Assembly: GCA_965112735.1 (NCBI GenBank)
Contig: OZ218952.1
Span: forward strand, 3,348,001 to 3,412,000
Reading direction: 5' to 3'
Source: Phaeosaccion multiseriatum
Taxonomy: Eukaryota; Protista; Ochrophyta, other classes
DNA: 64,000 nt
Shown one piece after another: positions 1 through 64,000 of the stretch. The position numbers and the translations under genes are program-made. Positions within the stretch are counted from its first letter, which is position 1; the number at the start of each line of letters is the position of its first letter. The notes below the pieces were generated by a model. The model was given only the letters and a program-made list of their open reading frames with translations. It did no database searches and was not told the DNA's origin.

Positions 1-176
1 ACGCCGTGAGCAGAGCAGCAGCAGCCATCATATTAATGATATTGGGCCGGCGGGCGGCGTGTGAGTCACAGGGGAGAAAGTCACAGATGACAGATGGCAC
101 CAGAAGGTTCCTCCCTCCCTTCGTCAATAAAGTTATTCCCTTCCTCACTAGGAGCGGGGTGAGCGAGGGAGGAGGG

Positions 177-1059
177 ATGAAGGATAAGAAGCTACCTCGG
201 AAGCAGCGAACGCTCGGATTCCTGGTAGAGGTGAGGATTATTTATTCATCGATTATAAATCCCTTCTTCCCCTTCCCTTTCCGCCAAGCTGAGTCTCCTG
301 TACTCGACTGCCCACAGAGCATGCGCGGCAACGTTATCGTGGTGGAAATGAAGAACGACGTGGAGGTGACGGGCATGCTTGAAGAGGCGAGCCCGGATAT
401 GAAGTAAGAGGAGAAATTTTTTGTCCCTTCCTCTCCGCCCAACCCTCCTCGCTCCCCCCTATATGTAATCGAAAAGAAGCTACTCTAGCATGGCCACGGC
501 CCCACCACTTCTCCTCTTGCCTGCCTCCCTCCTCCCTTTCCCCCGCTCCATCTCGTGCTCGTCCCAAACACCAAATATCCAAACTGATTGGGCTATGTGT
601 CGCCTTGCTCAGTCTGGTCCTGACCAACGCGCGCCAGGTGACGAGTAAGGGTGTGGCGACCAGTCTGGACGTGGCCTTTCTGCAGGGCCACATGGTTAGA
701 TACGTGCATATCCCCGACCAGATCAACATACGCAAGAACCTCATGACCCACGTAAGTCGTCCCCAAGCAGCAAAGGCAGCCGGGCATACTTAAGTGCGCT
801 CCACCCCATCGTCTGCGTTGCTTCTCTGTGCCTACCGAGGGTCCAAGCACCGTGTGGTGCCTCTAGTTTCTCCCCTCCCCACGCCTTTTACTTCCCACCA
901 ACAGTCTCACTCACTCCACGTATTCACTGACATCACTCGTACCACATTCGCAACCCGGGCTTCTGGCCCCATTCTCTCTCCCCGGCATGAATCGATTAGG
1001 TAAACTCTCTGCAACGCGCGATGGACTCCGGCAAGCGCGCCGTGCGCAAGACTCGCTGA
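177..1059 (+). CDS. LSM10: U7 snRNP-type Sm-like protein LSm10 (4 exons: 177-230, 318-403, 613-751, 1000-1059)
   Basis: Canonical GT-AG splicing keeps frame: MKDKKLPRKQRTLGFLVE-SMRGNVIVVEMKNDVEVTGMLEEASPDMN-LVLTNARQVTSKGVATSLDVAFLQGHMVRYVHIPDQINIRKNLMTH-VNSLQRAMDSGKRAVRKTR*. Sm1/Sm2 motifs are present. The 'VRYVHIPDxxNI' tail is characteristic of LSm10 rather than SmD1. Confidence 0.8.
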
Positions 1060-1358
1060 GAGGAGGAGCGATAAAGCGGAGGTCCTGAGGGTCTTCTTGT
1101 GTGTTGCTCTCAGTGCTCAAAGGAGGCCTTGATAGCAAGGGTGGTGCCAACAGCAAGCCCAGCAGGAGTAAGTGCCTGCAACGCTCACGGCGCACTGTTG
1201 GCTGTTGGGAGGGGTGATTGTCGAGAAACAGGGCCCAAAGAGGGAAGCAGGGCATTGGAGGGAGCCGCCGAAGAGAGCAACTGCGGCAACTCTACTGAGC
1301 ACCCCAGCATGAGCCCCTACCGCTGGGACTCTCAAGGCGTGGAGGAACAGGAAGAGGG

Positions 1359-2088
1359 ATGTCTCGACATCCCCGTCCTGCGGCTGAGAGAAGGAGAGAG
1401 GCGCGAGGGGAGGAGGGAGGACCGCACGAGATGAGATGGAGAGCTCGCTCTCTGTACCGGAGACAACAGTTCAAAGCTTCCCAGCAGAGCGCGGAGGATG
1501 GGAGCGGCAACCGTTCAAAGATTGGCAGGCTCATGCTTATTGGATCAGGGAGAGGACGCGATGCACACCCGAAGCAGACTACTGCGCTTCGAGGACGAGA
1601 AGGGGAGGAAGAGGGAGAGTGGGAGGAGGATAAAGAAAGAGAAGGGGGAGGGGAGGAGGAGGAGGAGGAGGAGGAGGAGGAGGAGGAGGAGGAGGAGGAC
1701 AATGTGCTGTGGCAGTTGTACGTGTATGACTTCCAACCCCCAGCTGTAAGGCCTCTGTATTTGCGCCCCCCCCCCCCTCCCTCTGGGGAACAAGTGGAGG
1801 TCTCATATTTGCCAGAGGTAGGTGCCCGCGCTAGTCCGCCTGCAGCTCGAGCGAGAGGCTTTCGCCCCATTCGCTGCCAACGTCGGCGCGACATTCAAAG
1901 AAGCGACTCAGGCAATTCGCCATGGTGGTGTGGCCTACGAGGAGCCAGCAGCGTCAGAGCCGCCTCGACAACATGGCGACTCGCCTGACTGTAGCCCCAA
2001 GTCATGCGAAAGCGACAGGGGAGTGTGCAAGCTGTGCCGTTTCACACGCAAAAGTAGTCTCATCCGCCGCAGGATTTGGGAGGAGTGA
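1359..2088 (+). other. Possible hypothetical or decayed ORF region (poly-Glu followed by VLWQLYVYDFQPP)
   Basis: Overlapping ORFs 1359-1988 and 1822-2088 have some protein-like segments but no recognisable domain. Part of the ORF length comes from (GAG)n. Confidence 0.2.
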
Positions 2089-3160
2089 GGGGGGGGCGGA
2101 GTGAGTTGACCGGTTGGGAGCGAATGAGAATCGAGAGTGAGAGAGGAGAGGAGAGGGCGAGGAGTGGGCAATTTGCCGTTACGGCGGGAAACGAAACCTC
2201 CAAGAGGACACGAAGGTTCCGGAGCTTCACGCAATCAAGAAAATTCAACAGAAAAAGGAGAGCGGGTGGCATCGCTGGACTGTGAAACGCCGCAAGAGTG
2301 CGAAGGGGGGACTGCTTCTCGCTCAGTAGTGCGGTCCCACACCCTGCAGCAGCGACTTCGTTCAGAACCAGTGCGTTGACATGCCATGTGAGCATGTGTG
2401 TGGACTAAAGTCGTTAATTCATGCATTATACCCTCCTCCCTCCCGAATCCGTAAATAGCAATAAGGCATCTCAGTGCCCACCTATATACCCCCACCATCC
2501 CCGCCCTTATCACCCACACCTCCTGTTCCTTCCTTCCGTGCTTTCCCCCCACACACATTGTACACGCCCCCAAACACCCGCCACAAGTCACCAAGTCACA
2601 TGTCTGTCCACAAGGGCTTGACACATCTCCCCCTCACACTGCTGCTTCTGCTGCTGCTGCGCTGCTGTTTATGCTGGTGCCGCTGCTCGCTCGCTCGTAT
2701 CTGTCCTCTCCTCTTCCTTCATCAGCTCCCTCCCTGGTCCCTTCCTTCATCGGTTCTCCTCCTCTTCCCCTGCTGACCTCAGACACTCCCCCCCATCATC
2801 CACGGCCAAGTAGTCCACCCCGACAACCCCATCACGGTGTTCGCTCCCCGCCTCTAAGCAAAACCACGCTCGCCGTCGCCATACACTCTTCCCATCGCTC
2901 TCATCCTTTCAGTCAGCCCCTTCCAAAACCGCCACTCCAACGGTCACGATAAGGCACCTTTCCAGGGCATAAAGAGTGGTGACGGCCCAGCCCACAGCCC
3001 CCCACAGCTCCTCTCCCCTCCCCTACTCTACCCTCCCTTCCCTTCACTCCCTCTTCGCTCTCTTCCCTTCTCCGCGACGAATGAAGGGCTCAAGAGGGCG
3101 AGGAATGCACAGGAGGGTCGCTGTAGTCAAGGAAGAGTGCATATACTGAGGTGAGCGCGC

Positions 3161-3539
3161 TTACGGCTTTGGCCTGATGAGTGTCCCGCGTGCTTCAGAG
3201 GTCACACGCACGTCCTGGGAGGGAGACGGTCGTGTGGAGGGATGAGGGAGGCAGAATGAGGGGGGCGATAGCAGCGAGGATACACAGACGTCAGAGAGGG
3301 GCGGGGGGGGGGGAGGGAGGGAGCTCGTCCGTTTGAGAAGTAAGCGGGCAGGTGGTGTGGGAAAAGCCAAGCGAGAGTTACCACCCACCCCACACACCCA
3401 CCGAGTTGCAGGTCAGAGTGAAGCCCATGAAGCCCACGCAGAGCACCACGGCCCCGCCGATGATGACGACAATTGGGTAGGTGCCTTTGTCCGAGACCCA
3501 CTGCTTCTTCTCCTTCTCGCTGATGTGCATGTTGAGCAT
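3161..3539 (-). CDS. B12D / NDUFA4 (COXFA4, MLRQ)-family small mitochondrial membrane protein, copy 1 (exons 3539-3402, 3214-3161)
   Basis: Spliced product MLNMHISEKEKKQWVSDKGTYPIVVIIGGAVVLCVGFMGFTLTCNSDVRVTSEARGTLIRPKP* (63 aa). It has the W..D..YP + single TM + 'xDVR' pattern of B12D/NDUFA4. Confidence 0.8.
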
Positions 3540-4184
3540 CTTGGTGCGGGAGCTGTGATGGTCAAGTAAAGGGGGAAAAGAGTTGTGCCACAAAGGAAGA
3601 GGGGAAAGGGTAAGCAGCTTCGCTTTACAGCCCCCCCCCCCCCCCCATACACCCACCCTGCATCACTCCGCCTCCCGTCCCCGTCAACACATGCCACTGT
3701 GCTACCAGTGCAGTCCCTGCCCCGCCCTCCTAAACCCCCCCTCGAGGAGCAAGTACGTTATTTGTATTCGCTGTTTTTTTCTTCCCTACCACGTCGGCCA
3801 CACATGTATCGCTTCCTCCCTCTGACTCCCCTCCACCGATGGATAAGGGGGGCATCCGCTACCAACCTAACCTCCCTCCTTTCTGCTCCTTTTCCCATTC
3901 CCTCTTCTCTTCTCTCCTCTCTTCCCTCTCCTACCTTCCAATCTGACTGTTCCATTGGGGAGCAATGGGCGCCTTCATGCTGCTGCCCCTGCCCGCCAGC
4001 TGTCGGAGAGTGCGTCCTGCCAGTGCGTTCATGATTCTCTCTTTATTAGGAGCAGGCCTTCCCTTGGTATAAGGACGGCGATAATGGCGAACGAGAGCCC
4101 CCCTGGGTAAGACAGCTGTGACTCTGCTGGACTCAGTACAGCTGCAGCAGCAGACGGCGGGCCGGCCTGGGTATTGTATAGGTT

Positions 4185-6685
4185 ATGGCGCGGCGCTGCA
4201 GCGCGCCCGACCAGCGGCTCGCCCTAGACATTGTCGATGAGCACTTTGGACCCATCGTGAAGGTAGGGCGAAGAGTACCGCTTGCGATGTGCCTTTAGTT
4301 CCCCTGTTTTATCGCCCACCCTCCCCTTCCGTACCCTCTCAGCCAAGTGGGGGCTCTTGTCCGCTCCCTTCTTTCACACCCGCCCTCGACTAATTTTTAT
4401 TTCCTCTGCTGGTTCTCTTGACCCTTCCACCACGGCACCTCTCCTTGATGTGCACAGCCAAAGCTCCTTCCATCTTCCCCCCCCGTTCTCCCTCCATTGC
4501 TTGCCTCACCTCTGAGCGTCCCTTTACGAGCAACCCGCTTACCATCGCCTTGCAATACTGTCGCAGAGGGTGGCAGCGGCTCTCATGTCCGTGGATCGGA
4601 GCTCGCTGGCGGAGGTCGTGCAGCGTGTGAAACAGAGCTGCGGTCACAGCGGAGCCATGGGTGAGTTTCAATGTCGACAGCTGTCTGCAGGCAATGCCTA
4701 CTTAATCTGAAGGACGCGAGCTGGGATTGATGGCATCTCGGGACTCCCCTAAGAAAAGAGACTACGATTTAAGGCATGCCCCCTCCTCCTTGTCCCCTCT
4801 CATCCTCCTCCGCCCCCCGTCCTCCTCCTCCTCCCCTCCCCTCCCCAACAGTGTCCCACATGCCTGGGGTGAATGTGTCCCAGCCCATCGGGGCCACAGT
4901 GGTCACCAAGGATGAGATCACCTCCGCCATGCTTGTACTCCTCCAGCATAATTGCCTTCAGGTGCCTTATTTCTAGCCTCACTGTGTCTTCTTCCTTCTT
5001 TCTGAAGTGGCGTAAGACGGTGTGCTTGAGAGCGAAAGGCACTGCAGCATTGAGCTCTCATGGCTCTCCTTCTCACATACCGGATGTATTTGCCATGCTT
5101 GTGTGTGTGTGTGTGCGCGTATGTGTGTGTGTGTGTGTGCGTATGTGTGTGTGTGTGCGTGTGTGTATGCATGTGCCTCTATCATATGGGCAGGTCCTCA
5201 TGCCCACGGATGACGAGCTCACCCAGATGCTGCCAGCACTCAGGCTCAAATACAAAATCCTCATATCTGCCATCATCCAAAGGGGGAGGGCACAGCAGGT
5301 CATACACAGAGCCAGACAGGTCCGTGTCAGCAGGAGGGAGGGTCACAACTTGGTCTGCGAGGGAGGGGAGTGAATCGACCGCGTGCGGGGGGGGGGTTAA
5401 CTGAGGAGCGCTACTCGGCATTGACGTTCAGGCGGGGATAAGTGCAGTGCATGCATGCACACACGCACGCACCACCTACTTACAACACCCCTTCCCCTCC
5501 CCTCACCGGGTTGCCTCCCACTTCCTCCCTCCCTCCCTCCGTCCCCTCTTCCTTCCTTCCTCCCTCCCTCCATCCCTCCCTCCCTCCCTCCCTCCCTGCT
5601 CTCCCTCAGGTGTTTGGTGATGTGGGGGCCACCATCGTGGAGGTGCTGCTCGTGCACGGCAGGCTTAAGCGGGGACAGATCAAGGAGGACGTCACCGCAC
5701 ACATCCTCTCGCAAGAGGTAGGGACCAGACTGGCCTGGCCTGGTCTGGGTGGGGGTGGTGTTGGGGTTGGAGTGGGGTGGGCTCGGTTGTCTCGGGGTGT
5801 GCTGCGCTCTTGCACACACGGACACACGCACGCACAAACGCATACACACACAAGCGCACACCTGTATACACTCATGTACATCTACGCACAGTGAGAGCAG
5901 AGAGAAGGATAAAGAGAGCGCAGATAGAGGACCTAGATGACCCAGGGAGGGAACTGACCCCCCTCGTACGATGGCGAATCGGCCGACTCGATCTCACTCC
6001 TCCTTCATGAACCTCTTCAACCCCGATCCGACTTCTCCTTCATGAATCCTTCTACCCCGACCCCTCACCTCCCACAGGCGGAGGCTCGGCAAGCGTCGTT
6101 GGCGGCGTCTGAGGCGGCGAAGGTGGCCAAAGACGATGCCCATGAAGCAGCTGCGGCGCTAGCAGCAGCAGGAGGACCCGGTGGTGGTGAGTGAGTGCAG
6201 AAAAGAATGAACCAACTGGTCTCTTGCGATTTATGTATACCACACTTGTTTGCTGGCTTGCCTGCCTTCCTCCAGCCTTTGGGCCTGATTCACTCCGATC
6301 CTCTGTGTGTCCTCGGCACGCGTTTGCCCAACACAAAACACACACACAACTACACACACAAACACATAACCCCCCCCCCCCCCCCACACACACACACACA
6401 CCTGCATCAGCGGACGACATGATCAAGAGCGAAGAGGATGATGGATCGGGCGCAGCCGAAGCTGCCGCACTGACTGCAGCGGCAGCGGCTTCCGCGTCCG
6501 TCAGCGCCAGCGCAGACAGCAGAGCCCTGGCGGCAAAAGCGGCGGTGGAGAGGGAGGCGAGCACGCCGGCCATGGTTAGGGAGAGGGGCCTCCACATCAT
6601 GGCCACCTTTGAGAGCATGGTGCAGCGGCGCTACATTGCGAAGGTCAACCCAATCAACCTCTCCAAGCCCGAACCGCCGCCCGGT

Positions 6686-6758
<73 letters not shown>

Positions 6759-9700
6759 TATGTGTGTATGTGTGTGTGTGTGTGTTTATGTGCGTGTGTG
6801 CGTGTGCACGTGTGTGCGACTTTATTCGGGATGAGTGGGCACCCACCCACTTGATTCTGTAACTCACTCCCTCCCTTACTCACTCACTCAGTCCCTCACT
6901 CAATCACTCAGTCGACGTTCTGCCTCTCTTGTTCCGTGGCTCTCTCTCCCTCTGCGACCTCCCATCGCTCGTTGTGTCTGCAGATAGTGGCGGGGGGCCT
7001 AAGAAGGGCATGGACTTCAGTCTCTCCAGGAGCGAAGCAGCAGCGGCAGCAGACAAGGGAAAGGGAAAGGGAAAGGGAAAGGGAGCGGCCAACGAAGGAG
7101 GGGTGGCAGGTCGCTCGGCAGCGGCGGCAGTGGCGGCTGCTCAGTCTTCCAAGGACGCTGCTATTAACTCAGGCTTGAACGGTGCGGCTAGTGGGACAAT
7201 GGCTGCCCCTCCCCCAGCAGAACTGCACGGGGCATTGAGCGTGAGGAAAAGGCGTGTGCCCAAGAGGGAAGCTCTTGAGGAGGAGAGCGAAGGGGGCGAT
7301 TCAGCCCTGCCTGTGGAGATGCAGCTCATGCTTGTGCAAGCGAGGCAGTTAGAAGGGGCGGGGGAGGGGGGCGGAGGAGGGGGAAAGGGCATGGCCAAGG
7401 GGAGCGGCAAGGGCAAGCGAGCACTAGGCGCGATGGTCAAGCCGGAGCTGCTGGAGGATGAGGACGAGGATGGGGACGAGAGCGGCGGTGATGGTGGTGG
7501 CAATCGGATCGGAGGGAGTAAGCGGGGGAGGGGGGGAGGCAGGGCCGGGAAGCCTCCACCGCGGAAGCGTTTAAGGGGTGGCAAGTCAGGGAGCGGCGGT
7601 CGCAGAAGCCAGAGTAGGGGGGAAGGGGGGCTCTTGGATAGCGACGAGGACGAGGACGAGGCACTGTTCGAGGAGGGGGGGGGGCGCGAAGATAGGGAAG
7701 GCGGAGAAGGAGGAAGAGGAGGAGGAGGAGGGGTTGGGAAAGGGAAAGGAAAGGGCAAAGGCAAACATCAGCTCAACCACAACAACCAGCAGCAGCAGGG
7801 CCCCTGTGCGGAGGACGAGATCATTTGGATGGTGGGGCATGACCAGTTCCACAGGGACGCGAGGCACGAAGTGTGCCTGGCGCTGGTAGCGGAGAAGTTC
7901 AGGAACCAGATTGCCACGGCCATCATTCGGGTCATCATCGGCCTCACTGCTGGTAGGTCCATGCGTGCGTGGGTGCGTGCGTGCGTGCTGGGGGGGGTGC
8001 GGGGTGAGGGAGGAGAGATGAGGGCTGAGGGATGCGGGGTGGGGTTGGGGTAGACGTAGACGGGGGGATGAGGGGTGGGTGGGTGGGTGGGTACAAGAGT
8101 TGATGAGAGGCTGAGGACGACAAGGTAGAGGCACTGTTGTATAAGGAGGTGTTTGGTCCCTCCTCTCTTTGAAAGCTCTGTGTTGCGTGCGGCTCCTCAT
8201 GGACGCACACACACGCACATGCGCGAACACACAAACACATACACACACACACACACTCGAACACGCGCGCCTTTCCTTCCGTGCTGTGTCCCCCAGGGGC
8301 GGAGCAGGGCCGCGGGCAGCAGACGTCTCGGCCCGTTCTTGCCAAGGACATTCACAAGGGCATGCTAGAGGAGAGGGAGAGCATATTGCAGCGGCACAAG
8401 AAGAGCAAGAGCGAACCCGTGAGTAGTCAGTGTAGTAGTAGAGCAGCCCTCAGTAGGAGGAGTGAGTAGAGTGGGATGGGGGGGGGGGGGGGTGAGGGTG
8501 GAGTGGGATGGGTGGTGTGGGGGTGGGGTGAGGTCTGGTGGGGGGGAGCTTAGTACCAGGATACCCATCGCAGCAGAGAAGTAATGAATGACTGAAGGAA
8601 GGAAGCAAAGGAAGGTGGGGCTGGCTACTTCCTGCGACCTGCGGGGGTTCTGTCTGCCTCCGCTTCCTTCCCTTCCTCTCCACCGCTCGCACAGCGTCAT
8701 TCGACTTGCTACCACACACCCAACAACTGAGTGAGAACTTTGAACATTTTCTGCCCCAATACACCCTGACTCTCCCTCTTTCTTCCCCTGTCTCTCCCTC
8801 CTCCCTCCAGGGCGCCGCTGGGTGGGAGAAGTACTCATTCGATGTGTTGCAGCAGTGGCTGACCTTCCTCTGCCGAGACGACACCGGTCTGCTCACGCGT
8901 GTCAGTGGCACGGAGACGGCGGGGGAGTTGGCGCAGTTCATGGCGGAGACGCACAGCATGATCGCGTTCGTACAGCGCAAGACGCTGCACTCCATCCTGG
9001 AGGAGAGGTGAGGAGGAAGTTACAGGCATATGGGGGAGGCAGGATGCGGCAGGCAAATTGCATATGCTTCTTCTCTCCTCTTGCGCTGTCTGCACGTCTG
9101 TCTCTCTGTCTCTCTCTTTCTTCCCCCCTCCTCTCTCTCCCCTCTCTCGTCTCCCTTTCTGTCCCTCCCTCGCGATGCCTGCCTGAGCGGAGGGGCACTC
9201 TTTCCCTTCTCTGCCGCTGTCTGTTTGCCCGCCTCTGCCCATGGGCCCACCTCTGCCCACTCACCTCTGCACGTTTGCCCCCCCCTCCCGCGCCCCTCCC
9301 GCGCCCCTCCCTCCTCCTCCTCCTCCTCCTCCTCCTCCTCCTCCTCCTCCTCCTCCTCCTCTTCCTCCTCCTCTCCCTCCTCCTCCTCCCTCTCCTCCTC
9401 CTCCCCCTCCTCCTCCTCCTCCTCCTCCTCCTCCTCCTCCTCCAGGTATGACCCGCACAGTGCGCGCATCTGCCAGGTGCTGCTGGAGAAGAAGTACTTG
9501 GAGCAGCAGCAGATCGGAGACCTGGCCATGATACCGCAGAAGGAGGTAAGGGGGGCGTGGACGGCATGATTGTGAACGTAGCAGTGAGGATGTAGTAGAA
9601 GCGCGTGTGATAGTGCAGAGCGAGGTTAGGAGAGCAAGTGTGTGCAGCAGTCAAGAGAGTAGAGAAGGAGGCGAGGAGAGCATGTTGTATGGGCAGCAGT

Positions 9701-10825
9701 TAGTAGAGTCGAAGAGGCCACGGTACCGAAGTAGGAGAGTATAGGAGGCCATGATTTCTGAGGGAATTTTATGTATATGTATGTATGTATGTAAATGTGG
9801 TAGTTAGGAGAAGGCAACCAACGGTGGGCACACACAAAGAGAATCGACACTGGAGACGAGCTCGCTCCCGTCCCACACACCCCACACACTCGCGCAAACA
9901 CATCCACACACACACGCACACACACGCACTCACACACCCACACGCGCGCGCACGCATACACAGGTGCGCAAGAAGCTGTACCGGCTGTACCGTGACAAGA
10001 TGGTCACCTTCACCGAGGTACCAAAGCGCACCGACCACAACCCCGCCACCACCTTCTACGCCTGGCGTGTAGACAAGCCCCAGGCCAAGCGCAGCGTGCT
10101 CGATCTCATGCATCGGGCACTGCTGAACGTGCGGCTGCGAAGGGCCCATCTGTACTCGACGCAGCGCTCTCTGCTGGAGAACAAGGATCGAGTGGCGGGG
10201 GAGGTGGAGATTGCCAAGTATAATGAGGTCGTGCGCTCCCTTGATCGCCTCGACATTGCGCAGGTGAGTGGGTGGGTGAGTGTAGTAAGTCAATGGGTCG
10301 GTATAGTATGTCAGCAGGTGGGTGTAGTGTGTCAAGGAGTGAATGGGTGGGTGGACGGGTGGACGGGTGGGTGGGCGGGTAGGTTGGGCTAATGTTGGCC
10401 TGGTCTCCTCTTGTCGGGATTATGTGGGGCGTTTTTCTTCCCGTAGCGCAGGCGCCAACGTCTTCCGCTCCACAAAATGAGGAGGGGTTTGGCAGGTGAA
10501 CCGTGGCATGAGCGTGCAGGCGTTTCATGGTATTCGTTTCCCGCTCAAAAACTTGACCCAATCGCAGCGGAGCAAGAAGTGAAGCCCGAACCTCCTCTCC
10601 CCCTCCCTTCCCCTCATCCTCCTCTCCTTCTCTCCCCTCATCCTCCTCTCCCCCTCCCCTCATCCTCCTCTCCCCCTCCCCTCATCCTCCTCTCCTTCCC
10701 CCCTCATCCTCCTCTCCTTCTCCCCTCATCCTCCTCTCCTTCTCCCCTCTCGCTTGGTGCACCCCCCCTCCTCCTTTGCTCAGATACGCCTGGACGAAAG
10801 CCTGCAGCTGTTCCGCGACTTTTGA
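4185..10825 (+). CDS. POLR3C: DNA-directed RNA polymerase III subunit RPC3 (C82/RPC62), ~13 exons
   Basis: Exons give [115 protein letters not shown], and [21 protein letters not shown]. These match RPC3 winged-helix and C-terminal coiled-coil motifs. The start codon is approximate. Confidence 0.9.
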
Positions 10826-10837
10826 CGTGTGGAGAGG

Positions 10838-10926
10838 ACAAGGAGAGGTGTCAGGGCAGGACAACAGAGGTGTCAGGACATGACAACAGAGGTGTCAGGA
10901 GAGGACAAAGAGAGGTGTCAGGACAA
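10838..10926 (+). repeat. ~22-bp minisatellite (GACAACAGAGGTGTCAGGA-like, ~4 copies) just after the RPC3 stop
   Basis: Repeated 'agaggtgtcagg' seen four times. Confidence 0.8.
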
Positions 10927-12121
10927 GCCCTTCTAGTGCGATAGTAGGGTAGGAAGAGTATCGTATTCCCTTGGGAGGCGGTGTGTGGAGGGTTTGGCGA
11001 CCTTAGTTCATCCATAGCGCGGAGGCGAAGAGGAGCAGGAGGAGGAGGAGGAGGAGGAGACGGAGCAGAAGTAGCAGGAGGAGGAGGAGGAGGAAGAGGA
11101 GGATGATGGTTATGATGATGATGAGGAAGGAGCCAGCTACTTCACTTTTTGCTGCCCCCTCAACTCCTGCCTGCGTGAACAACAGCGCACTGTCGAGGCT
11201 GGACTGTGCCTATCTCTGATTCACACTCATTGGCGGTCCCGGCTTATGGCATCCTCGGGGATGAGGTGCCACCCCCACTCCTCTCGTCTCTCCATCGGTT
11301 GGGTCTTTCCTATACATATTGTGTATAACATACATTACACGTTCCTCACAAAATCGTTTTCGCTGTATATACATATGAGCCACCTGTCTCATCCCCGGCC
11401 AAAGTACGCTCGCCCTCAGCCGAAGTGGAAAGCAAGCGAGGGTAATCCGAGTGCATCGTATGTTCACGGGCTTCGTCCTGTCCGCTTGTCACCAAGGTGT
11501 CGCTGTCGCTCCTCGTCCTCTCCTCTGCTGCTCTCTCACTCTCGATGCTATTTCGCTTCGCTATCCTCACGTGTCACAAGGGTGCTCGCCCCCCCCCCTC
11601 TCCTCTCGTCTCCTCGGACACTCTCGATCCTATTGCGCCTCTCCACGGCAGTCACCAGCAGCCGCGCCACTTTACGCCCCCACGCCCTCTGCTCTCACGA
11701 GTAATGGCATCGATGGCGGTGGTGTCTCTCCTTCCCTTTTGCAAGCTACTACTGATCAGCAGGCAAAGCAAAATGCGGACCCGATGCCCTCTTCACCCTC
11801 TTTGTTCTCTCGTCTCTCTGCTGGCCCCTCCGCGCCTTCCTTCTCCCCCTCGTTGTCCTCGTGCCTCGTCCGTTGGACTCATACCTCCCACTCAGGGCCT
11901 GCACTGAACTTTCTTTGTCTACTTCACCTATGTGTCGCTGCCGGCGTTGCTCACCGGGCTGCCTCCGCTACTGCCTCCTTCGCTGCTGCCATGTGTTGCT
12001 CCACTCTCCCATCGGCCGCAGATGGCACAGTCCCGCCTATCGCAGCGAAGGAAGTAGTCCATAGCCGCCCTCCACATCCGCGACAACACAACCACAAGGG
12101 CAAGAAGCAAGCCAGGCCATG

Positions 12122-15011
12122 TCACAGGCAGCACAGTGAGATGAGCACGGCAAGAGGCCACAGCGAATGGAAAGCGCGCATTAGATCGGTCGTCGGTGGC
12201 GTCGGAGAGAGAGAGGACGCAACAAAGGCCCAATTATATCTGTCGCCGAGTCTCTCGGTTGTGACGCGTTGAACCCTTCCCTTCCCTCCTCTGTCTTCCC
12301 AGCTCTTGGCGCGACTATCGGCCACCACTCTCACTGGACCGAAGGGCGCATCGATTTGTTACTCACTTTGCTCTCGCGCACGATCCGCGGCTGCCGTGCG
12401 TGCAGGAGGTACCCTCCTCGCAGCGCAGAGCGTGTGTCATTGTCGCTCGCGTGTCGTGACAGCTCGGGGTCAAGGGGCATGTCTGCGCCTCGTCCTTGTC
12501 GTCCTTGTTGTCCTTGTTGTCCTTGTTGTCCTTGTTGTCCTTGTCGTCCTTGTTGTCCTTGTTGTCCGCCTGCTGGGCGGACGGTGTGCCCCTACCCCTG
12601 TCTTTGCCGACAGCCCGGTGGGGCGTTGCTGTCTTTTGTGAGCAGTTGCAAGCCGATGCAGCCCGGAAGCTGTGCAGGAGTTGGACCTGCCAGCCTGAGG
12701 GAAGGGGCGGTTCCTTCTGCTCAGCAGGTGTGTCACCCGCAAAGAGAGAGCTGTGCCCATCCCTTTTCGATCGTAACTCGCCTGCTGAGGAGATGGACTC
12801 CTTTTGCGGCAAGCTCTGCGGCGGCCGGTCCACTCCTTCTCGTCCTGACGACGCGGAAGAAGAGGCTGGGGCTGCTGAAGAAGAGGCTGGGGCTGCTGAT
12901 GAAGAAGAGGCTGGGGCTGCTGATGAAGAAGAGGCTGGGGCTGCTGATGAAGAAGAGGCTGGGGCTGCTGATGAAGAAGAGGCTGGGGCTGCTGATGCTA
13001 GACTCGCTGCTCCGCCTTGACGCGAAAGAGGAGGAGGGTAGACGGTGCCTGCTGGCGCCCGCCTCTCCAGCTCGACGAGGAAGTCTTTGACGGGAGAGTC
13101 GGGCACGTTGGCCAGAGTGGGGCTCTCCTCTTGTGCCCAAGGCACGGTATTGACGGCGAGACCCGGGCTCAGAGGCGACAGCTGCACAGACCCAACCTCG
13201 GCCCCCTCCTCGTCGGACTGCGGCTGTTGCTGTTGTAGCTGCCTTAGCCCCCCCTTCCCGGGATAAGATCGCGGTGACTGGGGCTGCTGTGTCGCCAACT
13301 CCTCCCTGTCAGGCAACAACTGTTGCTGCTGCTGCTCCTGCTGCTCCTGCTCCTGCTCCTGCTGCTGCCGTGGAAGATGATCATCATCATGATATGCGCC
13401 TGGGGTCTCCCCGAGGGGGAAGAACTCCGCCTCCCCCGCCAAGCAAGCAGCCCTCGCAGCGTCCTCGAAGGAGGGTGCACTGACCTCGGGGAGGAGGGCG
13501 GCCAGCTGCGCCTCCTGGGGGGAGTGGTAGGGGGCAGCGGTTGGTGATACGGACCAAGGACGGTCCTGCAGCAGCTCCCCCAGAGGAGACGGTGGGGCCT
13601 GCTCTGCTGTCAGAGGGGACAGTGGAGCGGTAGCACCCCCCCCGCCGCGCCCTTCCGCAGCGACTGTGGAGGGCCCGGTGATCACAGACGCTGTATGACC
13701 AACTGTTGCTGCGCTCCGCTCCTGCTGCTGAGGCTTCGAACGCTGCCGCGGCGTTCGCGTAGTTTGATCCATGCTGTCCCCTTGCGGGGTCGCGCTCGCT
13801 GAAGCTGCCACTCTCGTCACTGCACCACTCGTGCACGCATGGGCAGCCTGAGCAGCCTGAAAAGCCTGAGAAGCCAGTGCCCGTGTTGTGTCTTCTCCTG
13901 CGTGCGTCACTGCGACTGGCACTGGTACTTCCCCTGCCCCTGCGGCCCTTGGCTGCGACTGGGATGATGCCGAGGCCGGAATGGTGTCCGCTGCCACGGA
14001 GCGGGCCCTTCCCTCGTCCACTTCCTTCTGATGGCGAGTGGGACCGCAGCTCACGCACTTGTCGCCGTCTTGGCAGTCCGCAAAGTGGGCGATAGCTTGC
14101 CTGTGTATGTGGTCCAAGTGGGGGGGGGGGGAAGGGAATGGCATCAAAGGGCAGAGGGAAGCACACAATGATTGACGGGAGAGGGATGGTATGGCCGCTT
14201 GCTTCGGCAGACCAATGTTCTGGCGTCCATAATCCAAGCAAGGTCCTAAACAGAGTCAGAGCGATACTCTAAAGCATTCCCTCGAGGGCTGAGCCTCGCC
14301 CCCCCCCACGTGGATTGTCCTTAACAAGCCCCTCCCTTCCCTACGTACGTACCGCGTGAGTGCGCAGCCCGGGGTGGGGCAGCCCTCGGCCTCGCAGTTA
14401 GAGCAGTGCAGCCACAGTTCCCTCATGCCGGCACAGTACGGGTTACGGCACGCAACCGCTTTAAAGCAGCGCCCTGCGTGATACAGGTGCCAGAGCCAGT
14501 CTCGGAGGAGCAGCTCGCTCTCTCGACCTTGGGCGTGGGCGCGGGTCTGGGCCTCCGAAGAAGGACTCTCGTGACTCCTGTCGCTCCTGCCATCGCTCAG
14601 CGACATGGAAGGCAGCCGGTACTCGTTGCGGGGCGTGTCGAGCTGCGCGAGAAGAAGTTCCCCCCCCCCCTTGTCTAAAGTGCCCTCCCTGAGGCGGCGC
14701 TTGAGGCGACCCAGCAGCTCCGCGCGCCTCGACGCCCTCTTCAGTGCCCAAACCCTCCACTGAAAGCTCCACCATAGGTGCAGCGGCAGGATGGTGTTCG
14801 AGACGGGGGGGTTGCTCTGCAGCTTTTGTGCCTGCTTCTCTGCCAGCCAAAGCCTTCCTGCGGCGATGCGGTTCATAAGGTCTACTTGTGTACGGGTAGG
14901 CTCCGTCGCAGGGGCGGATGAGCGAGGGGGGCCTGCGTCGATGTCCGGGCTTCTCGTACCTTCATTCTCCTGCGGCTCTTTGTGCTGCTGCGACCGCTCT
15001 GGTTCCTTCAT
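12122..15011 (-). CDS. TAZ zinc-finger protein (one clear TAZ domain and a second degenerate TAZ-like domain, with long disordered linkers)
   Basis: LWHLYHAGRC..ACRNPYCAGMRELWLHCSNCEAEGCPTPGCALTR|QAIAHFADCQDGDKCVSC is joined across a phase-consistent intron (~14101-14352) and has the H-C-C-C x3 TAZ pattern. A second Cys/His cluster is CPLTPSCHDTRATMTHALRCEEGTSC. The 3' end (12363 or a final exon to 12122) is uncertain. Confidence 0.7.
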
Positions 15012-15585
15012 AGCCAAGCCTATAACTATGTTTCTCTTCTGGGGACCTTTGAAAACAACAATACGGCAGTAACCTGATTGCCGGCCCGCGGAGCCAACCT
15101 CTGAGGCAGATAGCTGGCGGGCGGGCTTTGATTGTCCCTCTTGCTCCAGGTACCGCTACGTGTATTTTCTCTCTCTCTCTCTTTCCCTCCCTCTCTTATG
15201 GGCTCTCGTCAATCCGCGGAGGCCTCTGGAGGCCTCCCCATCTTTTCCTCCAAGGGGGGGAGGGGGGCTCCAAATTCCTTTTCCCTTTTTCCCACCATGA
15301 GCGCACTGGTAGGACGCACTCTCCGCAGGGGCAGTAGCCTACAGGTGCCCATTGCTCCCAAGTGGAACAGTCGGATTGGAAGGTAGGAAAGAAGGGACGG
15401 GTGGTGAGGTAAACTGCTTCAAAGAGGGGACCTTCAGGCGGGCGGGGCCCACAAGGCGGGGGCTACACCCTGCCCTGGGGCGGACGGCGGGGGGGGGGTG
15501 GCTGAAAGGACTGACGGAGCCTTTTCCTTTGTGTGATTACAACCTTCCTTTCCCCTTCCTTGACACCAGCTCCCGAACCAGCAAG

Positions 15586-15983
15586 ATGCTCAACATGCAT
15601 ATCAGCGAGAAGGACAAGAAGCAGTTCGTCTCGGACCCGGCAACCTACCCCATCGTTGTCATTATTGGCGGAGCCATCGTCTTCGCTGTGGGCTTCATGG
15701 GCTACAAACTGACCTGCAGCCCGGTGGGTAGGGGTTGACTCTTCTTTCTCTCTTCGTTCACCCCCTCCCCAATCCCCTCTCACGTTCTGTGCCCCTCCCT
15801 CTCTCTTATTGCTGCCCCGCCCTCTTGTTGCTGCTCTGCCTATCCTCTCTGCTGTAGCCCCTCTCCCCTCCGTTCGCGCTACTGGTCTGCCCCTCCTCTT
15901 CCCCCCTTTGTCCACCCCTCTCCTCCTAGGACGTGCGTCCGATTCGTTCGGAGCGATCGAAACCGAGAACACCGAGCTCTTAA
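15586..15983 (+). CDS. B12D / NDUFA4-family protein, copy 2 (exons 15586-15723, 15930-15983)
   Basis: MLNMHISEKDKKQFVSDPATYPIVVIIGGAIVFAVGFMGYKLTCSPDVRPIRSERSKPRTPSS*. Same exon-1 length (138 nt) and intron position as copy 1. Confidence 0.8.
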
Positions 15984-17354
15984 GTCCCCCCCCCTCAAGT
16001 GTTTTGTTTTCTTCCTTCGCTGCAGCATCCCTCCCGCTGTGAGCCTCTCCTCACCCTCTTGAGCTCTTCACTCGTCGCGGAGAAGCGAGGGGAGGGGATG
16101 GAAGGGCTGTGGGTCGGACATCCACCTCTCTCCAGCAGCAGTGCACTACCCCCCTCACGGTGGAGGGAAGGCCTTGCCCAGCCGTTGGCGTGGCGGTTTT
16201 GGAAGGGGCTGACTGAGAGGATGAGGGCGATGCCAACCGTATCGCGACGGTAGTTGGTTTAATTCGAGGGGGGGGACGACCGCCCGTGACGGTGGGGTTT
16301 GGGCGCGCAGTGTGCGGGTGAAGGTTGCCTTTGGATAAGGACCGGGCGAAGGACGTTTGAGCAGGAGCAGAATCAAACACTATACGGACAGGGAGGACAG
16401 GGACGGAAGAAGAGGCAGCTGCTGCTAACTGCACTTATCAGTGCATGCCAAACAGAGAAAAGAGAAATTCGCCTGCCACCAGCCAGCCACGCCTGTCGCT
16501 TGTCTTACTCAAACACACTGGCTCCGCTCAAAGTGCCGCTTCGCATTCACAATCTTCTTTTGTTGCTCTTCGACACGGCCCGGCCGAGCGGGTTAGGACC
16601 GTGGACGTCTGCAGCGAGCAGGCAGCAAGTCTCTGGAGCGCGAGAGGGACTACCGTTGAGGCCCCTGACACACACACACAGACCTTTTCGTGGTGGTTCC
16701 CCCAGGTGGGGGCACGCACAAGGGAGCATCGTCAGCACTGTGTTGGGAAGTCACTCCGCACCGTCTGAAAGAAAAGCCACACAGCACACACCGCTGCCGC
16801 ACTACCTCAGAAGCCGGGACACTTGGACTCCATCGTAGGAAGAGCTCTTGCATCGCCCTGACGTTCACGGAGTCATCTGCGTCTCCTTTCGATTGGCCGG
16901 ACTTGTTGCTGCTGAACCGCTTCAACGCGCCCCTCGCGGAAGACTCACCCTTGTCACGTAAGTATCACGTAAGCAGGCGCTGTGAATGGTCCTTCTTCTT
17001 CGCCTGCTTGGAGCATGCTCCTGCCGTATGGCCTGAGCTCTCCACTCACCACTCGTTCGGGGTGCCGTGCGGGCCGTCGGAGCAGCAGCAGGAAGACTGG
17101 GAAGCGTCCACGGTCCAGGCGTATTCACACACACACAGGCAGGCAGACAGAAGGGCCTTTTGCTGCCATCGTGATGCTCCTACCGCCTATAGGTCAGCCT
17201 CGCGCGGCAAGGCCCACATACGCGATAGCATGGAGGCATATCGACACGCTTGCTCTCCACCCGTCCGTCCCTGCCCCCCCTTTCGCTCTGGGCCTTCGCC
17301 ACGAGCAGCGACCAGAGCCAACAAACGCGAGACGAAAGTCAATGGGCAGCCTTG

Positions 17355-17550
17355 CTTAGCTCAGCAGCTCACTTGGAGCTCACCTCTGCTCGGCTCTGGC
17401 CATGTTCCTCCGCTCTGATCAGGTCAGTTCAGCCCATCCCACAGCTCTGCTGCTGCTCTGCTCCTGCCCTGCCCCCCATTTCCCTTCACCTCAGCTCTGC
17501 TCCACTCAGTTCTGCCCATATGCCTCGCATTCTGCTCAGCTCTGCCCCAT
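17355..17550 (+). repeat. Degenerate (CTCTG/CTCAG)n pentanucleotide tract
   Basis: Repeated cagctctgct / ctcagttctg motifs downstream of the Cys-rich gene. Confidence 0.5.
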
Positions 17551-17561
17551 ATACCTCCACT

Positions 17562-20366
<2,805 letters not shown>

Positions 20367-21149
20367 AAAGACCTTCTGTTGCTTCGCCAGTAGTGGTTGA
20401 ACAAGCCTCGTCACCTTCATACCTTGCACACCGTACCTTCTCCCTCCACAGCCTTCCACTCCTACCCCTACCTGGTTCCGTAGGGTTTGCAAGCTGTGAA
20501 TTAAAGGAAGCCCAAATCCCAAATCCGAGAATCAACCGCCAGACCAGAGAACTGAAACTGGACGCTGTACTCACGAGAGGTGCGACGCGACACTGAATTT
20601 GAAGCCCGCCAGGGGGCGGGGGGAGAGATGGTTGTTTTGGAGCAAAGAGAGCATCTGGTGGTGAGGGGATCGTAGAGAGAAAGCAGAGCCGGGTGGGAAG
20701 GGACATGGATCCGTACAGGTGAGAGGAGGATGTGGCGGCGTGTCCAGGGGCCGAGTTTCTTTCATCCAAAAGCAGTCTCCCGCCCTTAAGCCGGGTCTCC
20801 CGCCCTCCCTCCTCCTCTCTACCATAACCCTCTCCCTGTCGTCCTTAACATCTCTTCATCTCCGCTCCCCTCCTTTATCTTCCATCCTCTCCTCTCCCTC
20901 CTTCCCGCCCCACTCTTGTCGTCCCTGCCTCCCCCCACCTCCTCCCTGGCATTTCCCTCGCCACCGTGCGGGCCGTCGAACGATGCCACCCCCTTCCTGG
21001 CTGTATCCTCCTTCTTCTCGCTCCTTCTCTCTTCCTTACCCCCCATCTCTCCCCTCTGTCGGCGCCTTTTACTTGCCCCCCGAAAATGTTAGGTTCCAAT
21101 CTTAAGGAGACACACACAAGAAGAGAGCGAGAGAGAGAGAGAGTAGGCC

Positions 21150-22214
21150 ATGTCCCCCAAAAAGAAGCATAAGAAGGTGCGGGGGAAGCAGCACCACGAG
21201 AGTGGGTTTCCAGACTTTCCTTATAATTTCCATGACGGGGCAGGGTCCCGCCTAGACAGAGAGACAGAGGTCCGTCTCAATAGCATACGGACGCCTCCCT
21301 CAGGGAACAAGCAGAAGAAGCAGTTTGGTCTTGGTAATAAGGGATCTGGCCCCGCGTCTTCTGGTTCCCTTGGTTATAAGGGATCAGGATGTTACAAGCC
21401 TGAGAGAACGAACCTCGCACCGAACTGCGGAAGAGCAAAGCCTGGACGAAATGTAAGTAGAATTCGATGATTGGGAAAGGAGCAGGTGTAATCAATGAAG
21501 GGAGTGAAATGCACAGGGGCAGAGGCCGCCTTGAGGGAGGGCAAAGAGGTGATGCTCTGCTTGAATATGTTTTTACTACAAGTTGGTAGTCAGAGGATTT
21601 TGGTAGAGACATGCGGGGGGGAAGGGGGGGTAGTGAACACCACCCTGTCGTTCAGAGTGGTCACTGTGGGCAGGACAGTGTGAACAGTGGCTGTGGGACA
21701 TGTGACTCTTGTGTCTTCTCTCTCTCTTCTCTCTCTTTCCCTCTTTCTCTCTGAATATCTCTCCAAGTGCACGTGTCGTGGCTCCTTACGTAACATTACC
21801 CAGTGCGCCGTGACTTGGTTCCTCACGTCCGTCACTGCCGTCTTGCCTCGCGCTGCCCCCCTCCTTCGTGCCTCCCCCCCCCCCCACCGCCACGCCTCCT
21901 GCCCGCCCCCCCCTTCAGCTCGATCAGTATCTGCAGGTTAGTAGCGTTGTCACAAACGAAGGAGACGGATATGGCTCACTGAATAGTGCAATTGTGTAGC
22001 ATTATTGCGAGAGGGGTGGGATGGACTGGGGGGTATAGACAGACGTGTGTTACCTAGGCGGCGGTGTGGTGGCCGGAGTGCCGTCTCGGATGCATGTCAT
22101 TGGAGGAACGACAGGCGTTTCGTACGGTGCAAGTTCCCCCACCCACACGAAAGGACCAAACCTTTGAGAGGAGGGTTCTAAGCTCCTGTTGTTGTTGTTG
22201 TTGTTGTTGTTGTT

Positions 22215-22278
<64 letters not shown>

Positions 22279-25200
22279 CGTCGTTGTTGTATGGTAAACC
22301 TTCTACTTTCGAAGGCAACGGGCCGTGATGCTGGAGGTGGTCGGGGGGCTCCTGCCAAGGTAGGGCCTCCTGCGAAGGTTGAACCGGGGTTTTCCCTGAA
22401 GAGCACAGCACCGCAACCGCCTGCAGTAAAGCGCAAGAGCAGCAACAGTTACAGCACAACGTTCACTGTGCCGCGGAAAGCCTCTAGCACGAACGGAGGA
22501 GGGCAGCAGGGTGCGAGGTCGTCGTCGGGGAATGGTACGTTCTTGCAAGCCTCCGCGGGTTTGCGGAAGCATGAAGCAGGGGCAGCAGCAACAGCAGCAA
22601 GGCATGGTCCTTCTGAGGGCAACGACTCCTGGAGAGGGAGGGGACACACCGGTGGGCGGTGGGCGGGGTCCACACGTGTCGCTGATGATAGCCTAGACCC
22701 CGACTCCTCCTTCACGTCCTCCAGAGGGGCGACGGTCCTCAAGAACAGGAACTTTTTGGACGAGCAGAAGAGAGGAGGAGGAGGAGGAGGAGGGGGGGGG
22801 GGGGGAGGGGGAGGAGGAGAAGGTGGGAGAAAGAATCTGGCATTTTCTCGGAGAATGGTGGCAAAGAACAGGGGGAATGGTAGAGGAGCGAATGTACAGC
22901 AGCAGCAACAGCAACAGAAGCAGCAGCAGCAGCAACAGCAGTCATATGGGAAGCTCCCCCTTCTGTCGGGCAGTGGCGGAGCAGGGAGTGGCCAAAGCCG
23001 CAAGCGACAAAGGCCTCAGGGTGGGCAGGGCCAGGGCCAGGGTCAGGGTCAGGCGCGGAGCCGACCTAGACCCCACGATGATGTTAACTGGGAGTACCCA
23101 CAGGCCAAGAGGATGCAGAGAAGGGCCCGCAAAAAGCCGGACGTCGTCGGAAGCTCCGCGGCAAATGCATGGGAGATCGACGACTCCAGTGAAGGGGAAG
23201 ATGAAGATGATGATGATGCGGAGGAGGAGGAGCAGCAGGAGGAGGGGGGGGGGGAGGGGGGGGAGGTGGAGGTGGTGGGTCAGGCTGGCCGCGCAGCATC
23301 ATCCACCGGGGGGAGGCAAGCCGTCGACGTTGACATGAGCTCGGTGAGAGAGAGGGAAAGTGAGATGTATTATACAGTCCTCTCCAATGGAGTCCACGCA
23401 GTCGGCGAGCAGTCGTCGTATGCTCACACACGCGCCCACCCACTCAGTCACTCGCTCACTCACACACACTCACTCACTCACTCACACACTCACTCCCTCA
23501 CTCCCTCCCTCCCTATCTCCCTCGCCCACCCACCCACGCACTCCTCCCTCTCTCGCCCACTCGCTCACTCGCTCACTCTCTTCCTTTCACCTGTCATGAC
23601 TCTAGCCTGTGGGAATCGAGGTAGAAGAGGAATGCGACTCGCAGGCCACAGAGGCAGACTTTGCTGTGCGGCCCGCCCTCCCGGGGAATAGCATCAAGGT
23701 CAGTGGGGGGAAGACAGGCAGGCGGGGGAAGAAAGGCACCGTCGTCGTTTTCTGCCGTCCTTTCCTCCCCATGGTCCGGTCCTCCTCCCAGTCATACTTC
23801 GTACTTCACACTCACTCACTCACTCACTCACTCACTCACTCACTCACTCACTCACTCACCCACTCTCTCACTCACTCTCTCACTCACTCACTCACTCACT
23901 CCACTTACTCACAGCAGCACGGACGAATAACGAACGGCTCCCAACCCTCTGCAGTCAGTTCAGTTCCTCCACTCACTCCCTCCTTTGACTTTACGCCCTC
24001 TCTCTCTCTCTCTCTCTCGCTGTCTACCACCCTCTCAAGTTCAAGCCGTATAAGGTCGCTCTTGGCAGCTCGGTCCACAAGGAGGTGGGCTTCCTTTGGC
24101 GCTTCGCTCCATGGCAAAAGGCGTTCTGGTTTGAATCCACGAGACTTGGACTCACGAGGGCCACGACAAAGACCGAGATGGGCGCCGTGACGTATCACGG
24201 GTACGTCACTGAAAGGGCTGAGCTGACGAAAGGCGATGAGTAGTGATCTTCAGAGGCGATTGGCTTGCGCCATGAGGAGCTGGGGGGGAGAAGAGGCTGA
24301 CCTGAAATGAGGGGCACGATGGGAAAGGAGAAAGGAAGGGCAATGCACCTGTCTTGACCCCCCTCCTTTGATACCCAACCCCGCCAACCCCCACCCCTTC
24401 CCCCGATACTGGACTGTTTATTTTATTTGTGTGTTTGTCGTCCTGCCTGCGTGTGTGTGTGTGTGCGTGCGTGTGTGCGTGTGTGCGTGTGTGTGTCGCT
24501 AGATGGGACGTGAAGCCCGCGATGGAGCCTTCCGGAGACTCTGAGTGGTCGCTGGCCCTCTCGGTTCGGCCCGACAGCCAACTCGTGCAAGTGCTGCGGG
24601 ACAAGCTCGGAGGAGGGAGCGGAGGAGGAGGAGGAGGAGGAGAAGGAGGAGGGGATGGGGGGGGGGGGGAGAGAGGGGGGGGGGTGTTCGTGCCCGTGCT
24701 TGAAGAGGGCGAGGACAAGGCAAAGGCCCTGCAGGAGGGCAGGCAGGTGCGTGCGTGGTGCGTCGCGGGTGATGGGTGGGTTGGGTGGGGGTGTGCGTGC
24801 TTGCGTAGCGATGCGCAAGATGGGGCGAAGGAGGGGCACATGAGGTCGAAACGGCACCATCTCTACTGTACTGTACTGTACTGCACTGCACTGCACTGCG
24901 GTGTACGTAAGGAGGGGCGTGACGAGGTTTCCAAGAGGAAGAGGGGCGGCGGGGACAGGGGGCAGGACAACATTTCCCCTTTGCGGAGTCACCTCTCTGA
25001 AGTTTCATTTCTCCCCCCTCCCCTTCGGCCTCACCCACCCACCCCCACCCACCCTCCCTCCCTCCCTCCCTCCCTCCCTCCCTCCCTCCCTCTCTTTTGT
25101 CTCTCTCTCTCCCTCTATTCTCCAGCTGATAGTGCTGACTTTCCTCGGAAAGGAAGGCGAGAAGTGCAAGGGGGAGTGGGACAAGTACTGCAAGGCAACG

Positions 25201-26793
25201 TTCTGTGAGGTTTGCCCGAACTATGGGGGTGGCCGTGGGTGCGGAGAGGAAGATAGCGAAGGGCCTGCTGTATCACCAACTGCTGCTGCCGATGGTGCTG
25301 CGGCTGGTGGTGGTGGTGGTGCTTCTGCTGCCAGTGATGAGGATAAGGGTGGTGCTACAGCTGGCGCCACTGCTTTACCACCAACTGCTGCTGTCTCAGA
25401 GGGGGCCGATGGCAAGGCAGGGGGCGCAAGAGACGCGACGCAGCAGGTGGTGATACAGCCGACAGAGAGGAAGAAGCCGTCTGAAGCGGGGTACTTCTAT
25501 GTGGCGTATGAGAGGCACGACGAGGAAATGAGGAAGCGGAAATCCGAGCAGCAGCAGAAGGAGGGGGCGAAGCGGCTGCGGGATGACGCGGCAGGAAGGG
25601 CAGGAACCGAGGCTGGGACGGAGAAGGAGAACAATGGGGCCAGCAGCAGCGGAAAGAAGAATACTAAAAGCGCCAGCAGCACCGACGATGACGCGGCGAC
25701 GAATGAGTAAGTACATCACCTCCCTCCGCCTTTGCCTCCCCCCCCCCCACTCCGTCGTTTTGCACAAATAGACTCCCTCTCTCTTTCTCTTTGCTCCTCC
25801 CCCTCCTCCTCCTCCTCCTCCTCCTCCTCCTCCTCCTCCTCCTCCTCCTCCTCCTCCTCCTTCTGTAACTGTGACTGTGCCGCTACAATCGCGTCGAAGA
25901 TGCCAGTGGATGGTTGACTGACTGCGTTATACCCCTCTTGTAGAGAGGCACCTGTCAACCCGCGTACCGTGCCTTTCCTCCTCACGCCTGCCCCCACACC
26001 CCCTTCCCCCCTTCTTCCCTCCCTCTCTCCCTCCCTCCCTCCCTCCCTCCCTCCCTCCCTCCCTCCCTCCGCTCCCTCCCTCCATCCCCTCCTCCCCGCC
26101 CCTCCCCTCGCCCTCCTGCCCCGCCCCAGGTCCGCCCCCCGCCGCTCTAAGCGACAGCGCAGCGTCGGTGCCCGGACCGGAGCGGGCATTCTTGACGAGG
26201 ACAAGGTGGTGTTCACGTACCCCTTCGGCAGGAAGGCCCTCGACCCCATCAGCATCACCAATGGAGACATGCGACGGACCCTTCCCGGAGAGTTCCTGAA
26301 CGACAATCTCGTAGACCTCTATCTCAAGTGAGTCACATGGCTGTGTGTGTGAGAGAGAGAGAGAGCGAGAGAGAGAGAGAGGGGGGGGGGGAGAGAGAGA
26401 GGGAGAGAATGGCTGTGGGTGGGCGGGCGGTGCGTGTATCTGTCTCCTACCTCTCTTGCCCTCTCTTGCCCTCTTGTACACCTCACATATCACACGTCAC
26501 ATACCCACGCATCACACCCTCGCCATCCACTGCCACCCCATGCATTCGTTTGCCCCCTCTTCAGATACATGTCCAACGAAGAGCTCAAGGGGCTGGAGGA
26601 TGGCAGCGGACGGCTCAAGAGGGAGCAGGTCCACTTCTTCTCCTCCCACTTCTTCACCAAGCTCAGAGAGAACGCCCCCGCCAAAGGAGGGGACTTTAGG
26701 GTAGGCGATTACGTCGTTCTCGTTCATCCCTAGCGACGGCATTTCTTGACTGACCACCCCACCCCCGCCCCAACCCATGACATTCATCGACTA

Positions 26794-26834
<41 letters not shown>

Positions 26835-29618
26835 ACAGGTCCTGACACCCTCTGTCCCGACACCCACACTCCCGACACATCTTGTGCTGACACCCACTGC
26901 CCTGGCAACCCCTGTCCTGACACCCACTATTGTTCTCATTGTTCTGCAGAACGCGTATCTGGGTGTGCAGCGCTGGACGCGTACGATGGACATTTTCAAG
27001 CTGAAATTCGTTTTCGTGCCCATTGTCGAGGACCTGCACTGGAGCATCGCCATACTGTGCAATCTCGACAGCGTGCAGGAGCTCGTGGAGGGAGGGGCTA
27101 TTCAGACAAAGACAAAGACAAAGGCCGCGGGTGGTGATGGTGATGGTGATGGAAGTGGAGGAGGAGGAGGAGGAGGAGGAGGAGGAGGAGGAGGAGGCGG
27201 AGGAGGAGGAGGAGGAGGAGGAGGAGGAGGAGGAGGAGGAGAAGGAGGAGGAGGAGGAGGAGGAGGAGGAGGAGGAGGAGGGAAGGTAGCAGCAGCAACA
27301 GCAGCAGCAGGAGGAGGGGGCGGAGGAGGGGGAGAGGCAGCAGCAACGGCAGGCGGTGATAATGGACCTTTGGAGAGAGGAAGCGGCCAGGAGGAAGGCG
27401 GGAGGGGCGGGCAAATGGGGTCACGGGTCGCGGAGATGCCTTGTGCAGCGGCATCAGCATCATCCTACGCGACAGGAGAGGAGCAACTATCATCGAGCAG
27501 GCCGGGGGGGGGTGCCGAGGGCGGCGGAGGGGGTTCTGTTCTTTCTCGGCCTTCGCCCGGAGAGAGGCAGCCGGGGAGCGCGAGTGAGCCAGAGGAGATT
27601 CGAGACTTTGGGGAAGAGGAGGAGGGCAAGAGCAACAGGAGGGAGGGCAGCAACAGCAGCAGCAAGGAGGGCAGCAACAGTAGCAATAGCAGCAGTGGGA
27701 AGGCAGGAGCAGGTGTAGCATTTGGTGATAAAGCGGCAGGCGTGTGGGCGGCAGCAGCGGGAAAGCGACCCTGCATCCTCTTTCTGGACAGTCTGCGCTG
27801 CCATCGGCCGGGGAGAGTGGGGCACTTCCTGCGCAAGTGAGTCAAGCGAGGGAACGAGCGGCGAGAGGGGGGGGGGGGGGATGAATAGGACCATTGCATG
27901 TGGCTGGGCTGGGGCAGGCTGGAACTCTCTCTCTTACGCTTGACGCTGTTTTGGTGATACATCGCCCGTCATCCTTTGCCATCTGTATTATCAGCGCGGT
28001 GCGTCTCTCTCAGCCACCCGACTGCCATCCCCGCCTGCCTACTTGCCTGCTTGCCTGCCTGCTCCCCCCCTTCATGTTGGTTTTCCATAATCATCATCAT
28101 CATCATCAACAACGTCACTGAATCATTATCCTCACCATCGTCATCGCCTGCCGTACCTCTTCCTATTACAATGTAAGGTACCTCGGCATGGAGTGGCAGC
28201 GGCTCCGAGGCGGGGGGGACGACCACCTCCTCCTGCTTGACACGAAGAATATGCCCCTCTTGCAGCCGCCAGCGCCCCTGCAGGACAACGGCTGCGACTG
28301 TGGCGTCTTCGTGCTAGAATACTGCGAGCACGTGAGTTAGGTTGGAGGGTCAGTTTGTTTGATTGCTTACTTTCCCTCGGGAGTATTTTTTGTACAGTAC
28401 CTTGTGTCAGGCAGTAAGTATCAGGCAGGCAGGTAGGCAGGCTGGACGGACTATGCCTTGGGCCTCTCCCTCCGGAGCACCGTATGAGCTGCTGCTGCTG
28501 CGGTGGAGACTTACCTAAGGAGGCTCTTTCTTTATCCCACTTGGAGTGGGGAGGAGCTTCTCTTTTCTTGGTGTGAGCCCTCGTGCTGCGGTTCACCTTT
28601 GTGGTTGGTCAATTGGCTAGCCCACAGGCAGCAGAAGGAGCCAATCCCTACCTCCTTCACGCCATCCCCCGGTCTCCCCCCCTCACCTCCTTCAAACTCC
28701 TTTTCTATCCTGCGTTCTTTCCTTCCTTCCCTCCCTCCCTTCTTTCTTCCCCTTCCCATTCTGCATCATGCATCGCACTTCCACCAGATCTTCACCAATT
28801 GGCCGACCATCAGTATCGCACAGAAGGGGAAGAATGTGATCAATGCGCACTCCTTCAGTGGTGAGGACGTGAAAGAGAAGCGAAGGAAGATCAGGAGACT
28901 CCTCATGACCTTCCCCGAGCGTGAGAAGGAGGTGATGGACAGAGAGAAGGATCTGGAGGCCCAGGAGAAGCTGCTACTCAAGAAGCAAAGGCTGGCGGCA
29001 AAGGCCAAGAGCAAGAGCAAGCAGCAGGAGAAGGGCGAGGAGGGAGGGGCGGGAGGGGAGAATACAGGCAAGGCAGGCCTGGCAGGGGGGGGAGGAGGGG
29101 AATCCCTACCTCCCGTCTCTGCAGGCTCTAGCGAGGAGGGGGTGAAGAGCGGCAGCAAGGAGACTCAAGAGACCGGAGCAGCACCACCACCAGCACCAGC
29201 ACCCGCAGCACCAGCACCACCACCACCAGCAGCAGCAGCAGCAGCAGCAGCAGGTGGGGGGGGGAAGGGCGACGAGGAAGACGACGGGGAGACGGAGGAG
29301 GACGAGAGACCACCGATAAAGTGGAGAGATCCAAAGCAGGCTGGGAAGGGAAGGCAAGGAGGTGGTGAAGATGAGAAGAGCCCGACGGAGGACCGTAGCG
29401 AGGAGGAGGACAAGGAAGGCGAAGAAGATGGAGAAGAGGACGTAAGCACCCAGCTGGAGGAGGAGGAGGAAGAGGAGGGGGGGGAGGAGGTGCAACAGGA
29501 GAAGGGGTCCTCGGCCATCGAGCATGGAGCCGCTTCGGCAAGTGAAGAGGCATTGTCCGGTCATGGGGAGAAGAAGTCGGCAGAGCAAGGCGGGGAGGAG
29601 GGAAACACAAACGCGTAA
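21150..29618 (+). CDS. Ulp1/C48-family SUMO protease, Ulp2/SENP6-7-like (split catalytic domain, long disordered N- and C-termini)
   Basis: VFTYP..ISITNGDMRRTLPGEFLNDNLVDLYLK; HFFSSHFFTKL; VQRWTRTMDIFKLKFVFVPIVEDLHWSIAILCN (catalytic His); PCILFLDSL (Asp); PLQDNGCDCGVFVLEYCE (Gln/Cys). N-terminal exon structure is approximate. Confidence 0.9.
22187..22290. repeat. (TTG)n microsatellite, intronic
   Basis: Directly visible. Confidence 0.95.
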
Positions 29619-30085
29619 TGGAAGTGCTTTGTTTGGCCTTGCCTTATTTACAGTATCGCTGCTCCAAAAAAAGAAAAAATGTTTGCCTGTCCTTGCCGCC
29701 TCGCCCCCCCAGAGTGTGGCTTCCCTCTGACCGCCTCGCCCCTCCACAGGGAGGCTTCCCTCTGACCGCCTCCGCCGTTACAAGAACAGCGCTACAGTGT
29801 GCTATGCTGTCCCTCGCTGCCCGTGAGGTGCCATCCCCTGTCCTCCAGAGCGCCGCAAGTACACTACCTCTCCCCTCCCCCTCCCCTTTTTTTCTCCTTG
29901 TGCTGTGAGCCGCTATTGTATACGTATGTACATACTCCCCCCCTCCGTGTGTGCCAACCAATGCATCAGTGTCATCAATGCTCGATGCTCCCTCGGCCTC
30001 AGGTAGCAGCTCAGCATTGCTCCCTAAGCGGGCAGCAGGTGGCCGCTCGTGGCCCTCCTTAGATGACAGCTGAGGCCCTCCTTAC

Positions 30086-33000
30086 TTAGGTGGCGGCAGG
30101 GGTGGTCCAGTCCTTGGGAGTGGGGCCTTCGTCGAACACGATCTCGCGGTGATGGCTCCACACGTTCTGGATAGCCTATGAGGGGCAGGAATATGGGCAG
30201 GCAGGCAGGCAGGCAGGCAGGCAGGCCGGCAGGTGGCAGGCGGGCGGGCAGTAGGAAGTCAGGGGAGATGAAAGGGTTGGGTTGGACGCTGAGTGTCGGG
30301 TTCCTAATCACACGCACCCACACACACGCTCACGCATCCACACAGCACAACACAGAAACATGGAAAACAAACCTCTCTGGTGCCGATGCCCGCTCCCCTC
30401 GGGTCTCCGCCCGGGCCGAAGAAGTGGTTCTGCGGCGCACCAGTGGTCCTGCACGAACGCGCACACGCACACACACAGACACATACACAAATACACGCAC
30501 ACGCACACACGCACACACACGGACACATTCACAAATACACGGTAACACACACGCACACACGCACAAACACACGCACACACGCACACGCACACGCACACGC
30601 ACACGCACACGCACACACAAACGCACATACACACAGCACATATGGCATGGAGGAGACGAGTCGAGGCCTTAGAGGGGATGGGAAGAAGTGAGAGTGAGGC
30701 GTGTTATTTTCTGCTCTGACTCATGCCCCCTTTGCCTTAACCGTACCACTGCCCTTACTTACCCCGACCCTGACCCGTACGTAAGACCCTTTTACCCTTA
30801 CGTGAATACCCTCACCCTTACGTATGCGCCCTTGCCCTTACCTGGCCCTCATTCCGCAGTAAGTTGTGCCGTTAACGGTGTTGCCAAGGACCTGAAGCTT
30901 CGTCTTGAGATCGTTGGTCACCAGCGCCGCCGCTGAGAGGGGGCAGAGAAGAGGCAAGGCAATCGAAGGAAAGGGCAAGAACAAAGGAAGGGGGAGTGAG
31001 TTGGGTGACCTAGACACAGCCAGAGGATGCCACCAACACACATTTCATACTGAGGTGCCGTCTATCCTCGACACTGTACACATGCCACACACACATTGCC
31101 TGACTTACTGAGGTGGTGGTCCATCCTCTCGCATGCCTCAATGACCAGCGCCAATTGTGAGTCCTCCCACTTGGTGATGACTTGCAGGGGGCCGAAGATC
31201 TCCGTCGTGCACAGGGCAAAGGTCTCTTTAGAGCGGAGCATCTCCTCCAAGGGCACGAACACAGCGGTGGGGTGCCACGCCCTGCGAGAGGCAGAGGGAG
31301 GGAGGGAGGGAGGGAGGGAGGGAGGGAGGGAGGGAGGGAGGGAGGGAGGGAGGGAGGGAGGGAGGGGGGGAGGGAGGGAGGGAGGGAGGGAGGGAGGGAG
31401 GGAGGGAGGGAGGGAGGGAGGGAGGGAGGGAGGGAGGGAGGGAGGGAGGGAGGGAGGGAGGGAGGGAGGGAGGGAGGGAGGGAGGGAGGGAGGGAGGGAG
31501 GGAGGGAGGGAGGGAGGGAGGGAGGGAGGGAGGGAGGGAGGGAGGGAGGGAGGGAGGGAGGGAGGGAGGGAGGGAGGGAGGGAGGGAGGGAGGGAGGGAG
31601 GGAGGGAGGGGAGGAGGGAGGGGAGGAGGGTAGGGGTTGAATAGGTGATAGCGGGGTATACGCGCTATCAACAGGGTCACATTCACTCCCTCACTTCCCT
31701 ACTTCCCTATCCTGAAACTCATCCCTCTCTCCTTCCCTCACTGTATGTCTTGACACTCCCTCCCTCCCCCCCTTCTCTCACTTCCTCGCTGCCTGTCCTG
31801 GCACTCTGTATATCTCACTCACCCGTACACCTTGGGGATGGTTTCCGCGCCGCTGTCCTGCAGAGGCTTGCCCCCGAAGAGCAGCTTGGCTCCAGGCAGG
31901 GCCAGCAGGGCTTCCACATGCTTCATTGCTCTCTCCGTGGTCACAGTGAGGATGGGGCCTACAGTGAGATCAGTCAGCTTGCGGCGCTTGGCCAGCTCCT
32001 GGGAGGATGGCACCAAATGGGTGAGGCATGCAGACAGAGAAGAGAAGTAGGTAAGAGAGGTAGAGGTCTTTGGATTGTTGCAGGTGCAGGTGTCTGACTA
32101 GTGTGTGCCTTGCCAGATATACTCATGTACCTCGAGTCTGTTGACGAGGCCCATCGCGTCCCAATTGGCGTGCATGAAGAGGATGCTCTGCGCCGAGCAC
32201 TTCTGTCCACTGAGAGGGAAGAGTGGGGCCGGGGAGGGGAGGGGCAGGGGCGCGCAAGTGGGTCGATCGCGCTGCTGGCAATGGGTGAATAGGTGGGTCG
32301 GATAGAACTGAGCATCACACTCCTCATTCCTCATTGTACTTCCAGCCATGCCGTCACTGTATCACCAACAGCTGTACCACCAACCTGTAGGCGTACGCGT
32401 CTGTGTCGCTTTGGACAGCAACGTACTCGAAGAGCTAGGAAGGTTCACCGCACAGAGATGTAGAGCCCATCGAATCGCCATGTAGAGCAAGAGCGGGGAA
32501 GGAGGGGCCATGGTAAGTACACTTCAATTCAGAGCATCGATACGCAATCACAACCCACACTCCGCTCCTCTCCCCCTCCCCTCCTCCCTCACCTCCCGCG
32601 AGGCATCAAGCGCGAGGATCTCCCAATCAAGCCCTCACACCTCACCTCTCACACCGTATCCCTCCCCACCCCTCACACCGCATCCCTCCCCACCTCTCAC
32701 ACCTCGTCCCATCACCACCCCTCACAACCCCTCACTTCTCAAGCACCCCCCCTCCTCCCCTCCTCCCCTCCTCCCCTCCTCCCCTCCTCCCCTCCTCCCT
32801 CACCTCCTGCGAGGCATCAGGTCCGAGGATCTTCCAATCGAAGCCCGCGTCTTCGATCTTGACTTTTCCGTGAAGCTTGTCGCAGAGGATCTCGGCCACT
32901 CGGCTGGAGCCCGTGAACTGAGTCATACGCGGCTTGGCTGCTTCCAGGATGCTGATTGATGGGAAATGTATGTATCACCAGGGGCACGCACACACGCACG

Positions 33001-35824
33001 TACACAAACACACATATATTATGAATACATACATGTATTGTACGCTCGAGTGAGAGGCAAGCGCACGTGGCTCAGAGGCAATAGAAAAGTACTGCACAGG
33101 AAGGCAAGATCAACTGTGGCTGGCCAACACACTGTACTCTCTTGTTTAGGTTTCGTCCAAATCACCAAGTCCAAGTCCTGACTGCCTCACTCACCTGCCC
33201 ATGACGGGCCCGTCTGTGTTGATGAAGTCGAGGTCCTTGGGAGGCAGGCCGCAGTGCAGCAGCAGGCGGATGAACTGCTCCATCACCACCGACACTCGAG
33301 AGTCGCCCTTGAACAGCACCTTGTTGCCCATGAAGAGCGCGCCCATCAGCTGCCATCACCCAACAAGGAGGCAGACGATACGAGACAACCGCAAAAGAAG
33401 CGAGAGAAGTAAGGGGCGAGAATGTTCTTAGCGCCAACTCATCATTCACTCCCTCCCTCGATATCTCTATCTTCCTCTCTCACTGTCACTCCCTTATGCA
33501 CTCAGTCACTCACTCACTCCCTCACTTCCCCCCTCTCTACCTCACTACCTCCCTCTCTCCCTCACACTCACATTCACACTCTCTCACTCACTCACCTTCC
33601 CTCACCCTCCCTCTCCCCCTCTCTCCCTTCCTTCGTCCCTCTCTCACCTACTCCCTCACCACCTCACTCCCTCACCCTCCCTCTCCCTCTCCCTCCCTCT
33701 GTACCTCCCACCCGCCCTCCCTCCCCCCCTCCCTCTTCCCTCCCTCCCTCACCCTCCCTTTCTCTCTCTCCCTCTCTCCCTCCCTCCCCCCCTCCCTCCC
33801 TCCCTCCCTCCATCCATCCATCCATCCATCCATCCATCCATCCATCCATCCATCCATCCATCCATCCATCCTTCCTTCCCTCCCTCCCTCCATCCATCCA
33901 TCCATCCATCCCTCCCTCCCTCCATCCCTCCATCCCTCCATCCCTCCCTCCATCCATCCATCCATCCATCCATCCATCCATCCATCCATCCATCCATCCA
34001 TCCATCCATCCATCCATCCATCCATCCATCCCTCCCTCCCTCCCTCCCTCCCTCCCTCCCTCCCTCCCTCCCTCCCTCCCTCCCTCCCTCCCTCCCTCCC
34101 TCCCTCCCTCCCTCCCTCCCTCCCTCCCTCCCTCCCTCCCTCCCTCCCTCCCTCCCTCCCTCCCTCCCTCCCTCCCTCCCTCCCTCCCTCCCTCCCTCCC
34201 TCCCTACCTCCCCCCCTCCCTCCCTCCCCTCCTCCCTCCCTCACCTGCAACACGGGTATCTCGATGGGGAAGTTGAAGGGCGCCACGATGGCAGTGGGTC
34301 CGTAGGGCCAGCGGTAGCCCTTGGTCTCTTGCCCTAAGTGGTCCCCGGAGACGCCGAAGGATTGGGCCAGGAAGCGGACCTGTTGGGTAAGGGAAAGGAA
34401 TATTCGAAGGGACGCACCGAGCGAGGGAGTAGAGGAAGGGGGGGTGGGAAAGCAGGGGTTGGGGTGAAGTGGTGGAGTGGGGAAGGGGATGGAGGGAGTG
34501 GCGGAGTGGGCAAAGGATTGGGTGTAGTGTGTGTGATACGTGGAGAGCATGAGAAGATGAGGGAGCGAACAAGGGAGAAAGCGAGACAGGTCTTCACAAA
34601 GCAGCAGGGGGAAACAGCAATATCCTACGGCAGCAATAGGAAAACAAACTCGTCCTCTGATCCCATTCACCGCCCCCCCCCCGCCCCCTCCTTCCTCCCA
34701 TACACACAGCCGCACATCTTTGCTTATACCTGGTCTCCGGAAAAGTTCTCGAGGAAACGGCGCGTGACCACCACCTCCCCCTTGGCCTGTGCATAGCTCT
34801 TGGGGGCCACCCTCTGCACCAGGAGAGAGAAGAACTCTTCCACCTTAGGGTCGCGCATCACCGAGGCCACCTCTGCCGACAGCAGGCCGTAGGCGGTGTA
34901 ACGCTCGGGGTTCTTGAAGGGGTTGTGTAGCCCCGACTTGGGGCAGGACTGGAGGCTGCGGATGAAGGGCTCACCCTCGGCCAGGGAGGTGTCAGCCACC
35001 TGTTGGGGGGGTGGAGAGGTGAGGGATGAATGACGTTGCTTGTGATTGTTGGTGCCCAAACGGTCCCCTTTTAGTCCATTGTCGATTCCACATCACTACG
35101 ATGACCTCACCCGCGCCAGCGAATGAAACGATTGAACACTTACGCGAATGAAGGCATCTCCATTGAGCGGGTCCGGCAGCTGAACGTAGTCGTTGGTGCC
35201 TGCCCACGCACCGTCCACTGTGATCACGGCAGCCACGGCCAGCAGCAGGAAGAGTCGCCGGAGCAGTACATAGGGAGAAAGAAGGAAAGGAAGAGTGGAT
35301 GAGAGAGAAGAAGACAAAAAAAGCATGCCTCAGCCACAAGAAATAATCTAGTCCACTCACCGAAGTTATCCACTTGGTGGGGCGCCTTCCCCGAGAGGGT
35401 GCGCGGGTCCACTTCAGAGTCGGCATCCGTAGTAGCGGAACAAGGGGGCGGGAGGGGTGGGGGGGGGGGGTGGTTGCGTTGAGAAACGGGTAGGCCTTGA
35501 AGCCTTGGAGCGGGGAACAAAGTGGATGAAGAGAGATGCGGTTCGTGCGGAGCACAAAGCCTCAGAGCGCGGTCTTTGGCGAGCGAGAAACACTGCCCGT
35601 AGATTGAAGCAGGGCTTATTTTTTTTGAGCGAGAAGCCCCCTTTGGCCCCTGTAGTCTCCTTCTCGCATGAACAAGGGAGACGGCAACTTGAAGGCGGAG
35701 TAGTATTACCTGTGGCCCATGCGGCGAGCGTAGACATTCTTCTCAGAGCTAGAGAGCGAAGCACGGCAGGTGTTGCTACCGGCGATAACCGTCGAAGTTG
35801 GGTAAGTCTCGCTGTGGTCAACAT
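30086..35824 (-). CDS. ALDH12A1: Delta-1-pyrroline-5-carboxylate dehydrogenase, ALDH12 (plant/algal-type P5CDH), mitochondrial, ~14 exons
   Basis: Arg/Ser/Leu-rich presequence. Motifs include [94 protein letters not shown] (catalytic Cys), [30 protein letters not shown] and [10 protein letters not shown]. All junction phases I checked are consistent. Confidence 0.95.
31295..31630. repeat. (GGGA)n tract, i.e. (TCCC)n at the 3' end of a P5CDH intron
   Basis: Directly visible, ~330 bp. Confidence 0.95.
33700..34240. repeat. (CCCT)n/(CCAT)n compound tract, i.e. (GGGA)n/(GGAT)n at the 5' end of a P5CDH intron
   Basis: Directly visible. Confidence 0.95.
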
Positions 35825-35912
35825 ATATTATTGTGAAGAGGGTGAGGCAGTAATCAATAATTGAAGAAGAGAAACGGATGGCACTGGACGAAGCCCTTGT
35901 GGATCATTCCCT

Positions 35913-36762
35913 ATGAAGAGCCCTAACAACCACAGCGCAAGTTCCTCAAGGGCCTGCCACCGTGGATGGGCCTTGCTGATACTCCATGGCCACGTCAGCC
36001 GCCCAGAGGCCCTCCACATCCCACAAGGTGGGCGCTGGCTACCAGGTGCATTTGGGCCGTGCTATAAGCCCCTCCTGCCCTTTGTGATCATGGCCTCCAT
36101 GTACAGTGAGGCCTGCATCATGGGCCCTGAGCCCTACCTGCTGGAAGAACTTTTCCCTGGTGACGACAAGGAGGAAGAGTATCAGTCAGAAGCTGCCACA
36201 GAGGAGGGAGGGGGGACGGCAAGGCAGGACAACCCAGCCGAGGAGGAGAAGCAGAGGCAAGAGACGGACGGCAGCCGATGAACAGGGGAGAGGCGAAGAA
36301 AGAGGAGAGGACTCACGGTCCACCACAAGCACAGGCATAGGCACAGGCAAGGATGGCGACTGCAATGACGGTGACACCCCCTCGGAAGTGGAGGACCCAC
36401 CCGATGACAGCGGCAGCGAGGGAGGGGAGGCAGGCAACCGGTATCACCGGGAGTGCGGAGTGAGCTTGCGGCACATGAGGGCGACGGGGGTCAGAGGGGC
36501 GCAGAAGCACTACGCCGCCCTCCTCAACCAAGCGAATCGACACCGCTACACTGAGGGGCTCAACAACAAGCCAATGGACCCGAAGCAGCGCGAGTCCCAC
36601 CAAGCCCAGCACTGTAACCAGCGGCCGAAGGGCGCAGGTACATGGCTCCACCTCAAGCCAATGCGCCCAGGGGGAGTACACCACCTGACCACGCCGGAGA
36701 TGAGGAGTGCGGTGCTGAGACTAGGAGCGAATCGGAACACGAGGTACTCCAGGCCCTGCCCC
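35913..36762 (+). mobile_element. Decayed fragment of a CRE/SLACS-like (RLE-type) non-LTR retrotransposon C-terminal region
   Basis: ORF 36106-36852 contains QKHYAALL...KGAGTWLHLKP....LTTPEMRSAVLRLG...PCPK. This resembles the 'Q..L...GAGAWLxxxP...L...EFRxALxxRLG...CxxC' segment between the RT and the zinc knuckle/RLE of CRE-clade elements. It is cut off at the CxxC position by the PPR fragment. Confidence 0.5.
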
Positions 36763-37540
36763 AAGCACTCGCTCCAGAGGTACTCAGCTACAGCTCCACT
36801 ATTAGCGCATGCGCCAGGGCCAGCCAACACGTGGAGGCATTGGGTTTACTGAGGGAGATGAAGGCAGAAGGACTCGCTTCAGACGTAATCAGCTACAACG
36901 CCACCATTGACGCATGCGCCAGGGCCAACCAACACGTGGAGGCAATTGTTTTTCTGAGGGAAATGAAGGCACAAGGACTCACTCCCGATGCAATCAGCTA
37001 CAGCGCCACCATTGACGCATGTGCCAAGGCCAGCCAACACGTGGAGGCAATGCGTTTACTGAGGGAGATGAAGGCAGAAGGACTCGCTCCCGACGTAATC
37101 AGCTACAGCTCCACCATTGACGCATGTGCCAAGGCCAGCCAACACGTGGAGGCAATGCGTTTACTGAGGGAGATGAAGGCAGAAGGACTCGCTCCCGACG
37201 TAATCAGCTACAGCTCCACCATTGACGCATGTGCCAAGGCCAGCCAACACGTGGAGGCATTGCGTTTACTGAGGGAGATGAAGGCAGAAGGACTCGCTCC
37301 CGACGTAATCAGCTACAGCTCCACCATTGACGCATGCGCCAAGGCCAGCCAACACGTGGAGGCATTGGGTTTACTGAGGGAGATGAAGGCAGAAGGACTC
37401 GCGCCGGATGAAATTAGTTACAGCTCCACCATTAACGCATGCGCCAAGGCCAGCCAACACGTGGAGGCATTGGGTTTACTGAGGGAGATGGAAGGCAGAA
37501 GGACTGACTCCCAATGCAATCAGCTACAACTCCACCATTA
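36762..37540 (+). pseudogene. Truncated PPR array (~7.3 repeats of 105 bp), paralogous to the 41429-43945 gene
   Basis: Same repeat consensus (VISYSSTIDACAKASQHVEALGLLREMKAEGLAPD). It lacks the N-terminal cap and the Smr domain, has a +1 insertion at ~37491 (gagatgGaaggcag), and ends abruptly mid-repeat. Confidence 0.85.
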
Positions 37541-37549
37541 TTATATGAA

Positions 37550-37630
37550 GTACAGCATAAGGCGCTTGGCCAAGGCCTGGCCCTGCAGAGATCACCCACT
37601 GTACTCGAACGAGGTCCATTACGCGCAGGA
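37550..37630 (+). repeat. Dispersed ~80-bp element, copy A (homologous to 44744-44824, - strand)
   Basis: taaggcgcttggccaaggcctggccctgcagagatcacccactgtactcgaacgaggtccatt aligns with the reverse complement taaggcgcttggcggtggcctggccct-cagaggtcactcactctactcgaatgaggtccatt. Confidence 0.85.
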
Positions 37631-37827
37631 CTCTGGCGGGAGCATGGGAGGGGGTCGACTGAGGGAGAGATAAACAAAAAACCGCTCCTGAAGCTGTATC
37701 ACTCTCCCGTTCATATACATATTATTGTGGTATCTCTCCACTTTTTATTTTATACATATATACACGCTGGCTTTCAGATAGGCTCTCAGAGGAGAGGCGG
37801 AGAGAAGAAGCAAAAACCCCTACCCAT

Positions 37828-38060
37828 ACGATAGATAGACAATACAATGTACCGACGAACACACGATAGATAGACAATACAATGTACCGACGAACACAAG
37901 ATAGATAGACAATACAATTGTACCGACGAACACACGATAGATAGACAATACAATTGTACCGACGAACACACGATAGATAGACAATACAATTGTACCGACG
38001 AACACACGATAGATAGACAGTACAATTGTACCGACAATACAATTGTACCGACGAACGCAC
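37828..38060. repeat. 35-36-bp minisatellite ACGATAGATAGACAATACAATTGTACCGACGAACAC, ~6 copies
   Basis: Head-to-tail copies with no spacers. The later copies carry the palindrome TACAATTGTA. Confidence 0.95.
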
Positions 38061-38171
38061 GTCACGCGCCTGGAGCTCAGATGCACCGCTGAGTGGCCCA
38101 AGGAAAAGGACACCCTGAGCCTCGTGACGGGTCTCGCGCCTCTACTCCTGCCCACTCCTACCTCCTCCTGT

Positions 38172-38797
38172 CTAGTTCCGGCGGTTCGATCTAGCCAGAA
38201 TGTCGAGGATGAAGAGGAAGAGATTGATAATATCGAGGTAGAGCGTGATGGCCCCCAAAATCACCTCATCCGTCTCGAGCTTCTCCAGAATCAGTGAAGT
38301 GTCGTACAGAATGTAACCGCAGAATATCTGTGGGGAGGTGTGAGGGGGGTTGCAGCAAGGAAGGGACGACGAGGATGGAGAAAGAATCCCATACCAGTGG
38401 GTGGTTGGGAATGGCCATGGAGGCGGGGACGAGAGCGGGGGGGGGCGAGAGGAGAGAGGAGAGAGAAGGGAGAAGAGAGAGGAGGTCAGAGCTGCTGCCA
38501 GTAGCACAGGTAGGTAGGAAAGTAGGTAAGTAGGCAGGAAGGAAAGGAGGAGGGGGGGGGGGCATGAACGACTACGTGAGTGAGTCGGTGTGAGGAAACA
38601 GGGGAAGGCTGAGTGAGAGGCGTCAGGGAAGCATTTGTGCACACTCCGTTCGGCCCGTTTGGTTCCTTCGAGCGAGTAGTACTCACTGAACACACAAGGA
38701 ATCATTCACACAAGGAGGAGGAGGGGGCTCATCTCCACACACAAAACACACGCACACACACACACCCATACACACAACACACACACGCACACGCACA

Positions 38798-38842
<45 letters not shown>

Positions 38843-40066
38843 ACCAGCGCGCCCAGCGCCGCATACCCCAAGCCTGCGCTGACGCCCATCACGGCACTGA
38901 TGACGCCCCACACCATGAGCACGAGAAGGCCGCAGAAGAGGAAGCCGCCGAGGAAGGAGAAGTCGATTCGCGTTTGGAAGGTGAGCAGGGTGAGTGCCAT
39001 AAAGACAAATGCCGTGATGAGAAAGGCCTCCAGGACAAGAGGGCGCATCCCCGCAGAGGCGTAGGAGGCTGTGATCACGCTGAGTGAGGGGAGAGAGGAG
39101 AGGGGGGAGAGGGAGAGAGAGGAGGAATCAAAAGCGAGCAAGACGTACGTGGGTAAGCAGGTAGGCAGTATGGCGTCATTCGTTGGACTCGCCACGGCTC
39201 CGATTGATTCAGCGTGCCATGGTAGCATAGCATCTCTTCCAGTTGCACTGAATGTTCGCAACATGTACGTGCCATATCACTAGCACTTTGGAGCTTCCCC
39301 ACACTCCGTCTTCTCGTGGTGAAGGTACGGTAAGCGACGCTTGGACAGCCCGTTCGCCAGGGGGGGGGGGGTTACAGAGGACGGTAGAAAGGGGAAGTGA
39401 AGCCGCATACCCCGTCTTCGGAACGCAAACACCAATTATCTTGCACTTCCCCTCCCCTTGGGTCTAGCGTGACATCGATCAAACAATAGATAGCGTACTT
39501 GGACGAAGGATGGGATGCAACACCACTCCACTCCACACCACACCACACCAAACCACACCTCACCACAACAAACCAAACCACACCTCACCTCACCACAACA
39601 CACCCAACCACACGACACCACACCACACCTCACCACACCACTCCACTCCACACTACACCAAGCCACAACACACCAAATCACACCACACTACACCACATCA
39701 CAGCATACCAAACCACACCACACCATACCACACCACACCACACCCACACCACACCACACCACACCACGCCACACCACACTCCACCCTACCCCACCACACT
39801 AGTTGGTGATACACCACATCATCACATATTCGTACCCGATGGACACCGCCTCGAGGAAGGTCCAGGCGGAGAGGAGCCACATGTTAGCGGGGCTCTGCTT
39901 GCGGTAACACATGAGCACGAAGAAGGTCACCAGGCCAAGCCCTATGGAGCCGTACAGCACAAAGGCGTTGCCCGCGATGAAAGTCCTCACGCTGGTGTAG
40001 CAGGCGTCAGTGGATGGTGGATATGGGCATGGGGTGGTGGTGGTGTGTGTGTGTGTGTGTGAGTGT

Positions 40067-40131
<65 letters not shown>

Positions 40132-40353
40132 TGTATGTATGTGTGTGTGTGTATGTGTGTGTGGTTGGTCAATCGTGGGGGGGAGGGAGGAGGAAGGAAG
40201 AAAGTGAGGGGGGGGAGGGGGGGGGGGGGACGCGGTTCCGCAGCAGTGGAGAGCTCTATCGATAATCCAAATCGCTCGCTCTCCAGCCCTCTGTCTCCCG
40301 CTCATTTTCTCTGTCCCTTTCTCGTCCCCTCTCCCTCCCCCTCTCTCTGTCTG

Positions 40354-40387
<34 letters not shown>

Positions 40388-41045
40388 CATCTATCCATCT
40401 ATCTATCTGTATCTATCTGTCTCCCGTCCTTCGCCTCTCTCTCTCTCTCTCTCTCTTCGCGTACCGCTTTACAGCAAGTAATACCTGTCGTTATACATGC
40501 AGAGTGCTGAGAATCCGCTCGTAAGCAACAGCTGCACCTCGAGAATACAGTACACCTTGCGCACAAACGCTTCATATTCGCAGTGTTTTGGTGGGGCATG
40601 TGAAAACGCCAAGGGGAGACAAATGACACGATAGGCAGGGAGAGTGGAAAGGGGGCATATCAGAAGGACGCGAAGGGGATTGGCTGACGCGAAGCATCTC
40701 CCTTGGCCAAGGAAGAAGAGAAAACCAATAGAGGACCAAACGAGAGAACATTCCACGTGGAACATTCCAACGAGAGCAACGCAACGTACCCATTCTGTTC
40801 ATCATCTCCACGAGCTCCGCACTCGCCTCAACCGCAACAGGGCCGTCCCATTCAGGACCGTCGCTCACCACCTGAACTCCATGGGCCTGGGGAAGCAGCT
40901 TTCCCCCTTCAAGGTTTTCCTCATAGTCCTGGTATGATGGGGCAGCGGGGGCGGAGGCTGCCGCGAATGCCACCGGCACTTCATTCCAGGAGGGCCGCTC
41001 GCTCTCCTGTTGCTGCTCCCCGCCCTTGCGGCCCTTCCCAAACAT
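38172..41045 (-). CDS. TMBIM / Bax inhibitor-1 family, Lifeguard/GAAP-like multi-TM protein (5 exons)
   Basis: [80 protein letters not shown]...[20 protein letters not shown]. The conserved di-aspartate is present and splice phases are consistent. Confidence 0.93.
39520..39800. repeat. (CACCA)n degenerate pentanucleotide tract, i.e. (TGGTG)n at an intron 5' end
   Basis: Directly visible. Confidence 0.9.
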
Positions 41046-41428
41046 GTTTCCCTCTTCAAGAAAAAAAAGCTTGGGAAGGGAAAAAATAGTCCGTTCGTAT
41101 CACCAACAGGCGTACACCAGCTTTTTTTTCTTTTTTGTTCCAACAATGAATTATTAGTACCCTTTGTTTCTCTTCTCTTTTCACAGAATCCTGGCTGGTA
41201 ACACATTTTTCCGATGGAGAGGACTGACGAGTCAGAGGGATACGACCTCGGGGGCTAAGTTCCCCGGGGCGGTGAGACGTTACTTTTAGACCATCATAGA
41301 TGGCACTTAAGGGTTTACCACCACCACTCAATCAATTTTGCAGAAATTGGCTGAAGAATTTTGACAAACAAATATTGGGGGATACATAAGTACAGTACTG
41401 TACTCTTGCTGCTTTAGAGCTTCATCGT

Positions 41429-43945
41429 TTACCTCCCTCTTCCTCCAACCCGCATCACCACCATCCCCGGGTTACGTTCGTCTTCCCGTACTTCGACTCC
41501 TGCTCTTTCCTGCAAGTAGGCCAGCACCGCGGGCTTGAGAACGCTGACGCCGTCCTCACTGCCTCGGCCTCGGCCTGTGATGACTTTGATCTCAGCCCCC
41601 GGCTTCGCCTCTGAGAGCACGTGACGAAGCGCTGCCTTGCTCGTTCCCCTGCTGAAGTCGTGCAAGTCCATCTCCTGCCCCCCTTTCTTCCAGTGATTCA
41701 AGACCCTTTGTGATACGGCCTCTGCGTACAGCTCGTCAGCAGCCTCCTCGTCTCCTCCCTCCTGCAGAGCATCAATAACGGCGCTGTAACTGATTACGTC
41801 GGGAGTGAATCCTTCTGCCTTCATCTCTCTCAGTAAACACATTGCCTCCACGTGTTGGCTGGCCTTGGCGCATGCGTTAATGGTGGAGTTGTAGCTAATT
41901 TCATCCGGCGCGAGTCCTTCCGCCTTCATCTCCCTCAGTAAACCCAATGCCTCCACGTGTTGGCTGGCCCTGGCGCATGCGTTAATGGTAGTGTTGTAGC
42001 TGATTGCATTGGGAGCGAGTCCTTCCGCCTTCATCTCCCTCAGCAAACCCAATGCCTCCACGTGTTGGCTGGCCTTGGCGCATGCGTTAATGGTGGAGTT
42101 GTAGCTGATTGCATTGGGAGCGAGTCCTTCTGCCTTCATCTCCCTCAGCAAAACCAATGCCTCCACGTGTTGGCTGGCCTTGGCGCATGCGTCAATGGTG
42201 GCGCTGTAGCTGATTATGTTGGGAGCGAGTCCTTCTGCCGTCATCTCCCTCAGCAAAACCAATGCCTCCACGTGTTGGCTGGCCCTAGCGCATGCGTCAA
42301 TGGTGGCGCTGTAGCTGATTTCGTTCGGAGCGAGTCCTTCTGCCTTCATCTCCCTCAGTAAACCCATTGCCTCCACGTGTTGGCTAGCCTTGGCACATGC
42401 GTTTATAGTGGAGCTGTAGCTGATTACGTCTGGAGCGAGTCCTTGTGCCTTCATCTCCCTCAGTAAACGCATTGCCTCCACGTGTTGGCTGGCCTTGGCG
42501 CATGCGTTTATAGTGGAGCTGTAGCTGATTACGTCTGGAGCGAGTCCTTCTGCCTTCATCTCCCTCAGTAAACCCAATGCCTCCACATATTCGTTGGCCC
42601 TGGCACATGCGTTTATGGTGGCGTTGTAGCTGATTTCGTCGGGAGCGAGTCCTTCTGCCTTCATCTCCCTCAGTAAACCCATTGCCTCCACGTGTTGGCT
42701 AGCCTTGGCACATGCGTTTATAGTGGAGCTGTAGCTGATTACGTCTGGAGCGAGTCCTTGTGCCTTCATCTCCCTCAGTAAACGCATTGCCTCCACGTGT
42801 TGGCTGGCCTTGGCGCATGCGTTTATAGTGGAGCTGTAGCTGATTACGTCTGGAGCGAGTCCTTCTGCCTTCATCTCCCTCAGTAAACCCAATGCCTCCA
42901 CATATTCGTTGGCCCTGGCACATGCGTTTATGGTGGCGTTGTAGCTGATTACGTCTGGAGCGAGTCCTTCTGCCTTCATCTCCCTCAGTAAATCCATTGC
43001 CTCCAAATGTTGGCTGGCCCTGGCGCATGCGTTAATGGTGGCGCTGTAGCTGATTTCATCCGGAGCGAGTCCTTGTGCCTTCATCTCCCTTAGAAAACCC
43101 AATGCATCCACGTGTTGGCTGGCCCTGGCGCATGCGTTAATGGTAGAGTTGTAGCTGATTTCATTCGGAGCGACTCCTGCTGCCTTCATCTCCCTCAGTA
43201 AACGCAATGCCTCCACGTGCTGGTTGGCCTTGGCGCATGCGTTAATGGTTGCACTGTAGCTGATTGCATCCGGAGTGATTCCTTCCGTCTTCATCTCCCT
43301 CAGTAAGACCAATGCCTCCACGTGCTGGCTGGCCTTGGCGCATGCGTTAATGGTGGCGCTGTAGCTGATTTCGTTGGGAGCGAGTCCTTCTGCCTTCATC
43401 TCCCTTAGAAAACCCAATGCATCCACGTGTTGGCTGGCCGTGGCGCATGCGTTAATGGTAGAGTTGTAGCTGATTTCATTCGGAGCGAGTCCTTCTGCCT
43501 TCATCTCCCTCAGTAAATCCATTGCCTCCAAATGTTGGCTGGCCCTGGCGCATGCGTTAATGGTGGAGCTGTAGCTGATTACATTGGGAGCGAGTCCTTC
43601 TGCCTTCATCTCCCTCAGTAAACCCATTGCCTTCACGTGTTGGCTGGCCTTGGCGCATGCGTCAATGGTGGAGCTGTAGCTGATCACACCTGGCGTGAAG
43701 CCTTCCTTCTTAATCTCTTGCAGAAGTGCCAAAGCGCCCCTCCACCGCCCGCACTTCCCAATCGCGGTAATCGCAGCACTCAAACAGTACAGGTTGGGCT
43801 TGAGGCCCTCTCGCCGTGCGCGCTCCAGAGTAGGTGCAACCCCCTTCCAATCCTTGCTCCTCCCCAGATCCTGGATCTCCCTCATGAGTCGTATCTGCCT
43901 CGACCTGTCACTTCCTCTAGTAGAATAGCAGGACCATTGCAGCAT
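41429..43945 (-). CDS. Intronless P-class PPR protein (18 near-identical repeats plus degenerate caps) with C-terminal Smr (small MutS-related) nuclease domain
   Basis: 838-aa ORF. The 35-aa/105-bp repeats occupy exactly 41798-43687. The C-terminus has MDLHDFSRGTSKAALRHVL...IKVITGRGRGSEDGVSVLKPAVLAYL...NPGMVVM, which contains the Smr motifs xDLH, ITGxG and NPG. Confidence 0.95.
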   Translation of the reverse strand: MLQWSCYSTRGSDRSRQIRLMREIQDLGRSKDWKGVAPTLERARREGLKPNLYCLSAAITAIGKCGRWRGALALLQEIKKEGFTPGVISYSSTIDACAKASQHVKAMGLLREMKAEGLAPNVISYSSTINACARASQHLEAMDLLREMKAEGLAPNEISYNSTINACATASQHVDALGFLREMKAEGLAPNEISYSATINACAKASQHVEALVLLREMKTEGITPDAISYSATINACAKANQHVEALRLLREMKAAGVAPNEISYNSTINACARASQHVDALGFLREMKAQGLAPDEISYSATINACARASQHLEAMDLLREMKAEGLAPDVISYNATINACARANEYVEALGLLREMKAEGLAPDVISYSSTINACAKASQHVEAMRLLREMKAQGLAPDVISYSSTINACAKASQHVEAMGLLREMKAEGLAPDEISYNATINACARANEYVEALGLLREMKAEGLAPDVISYSSTINACAKASQHVEAMRLLREMKAQGLAPDVISYSSTINACAKASQHVEAMGLLREMKAEGLAPNEISYSATIDACARASQHVEALVLLREMTAEGLAPNIISYSATIDACAKASQHVEALVLLREMKAEGLAPNAISYNSTINACAKASQHVEALGLLREMKAEGLAPNAISYNTTINACARASQHVEALGLLREMKAEGLAPDEISYNSTINACAKASQHVEAMCLLREMKAEGFTPDVISYSAVIDALQEGGDEEAADELYAEAVSQRVLNHWKKGGQEMDLHDFSRGTSKAALRHVLSEAKPGAEIKVITGRGRGSEDGVSVLKPAVLAYLQERAGVEVREDERNPGMVVMRVGGRGR

Positions 43946-44150
43946 ATTGATGGGCAGTAGAGTCGGTACGCCTGACTCCTACTGCTGCGGGCCCTCTTCT
44001 ATTTCTGCTAAGGCAGGAGGAGCAGCAGGTTCTGACAAGCCCCCTCAACGATATCGCTCTCATCATCAGCAATGAAGGTCTCCTTCTTCTCCCTATCCCC
44101 CCTCTTCCAGCCAGCTGTGAGTTTGGGTGGAGTACCAACCTTCCTTCTTT

Positions 44151-44572
44151 GTATCGCCCAAATCGCTCGTTTTTTTCAGAAAAAAGCGATGAAGACCGAA
44201 AGACTATGTGTCGGTGGGCATCTCAAAGAGCTACACGAAGAGATGTAGCGCTTCTCCCAGCGTCATTTTGCTACAAGTGTCAAAAAAAACAAAAAAACAT
44301 TTATTTGGGGCGAATTGGGCGATTCTTACGCAAATCGAGTGTTAATTAATTTTAATGAAGGGAAAATCAAAACAAATCGCCCATTTTTTAGGGATCGGGC
44401 AGCTGCTCCTGCGGAAATGCTGAAAAAACTGAAAGAAGGAAGTGTCGAAAGACGAGAGACTATGTGTCGGTCGACATCTCAAAGATAAAAGAGCTTCATC
44501 GCTTCTCCAAGCGTCATTTTCCTAACCTCGTCCAAAAAAAATATTGTGGGTGATTCGGGCGATTCTTGCACA
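44151..44572. repeat. Two degenerate tandem AT-rich units (~255-bp spacing) with short terminal inverted repeats, MITE-like
   Basis: 'agactatgtgtcggt..catctcaaaga..cgcttctcc.agcgtcatttt..gggcgattctt' occurs twice (~44200-44328 and ~44457-44567). gtatcgcccaaatcgctc (44151) is the near reverse complement of gggcgaattgggcgattc (~44308). Confidence 0.7.
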
Positions 44573-44743
44573 CCATGGCAATATTAAATCCCCCCCCCCC
44601 CCTTTCAGCGTAGAGAGTTGTATCCACCTTAGTCTCCAGACTGCCCTACCGTGCGCTTGCACGGCGGTGAGGGCAGGAGCCTCAAACAACCACACGCACC
44701 CCCATAACAAAACGCGTTCTTCCGATAGGTTTTGATTGCTTTC

Positions 44744-44824
44744 TCCTGTGCCCAATGGACCTCATTCGAGTAGAGTGAGTGACCTCTGAGGGCCAGGCCA
44801 CCGCCAAGCGCCTTAGGAGTGTAC
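44744..44824 (-). repeat. Dispersed ~80-bp element, copy B
   Basis: See copy A at 37550-37630. Translates as KALGGGLALRGHSLYSNEVHWAQE. Confidence 0.85.
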
Positions 44825-45301
44825 GCACCGCGCCGCCCCCACCTGCTGGGCACCTCTGCTGAGCACCTCACCCGCACCTCTAAGCTATCGAAAGGAGAGC
44901 GCTTTACATGTAACGTTTCGAAATGTCTAATGTCATTATTATGATATGACATAACGAGGGCAAGGTTGCCAGTCCCCCAACGCCCCAGAGCAGGGGAACC
45001 ATCTGCAACACATACCCCTCTGTACAGGTAAAATACAAAGACAAAAGCACCGTGTTCGTCAACGGCCAACACGCTGGATGCCGCACACATCTACTGTAAG
45101 CTATCTATAGCCATCATGATCAAGACGCTCGCTCCACTGGAGGAGCGGGTCCGAACCCAACATACAATACCCACCACCATCCCTCCATCGGAGACACGGC
45201 CGCGGCGCATCGAAGGCCGCACAAAAGCCCCCCCCCTCATTGCCCGAGGTACAAGCAGGGCGCCTTTCCCTCCTCCTCCACGAGCCCTCTTGCGGGAGAA
45301 A

Positions 45302-48300
45302 CTAGAACCAATCGCGGTGGCCCTTCTTCTCCTCCTCCTCCCCCCGCATCTCTCTCGGTCGCCCCTCCTCAATTGAGGCGTCCACTCCCCCCACACCCTC
45401 CTCTCTCTCCTTCTCCTCCTCCTCCCCCCCTTCCCCTTCCTCTGTAGAGGTCGAGTTCGTCGGCGTGGTCAGGCCAGCCCCCTCCGGTATGACCCTCACG
45501 CCCCCCTTCCCTCCTCCCTCCCCCTCCTTCTCCTCCTTCTCCTCCTTCTCCTCCTTCTCCTCCTCCTCCTCGCTCTGCTCCTCGCCCTCCTCCTCCACTC
45601 CATCCACCCCTGCGTTAATCTCGGCAATTGTGGTCAAACGGCGCCTTGCACGCTTCACCATGTGCTCCGATCGCAATTTCCTTCCCCCCCTGCCCAAGCC
45701 CGCCCCGCCAAATGAGGTTGGGTTCCTAACCGGGTACCCAAGCATGCCCATCTTGGCGCGCTGAGCCTTCCTGGCTGCTGACCGCTGTGGCCTCGGCGCA
45801 TGCGGTGGCGGAGCGAGCACCACTCGACTGTCCGTCTCTCGATTGTTGGTCCCATCCCCTCCCCGCTCTCCCTCCCGTTTCTCCTGAGGCGTGGAGGGGG
45901 CGTCATCATCGTCTTCCTGCGGCCCTCGTAATCGGACCCGGTCGAGAATGCCCTGAATGTCAAGTCCTTCCCCGGGAGGGGGGCTGTCAGCCCTACCCCC
46001 TCGAGATCGAGATCGTTGAAGGTGGTCCACACGTGCCACTCCCCTATCGTCCCTCCTCCTACTGCCGCTGCTGCTGACACCGCTGCTGAGACTGCTGCTG
46101 CTTATGGTGCTGCTGCCGTCCCGCTCGTCAAAGTAACCGTCAGCACCGTCAAAGCCACGGTCACGCTCCTGCCCTCCACTGCCATCTGCCCCTTCCTCAC
46201 GCGAGGGGGGAGTTCTATACACGAAGTCCAGAGGAGACACTTGCACGCCTCCTCCTTCTCCGTCTCCTTCTTCCCCTGCCGCCGCCATGGAGGAAAAACC
46301 GCCGGAGGATGTAACTGAACACACGGCTATGTCGCTCGGTGTATCTGTGTCATCGCTGACGCCGCTCACGGCATCACTGACACCACTCACGGCGCTCCGG
46401 CCGCTGCTGCCTCCTTCCTCGGCGAAGTCGCTGTTCATGTCGCTATCGTTATCATGCTCATCGCTGCTGTCGTCCACGCTGCCTACACCGCACACGTCGC
46501 TGTCACTGCAACTACCACCACCGTCAATGTACCCACTCCCCCACCGACCATTACGACCGTCCTCATAGGCGCGCTGGCACTCGTCCTCTTGTTGCTCCTC
46601 CTCCGTGGGGTGGGCAATCTCCTCAGCACAGGCCCGGCGCAGCTTGGACATTCTCCTCACCACACGCACATGCAGCCTGTACATGCCATAGATGAGCAGG
46701 CCAGCTGCAAGTATGGGCACGACCACCAGCGCACTGTGCATCTCAAAGAGGGCTTCCGCACCCACCATGGCGAAGCCGACAGGCACCGGGATGAAGATCT
46801 GCACACAGAGGAGGGGGGGGAGACAGACAAGAGAGAGATAGGGAGGTGAGGAACTGCTGACGGCAAGAGGCGTGTCGATAACAACACAAAAACCGAAACT
46901 GAAACTGACTGCCAGCACCAAAAGAGCGGAAATACTCCTCTCTCACCCACATGCACACTCACACACGCAAGCACGAAACCCACCATCACGCGATAGACAG
47001 GAGACACCACACAACCATCATGCCCACCCACCCACACACGCACAAGCACACGCACACGCACACATGCACTCACCTCTACGATAAGATCTCTCCAGTGCTC
47101 ATTGGCGGACATGTACACCACAAAGAACACAATCTGCAGCAGCGCCGTGAAGACCCACACCGCCCACACGCCACACGTCTTCAACACGTATCGCAGGCGG
47201 TCTCTGAACGAGTCGCCCTCCAGCTGCGGCTTCCGCTTCTTCGCCTCATCCATGGACCTTCCCGGGATGTAGGAGCGGTACACACTGCCTCGGGGCACAA
47301 TGCCCGTCACAATGTAGGAGCTTACTTCGAGCTCAGGATGGGCGCGTGCCACCTGCATGGAGGCGCTGTAGGCGCTGTTGTGCTTGAAGACTCTCCTCCT
47401 CGTGAGCGAGTCGTAGGCCACAAATGGCAGCAGCATGAAGAGCACGGACACGCGGATGGGCTCGAACACGAAGATGGTCAGCGTGGTGATGAGGAGGTAC
47501 ACCTGTGCTCCATCGATCATCGAAAGGGGCATACGGGAGACAGTGAGTCAGTCAGGGAGTAAAGGGGTGACCGAGGTAAGTGAATGAGTGAGTCAGTGAG
47601 TTGGTCAGTGAGTTGGTCAGTCAGTCAGTCAGTCAGTCAGTCAGTCAGTGAGTGAGCGAGACTGGTGAAGGGGGTGAGTTAATGAAGGAGTGAGTGAGTA
47701 GGTGAGTGAGTGGGTGAGTGAGTGAGCGAGAGTGAGTGAGGGGGTGAGCTAATGAAGGAGTAAGTGAATGACTGACTGAGCGAGTGAGTGAGTCAGTGAG
47801 TGAGTGTTCTTCCTGCTCTACCGCACAACGTACCTGAATGAAGGTCATGGAGGTGTCGTGCGAGTGGCGCAGGCCAAACAAGAACACGTAAAACAGGCAC
47901 CCCAGCGCCAGCACTATAAGGAAGACCCACGCCATAACCTTTGGGAAAGCCCCCACAGTCCTCCAACTCTCGCTCGACCAGTTGCGTGGGCGGAACCAAG
48001 ACGCCTGTAGCATCCTCCTCCGCTGCAGCTTGAGGCTGTCAATCACGGCAGCATCCAGCAGCAGCAGGTTTCGGTCAAAGTCGTCCTCCAAAGCGTCGAT
48101 ATCCATCTCCAGCCGGGCCCCTATCCGCGCCTGCTTCTCAATGAGCCTGGTCTGGCGTCTCAGCCAAGCGTCCGACAGGTTCTCCATGCCGCCCTTGGAG
48201 GCAACTAGACGCTCCACCTCTTGTGAGGTGCGAACACATGCCACACGCTGCACTTGCGCGAGAAGCTCTCTCCGCTCGTGCTGCCAGTTACGGGCCTTGT

Positions 48301-48474
48301 TTCAGAGAGGAGAGGAGAGGAGAGAAAAACGCAGCAGCATCATCACAACCCAATGTCAGACATACGCGAGCATGAAATCCAATCTTCCGAGTTTTCAGGT
48401 CCAGTTCCACATCCAGCCTCATTTTCCGTTTTCTCTCATATACCCCAATCCCCCCCTTTCTGACACGCACACAG

Positions 48475-48508
<34 letters not shown>

Positions 48509-51500
48509 CTTATCTCCAATGTCGTGGAAGGGCTTGCTCATAGAACGAGCCGTCAGCGACCGAGCGATGGCATTTTTAATGCCCCCGCTGCTCTCCCCTG
48601 CCCCAGTGCCGCCCGAAGAGCGCCACGACCATCTGTTGGACACTATGCTACTGCAGCCACTGCCATCACTACCGGCATCTCCTCTTCTTCTTCTTCTTCC
48701 TCCTGCTCCTGCTCCGACCTCTCGAGAGGCCCCGGTGCTGTCGCTCGAACAAGAATTGGATAAAGGGTTGTCGTTGCTGCTGAAGCTGCTGCTCATGGCA
48801 ATCTCGTTCACAATGGGCGACGACGGGAAGGCGCGACTAGGTACAGGCTTCTTCATCGCATCCAGCGCGTACGGCGTCCCACCCGCTGGGAAAGACGTCG
48901 TCTTGTCGTGCTTGTGCTGCTGCTGCTGCTGCTGCAGCGGCAAAGGCTCTCTGGAGAAGGTGGTGAGGTGCTGCTGCTGCTTGACCTTAACGGAGACGGG
49001 GTCGACAGGCTGCGCGGTTTGGATCGCTGACATGACACGAATACCTCCGAGGCTGGTGCGCTCCACGTCGCTGCTCAGGTCACTCCCCGTCAGGGCGATC
49101 GCCTTCGAGGTCGGAGTGGTGGGTGGGAAGATGTAGTTCTGTGGGGAGGAGGAGGAGGAGGAGGAGGAGGAGGAGGAGGAGGAGGAGGAGGAGGAGGAGG
49201 AGAAGGGAGGGGGGAGATGAGGAAGGACACTTTGATTTGAAAGCACATTGCAGCCGAACAAAAATGGTGCACAAGTCAAGTGCATACACGACACAGCAGT
49301 GCGAAGCAGGCAACACAGCAACGACAGGGGAGGGGAAGGTCCATCAACCAACCAGCTTGCAACTGAAGCACTGACCTGGAAGATGATGTCAATGATGATG
49401 GCCACCGGTACCCACACAATGGCAATGAGGATGGCCATGAAGATAAAGGAAGTTGCCGACTCTGCCGGAGGCGCAAAATCGCAGCTCCGGGTCTGATAGT
49501 TCCAGCCGCACATACTGTTTCGACCGGATGGGGTCTCCACGGCCGCACAATCCACGGGCGTGGGGTACTGCTCGCAATCCGCAAGCACCTCGTCGCCGCT
49601 CTCCACAACGAAGAAGACGCACTCGACTACGAGGAGAGCGACGCTGTTCATCGCCAGCCAGGCCACGCGCAGGGGGCGGGACAGCTCGCTGTGGGGGAGT
49701 GAGTGAGTGAGTGAGGGAGGGAGGGAGGGAGAGCAGGGTTAGGATTACAAACGCAATTTGCCGAGGGAGCAAGACAACAGATGCTTTGATTTGCTCTCGG
49801 GGCCAGCCATCCACGGCCTTAAAGCACCTTTACCTTTTCCACCCCCCCCCGTGCACCCCACCCTCCCCCCACCTTCCCCTCCCCTCCCCTCCCCTCCCCT
49901 CCGCTCTCCATACCTGTTGTATGGCACCGGCACGAGGAAGTCGTGCCTCTCCAGAAGGGTGTTCCAAAAGCTGCCGAGCTTGCCCAGGCCAAAGTCATCC
50001 TCCTCCGCCTCCTTCTCCTCCTCATCCTCCTCGGTGGAGGTGTAGCTCCCCGTCTCAGTGGCCCCTGCCCCATCCCGGGTCTGCCACCCGTGCTCATCCT
50101 CCAGGGCTCGAGCAGACGACTCAAAGCTTCCTCCCCTCTTGAGACCTCCCCCAGCTCCGACCAGCGAGCCGATCATTCCCCAATGAGGCCCCCTAGAGGA
50201 TACACCCCCATCGTCTGAACGGTCCCACTCGCCCGCCGCACCCACCACCATGGCTGAATCACCAACTGCTCTATCACCAGCTGTCGCTGTCTCCTCGGCG
50301 TGCTCCTCATTGTATCGATCGCGCTTGTCCGCCACAAAGCCGAGTCCTGCCGACGTCAGCCCCACCACGAGGAATCCAACCACAAAAAGCGAGATGGCCG
50401 TGTTGCGCTGGAAGGACTTGGGGTCCAAGAAATTGACCGCCCCAAGCGTCTGCAGCAGCTCCGACTGTAACTCCACAATGGTGGAGGAGAAGGTGGGGCT
50501 GCGTTGCAATAGGCCCACATCGCACTCGCACATCACGGCCTCTTGTGTGTAGCTCACCGTGTGGCAATTGCCGGACTCCCACTGCTCCGTGGCTGAGCGG
50601 AAGAAGCGGCACTCGGGCGCGTCGTAAGCAGGGATGCACTGGACGGTCTGCACCACCTCCACCCCCTCGCACTCCGCCAACAGAGTAGCCGAGCTACCGT
50701 CCTCAAACTCACACAGCACCTCCGTGGAGCTGAACTCACCCCACTTGCACTGCACCTGCACGCCGCTGTCGATGGGCACGGGAATGTCGTCTGGCACCCT
50801 CGTGAGCGGGATGGAGAAGGTCACGTTGCCCGTCAACACCCCCCCCTCCTCCTCCTCCTCGTCCCCTGTCCCCTCATCCTCCCCTTCCTCCTCTACACCC
50901 TCCCCATCCCCATCCCCAGTACCGGTGTCTTGCAGCCGTCTGTGGCTGTGGCCTCCTTCATCGTAAGTGTTGCTCCAAGGAGTCAACCACCGACGAAATG
51001 AGCCAAAGCCGGAGTCAGAGCCGGAGGAGGCATTGACAGAGGCTGAGGAGACATTGACAGAGGCTGAGGAGCTATTGAGGCTATTGGTTGCCGGTACGAC
51101 GATACCGTCCAGTCCGTCATCCGTACGCGTTGCCACATTGGCAGCGACGAGGGGCTCAGACGTGTTGAGGCTGAGCGTGGAGTGATATTCGTCACACACC
51201 GTGGAGGGGCTGCCTTCGTAGTTGATGTCTATGCTCAGAAGGGCGGCGTCCACTCCTCCGCTGTCGGGGTACTCCTGATTATCCATCGATGGACGCGACA
51301 ACGAGGCATGAGCCATGAGAGAGAGAGAGAGGGGGGGCAAGGGAGGGGGTGAGGGTGAGGGGGGGGGGAGGGGTTGGAGGGGTTGGTTCGGCAGTGTTCC
51401 CAAGGGCTAGGGCGGCGAGAGGAGGGAGGGGGCTGAGGGTATGAGGGGCTGACGACACACACATCAAATGAAACAAGAAGCGACAACACCAACCGCATTA

Positions 51501-54500
51501 CGGACGCAGGAACGCACCTGCTTGTACGTGCTGAGGCCGTACCCAGCGATGCCCACCCTCATGTCGGACGGAACTCCGTGCAGAGAGGCGAGAGAAACCG
51601 TCGACGGTGGAGCTCCAGAAGCGAGCGAAGCGGCAGAGGCAGGCAGCGAAATGCTGCCCGTCTCGCGAGAGGTGGGATCGAACACCCCGGCAGCGACCTA
51701 CCAAGTTGGTGATAACAGGGAAGTGGGCGAGTTTTGAGTTCAAAATCTTCCGCTGCTCACAGACCACCTGACATACAAAAGATAGAGAACCAACAGCCAA
51801 CAGCCGTCCCACTCCTCGCTTCTGCTTACTCTGCTTACCCTGACTTTCGGCGCGGAGACCGAAGCCTGCTGTTCCCCGGCAATGTGGTTCACGGCAATGG
51901 CGCTCGCCGTGGACTGAGCCGCGCACACCACGCCCTGACTCCCCACCTTGGCGCCCGCATCGGCCACGCTCACAACGTTACTAATGGCCCCCACAAGGGA
52001 CTGGGACCCACCGGCGGTGAGGCCCGTCCCTTGGGCTCGATACGCCAGCAAAGAGGCTGTTCCGAGGGAGTTGGAGGCAGCGGTGCGAGTGACCTCGGCC
52101 GGTGTGTCCGTCATGGCGAAGAGTCCACTCGCCACCTGCCCGAGGACGATGGCATCGGTCCTAGCTGCTTCGGAGGCGTCTCGAACACTCGAAATGAGGG
52201 AGGCTCGAAGCTCGGAAACCGTGTTGAAGTCCCTCCGGTCGTACTCGCACGCCGTGCCGCCAAAGCCGCCCTCGCACAGACACGTGTAGGTGCACAGGGT
52301 GGGGTCGTCATGCGAACACACACCGTCCTCCTCGGTCTTGAAGTTCAAGTCCGTCACCACACAGTCACCGCGGTCATTACAGCCGTCCTTGCACGTCACT
52401 ACCGGCTGCACACAAACCACGCTGCCAGTGCTGTTGGTACTACACGTGCCTGTGAGGCAGTCTGTGTCTCTCGAGCACGTCTCTCCGGCGGCGCAGTTGC
52501 CCCCACACACACTGCCGCAGTCTACGTCGGTCTCCCCTGCCTCAATGTCGAGCTGTCCGTTGCTGCAAGTTGAGGCGATGCTCTCCACCGAAATACAAGG
52601 CGCGTTGGCAGACCCCAGCACCCCCAGCGGGTAATCCTCCAGGCAAGGCCCACAGGTGGCGGTGGTATCAAAGCATTCCGCTCGATTGAGGGCAGTGCAG
52701 TTGGGCGCGGAGGAGCAGTTGACACTCGAGAGGACACCGCTAACTGCTTGCGTCAACGCCAGCACCCCATCCACGCTGTTGTGCGGCAGCTCCTCGAGCT
52801 GCGCGTTGGCCACGTCGGACAACTCCTCGGTGCTGCCCTCAAAGGGAAGCACCTGCACAAGGGTGGTGGCGCGCGAAAAGGCGCCGAAAATGTCATACAC
52901 ATACACCCCCACGGTCAGCTGATAATCCGCTCCGTAGCCCTGCCTCAGCACTGTGGTGACGCTGTTCTTAATCAGGGCCTGACGAAGGCCTCCCTCCAAA
53001 GAGGAGGCCTCCGGGTCGCTGCCTCGCACAAAGAAGAAGCTGTAGGTGAGGGGCAGGTCCTCCCCATCGTCTGCCCAGAGGTTGGCGGTGAGGGTGGTGG
53101 TGTTGGTCAGCGCCTGCAGGGAGTCGGGGAACGCCACGAGGTCGCCCGAGTTCGGCGGAGCGTTGGCCACAAAAGTAATGGTGGAGGTGGCCTCCTCCGA
53201 GGACCCAGCGTAATTGGCCAACAGCCGAAGCGTGTACTCAGCCTTGGGCACGAAGGACATGGGAAACACAACGAGGTTGAAAGGCTCGTTTGAGTTGGCC
53301 GTCACGGTGCCGGATGTGGGCGTCCCCGCCACCGCTGCCAATGCCTCTTCATCCTCGAACAGCTCTCCCACCATTTCCCACCGAACCTCTGCATCACTGT
53401 CTCCAGTTTCCACGTAGGCCTGCACACGCAGATTGTCACTCGGGTTGACCTTTGCCACCTCAAGAGGGGTCACGAGCACCGTAGGAAGACGGGCTTCCAC
53501 CCCTGTCAAAAACACGCTCTGCGACACCTCTTCGCTGCTGCCCGGAGCAGAGCCCTCGCTGCGCACAAATACCGTAAACTCGTACTCCACGCCTGCGTCC
53601 AGCGAAGACACAGGGAGCCTTCCGACGGCCGCCTCGGGCAAGTCCAGGCCACAGTCATCCCCAGACTCCACTTCAGCGCACTCCCATCGGAAGAGGAGGT
53701 TGCTACTGCTGGTGTTGCCTTCTTCCTCTCCCTCCTCTTGCATTCTTCGGCTCGTCCGCATCCTCCTGCGCCGTCGGAGGGTCTCCTCCTCATCGGGAAT
53801 TTGGTTGGGGTCGAGCGACACCGACGCGTCAAGCACAATGTACTCAATGTCGTCCCCGTCCGTCCCGTCGGGCTGCAGAGATACCACTCGCTCACCTCCG
53901 CCAGCAATAATGGGGGTGAGCGCCTTCTTGCTGATGAAGCGAGCCAGGCTCGCGCTATTGCTCACCCCGTTGGTATTCGTCACTTCCACCATAAACTCTG
54001 CCTCCTGGTCGTACTCGAGCGTATAGGGCGGCACCTCCAGAAACTCTGATGTAGCTCCTTCATACTCCTCCCCGTTGATGAACCACGTGTACGACAGGTC
54101 CGGCGACACATCCAGCAGCTGCTGAAGGCCTCGCTCTCCTCGTCCGAACCCTAAGTCCAACCCTCGCCGAGCTCGTCGGTTATCGCCACGCACGCACGGA
54201 GCGGTCACCTCAGCCGAAGAGTGTACCACAATCGTGTCACTGCGGTAGAGCTCGTCCGCCGCAGCGATGCTGAGGAAGACGGAGGGCAAAGGGGCAGCGA
54301 CTACCTCTACCGAGAAGTTGGACGTCTCTGACCAGCCGAGATGGCTGGTGACGCTCAGTTGGAAGGTGTACCGCACGCCGCCCGTTACGAAGTTGCTCGG
54401 GATGAGCACCTGGGACGGGGTGGGTAGGAGAAGGAGGAGGAGGAGGAGGAGGAGGAGGAGGAGGAGGAGGAGGAGGAGGAGGAGGAGGGAGGAGGGTGTG

Positions 54501-57500
54501 AGGACGGACATTCCTCCGACAAACTAAATGTGTAATTGTATGAATGCCGCTGTTTCCTTCTGCAAGACAAAACAGAAGACGTGCCCGCCTCTGTTCCCTG
54601 AGTGATTCCGCCACACATACACACACACATACACACACACAACATACACACACACACACACACACTCACAGATAGTTCCCGTGCAGTGTTGGCCTCTGCG
54701 AGTCTCGAGGTGATGCCCTCCATCTCCCGCTCCGACACGACGCGGTCAATGCCCGTGAGACTCCACTCCACCTCAAGGGGGAGGCCCGCCCCCCCGCCTG
54801 TGGCGGTTGCATCGAGCGTGAGGTCTGCACAAGAGGAAAGACTCTCTGGCACTTGGAGGAAAATGCGCGGGGAGTTGTCCACGGCATCGGCAATCTGCGG
54901 TAGGGAGGGAGGGAGGGGAAGGGTGGGGAGAGGGAGGACAGAGGTGGGTGGAAAGGATGGAGGGAGGGAGAGGGAGGGAGGAGGGGGGCGGGAGGGGGAT
55001 GCTATCAAGTTTGCTTCTTCTCTCCCTTACCCCACTCCCCACCCACTCAATAACGAACAATCAGTCAGTCAGTCAATCAATCAAATCAATCACACTCGAC
55101 AGGTAAAAACTCAAAATGCGTGTGACTCACATTGACGGAAACCTCCGAGAACTGTTTGTAGAGCGGTACTGCCACAGACCCCCTCTCCGCCTCCGTGGCC
55201 AACACCCCCTTGCGCAGGCCCATCCAATCCCCGAGGCCAAACACGTTGTCTTCCCCCAGCACGGGCAGATGAAGCTCCACCACTATGGTTGTGGGGCTGC
55301 GAAAGCGGCATGTGGAGCCGCCCTCCACGTCGGAGCCTGTGAAGTCAAACACTTGGCCGCAGTTGAACTCTCCAACTTCGTTGATGGACACTCCGGAGGC
55401 GGCCGACAGTCGCGCGGCGTCTATTGTCAGCGGCAAGGGGGGGAGGCATAGCATAATGGGGGGCGTGTGTGTGTGTGTGCGTTGGAAGGTGAAGGTTGTT
55501 TACGGGAATACATCACACAAGCAACAAGAGGGGCAAAGGGGGGCGTTAGGGCAATTGAGGGCTATGGAACCGAGAGGCTGCCGCGGGTGGATGCAGTGCA
55601 GGAGAGCAACACGCATATCGATGGAGGGAGTCACTACCATGCCATACACACGCACCAGTCTACACTTGTCTCTGGAAAAAGACAAAAGCTACGAGCACAC
55701 ACACGTACCGGATAGGGTGACGAGCACGCTCAAGCCCGAGGCTTCGAACCGCGTTGAGCTGATCGTGACGGGTGTGAATGGAGACTGGGAGGGGCCGATG
55801 AAGTCCACGAACACGAGCTCCGGGAAACCCGTTTGCAGCACCTGGGGAGAAGGGGCGGTGGACAAGTGGAAGGAAGTAGTGGAATGAACATGCGGGCGGG
55901 TGCAGCGAGGATGGCAGGAACACAAAGGGAGGGGGGAAGGGAGGCGTGAGGGGTGAGCCAGATGGCGGAAAGGGGTGAGAGAGGGAAAAGACATCAGACA
56001 GAACAACCACCACAACAACAACAACAGCGGTAGGCAGCCCCTTACCGTCAAAATCTGCTCCTGCACGGCAACGAACACCTCCAGCTCCACCCCCTCGACG
56101 GTGAAGGCCTCCACACCAGGTATGTCGTCTCTATCGGGCGCGTCCACTGTCTGCAAACGTCGCTTCTTTCCCTTCATCTCCTGCCCGTGGTGTTGCGGTT
56201 GCTGCTGCTGCTGGAGGGCTAGCCTCCGACCACTCGTACTCAACACTTGCACGGGCGTGCCCATGATGTCGGAGAGCAGGGAAGGAAGGATCACACCCGC
56301 TTCGTCTGTGGGTAGAATACCATAAAGCACCACAGAGCTAAGGGTTGTGGTTGGAGCCGGCGTCTCCTCTGCCGCAGGCGTAGGCGTCTCCTCTGCCACA
56401 GGCGCTTCCGTCTCCTCTGCCACAGGTGCTATTGTCTCCTCTGCCACAGGTGCTGGTGTCTCCACAGCCACAGGTGCTTCTGTTTCCACAGCCACAGGCG
56501 TCTCTGTCACCTCTGCCACAGGTGCTGGTGTCTCCTCTGCCACAGGTGCTTCTGTTTCCACAGCCACAGGCGTCTCTGTCACCTCTGCCACAGGTGCTGG
56601 TGTCTCCTCTGCCACAGGTGCTTCTGTTTCCACAGCCACAGGCGTCTCTGTCACCTCTGCCACAGGTGCTGGTGTCTCCTCTGCCATAGGGGCTTCTGTT
56701 TCCACAGCCACAGGTGCTTCTGTCTCCTCTGCCATAGGTGCTGGTGTCTCCACAGCCACAGGTACTTCTGTTTCCACAGCCACAGGTGCTTCTGTTTCCT
56801 CAGCCACAGGCGCTTCTGTCTCCTCTGTCACAGGCGTAGGCGTATCCTCTGCAACAGGTGCTTCTGTTTCCACAGCCAGAGGTGCTTCTGTCTCCTCTGC
56901 CATAGGTGCTGGCGTCTCCACAGCCACAGGTACTTCTGTTTCCACAGCCACAGGTGCTTCTGTTTCCACAGCCACAGGCGCTTCTGTCTCCTCTGCCACA
57001 GGTGCTGGTGTCTCCTCTGCCATAGGGGCTTCTGTTTCCACAGCCACAGGTGCTTCTGTCTCCTCTGCCATAGGTGCTGGTGACTCCACAGCCACAGGTA
57101 CTTCTGTTTCCACAGCCACAGGTGCTTCTGTTTCCTCAGCCACAGGCGCTTCTGTCTCCTCTGTCACAGGCGTAGGCGTATCCTCTGCAACAGGTGCTTC
57201 TGTTTCCACAGCCACAGGTGCTTCTGTCTCCTCCGTCACGGATGCTGGTGACTCCACAGCCACAGGTGGTTCTGTTTCCACAGCCACAGGCGTCTCTGTC
57301 ACCTCTGCCACAGGTGCTGGTGTTTCCACAGCCACAGGTGCTTCTGTTTCCACTGCCACAGGCATCTCGGTCACCTCTGCCACAGGTGCTGGTGTCTCCA
57401 CAGCCACAGGTGCTTCTGTTTCCACAGCCACAGGCGTCTCTGTCACCTCTGCCACAGGTGCTTCCGTTTCCACAGCCACAGGTGCTTCTGTCTCCTCTGC

Positions 57501-60500
57501 CATAGGTGCTGGTGTCTCCTCTGCCATAGGTGCTTCCGTTTCCACTGCCACAGGTGCTTCTGTTTCCTCAGCCACAGGCGCTTCTGTCTCCTCTGTCACA
57601 GGTGCTGGTGCCTCCACAGCCACAGGTGCTTCTGTTTCCTCAGCCATAGGCGTCTCTGTCACCTCTGCCATAGGTGCTGGTGTCTCCACAGACACAGGTG
57701 CTTCTGTTTCCACAGCCACAGGCGTCTCTGTCACCTCTGCCACAGGCGCTGGTGTCTCCACAGCCACAGGTGCTTCTGTTTCCACAGCCACAGGCGTCTC
57801 TGTCACCTCTGCCGCAGGTGCTGGTGTCTCCACAGCCACAGGTGCTTGTGTTTCCACAGCCACAGGCGTCTCTGTCTCCTCTGCCTCAGGTGCTGGTGTC
57901 TCCACAGCCACAGGTGCTTCTGTTTCCACAGCCACAGGCGTCTGTGTCACCTCTGCCACAGGCGCTGGTGTCTCCACAGCCACAGGTGCTTCTGTTTCCA
58001 CAGCCACAGGCGTCTCTGTCACCTCTGCCACAGGCGCTGGTGTCTCCACAGCCACAGGTGCTTCTGTTTCCACAGCCACAGGCGTCTGTGTCACCTCTGC
58101 CTCAGGTGCTGGTGTCTCCACAGCCACAGGTGCTTCTGTTTCCACTGCCACAGGCGTCTCTGTCACCTCTGCCACAGGTGCTGGTGTCTCCACAGCCACA
58201 GGTGCTTCTGTTTCCACAGCCACAGGCGTCTCTGTCACCTCTGCCACAGGTGCTGGTGTCTCCACAGCCACAGGTGCTTCTGTTTCCACAGCCACAGGCG
58301 CCTCTGTCACCTCTGCCTCAGGTGCTGGTGTCTCCACAGCCACAGGTGCTTCTGTTTCCACAGCCACGGGTGCTTCTGTCTCCTCTGCCATAGGTGCTGG
58401 TGTCTCCACAGACACAGGTACTTCTGTTTCCTCAGCCGAAGGCGCTTCTGTCTCCTCTGCCACAGGTGCTGGTGTCTCCACAGCTACAGGTGCTTCTGTT
58501 TCCACAGCCACAGGCGTCTCTGTCACCTCTGCCGCAGGTGCTGGTGTCTCCACAGCCACAGGTGCTTCTGTTTCCACAGCCACAGGCGTCTCTGTCACCT
58601 CTGCCACAGGTGCTGGTGTCTCCACAGCCACAGGTGCTTCTGTTTCCACAGCCACAGGCGTCTCTGTCACCTCTGCCACAGGTGCTGGTGTCTCCTCTGC
58701 CACAGGTGCTTCTGTTTCCACAGCCACAGGCGTCTCTGTCACCTCTGCCACAGGTGCTTCTGTTTCCACAGCCACAGGCGCCTCTGTCACCTCTGCCTCA
58801 GGTGCTGGTGTTTCCACAGCAACAGGTGCTTCTGTTTCCATAGCCACAGGCGTCTCTGTCACCTCTGCCACAGGCGTCTCTGTCACCTCTGCCACAGGTG
58901 CTGGTGTTTCCACAGCCACAGGTGCTTCTGTTTCCACTGCCTCAGGTGCTTCTGTTTCCTCAGCCACAGGCGTCTCTGTCACCTCTGCCACAGGTGCTGG
59001 TGTCTCCACAGCCTCAGGTGCTGGTGTCTCCACAGCCACAGGTGCTTCTGTCACCTCTGCCACAGGTGCTGGTGTCTCCACAGCCACAGGTGCTTCTGTT
59101 TCCACAGCCACAGGTGCTTCTGTTTCCACTGCCTCAGGTGCTGGTGTTTCCACAGCCACAGGCGTCTCTGTCACCTCTGCCACAGGTGCTGGTGTCTCCA
59201 CAGCCTCAGGTGCTGGTGTCTCCACAGCCACAGGTGCTTCTGTCACCTCTGCCACAGGTGCTGGTGTCTCCACAGCCTCAGGTGCTGGTGTCTCCACAGC
59301 CACAGGTGCTTCTGTCACCTCTGCCACAGGTGCTGGTGTCTCCACAGCCACAGGTGCTTCTGTTTCCACAGCCACAGGCGCTTCTGTCTCCTCCGTCACA
59401 GGCGTAGGCGTCTCCTCTGCAACAGGTGCTTCTGTCTCCTCTGCCATAGGTGCTGGTGTCTCCACAGCCGCAGGTGCTTCTGTTTCCTCGGCCGCAGGCG
59501 TCTCAGTCACCTCCGCCACAGGTGCTGGTGTTTCCTCAGCCACAGGTGCTTCTGTTTCCACAGCCACAGGCGTCTCTGTCACCTCTGCCACAGGTGCTGG
59601 CGTCTCCACAGCCACAGGCGCCTCTGTCACCTCTGCCTCAGGTGCTGGTGTCTCCACAGCCACAGGTGCTTCTGTTTCCACAGCCACGGGCGTCTCTGTC
59701 ACCTCTGCCGCAGGTGCTGGTGTCTCCACAGCCACAGGTGCTTCTGTTTCCACTGCCACAGGCGTCTCTGTCACCTCTGCCTGAGGTGCTGGTGTCTCCA
59801 CAGCCACAGGTGCTTCTGTTTCCACAGCCACAGGCGTCTCTGTCACCTCTGCCACAGGTGCTGGTGTCTCCACAGACACAGGTGCTTCTGTTTCCACTGC
59901 CACAGGCGTCTCTGTCACCTCTGCCACAGGTGCTGGTGTCTCCACAGCCACAGGTGCTTCTGTTTCCACAGCCACAGGCGTCTCTGTCACCTCTGCCACA
60001 GGTGCTGGTGTCTCCACAGCCACAGGTGCTTCTGTTTCCACAGCCACAGGCGTCTGTGTCACCTCTGCCTCAGGTGCTGGTGTCTCCACAGCCACAGGTG
60101 CTTCTGTTTCCACAGCCACAGGCGTCTCTGTCACCTCTGCCACAGGTGCTGGTGTCTCCACAGCCACAGGTGCTTCTGTTTCCACAACCACAGGCGTCTC
60201 TGTCACCTCTGCCACAGGTGCTGGTGTCTCCACAGCCACAGGTGCTTCTGTTTCCACAGCCACAGGCGTCTCTGTCACCTCTGCCACAGGTGCTGGTGTT
60301 TCCACAGCCACAGGTGCTTCTGTTTCCACAGCCACAGGCGTCTCTGTCACCTCTGCCACAGGTGCTGGTGTCTCCACAGCCACAGGTGCTTCTGTTTCCA
60401 CAGCCACAGGCGTCTCTGTCACCTCTGCCTCAGGTGCTTCTGTTTCCACAGCCACAGGTACTTCTGTTTCCTCAGCCGAAGGCGCTTCTGTCACCTCTGC

Positions 60501-63500
60501 CATAGGTGTTGGAGTCTCCTCTACCACAGGCGCTTCCGTCTCAGCAACAGGCGCCTCCGTCTCAGCAACAGGCGCTTCCGTCTCTGCCACTGACGCCTGC
60601 GTCTCCTCTACAGGCGTGGGCGTATCGAGAACCACCGGCACTTCTGTCTGCGCTGTTTGAGCTTCTGTTGGGGCTGCTGTCGGGGCTGAAGTAGGCGCCG
60701 CCGTTGGTGCCTGGCGAAGGGAGAGGACAACAAAGAATAAATCGACAGAGAGTAGGAGTAGACCAACAGATGAAACAGGATGAGGATGACAAGACGGGAA
60801 GCGGAATGGAGTGAGAGAGGCGGAGGACAAGACGCAGCACAAGTCATCGCATGAATCAATTCAAGTGGGGCGGAGGGGACGAACAGCGCCAGGGAAAACT
60901 CATCGTCACCAACCTCCGTAGGCGCAGACGTTTCATCATTCGCTGCTGTTGGAGCTGCAGGTGCCGATGTTGGGGCCACTGCTGGAGCTGTGGTTGGAGC
61001 TTCGGTTGGTGCCTGCTGTCCCAAGAGAGAGGGAGAACGAATAAAGGGGGGAAGCGAGGGCGAGAGAGAATGGCTTGAGGGAGCAGGAGAAGAACTGGCA
61101 GCAGGGCCCACCTCAGGAGTGAGCATCCTGAGCTGAGTCGCGAGCTTGCCCGAGGCAACATGCATTGCCACATACCTCGGTGGGATTCACTATTGGTGCC
61201 GCTGTTGGTGCTGATGTTGGTGTGGTTGTTGGTGCCGCTGTTGGTGCTGATGTTGGTGTGGCTGTTGGTGCCGCTGCTGGTGCTGATGATGGTGTGGCTG
61301 TTGGTGCGGCTGTTGGTGCTGATGATGGTGTGGCTGTTGGTGCGGCTGTTGGTGCTGATGTTGGTGTGGCTGTTGGTGCGGCTGTTGGTGCTGATGTTGG
61401 TGTAGCTGTTGGTGCCGATGTTGGTGCTGATGATGGTGTGGCTGTTGGTGCGGCGGTTGGTGCTGGTGTTGGTGTGGCTGTTGGTACCGCTGTTGGTGCT
61501 GATGATGGTGTGGCTGTTGGTGCCGCTGTTGGTGCTGATGTTGGTGTGGCTGTTGGTGCGGCTGTTGGTGCTGATGTTGGTGTGGCTGTTGGTGCGGCTG
61601 TTGGTGCTGATGATGGTGTGGCTGTTGGTGCGGCTGTTGGTGCTGATGTTGGTGTGGCTGTTGGTGCGGCTGTTGGTGCTGATGTTGGTGCGGCTGTTGG
61701 TGCTGATGTTGGTGCTGATGTTGGTGTGGCTGTTGGTGCCGCTGTTGGTGTGGCTGTTGGTGCGGCTGTTGGTGCTGATGTTGGTGCGGCTGTTGGTGCC
61801 GCTGTTGGTGTGGCTGTTGGTGCTGCTGTTGGTGCTGATGTTGGTGTGGCTGTTGGTGCGGCTGTTGGTGCTGATGATGGTGTGGCTGTTGGTGCGGCTG
61901 TTGGTGCTGATGTTGGTGCGGCTGTTGGTGCCGCTGTTGGTGTGGCTGTTGGTGCTGCTGTTGGTGCTGATGTTGGTGTGGCTGTTGGTGCCGCTGTTGG
62001 TGCTGATGTTGGTGTGGCTGTTGGTGCCGCTGTTGGTGCTGATGATGGTGTGGCTGTTGGTGCGGCTGTTGGTTCTGATGTTGGTGTGGCTGTTGGTGCG
62101 GCTGTTGGTGCTGATGTTGGTGTGGCTGTTGGTGCGGCTGTTGGTGCTGATGTTGGTGTGGCTGTTGGTGCCGCTGTTGGTGCTGATGTTGGTGTGGCTG
62201 TTGGTGCGGCTGTTGGTGCTGCTGATGGTGTGGCTGTTGGTGCTGCTGTTGGTGCTGATGTTGGTGTGGCTGTTGGTGCCGCTGTTGGTGCTGATGATGG
62301 CGTGGCTGTTGGTGCGGCTGTTGGTGCTGATGATGGTGTGGCTGTTGGTGCGGCTGTTGGTGCTGATGATGGTGTGGCTGTTGGTGCGGCTGTTGGTGCT
62401 GATGTTGGTGTGGCTGTTGGTGCGGCTGTTGGTGCTGCTGATGGTGTGGCTGTTGGTGCGGCTGTTGGTGCTGATGTTGGTGTGGCTGTTGGTGCCGATG
62501 TTGGTGCTGATGTTGGTGTGGCTGTTGGTGCCGCTGTTGGTGCTGATGATGGCGTGGCTGTTGGTGCGGCTGTTGGTGCTGATGTTGGTGCGGCTGTTGG
62601 TGCTGATGTTGGTGTGGCTGTTGGTGCGGCTGTTGGTGCTGATGTTGGTGTGGCTGTTGGTGCGGCTGTTGGTGCTGATGATGGTGTGGCTGTTGGTGCT
62701 GATGATGGTGTGGCTGTTGGTGTGGCTGTTGGTGCTGATGTTGGTGTGGCTGTTGGTGCGGCTGTTGGTGCTGATGTTGGTGTGGTTGTTGGTGCCGCTG
62801 TTGGTGCTGCTGTTGGTGTGGCTGTTGGTGCTGATGTTGGTGCTGATGTTGGTGTGGCTGTTGGTGCCGCTGTTGGTGCTGCTGTTGGTGCTGATGTTGG
62901 TGTGGCTGTTGGTGCTGCTGTCGTTGGTGCCGGTGTAGGAGCTGCCGTTGGTGTTGCTGTCGTTGGTGCCGGTGTCGGAGCTGCTGTTGGTGCTGCTGTC
63001 GTTGGTGCCGGTGTAGGAGCTGCTGTTGGTGCTGCTGTCGTTGGTGCCGGTGTAGGAGCTGCTGTTGGTGCTGCTGTCGTTGGTGCCGGTGTAGGAGCTG
63101 CTGTTGGTGCTGCTGTCGTTGGTGCCGGTGTAGGAGCTGCTGTTGGTGCTGCTGTCGTTGGTGCCGGTGTAGGAGCTGCTGTTGGTGCTGCTGTCGTTGG
63201 TGCCGGTGTAGGAGCTACCGTTGGGGGCCCTGTTGGAGCTGCTGTTGGTGCCGGTGTAGGAGCTGCCGTTGTAACCTGGCGACGGGAGAGAGGAGGAGGA
63301 CAATACGGCAAGCAGGATGGGTGGAGTGAGAGAGCCGGAGAGGAGTGACAGCAGAAAAAAACCCTTGAACGGACAAAACGAGCGGGGCGGGGCAGCCTAT
63401 CAGCCACAAGGGGAAATTCATCGTTACCCACCGTGGCTGGTGCTGTTGGTGCTGCTGTAGGTGCACACACTATGCTTACGTTCCCACAGCAATCGCCAAA

Positions 63501-64000
63501 AGACACGCAAGCATCGTCGCTGTTGAGATTCAAGTGGGGGGGGGGGGGGCACCGGTTAAGAGCAGGTACGAGTCTATAGAGTCTGTAGTCACCGCGTGCC
63601 AAAGAGGAATGCAAGAGGAAGGCAAAGTTCCTTAAGTTGGGGCTCGGCGGGGCCCACCCACCCAACCCGTGTCACGCCTTGCCATCTCCCCCCCCCCCCC
63701 GTCTTTATAGTAATGCACACGGGAATGAACAAGAAGCAACATCCTCGGCAAATACACTAGCAAACAAAGCAAGGCAAAGGCAAAGCAAAGTACCCACAGC
63801 GCAACTCAACGCGGGTGCCCCCTCCCCCATCCATACTCTGTGCTGCGTCCAGCTTGAGGAATCGGCGAGAGACAGGAATCGCGAAGGAAGGGAGGAAGGA
63901 GAAGCCATCCTTCCTTCCTTCCTTTTGCTCGACTCACCAAAAGCACCTGTTGCCTTCTGAGTCTGGGCCTACTGCTTGGTCGACTTTACCGCAGTCATCC
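45302..64000 (-). CDS. Giant polycystin-1/PKDREJ-like membrane protein: somatomedin-B domain, two mucin arrays, REJ module, Cys-rich/EGF repeats, GPS-like motif, multiple TM segments, acidic cytoplasmic tail. The 5' end lies beyond the window.
   Basis: SMB reconstructed across the intron 63937-63520: CGKVDQAVGPDSEGNRCF-C-DDACVSFGDCCGNVSIVC. REJ-type motifs are IVLDASVSLDP..LLFRWEC, YEFTVFV and ANAPPNSG...WADDGEDLPLTYSF...VYVYDIFGA. Also GETDVDCG and EGF (CNDRGDC...CLCEGGFGGTACE), GPS-like ECRFF..EQWESGNC..VMCEC, then several hydrophobic TM exons. Confidence 0.85.
56350..60600 (-). repeat. Coding minisatellite: 24-bp units (VAVETEAP / VAVETPAP / VAEVTETP), often as a 72-bp higher-order repeat
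   Basis: ~4.2 kb in frame within the 55689-60842 ORF. Confidence 0.95.
61190..63270 (-). repeat. Coding minisatellite: 12-bp units (TAAP/TATP/TSAP), plus a 39-bp TTAAPTAAPTPAP unit at the N-terminal end
   Basis: ~2.1 kb in frame within the 61113-63665 ORF. Confidence 0.95.

Follow-up and report, generated by a model that had tools for sequence, protein, structure and literature searches.

The stretch of Phaeosaccion multiseriatum contig OZ218952.1 analysed here (64,000 nt, hereafter the window) carries on its reverse strand an open reading frame whose predicted product joins a long PPR array to a C-terminal Smr domain. The parts of this gene are as follows.

41429-43945, reverse strand: PPR-SMR open reading frame of 838 aa, from ATG to stop without an intron
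43688-43945, reverse strand: N-terminal 86 aa, with about 16 basic, serine-rich residues followed by two degenerate PPR-like units (weak PPR matches, hydropathy)
41798-43687, reverse strand: 18 PPR repeats of the P type, each 105 bp long; their mean nucleotide identity is 88%, and 18 of 18 have canonical residue pairs at positions 5 and 35
41693-41797, reverse strand: divergent capping PPR-like helix pair and linker
41432-41692, reverse strand: Smr domain, residues 752-838 (87 aa), with M-D-L-H at 759-762, T-G-R-G at 790-793 and N-P-G at 825-827

The frame contained no internal stop in its 838 codons, and Tandem Repeats Finder reported a period of 105 with 18.1 copies at 41783-43684, bearing out the 18 repeats of 105 bp that had been claimed in a previous sequence-only reading of the locus. 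Pfam PPR_2 matched the 838-aa protein in 18 units (E=3e-175), the repeats being tandem 35-aa helix-turn-helix units of the P class. The structure model of the repeats was helical, and its top matches were designer PPR structures. The residues at positions 5 and 35 followed exactly the order given before (SN,SN,NN,SD,SN,ND,SD,ND,SD,SD,ND,SD,SN,SN,SN,NN,ND,ND), an order that corresponds to AAYGAUGUGGUGAAAYUU in the plant code. All 18 pairs belonged to only four canonical kinds (SN, SD, ND and NN), connected with one another by single transitions, mostly AGC/AAC at position 5 and GAY/AAY at position 35. The purine codes were all of the S type, as in RFLs (described in PMC5075784).

The first 22 aa of the protein include 5 R, 4 S and 1 D, and no hydrophobic signal peptide was seen in the hydropathy profile. 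With an N-terminus that is short and has no such peptide, plastid import is unsupported, and the N-terminus is at most compatible with mitochondrial import by way of a short presequence. A coding-like stretch with a stop lies in frame directly 5' of the gene; the original start of this copy may thus be missing, and its true start is uncertain. The description of the gene as the only clearly intronless intact one in the window holds for the stretch from ATG to stop, but an upstream exon is possible and other very long open frames are also present in the window. The gene is probably algal. A neighbouring exon for P5C dehydrogenase had its best match in the xanthophyte Tribonema minus (69%), followed closely by green plants and brown algae; an ochrophyte host is plausible.

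Pfam did not call an Smr domain on the whole 838-aa protein, and on the isolated C-terminal domain PF01713 matched with E=1.4e-5 and 25.6 bits, just below the cut-off of 25.7 bits. Leaving PPR proteins aside, the PDB sequences that matched best were the Smr domains of N4BP2/B3BP. The AlphaFold model of the C-terminal part (pLDDT 89, from an 11-row alignment) had as its top structural match a chain of the plastid RNA polymerase, with Z of 11.9 over PPR plus Smr, a subunit which we take to be the PPR-SMR protein pTAC2; it also matched the Smr domains of MutS2 (Z 9.4, rmsd 1.8) and B3BP/N4BP2 (Z 8.1). The counterpart of the LDXH motif is MDLH, in which the first residue is M (V in a variant among the paralogues), and that of TGXG is TGRG, identical to the motif of human B3BP. 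TGXG is needed for RNA cleavage by SOT1, as stated in section 3.2 of PMC6662315. At least 21 paralogue variants fall in the Smr domain (21 of the 40 listed out of 145), nine synonymous and 12 nonsynonymous, and among those listed D760, H762, TGRG and NPG are untouched. The proposed fusion of a PPR array to Smr thus holds up by the Pfam E-value, the fold matches and the intact DxH and TGxG motifs; sequence and model together indicate that the gene at 41429-43945 is a true PPR-SMR.

The repeats had been called almost identical, with two switching code residues on a largely invariant scaffold. Pairwise comparison of the 18 repeats confirmed a close similarity, but the number of differences ranged from 0 to 18 per 105 nt and the mean identity was 88%. 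Within the repeat, 16 of the 35 residues were invariant. Positions 22, 1, 6, 13 and 21, however, equalled or exceeded the two code positions in variability, with 35 and 5 ranking 6th and 7th. The likeness to TAL effectors therefore fails in one respect, the confinement of variation to the code residues, since these five other positions vary as much. The chance of finding both 5 and 35 in the top seven was P=0.035 over 35 positions and 0.12 over the 19 variable ones, a weak enrichment seen in a single gene, and four of 33 third codon positions reached a diversity similar to that of positions 5 and 35.

The piN/piS ratio among the repeats was 0.40 overall. It was 0.87 at positions 5 and 35 taken together, or 0.91 without the duplicated block described below, 1.75 at position 1 and 0.89 at positions 6, 9 and 13. 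The PPR scaffold is under purifying selection, because piN/piS is 0.40, 16 residues are invariant and 18 of 18 codes are canonical. Positions 5 and 35 stand at the maximum diversity that two states allow; the dN/dS-type test by repeat position that had been suggested gave no excess of amino-acid over synonymous change at these positions in the main array, with piN/piS not above 1. The balanced S/N and D/N states could be simply inherited from an ancestral array.

Recombination has made the main array a mosaic. Once the duplicated block was taken out, 48 of the 136 informative site pairs showed all four gametes, residues 5 and 35 were unlinked across the 18 repeats (Fisher P=0.37), and repeats 2 and 7 had an exact 85-nt tract in common. 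The recent and repeated reassembly claimed for the array is supported by these observations and by an exact duplication of three repeats.

42642-42950, reverse strand: first copy of the 309-nt exact duplication, repeats 8-10
42327-42635, reverse strand: second copy of the 309-nt exact duplication, repeats 11-13

The four differences closest to the 309-nt block all lie at repeat junctions, and one of them makes SD into SN. The identical run is 6 nt below the period of 315 nt. As a plain doubling in the assembly would be expected to leave at least 315 identical nt and only 309 are found, the sequence makes it more likely that the duplication was a real recent event.

The locus also holds a second array with the same repeat, and several repetitive elements flank the two arrays.

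36763-37539, forward strand: second array, 7.4 units of the same repeat, beginning and ending mid-repeat, with a frameshift in unit 7 and without Smr
41192-41314, no strand assigned: short element of very high copy just downstream of the gene, its summed depth in read contigs reaching about 700-1300 times that of a single copy
44153-44572, no strand assigned: AT-rich upstream stretch with two related copies of about 250 nt, 74-79% alike across three segments, as well as an inverted repeat of 14 nt
44744-44815, reverse strand: 73-nt segment, 85% identical to 37558-37630

The second array is on the opposite strand, 3.9 kb from the main gene; its codes are SD,ND,SD,SD,SD,SD, and four of its six whole units use only bases also present in the main array. 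The segment at 37558-37630 follows the second array, and both 73-nt segments are oriented alike relative to each array. The AT-rich stretch is likely a mobile-element remnant. Rfam gave nothing near the gathering score over 35300-45400. A position of the second array inside a non-LTR retrotransposon remnant, considered from a likeness of motifs, gained no support, as neither Pfam nor the PDB gave a match and Atlas scores were at most 0.82. Other long tandem coding arrays, with periods of 72 bp and 36 bp, crowd the window.

To look beyond the window, contigs from public reads of four runs (X1, X3, X5 and X8, out of eight listed) were aligned to 40700-41902 at 80% likeness. X1 and X3 come from the same sample, possibly that from which the window itself derives, and have single-copy flank depths of 55 and 538, respectively; in these flanks their contigs were without differences from the window. 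Over Smr plus cap (17 positions), the summed depth was 24-114 times single copy in X3 (median 44) and 31-226 times in X1 (median 100), and over one repeat unit (four positions) it was 660-1300 times in X3 and 1000-2050 times in X1. The contigs matched on this 1.2 kb numbered 2257 and 1625, and 395 for X5. Summed contig depth is a rough measure and not a copy number, and the X1 and X3 estimates are about twofold apart. The genome is thus likely to hold Smr-bearing copies in the tens, with repeats in the hundreds to a thousand. The search for paralogues that had been recommended hence showed, through the second array 3.9 kb away and the high summed depth, that the main array is part of a family. 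X1, X3 and X5 all contained a paralogue whose Smr has an 85-nt gap, and together with the broken second array it means that part of the family is junk.

A contig of X5, which is from another sample and study, runs from 40790 straight into the exon that ends at 40569, with the GT-AG intron between them, part of the neighbouring gene, removed; this splicing identifies X5 as RNA. The X5 contigs cover, among other places, the Smr domain and the repeat of the PPR-Smr family, and members of the family are therefore transcribed. For the main copy, the 3' flank was uncovered in X5 and only the other allele was found at 41707 and 41711, with the reservation that contigs show presence and not absence. 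The PPR-Smr family is multi-copy, young, recombining and transcribed, transcription being that of members and not necessarily of the main-array copy. Run X8, from organism B, contained a 233-nt Smr piece at 92% identity as well as repeat pieces, and had cover neither of the neighbouring exon nor of the high-copy element. Close relatives of the C-terminal 157 aa were found neither in metagenome contigs (372 candidates) nor in viral contigs (14 candidates), and a word-indexed search with residues 717-838 gave none among 408 candidates.

It had been stated that ordinary PPR proteins have highly divergent repeats. The lag-35 protein identity, 0.89 in the main array against a median of 0.35 in 255 fetched relatives, agrees with this as a general rule, but five of the 255 reach 0.8 and are equally homogeneous. 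With a longer comparison span, none of the first 120 relatives reached this value. All five of these proteins end in an Smr-like domain, identified by a home-made profile in P0136, P0247 and P0214, by eye in the Symbiodinium protein P0134, and by profile comparison in P0154 (50% probability, E=1.7e-4). The same home-made Smr profile detected a comparable domain in 75 out of 256 proteins, the query included, indicating that the PPR-Smr architecture is common in algae.

P0154 is encoded in a Chlamydiales MAG with seven related loci. Five of them are intact (8, 12, 5, 3 and 8 repeats, with differing code strings), one is split and one matches only at the N-terminus. In a comparison that left out one 37-aa unit and five terminal units, the 35-aa internal units (n=19) showed 95% DNA identity with the highest entropy at positions 5, 12, 35 and 33, and the 34-aa units (n=11) showed 93% identity, entropy peaking at 32, 5 and the last position. 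By these sequences the Chlamydiales family is closer to the TALE analogy than the algal gene is, but it carries altered Smr motifs. Among bacteria, a PPR-SMR of Legionella longbeachae has already been published. Homogenised PPR-Smr arrays are thus met again in dinoflagellate-type proteins and in the seven-locus Chlamydiales family. The host range makes an independent origin of these arrays likely. A tree of the Smr domains (78 rows, quick method, 7 of 75 branches starred) required five changes against a mean of 5.9 for shuffled data, and 50 of 500 shuffles were as low, so that it gives no count of the origins of homogenised arrays.

We propose with moderate confidence that the locus belongs to an expanded PPR-SMR family which evolves like the plant RFL and Chlamydomonas NCL genes and carries its own predicted nuclease. 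One repeat would read one base via the residues at 5 and 35, with the protein running N to C along the RNA from 5' to 3'. Under the plant PPR code (reviewed in PMC11094755), the predicted binding site would be about 5'-AAYGAUGUGGUGAAAYUU-3', and the Smr domain, by the precedent of SOT1, would cut close to its 3' side. Each repeat has about 85 nt of exchangeable scaffold between positions 5 and 35, so that unequal crossing-over and conversion could re-pair the codes and alter the number of repeats. By analogy with the plant RFL and Chlamydomonas NCL genes, the family would likely keep in check RNAs that change fast, such as selfish ORFs, introns and invaders, as a form of surveillance whose most likely site would be the mitochondrion or the plastid. 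The predicted 18-mer had no match in the window with up to three mismatches. In viral sequences, where a search for it had been advised, it brought no support: viral contigs gave 11 exact matches, a number attributable to chance, since two rearranged versions used as controls gave 5 and 10.

Neutral or selfish turnover of the repeats is an alternative that we regard as rather unlikely though far from negligible. Here one or a few ordinary organellar PPR-SMR genes would have been multiplied along with mobile elements, the array would have been homogenised by the mechanics of tandem repeats, the mixture of S/N and D/N would be old and kept by purifying selection, and the code strings would be by-products rather than an adaptive repertoire. 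The remnants of repeat elements beside both arrays, the broken state of the second array and the wealth of other tandem coding arrays in the window (72-bp and 36-bp periods) fit this explanation, as do the conservative sites 6, 13 and 21, which are as variable as 5 and 35, and the four of 33 third positions with similar diversity. It accords less well with an 838-codon frame with piN/piS of 0.40 and 18 of 18 canonical codes, with Smr motifs free of variants among those listed, or with the family transcripts in X5. Were the target fixed, moreover, selection would be expected to oppose both the duplication of the block and the altered code that distinguishes repeat 13 from repeat 10.

A second alternative, which we consider improbable, concerns the last step only: the family would diversify in RNA binding and not cut, the Smr domain docking or contacting RNA and the proteins stabilising, blocking or recruiting. 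The algal Smr is short and lies just below the Pfam cut-off, and the top structural match is a subunit of the plastid RNA polymerase; both nuclease-linked motifs (D and H of LDXH, and TGXG) are nevertheless kept. According to PMC6662315 and PMC12787238, activity has been proven for one plant PPR-SMR only, and other PPR-SMRs act in stability, translation, splicing or transcription complexes. That the array, or its length of 18 repeats, is an assembly artefact is highly improbable: repeats 8-10 and 11-13 are identical over 309 nt and the array is too long for short contigs to span, yet the identical run falls 6 nt short of the 315-nt period with four differences at junctions, the units otherwise differ from one another, reads agree with the flanks without differences and contigs carry 105-nt tandem joints, so at most three repeats are in doubt and the gene itself is secure.

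Building on the RFL- and NCL-like family reading, a wider and more tentative possibility is a protein-only, recombination-generated repertoire of RNA endonucleases, in which tens of PPR-Smr genes, drawing on a single pool of interchangeable repeats with four code states one transition apart, would be constantly re-aimed at invading or selfish RNAs. Its design would have arisen anew in dinoflagellates and a Chlamydiales bacterium, and would then represent a widespread kind of natural programmable ribonuclease that has gone undescribed.

The gene resembles the known PPR-SMRs (SOT1/PPR53, GUN1, SVR7, pTAC2 and those of heterokonts and dinoflagellates) in its P-class array, C-terminal Smr, DxH and TGxG. 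The known sets are small and conserved (eight in Arabidopsis, one to five per dinoflagellate), whereas the algal family likely comprises tens of young paralogues, and its repeats, unlike those of the known sets, are interchangeable, with 88% nucleotide identity within one gene. The architecture itself has been described in brown algae and diatoms (PMC3858433, section 8) and in dinoflagellates (PMC12787238). SOT1 cleaves RNA specifically and has been retargeted in vitro (PMC6662315), and for many plant PPR-SMRs the reported function is not cleavage but a part in stability, splicing or translation (PMC12787238, PMC6662315).

RFL genes are described in PMC5075784 as intronless, with 15-20 P motifs, paralogues most alike within species, gain and loss of motifs by unequal crossing-over, and SN/SD purine codes. 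The algal gene is like them in its number of P motifs, its intronless ATG-to-stop frame and its recombining paralogues. Selection at positions 5 and 35 is reported for RFL-PPRs, and the piN/piS of the algal array there is 0.87-0.91 against 0.40 overall. RFLs are presented in the review PMC11094755 as being without a nuclease and probably recruiting one; they form an angiosperm clade, whereas the algal gene carries Smr and belongs to a different lineage and repeat type. The NCL genes offer a surveillance-type analogue (PMC8635915, PMC13126933): the OPR-RAP proteins of Chlamydomonas are lineage-specific paralogues with a C-terminal putative nuclease, in which single substitutions create new destabilised targets (PMC8635915). 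Those proteins, including NCC1 and NCC2, are built from OPR repeats and a RAP domain, and the algal protein from 35-aa PPR repeats and Smr.

TAL effectors share with the algal array the interchangeable tandem repeats, the reading of one base per repeat and the two-residue code. TALEs bind DNA, their variation is confined to the code residues, and TALENs are engineered fusions; in the algal array five other positions are equally variable. The plant RFL-PPRs and the Chlamydomonas NCL OPR-RAP genes are closer analogues of the algal gene than TALENs are. Likeness in the repeat itself extends to designer PPRs and to the SACEK-type PPRs of dinoflagellates and heterokonts, which have consensus-like repeats with A-C-x-K at positions 10-13 (PMC12787238); the algal repeat, similarly consensus-like, has N/D-A-C-A-K/R, and differs in its fusion to Smr and in being homogenised in the DNA itself.

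No published description of such a PPR-Smr family or pattern was found by title or abstract opening, in a search that had most subscription journals outside its reach. The parts and the logic are known separately, from SOT1, RFL and NCL, and their combination at this scale was not found within that same literature. PPR-SMRs are known as few and conserved organelle factors, and the RFL repertoires known to evolve fast have no nuclease; a family that is large, young and joins both would, if confirmed, reveal RNA-level conflict in a lineage without a described case in the literature searched. With many paralogues, four clean codes and predictable targets, it would also allow the PPR code to be tested on a natural system other than plants. 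A consensus-like PPR array with its own endonuclease has been called the ideal programmable RNase in a review (PMC11094755). The algal and Chlamydiales families resemble natural versions of that ideal.

The surroundings of the PPR-SMR gene (41429..43945, minus strand) and of the second, broken array of its repeat (36763..37539, plus strand) were annotated, and the following features were found there and elsewhere in the window.

34730-34999, minus strand: plant-type P5C dehydrogenase (ALDH12) exon, which served solely for placing the host
35865-36760, plus strand: acidic coding-like stretch, frameshifted, immediately ahead of the second array
37828-38035: AT-rich 36-bp unit in 5.8 copies of 97% identity, 290 bp past the second array
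about 38200-41045, minus strand: intron-bearing gene between the main and second arrays
41192-41314: high-copy element of approximately 120 bp in the gap that separates the next gene from the stop of the PPR-SMR frame
56362-60477, minus strand: very long coding tandem array (57 x 72 bp), mucin-like, rich in E/T/P/V/A
61193-63194, minus strand: very long coding tandem array (56 x 36 bp), mucin-like, rich in T/P/A

The gene separating the two PPR arrays was taken by eye to be of the Bax-inhibitor-1 type, and its first intron (40570-40789) was borne out by a spliced contig. The depth of the high-copy element was several hundred to more than 1000 times that of single-copy sequence. The acidic stretch received no identification from Pfam, PDB or Atlas. 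Long exons were found downstream of the two mucin-like arrays, and these look like parts of a surface protein.

Among the proteins compared with the main gene, P0136, P0247, P0134 (from Symbiodinium) and P0214 were further homogenised SACEK-type PPR arrays, each with a Smr-like domain at the C-terminus. A PPR protein, P0004, carried an internal Smr domain in addition to one at its C-terminus, a layout resembling two fused PPR-SMR units.

A bacterial family of homogenised PPR proteins with Smr-like domains was also detected at seven loci (L001-L007) of one Chlamydiales MAG (G001). The family had a 170-aa N-terminus in common and 3-12 repeats of a 34- or 35-aa unit, and the DNA identity among the repeats was 93-95%. 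Positions 5 and last were among the most variable, the code string differed from copy to copy, and transposase-like neighbours were noted by eye. This Chlamydiales family is a strong lead to a TALE-like system.
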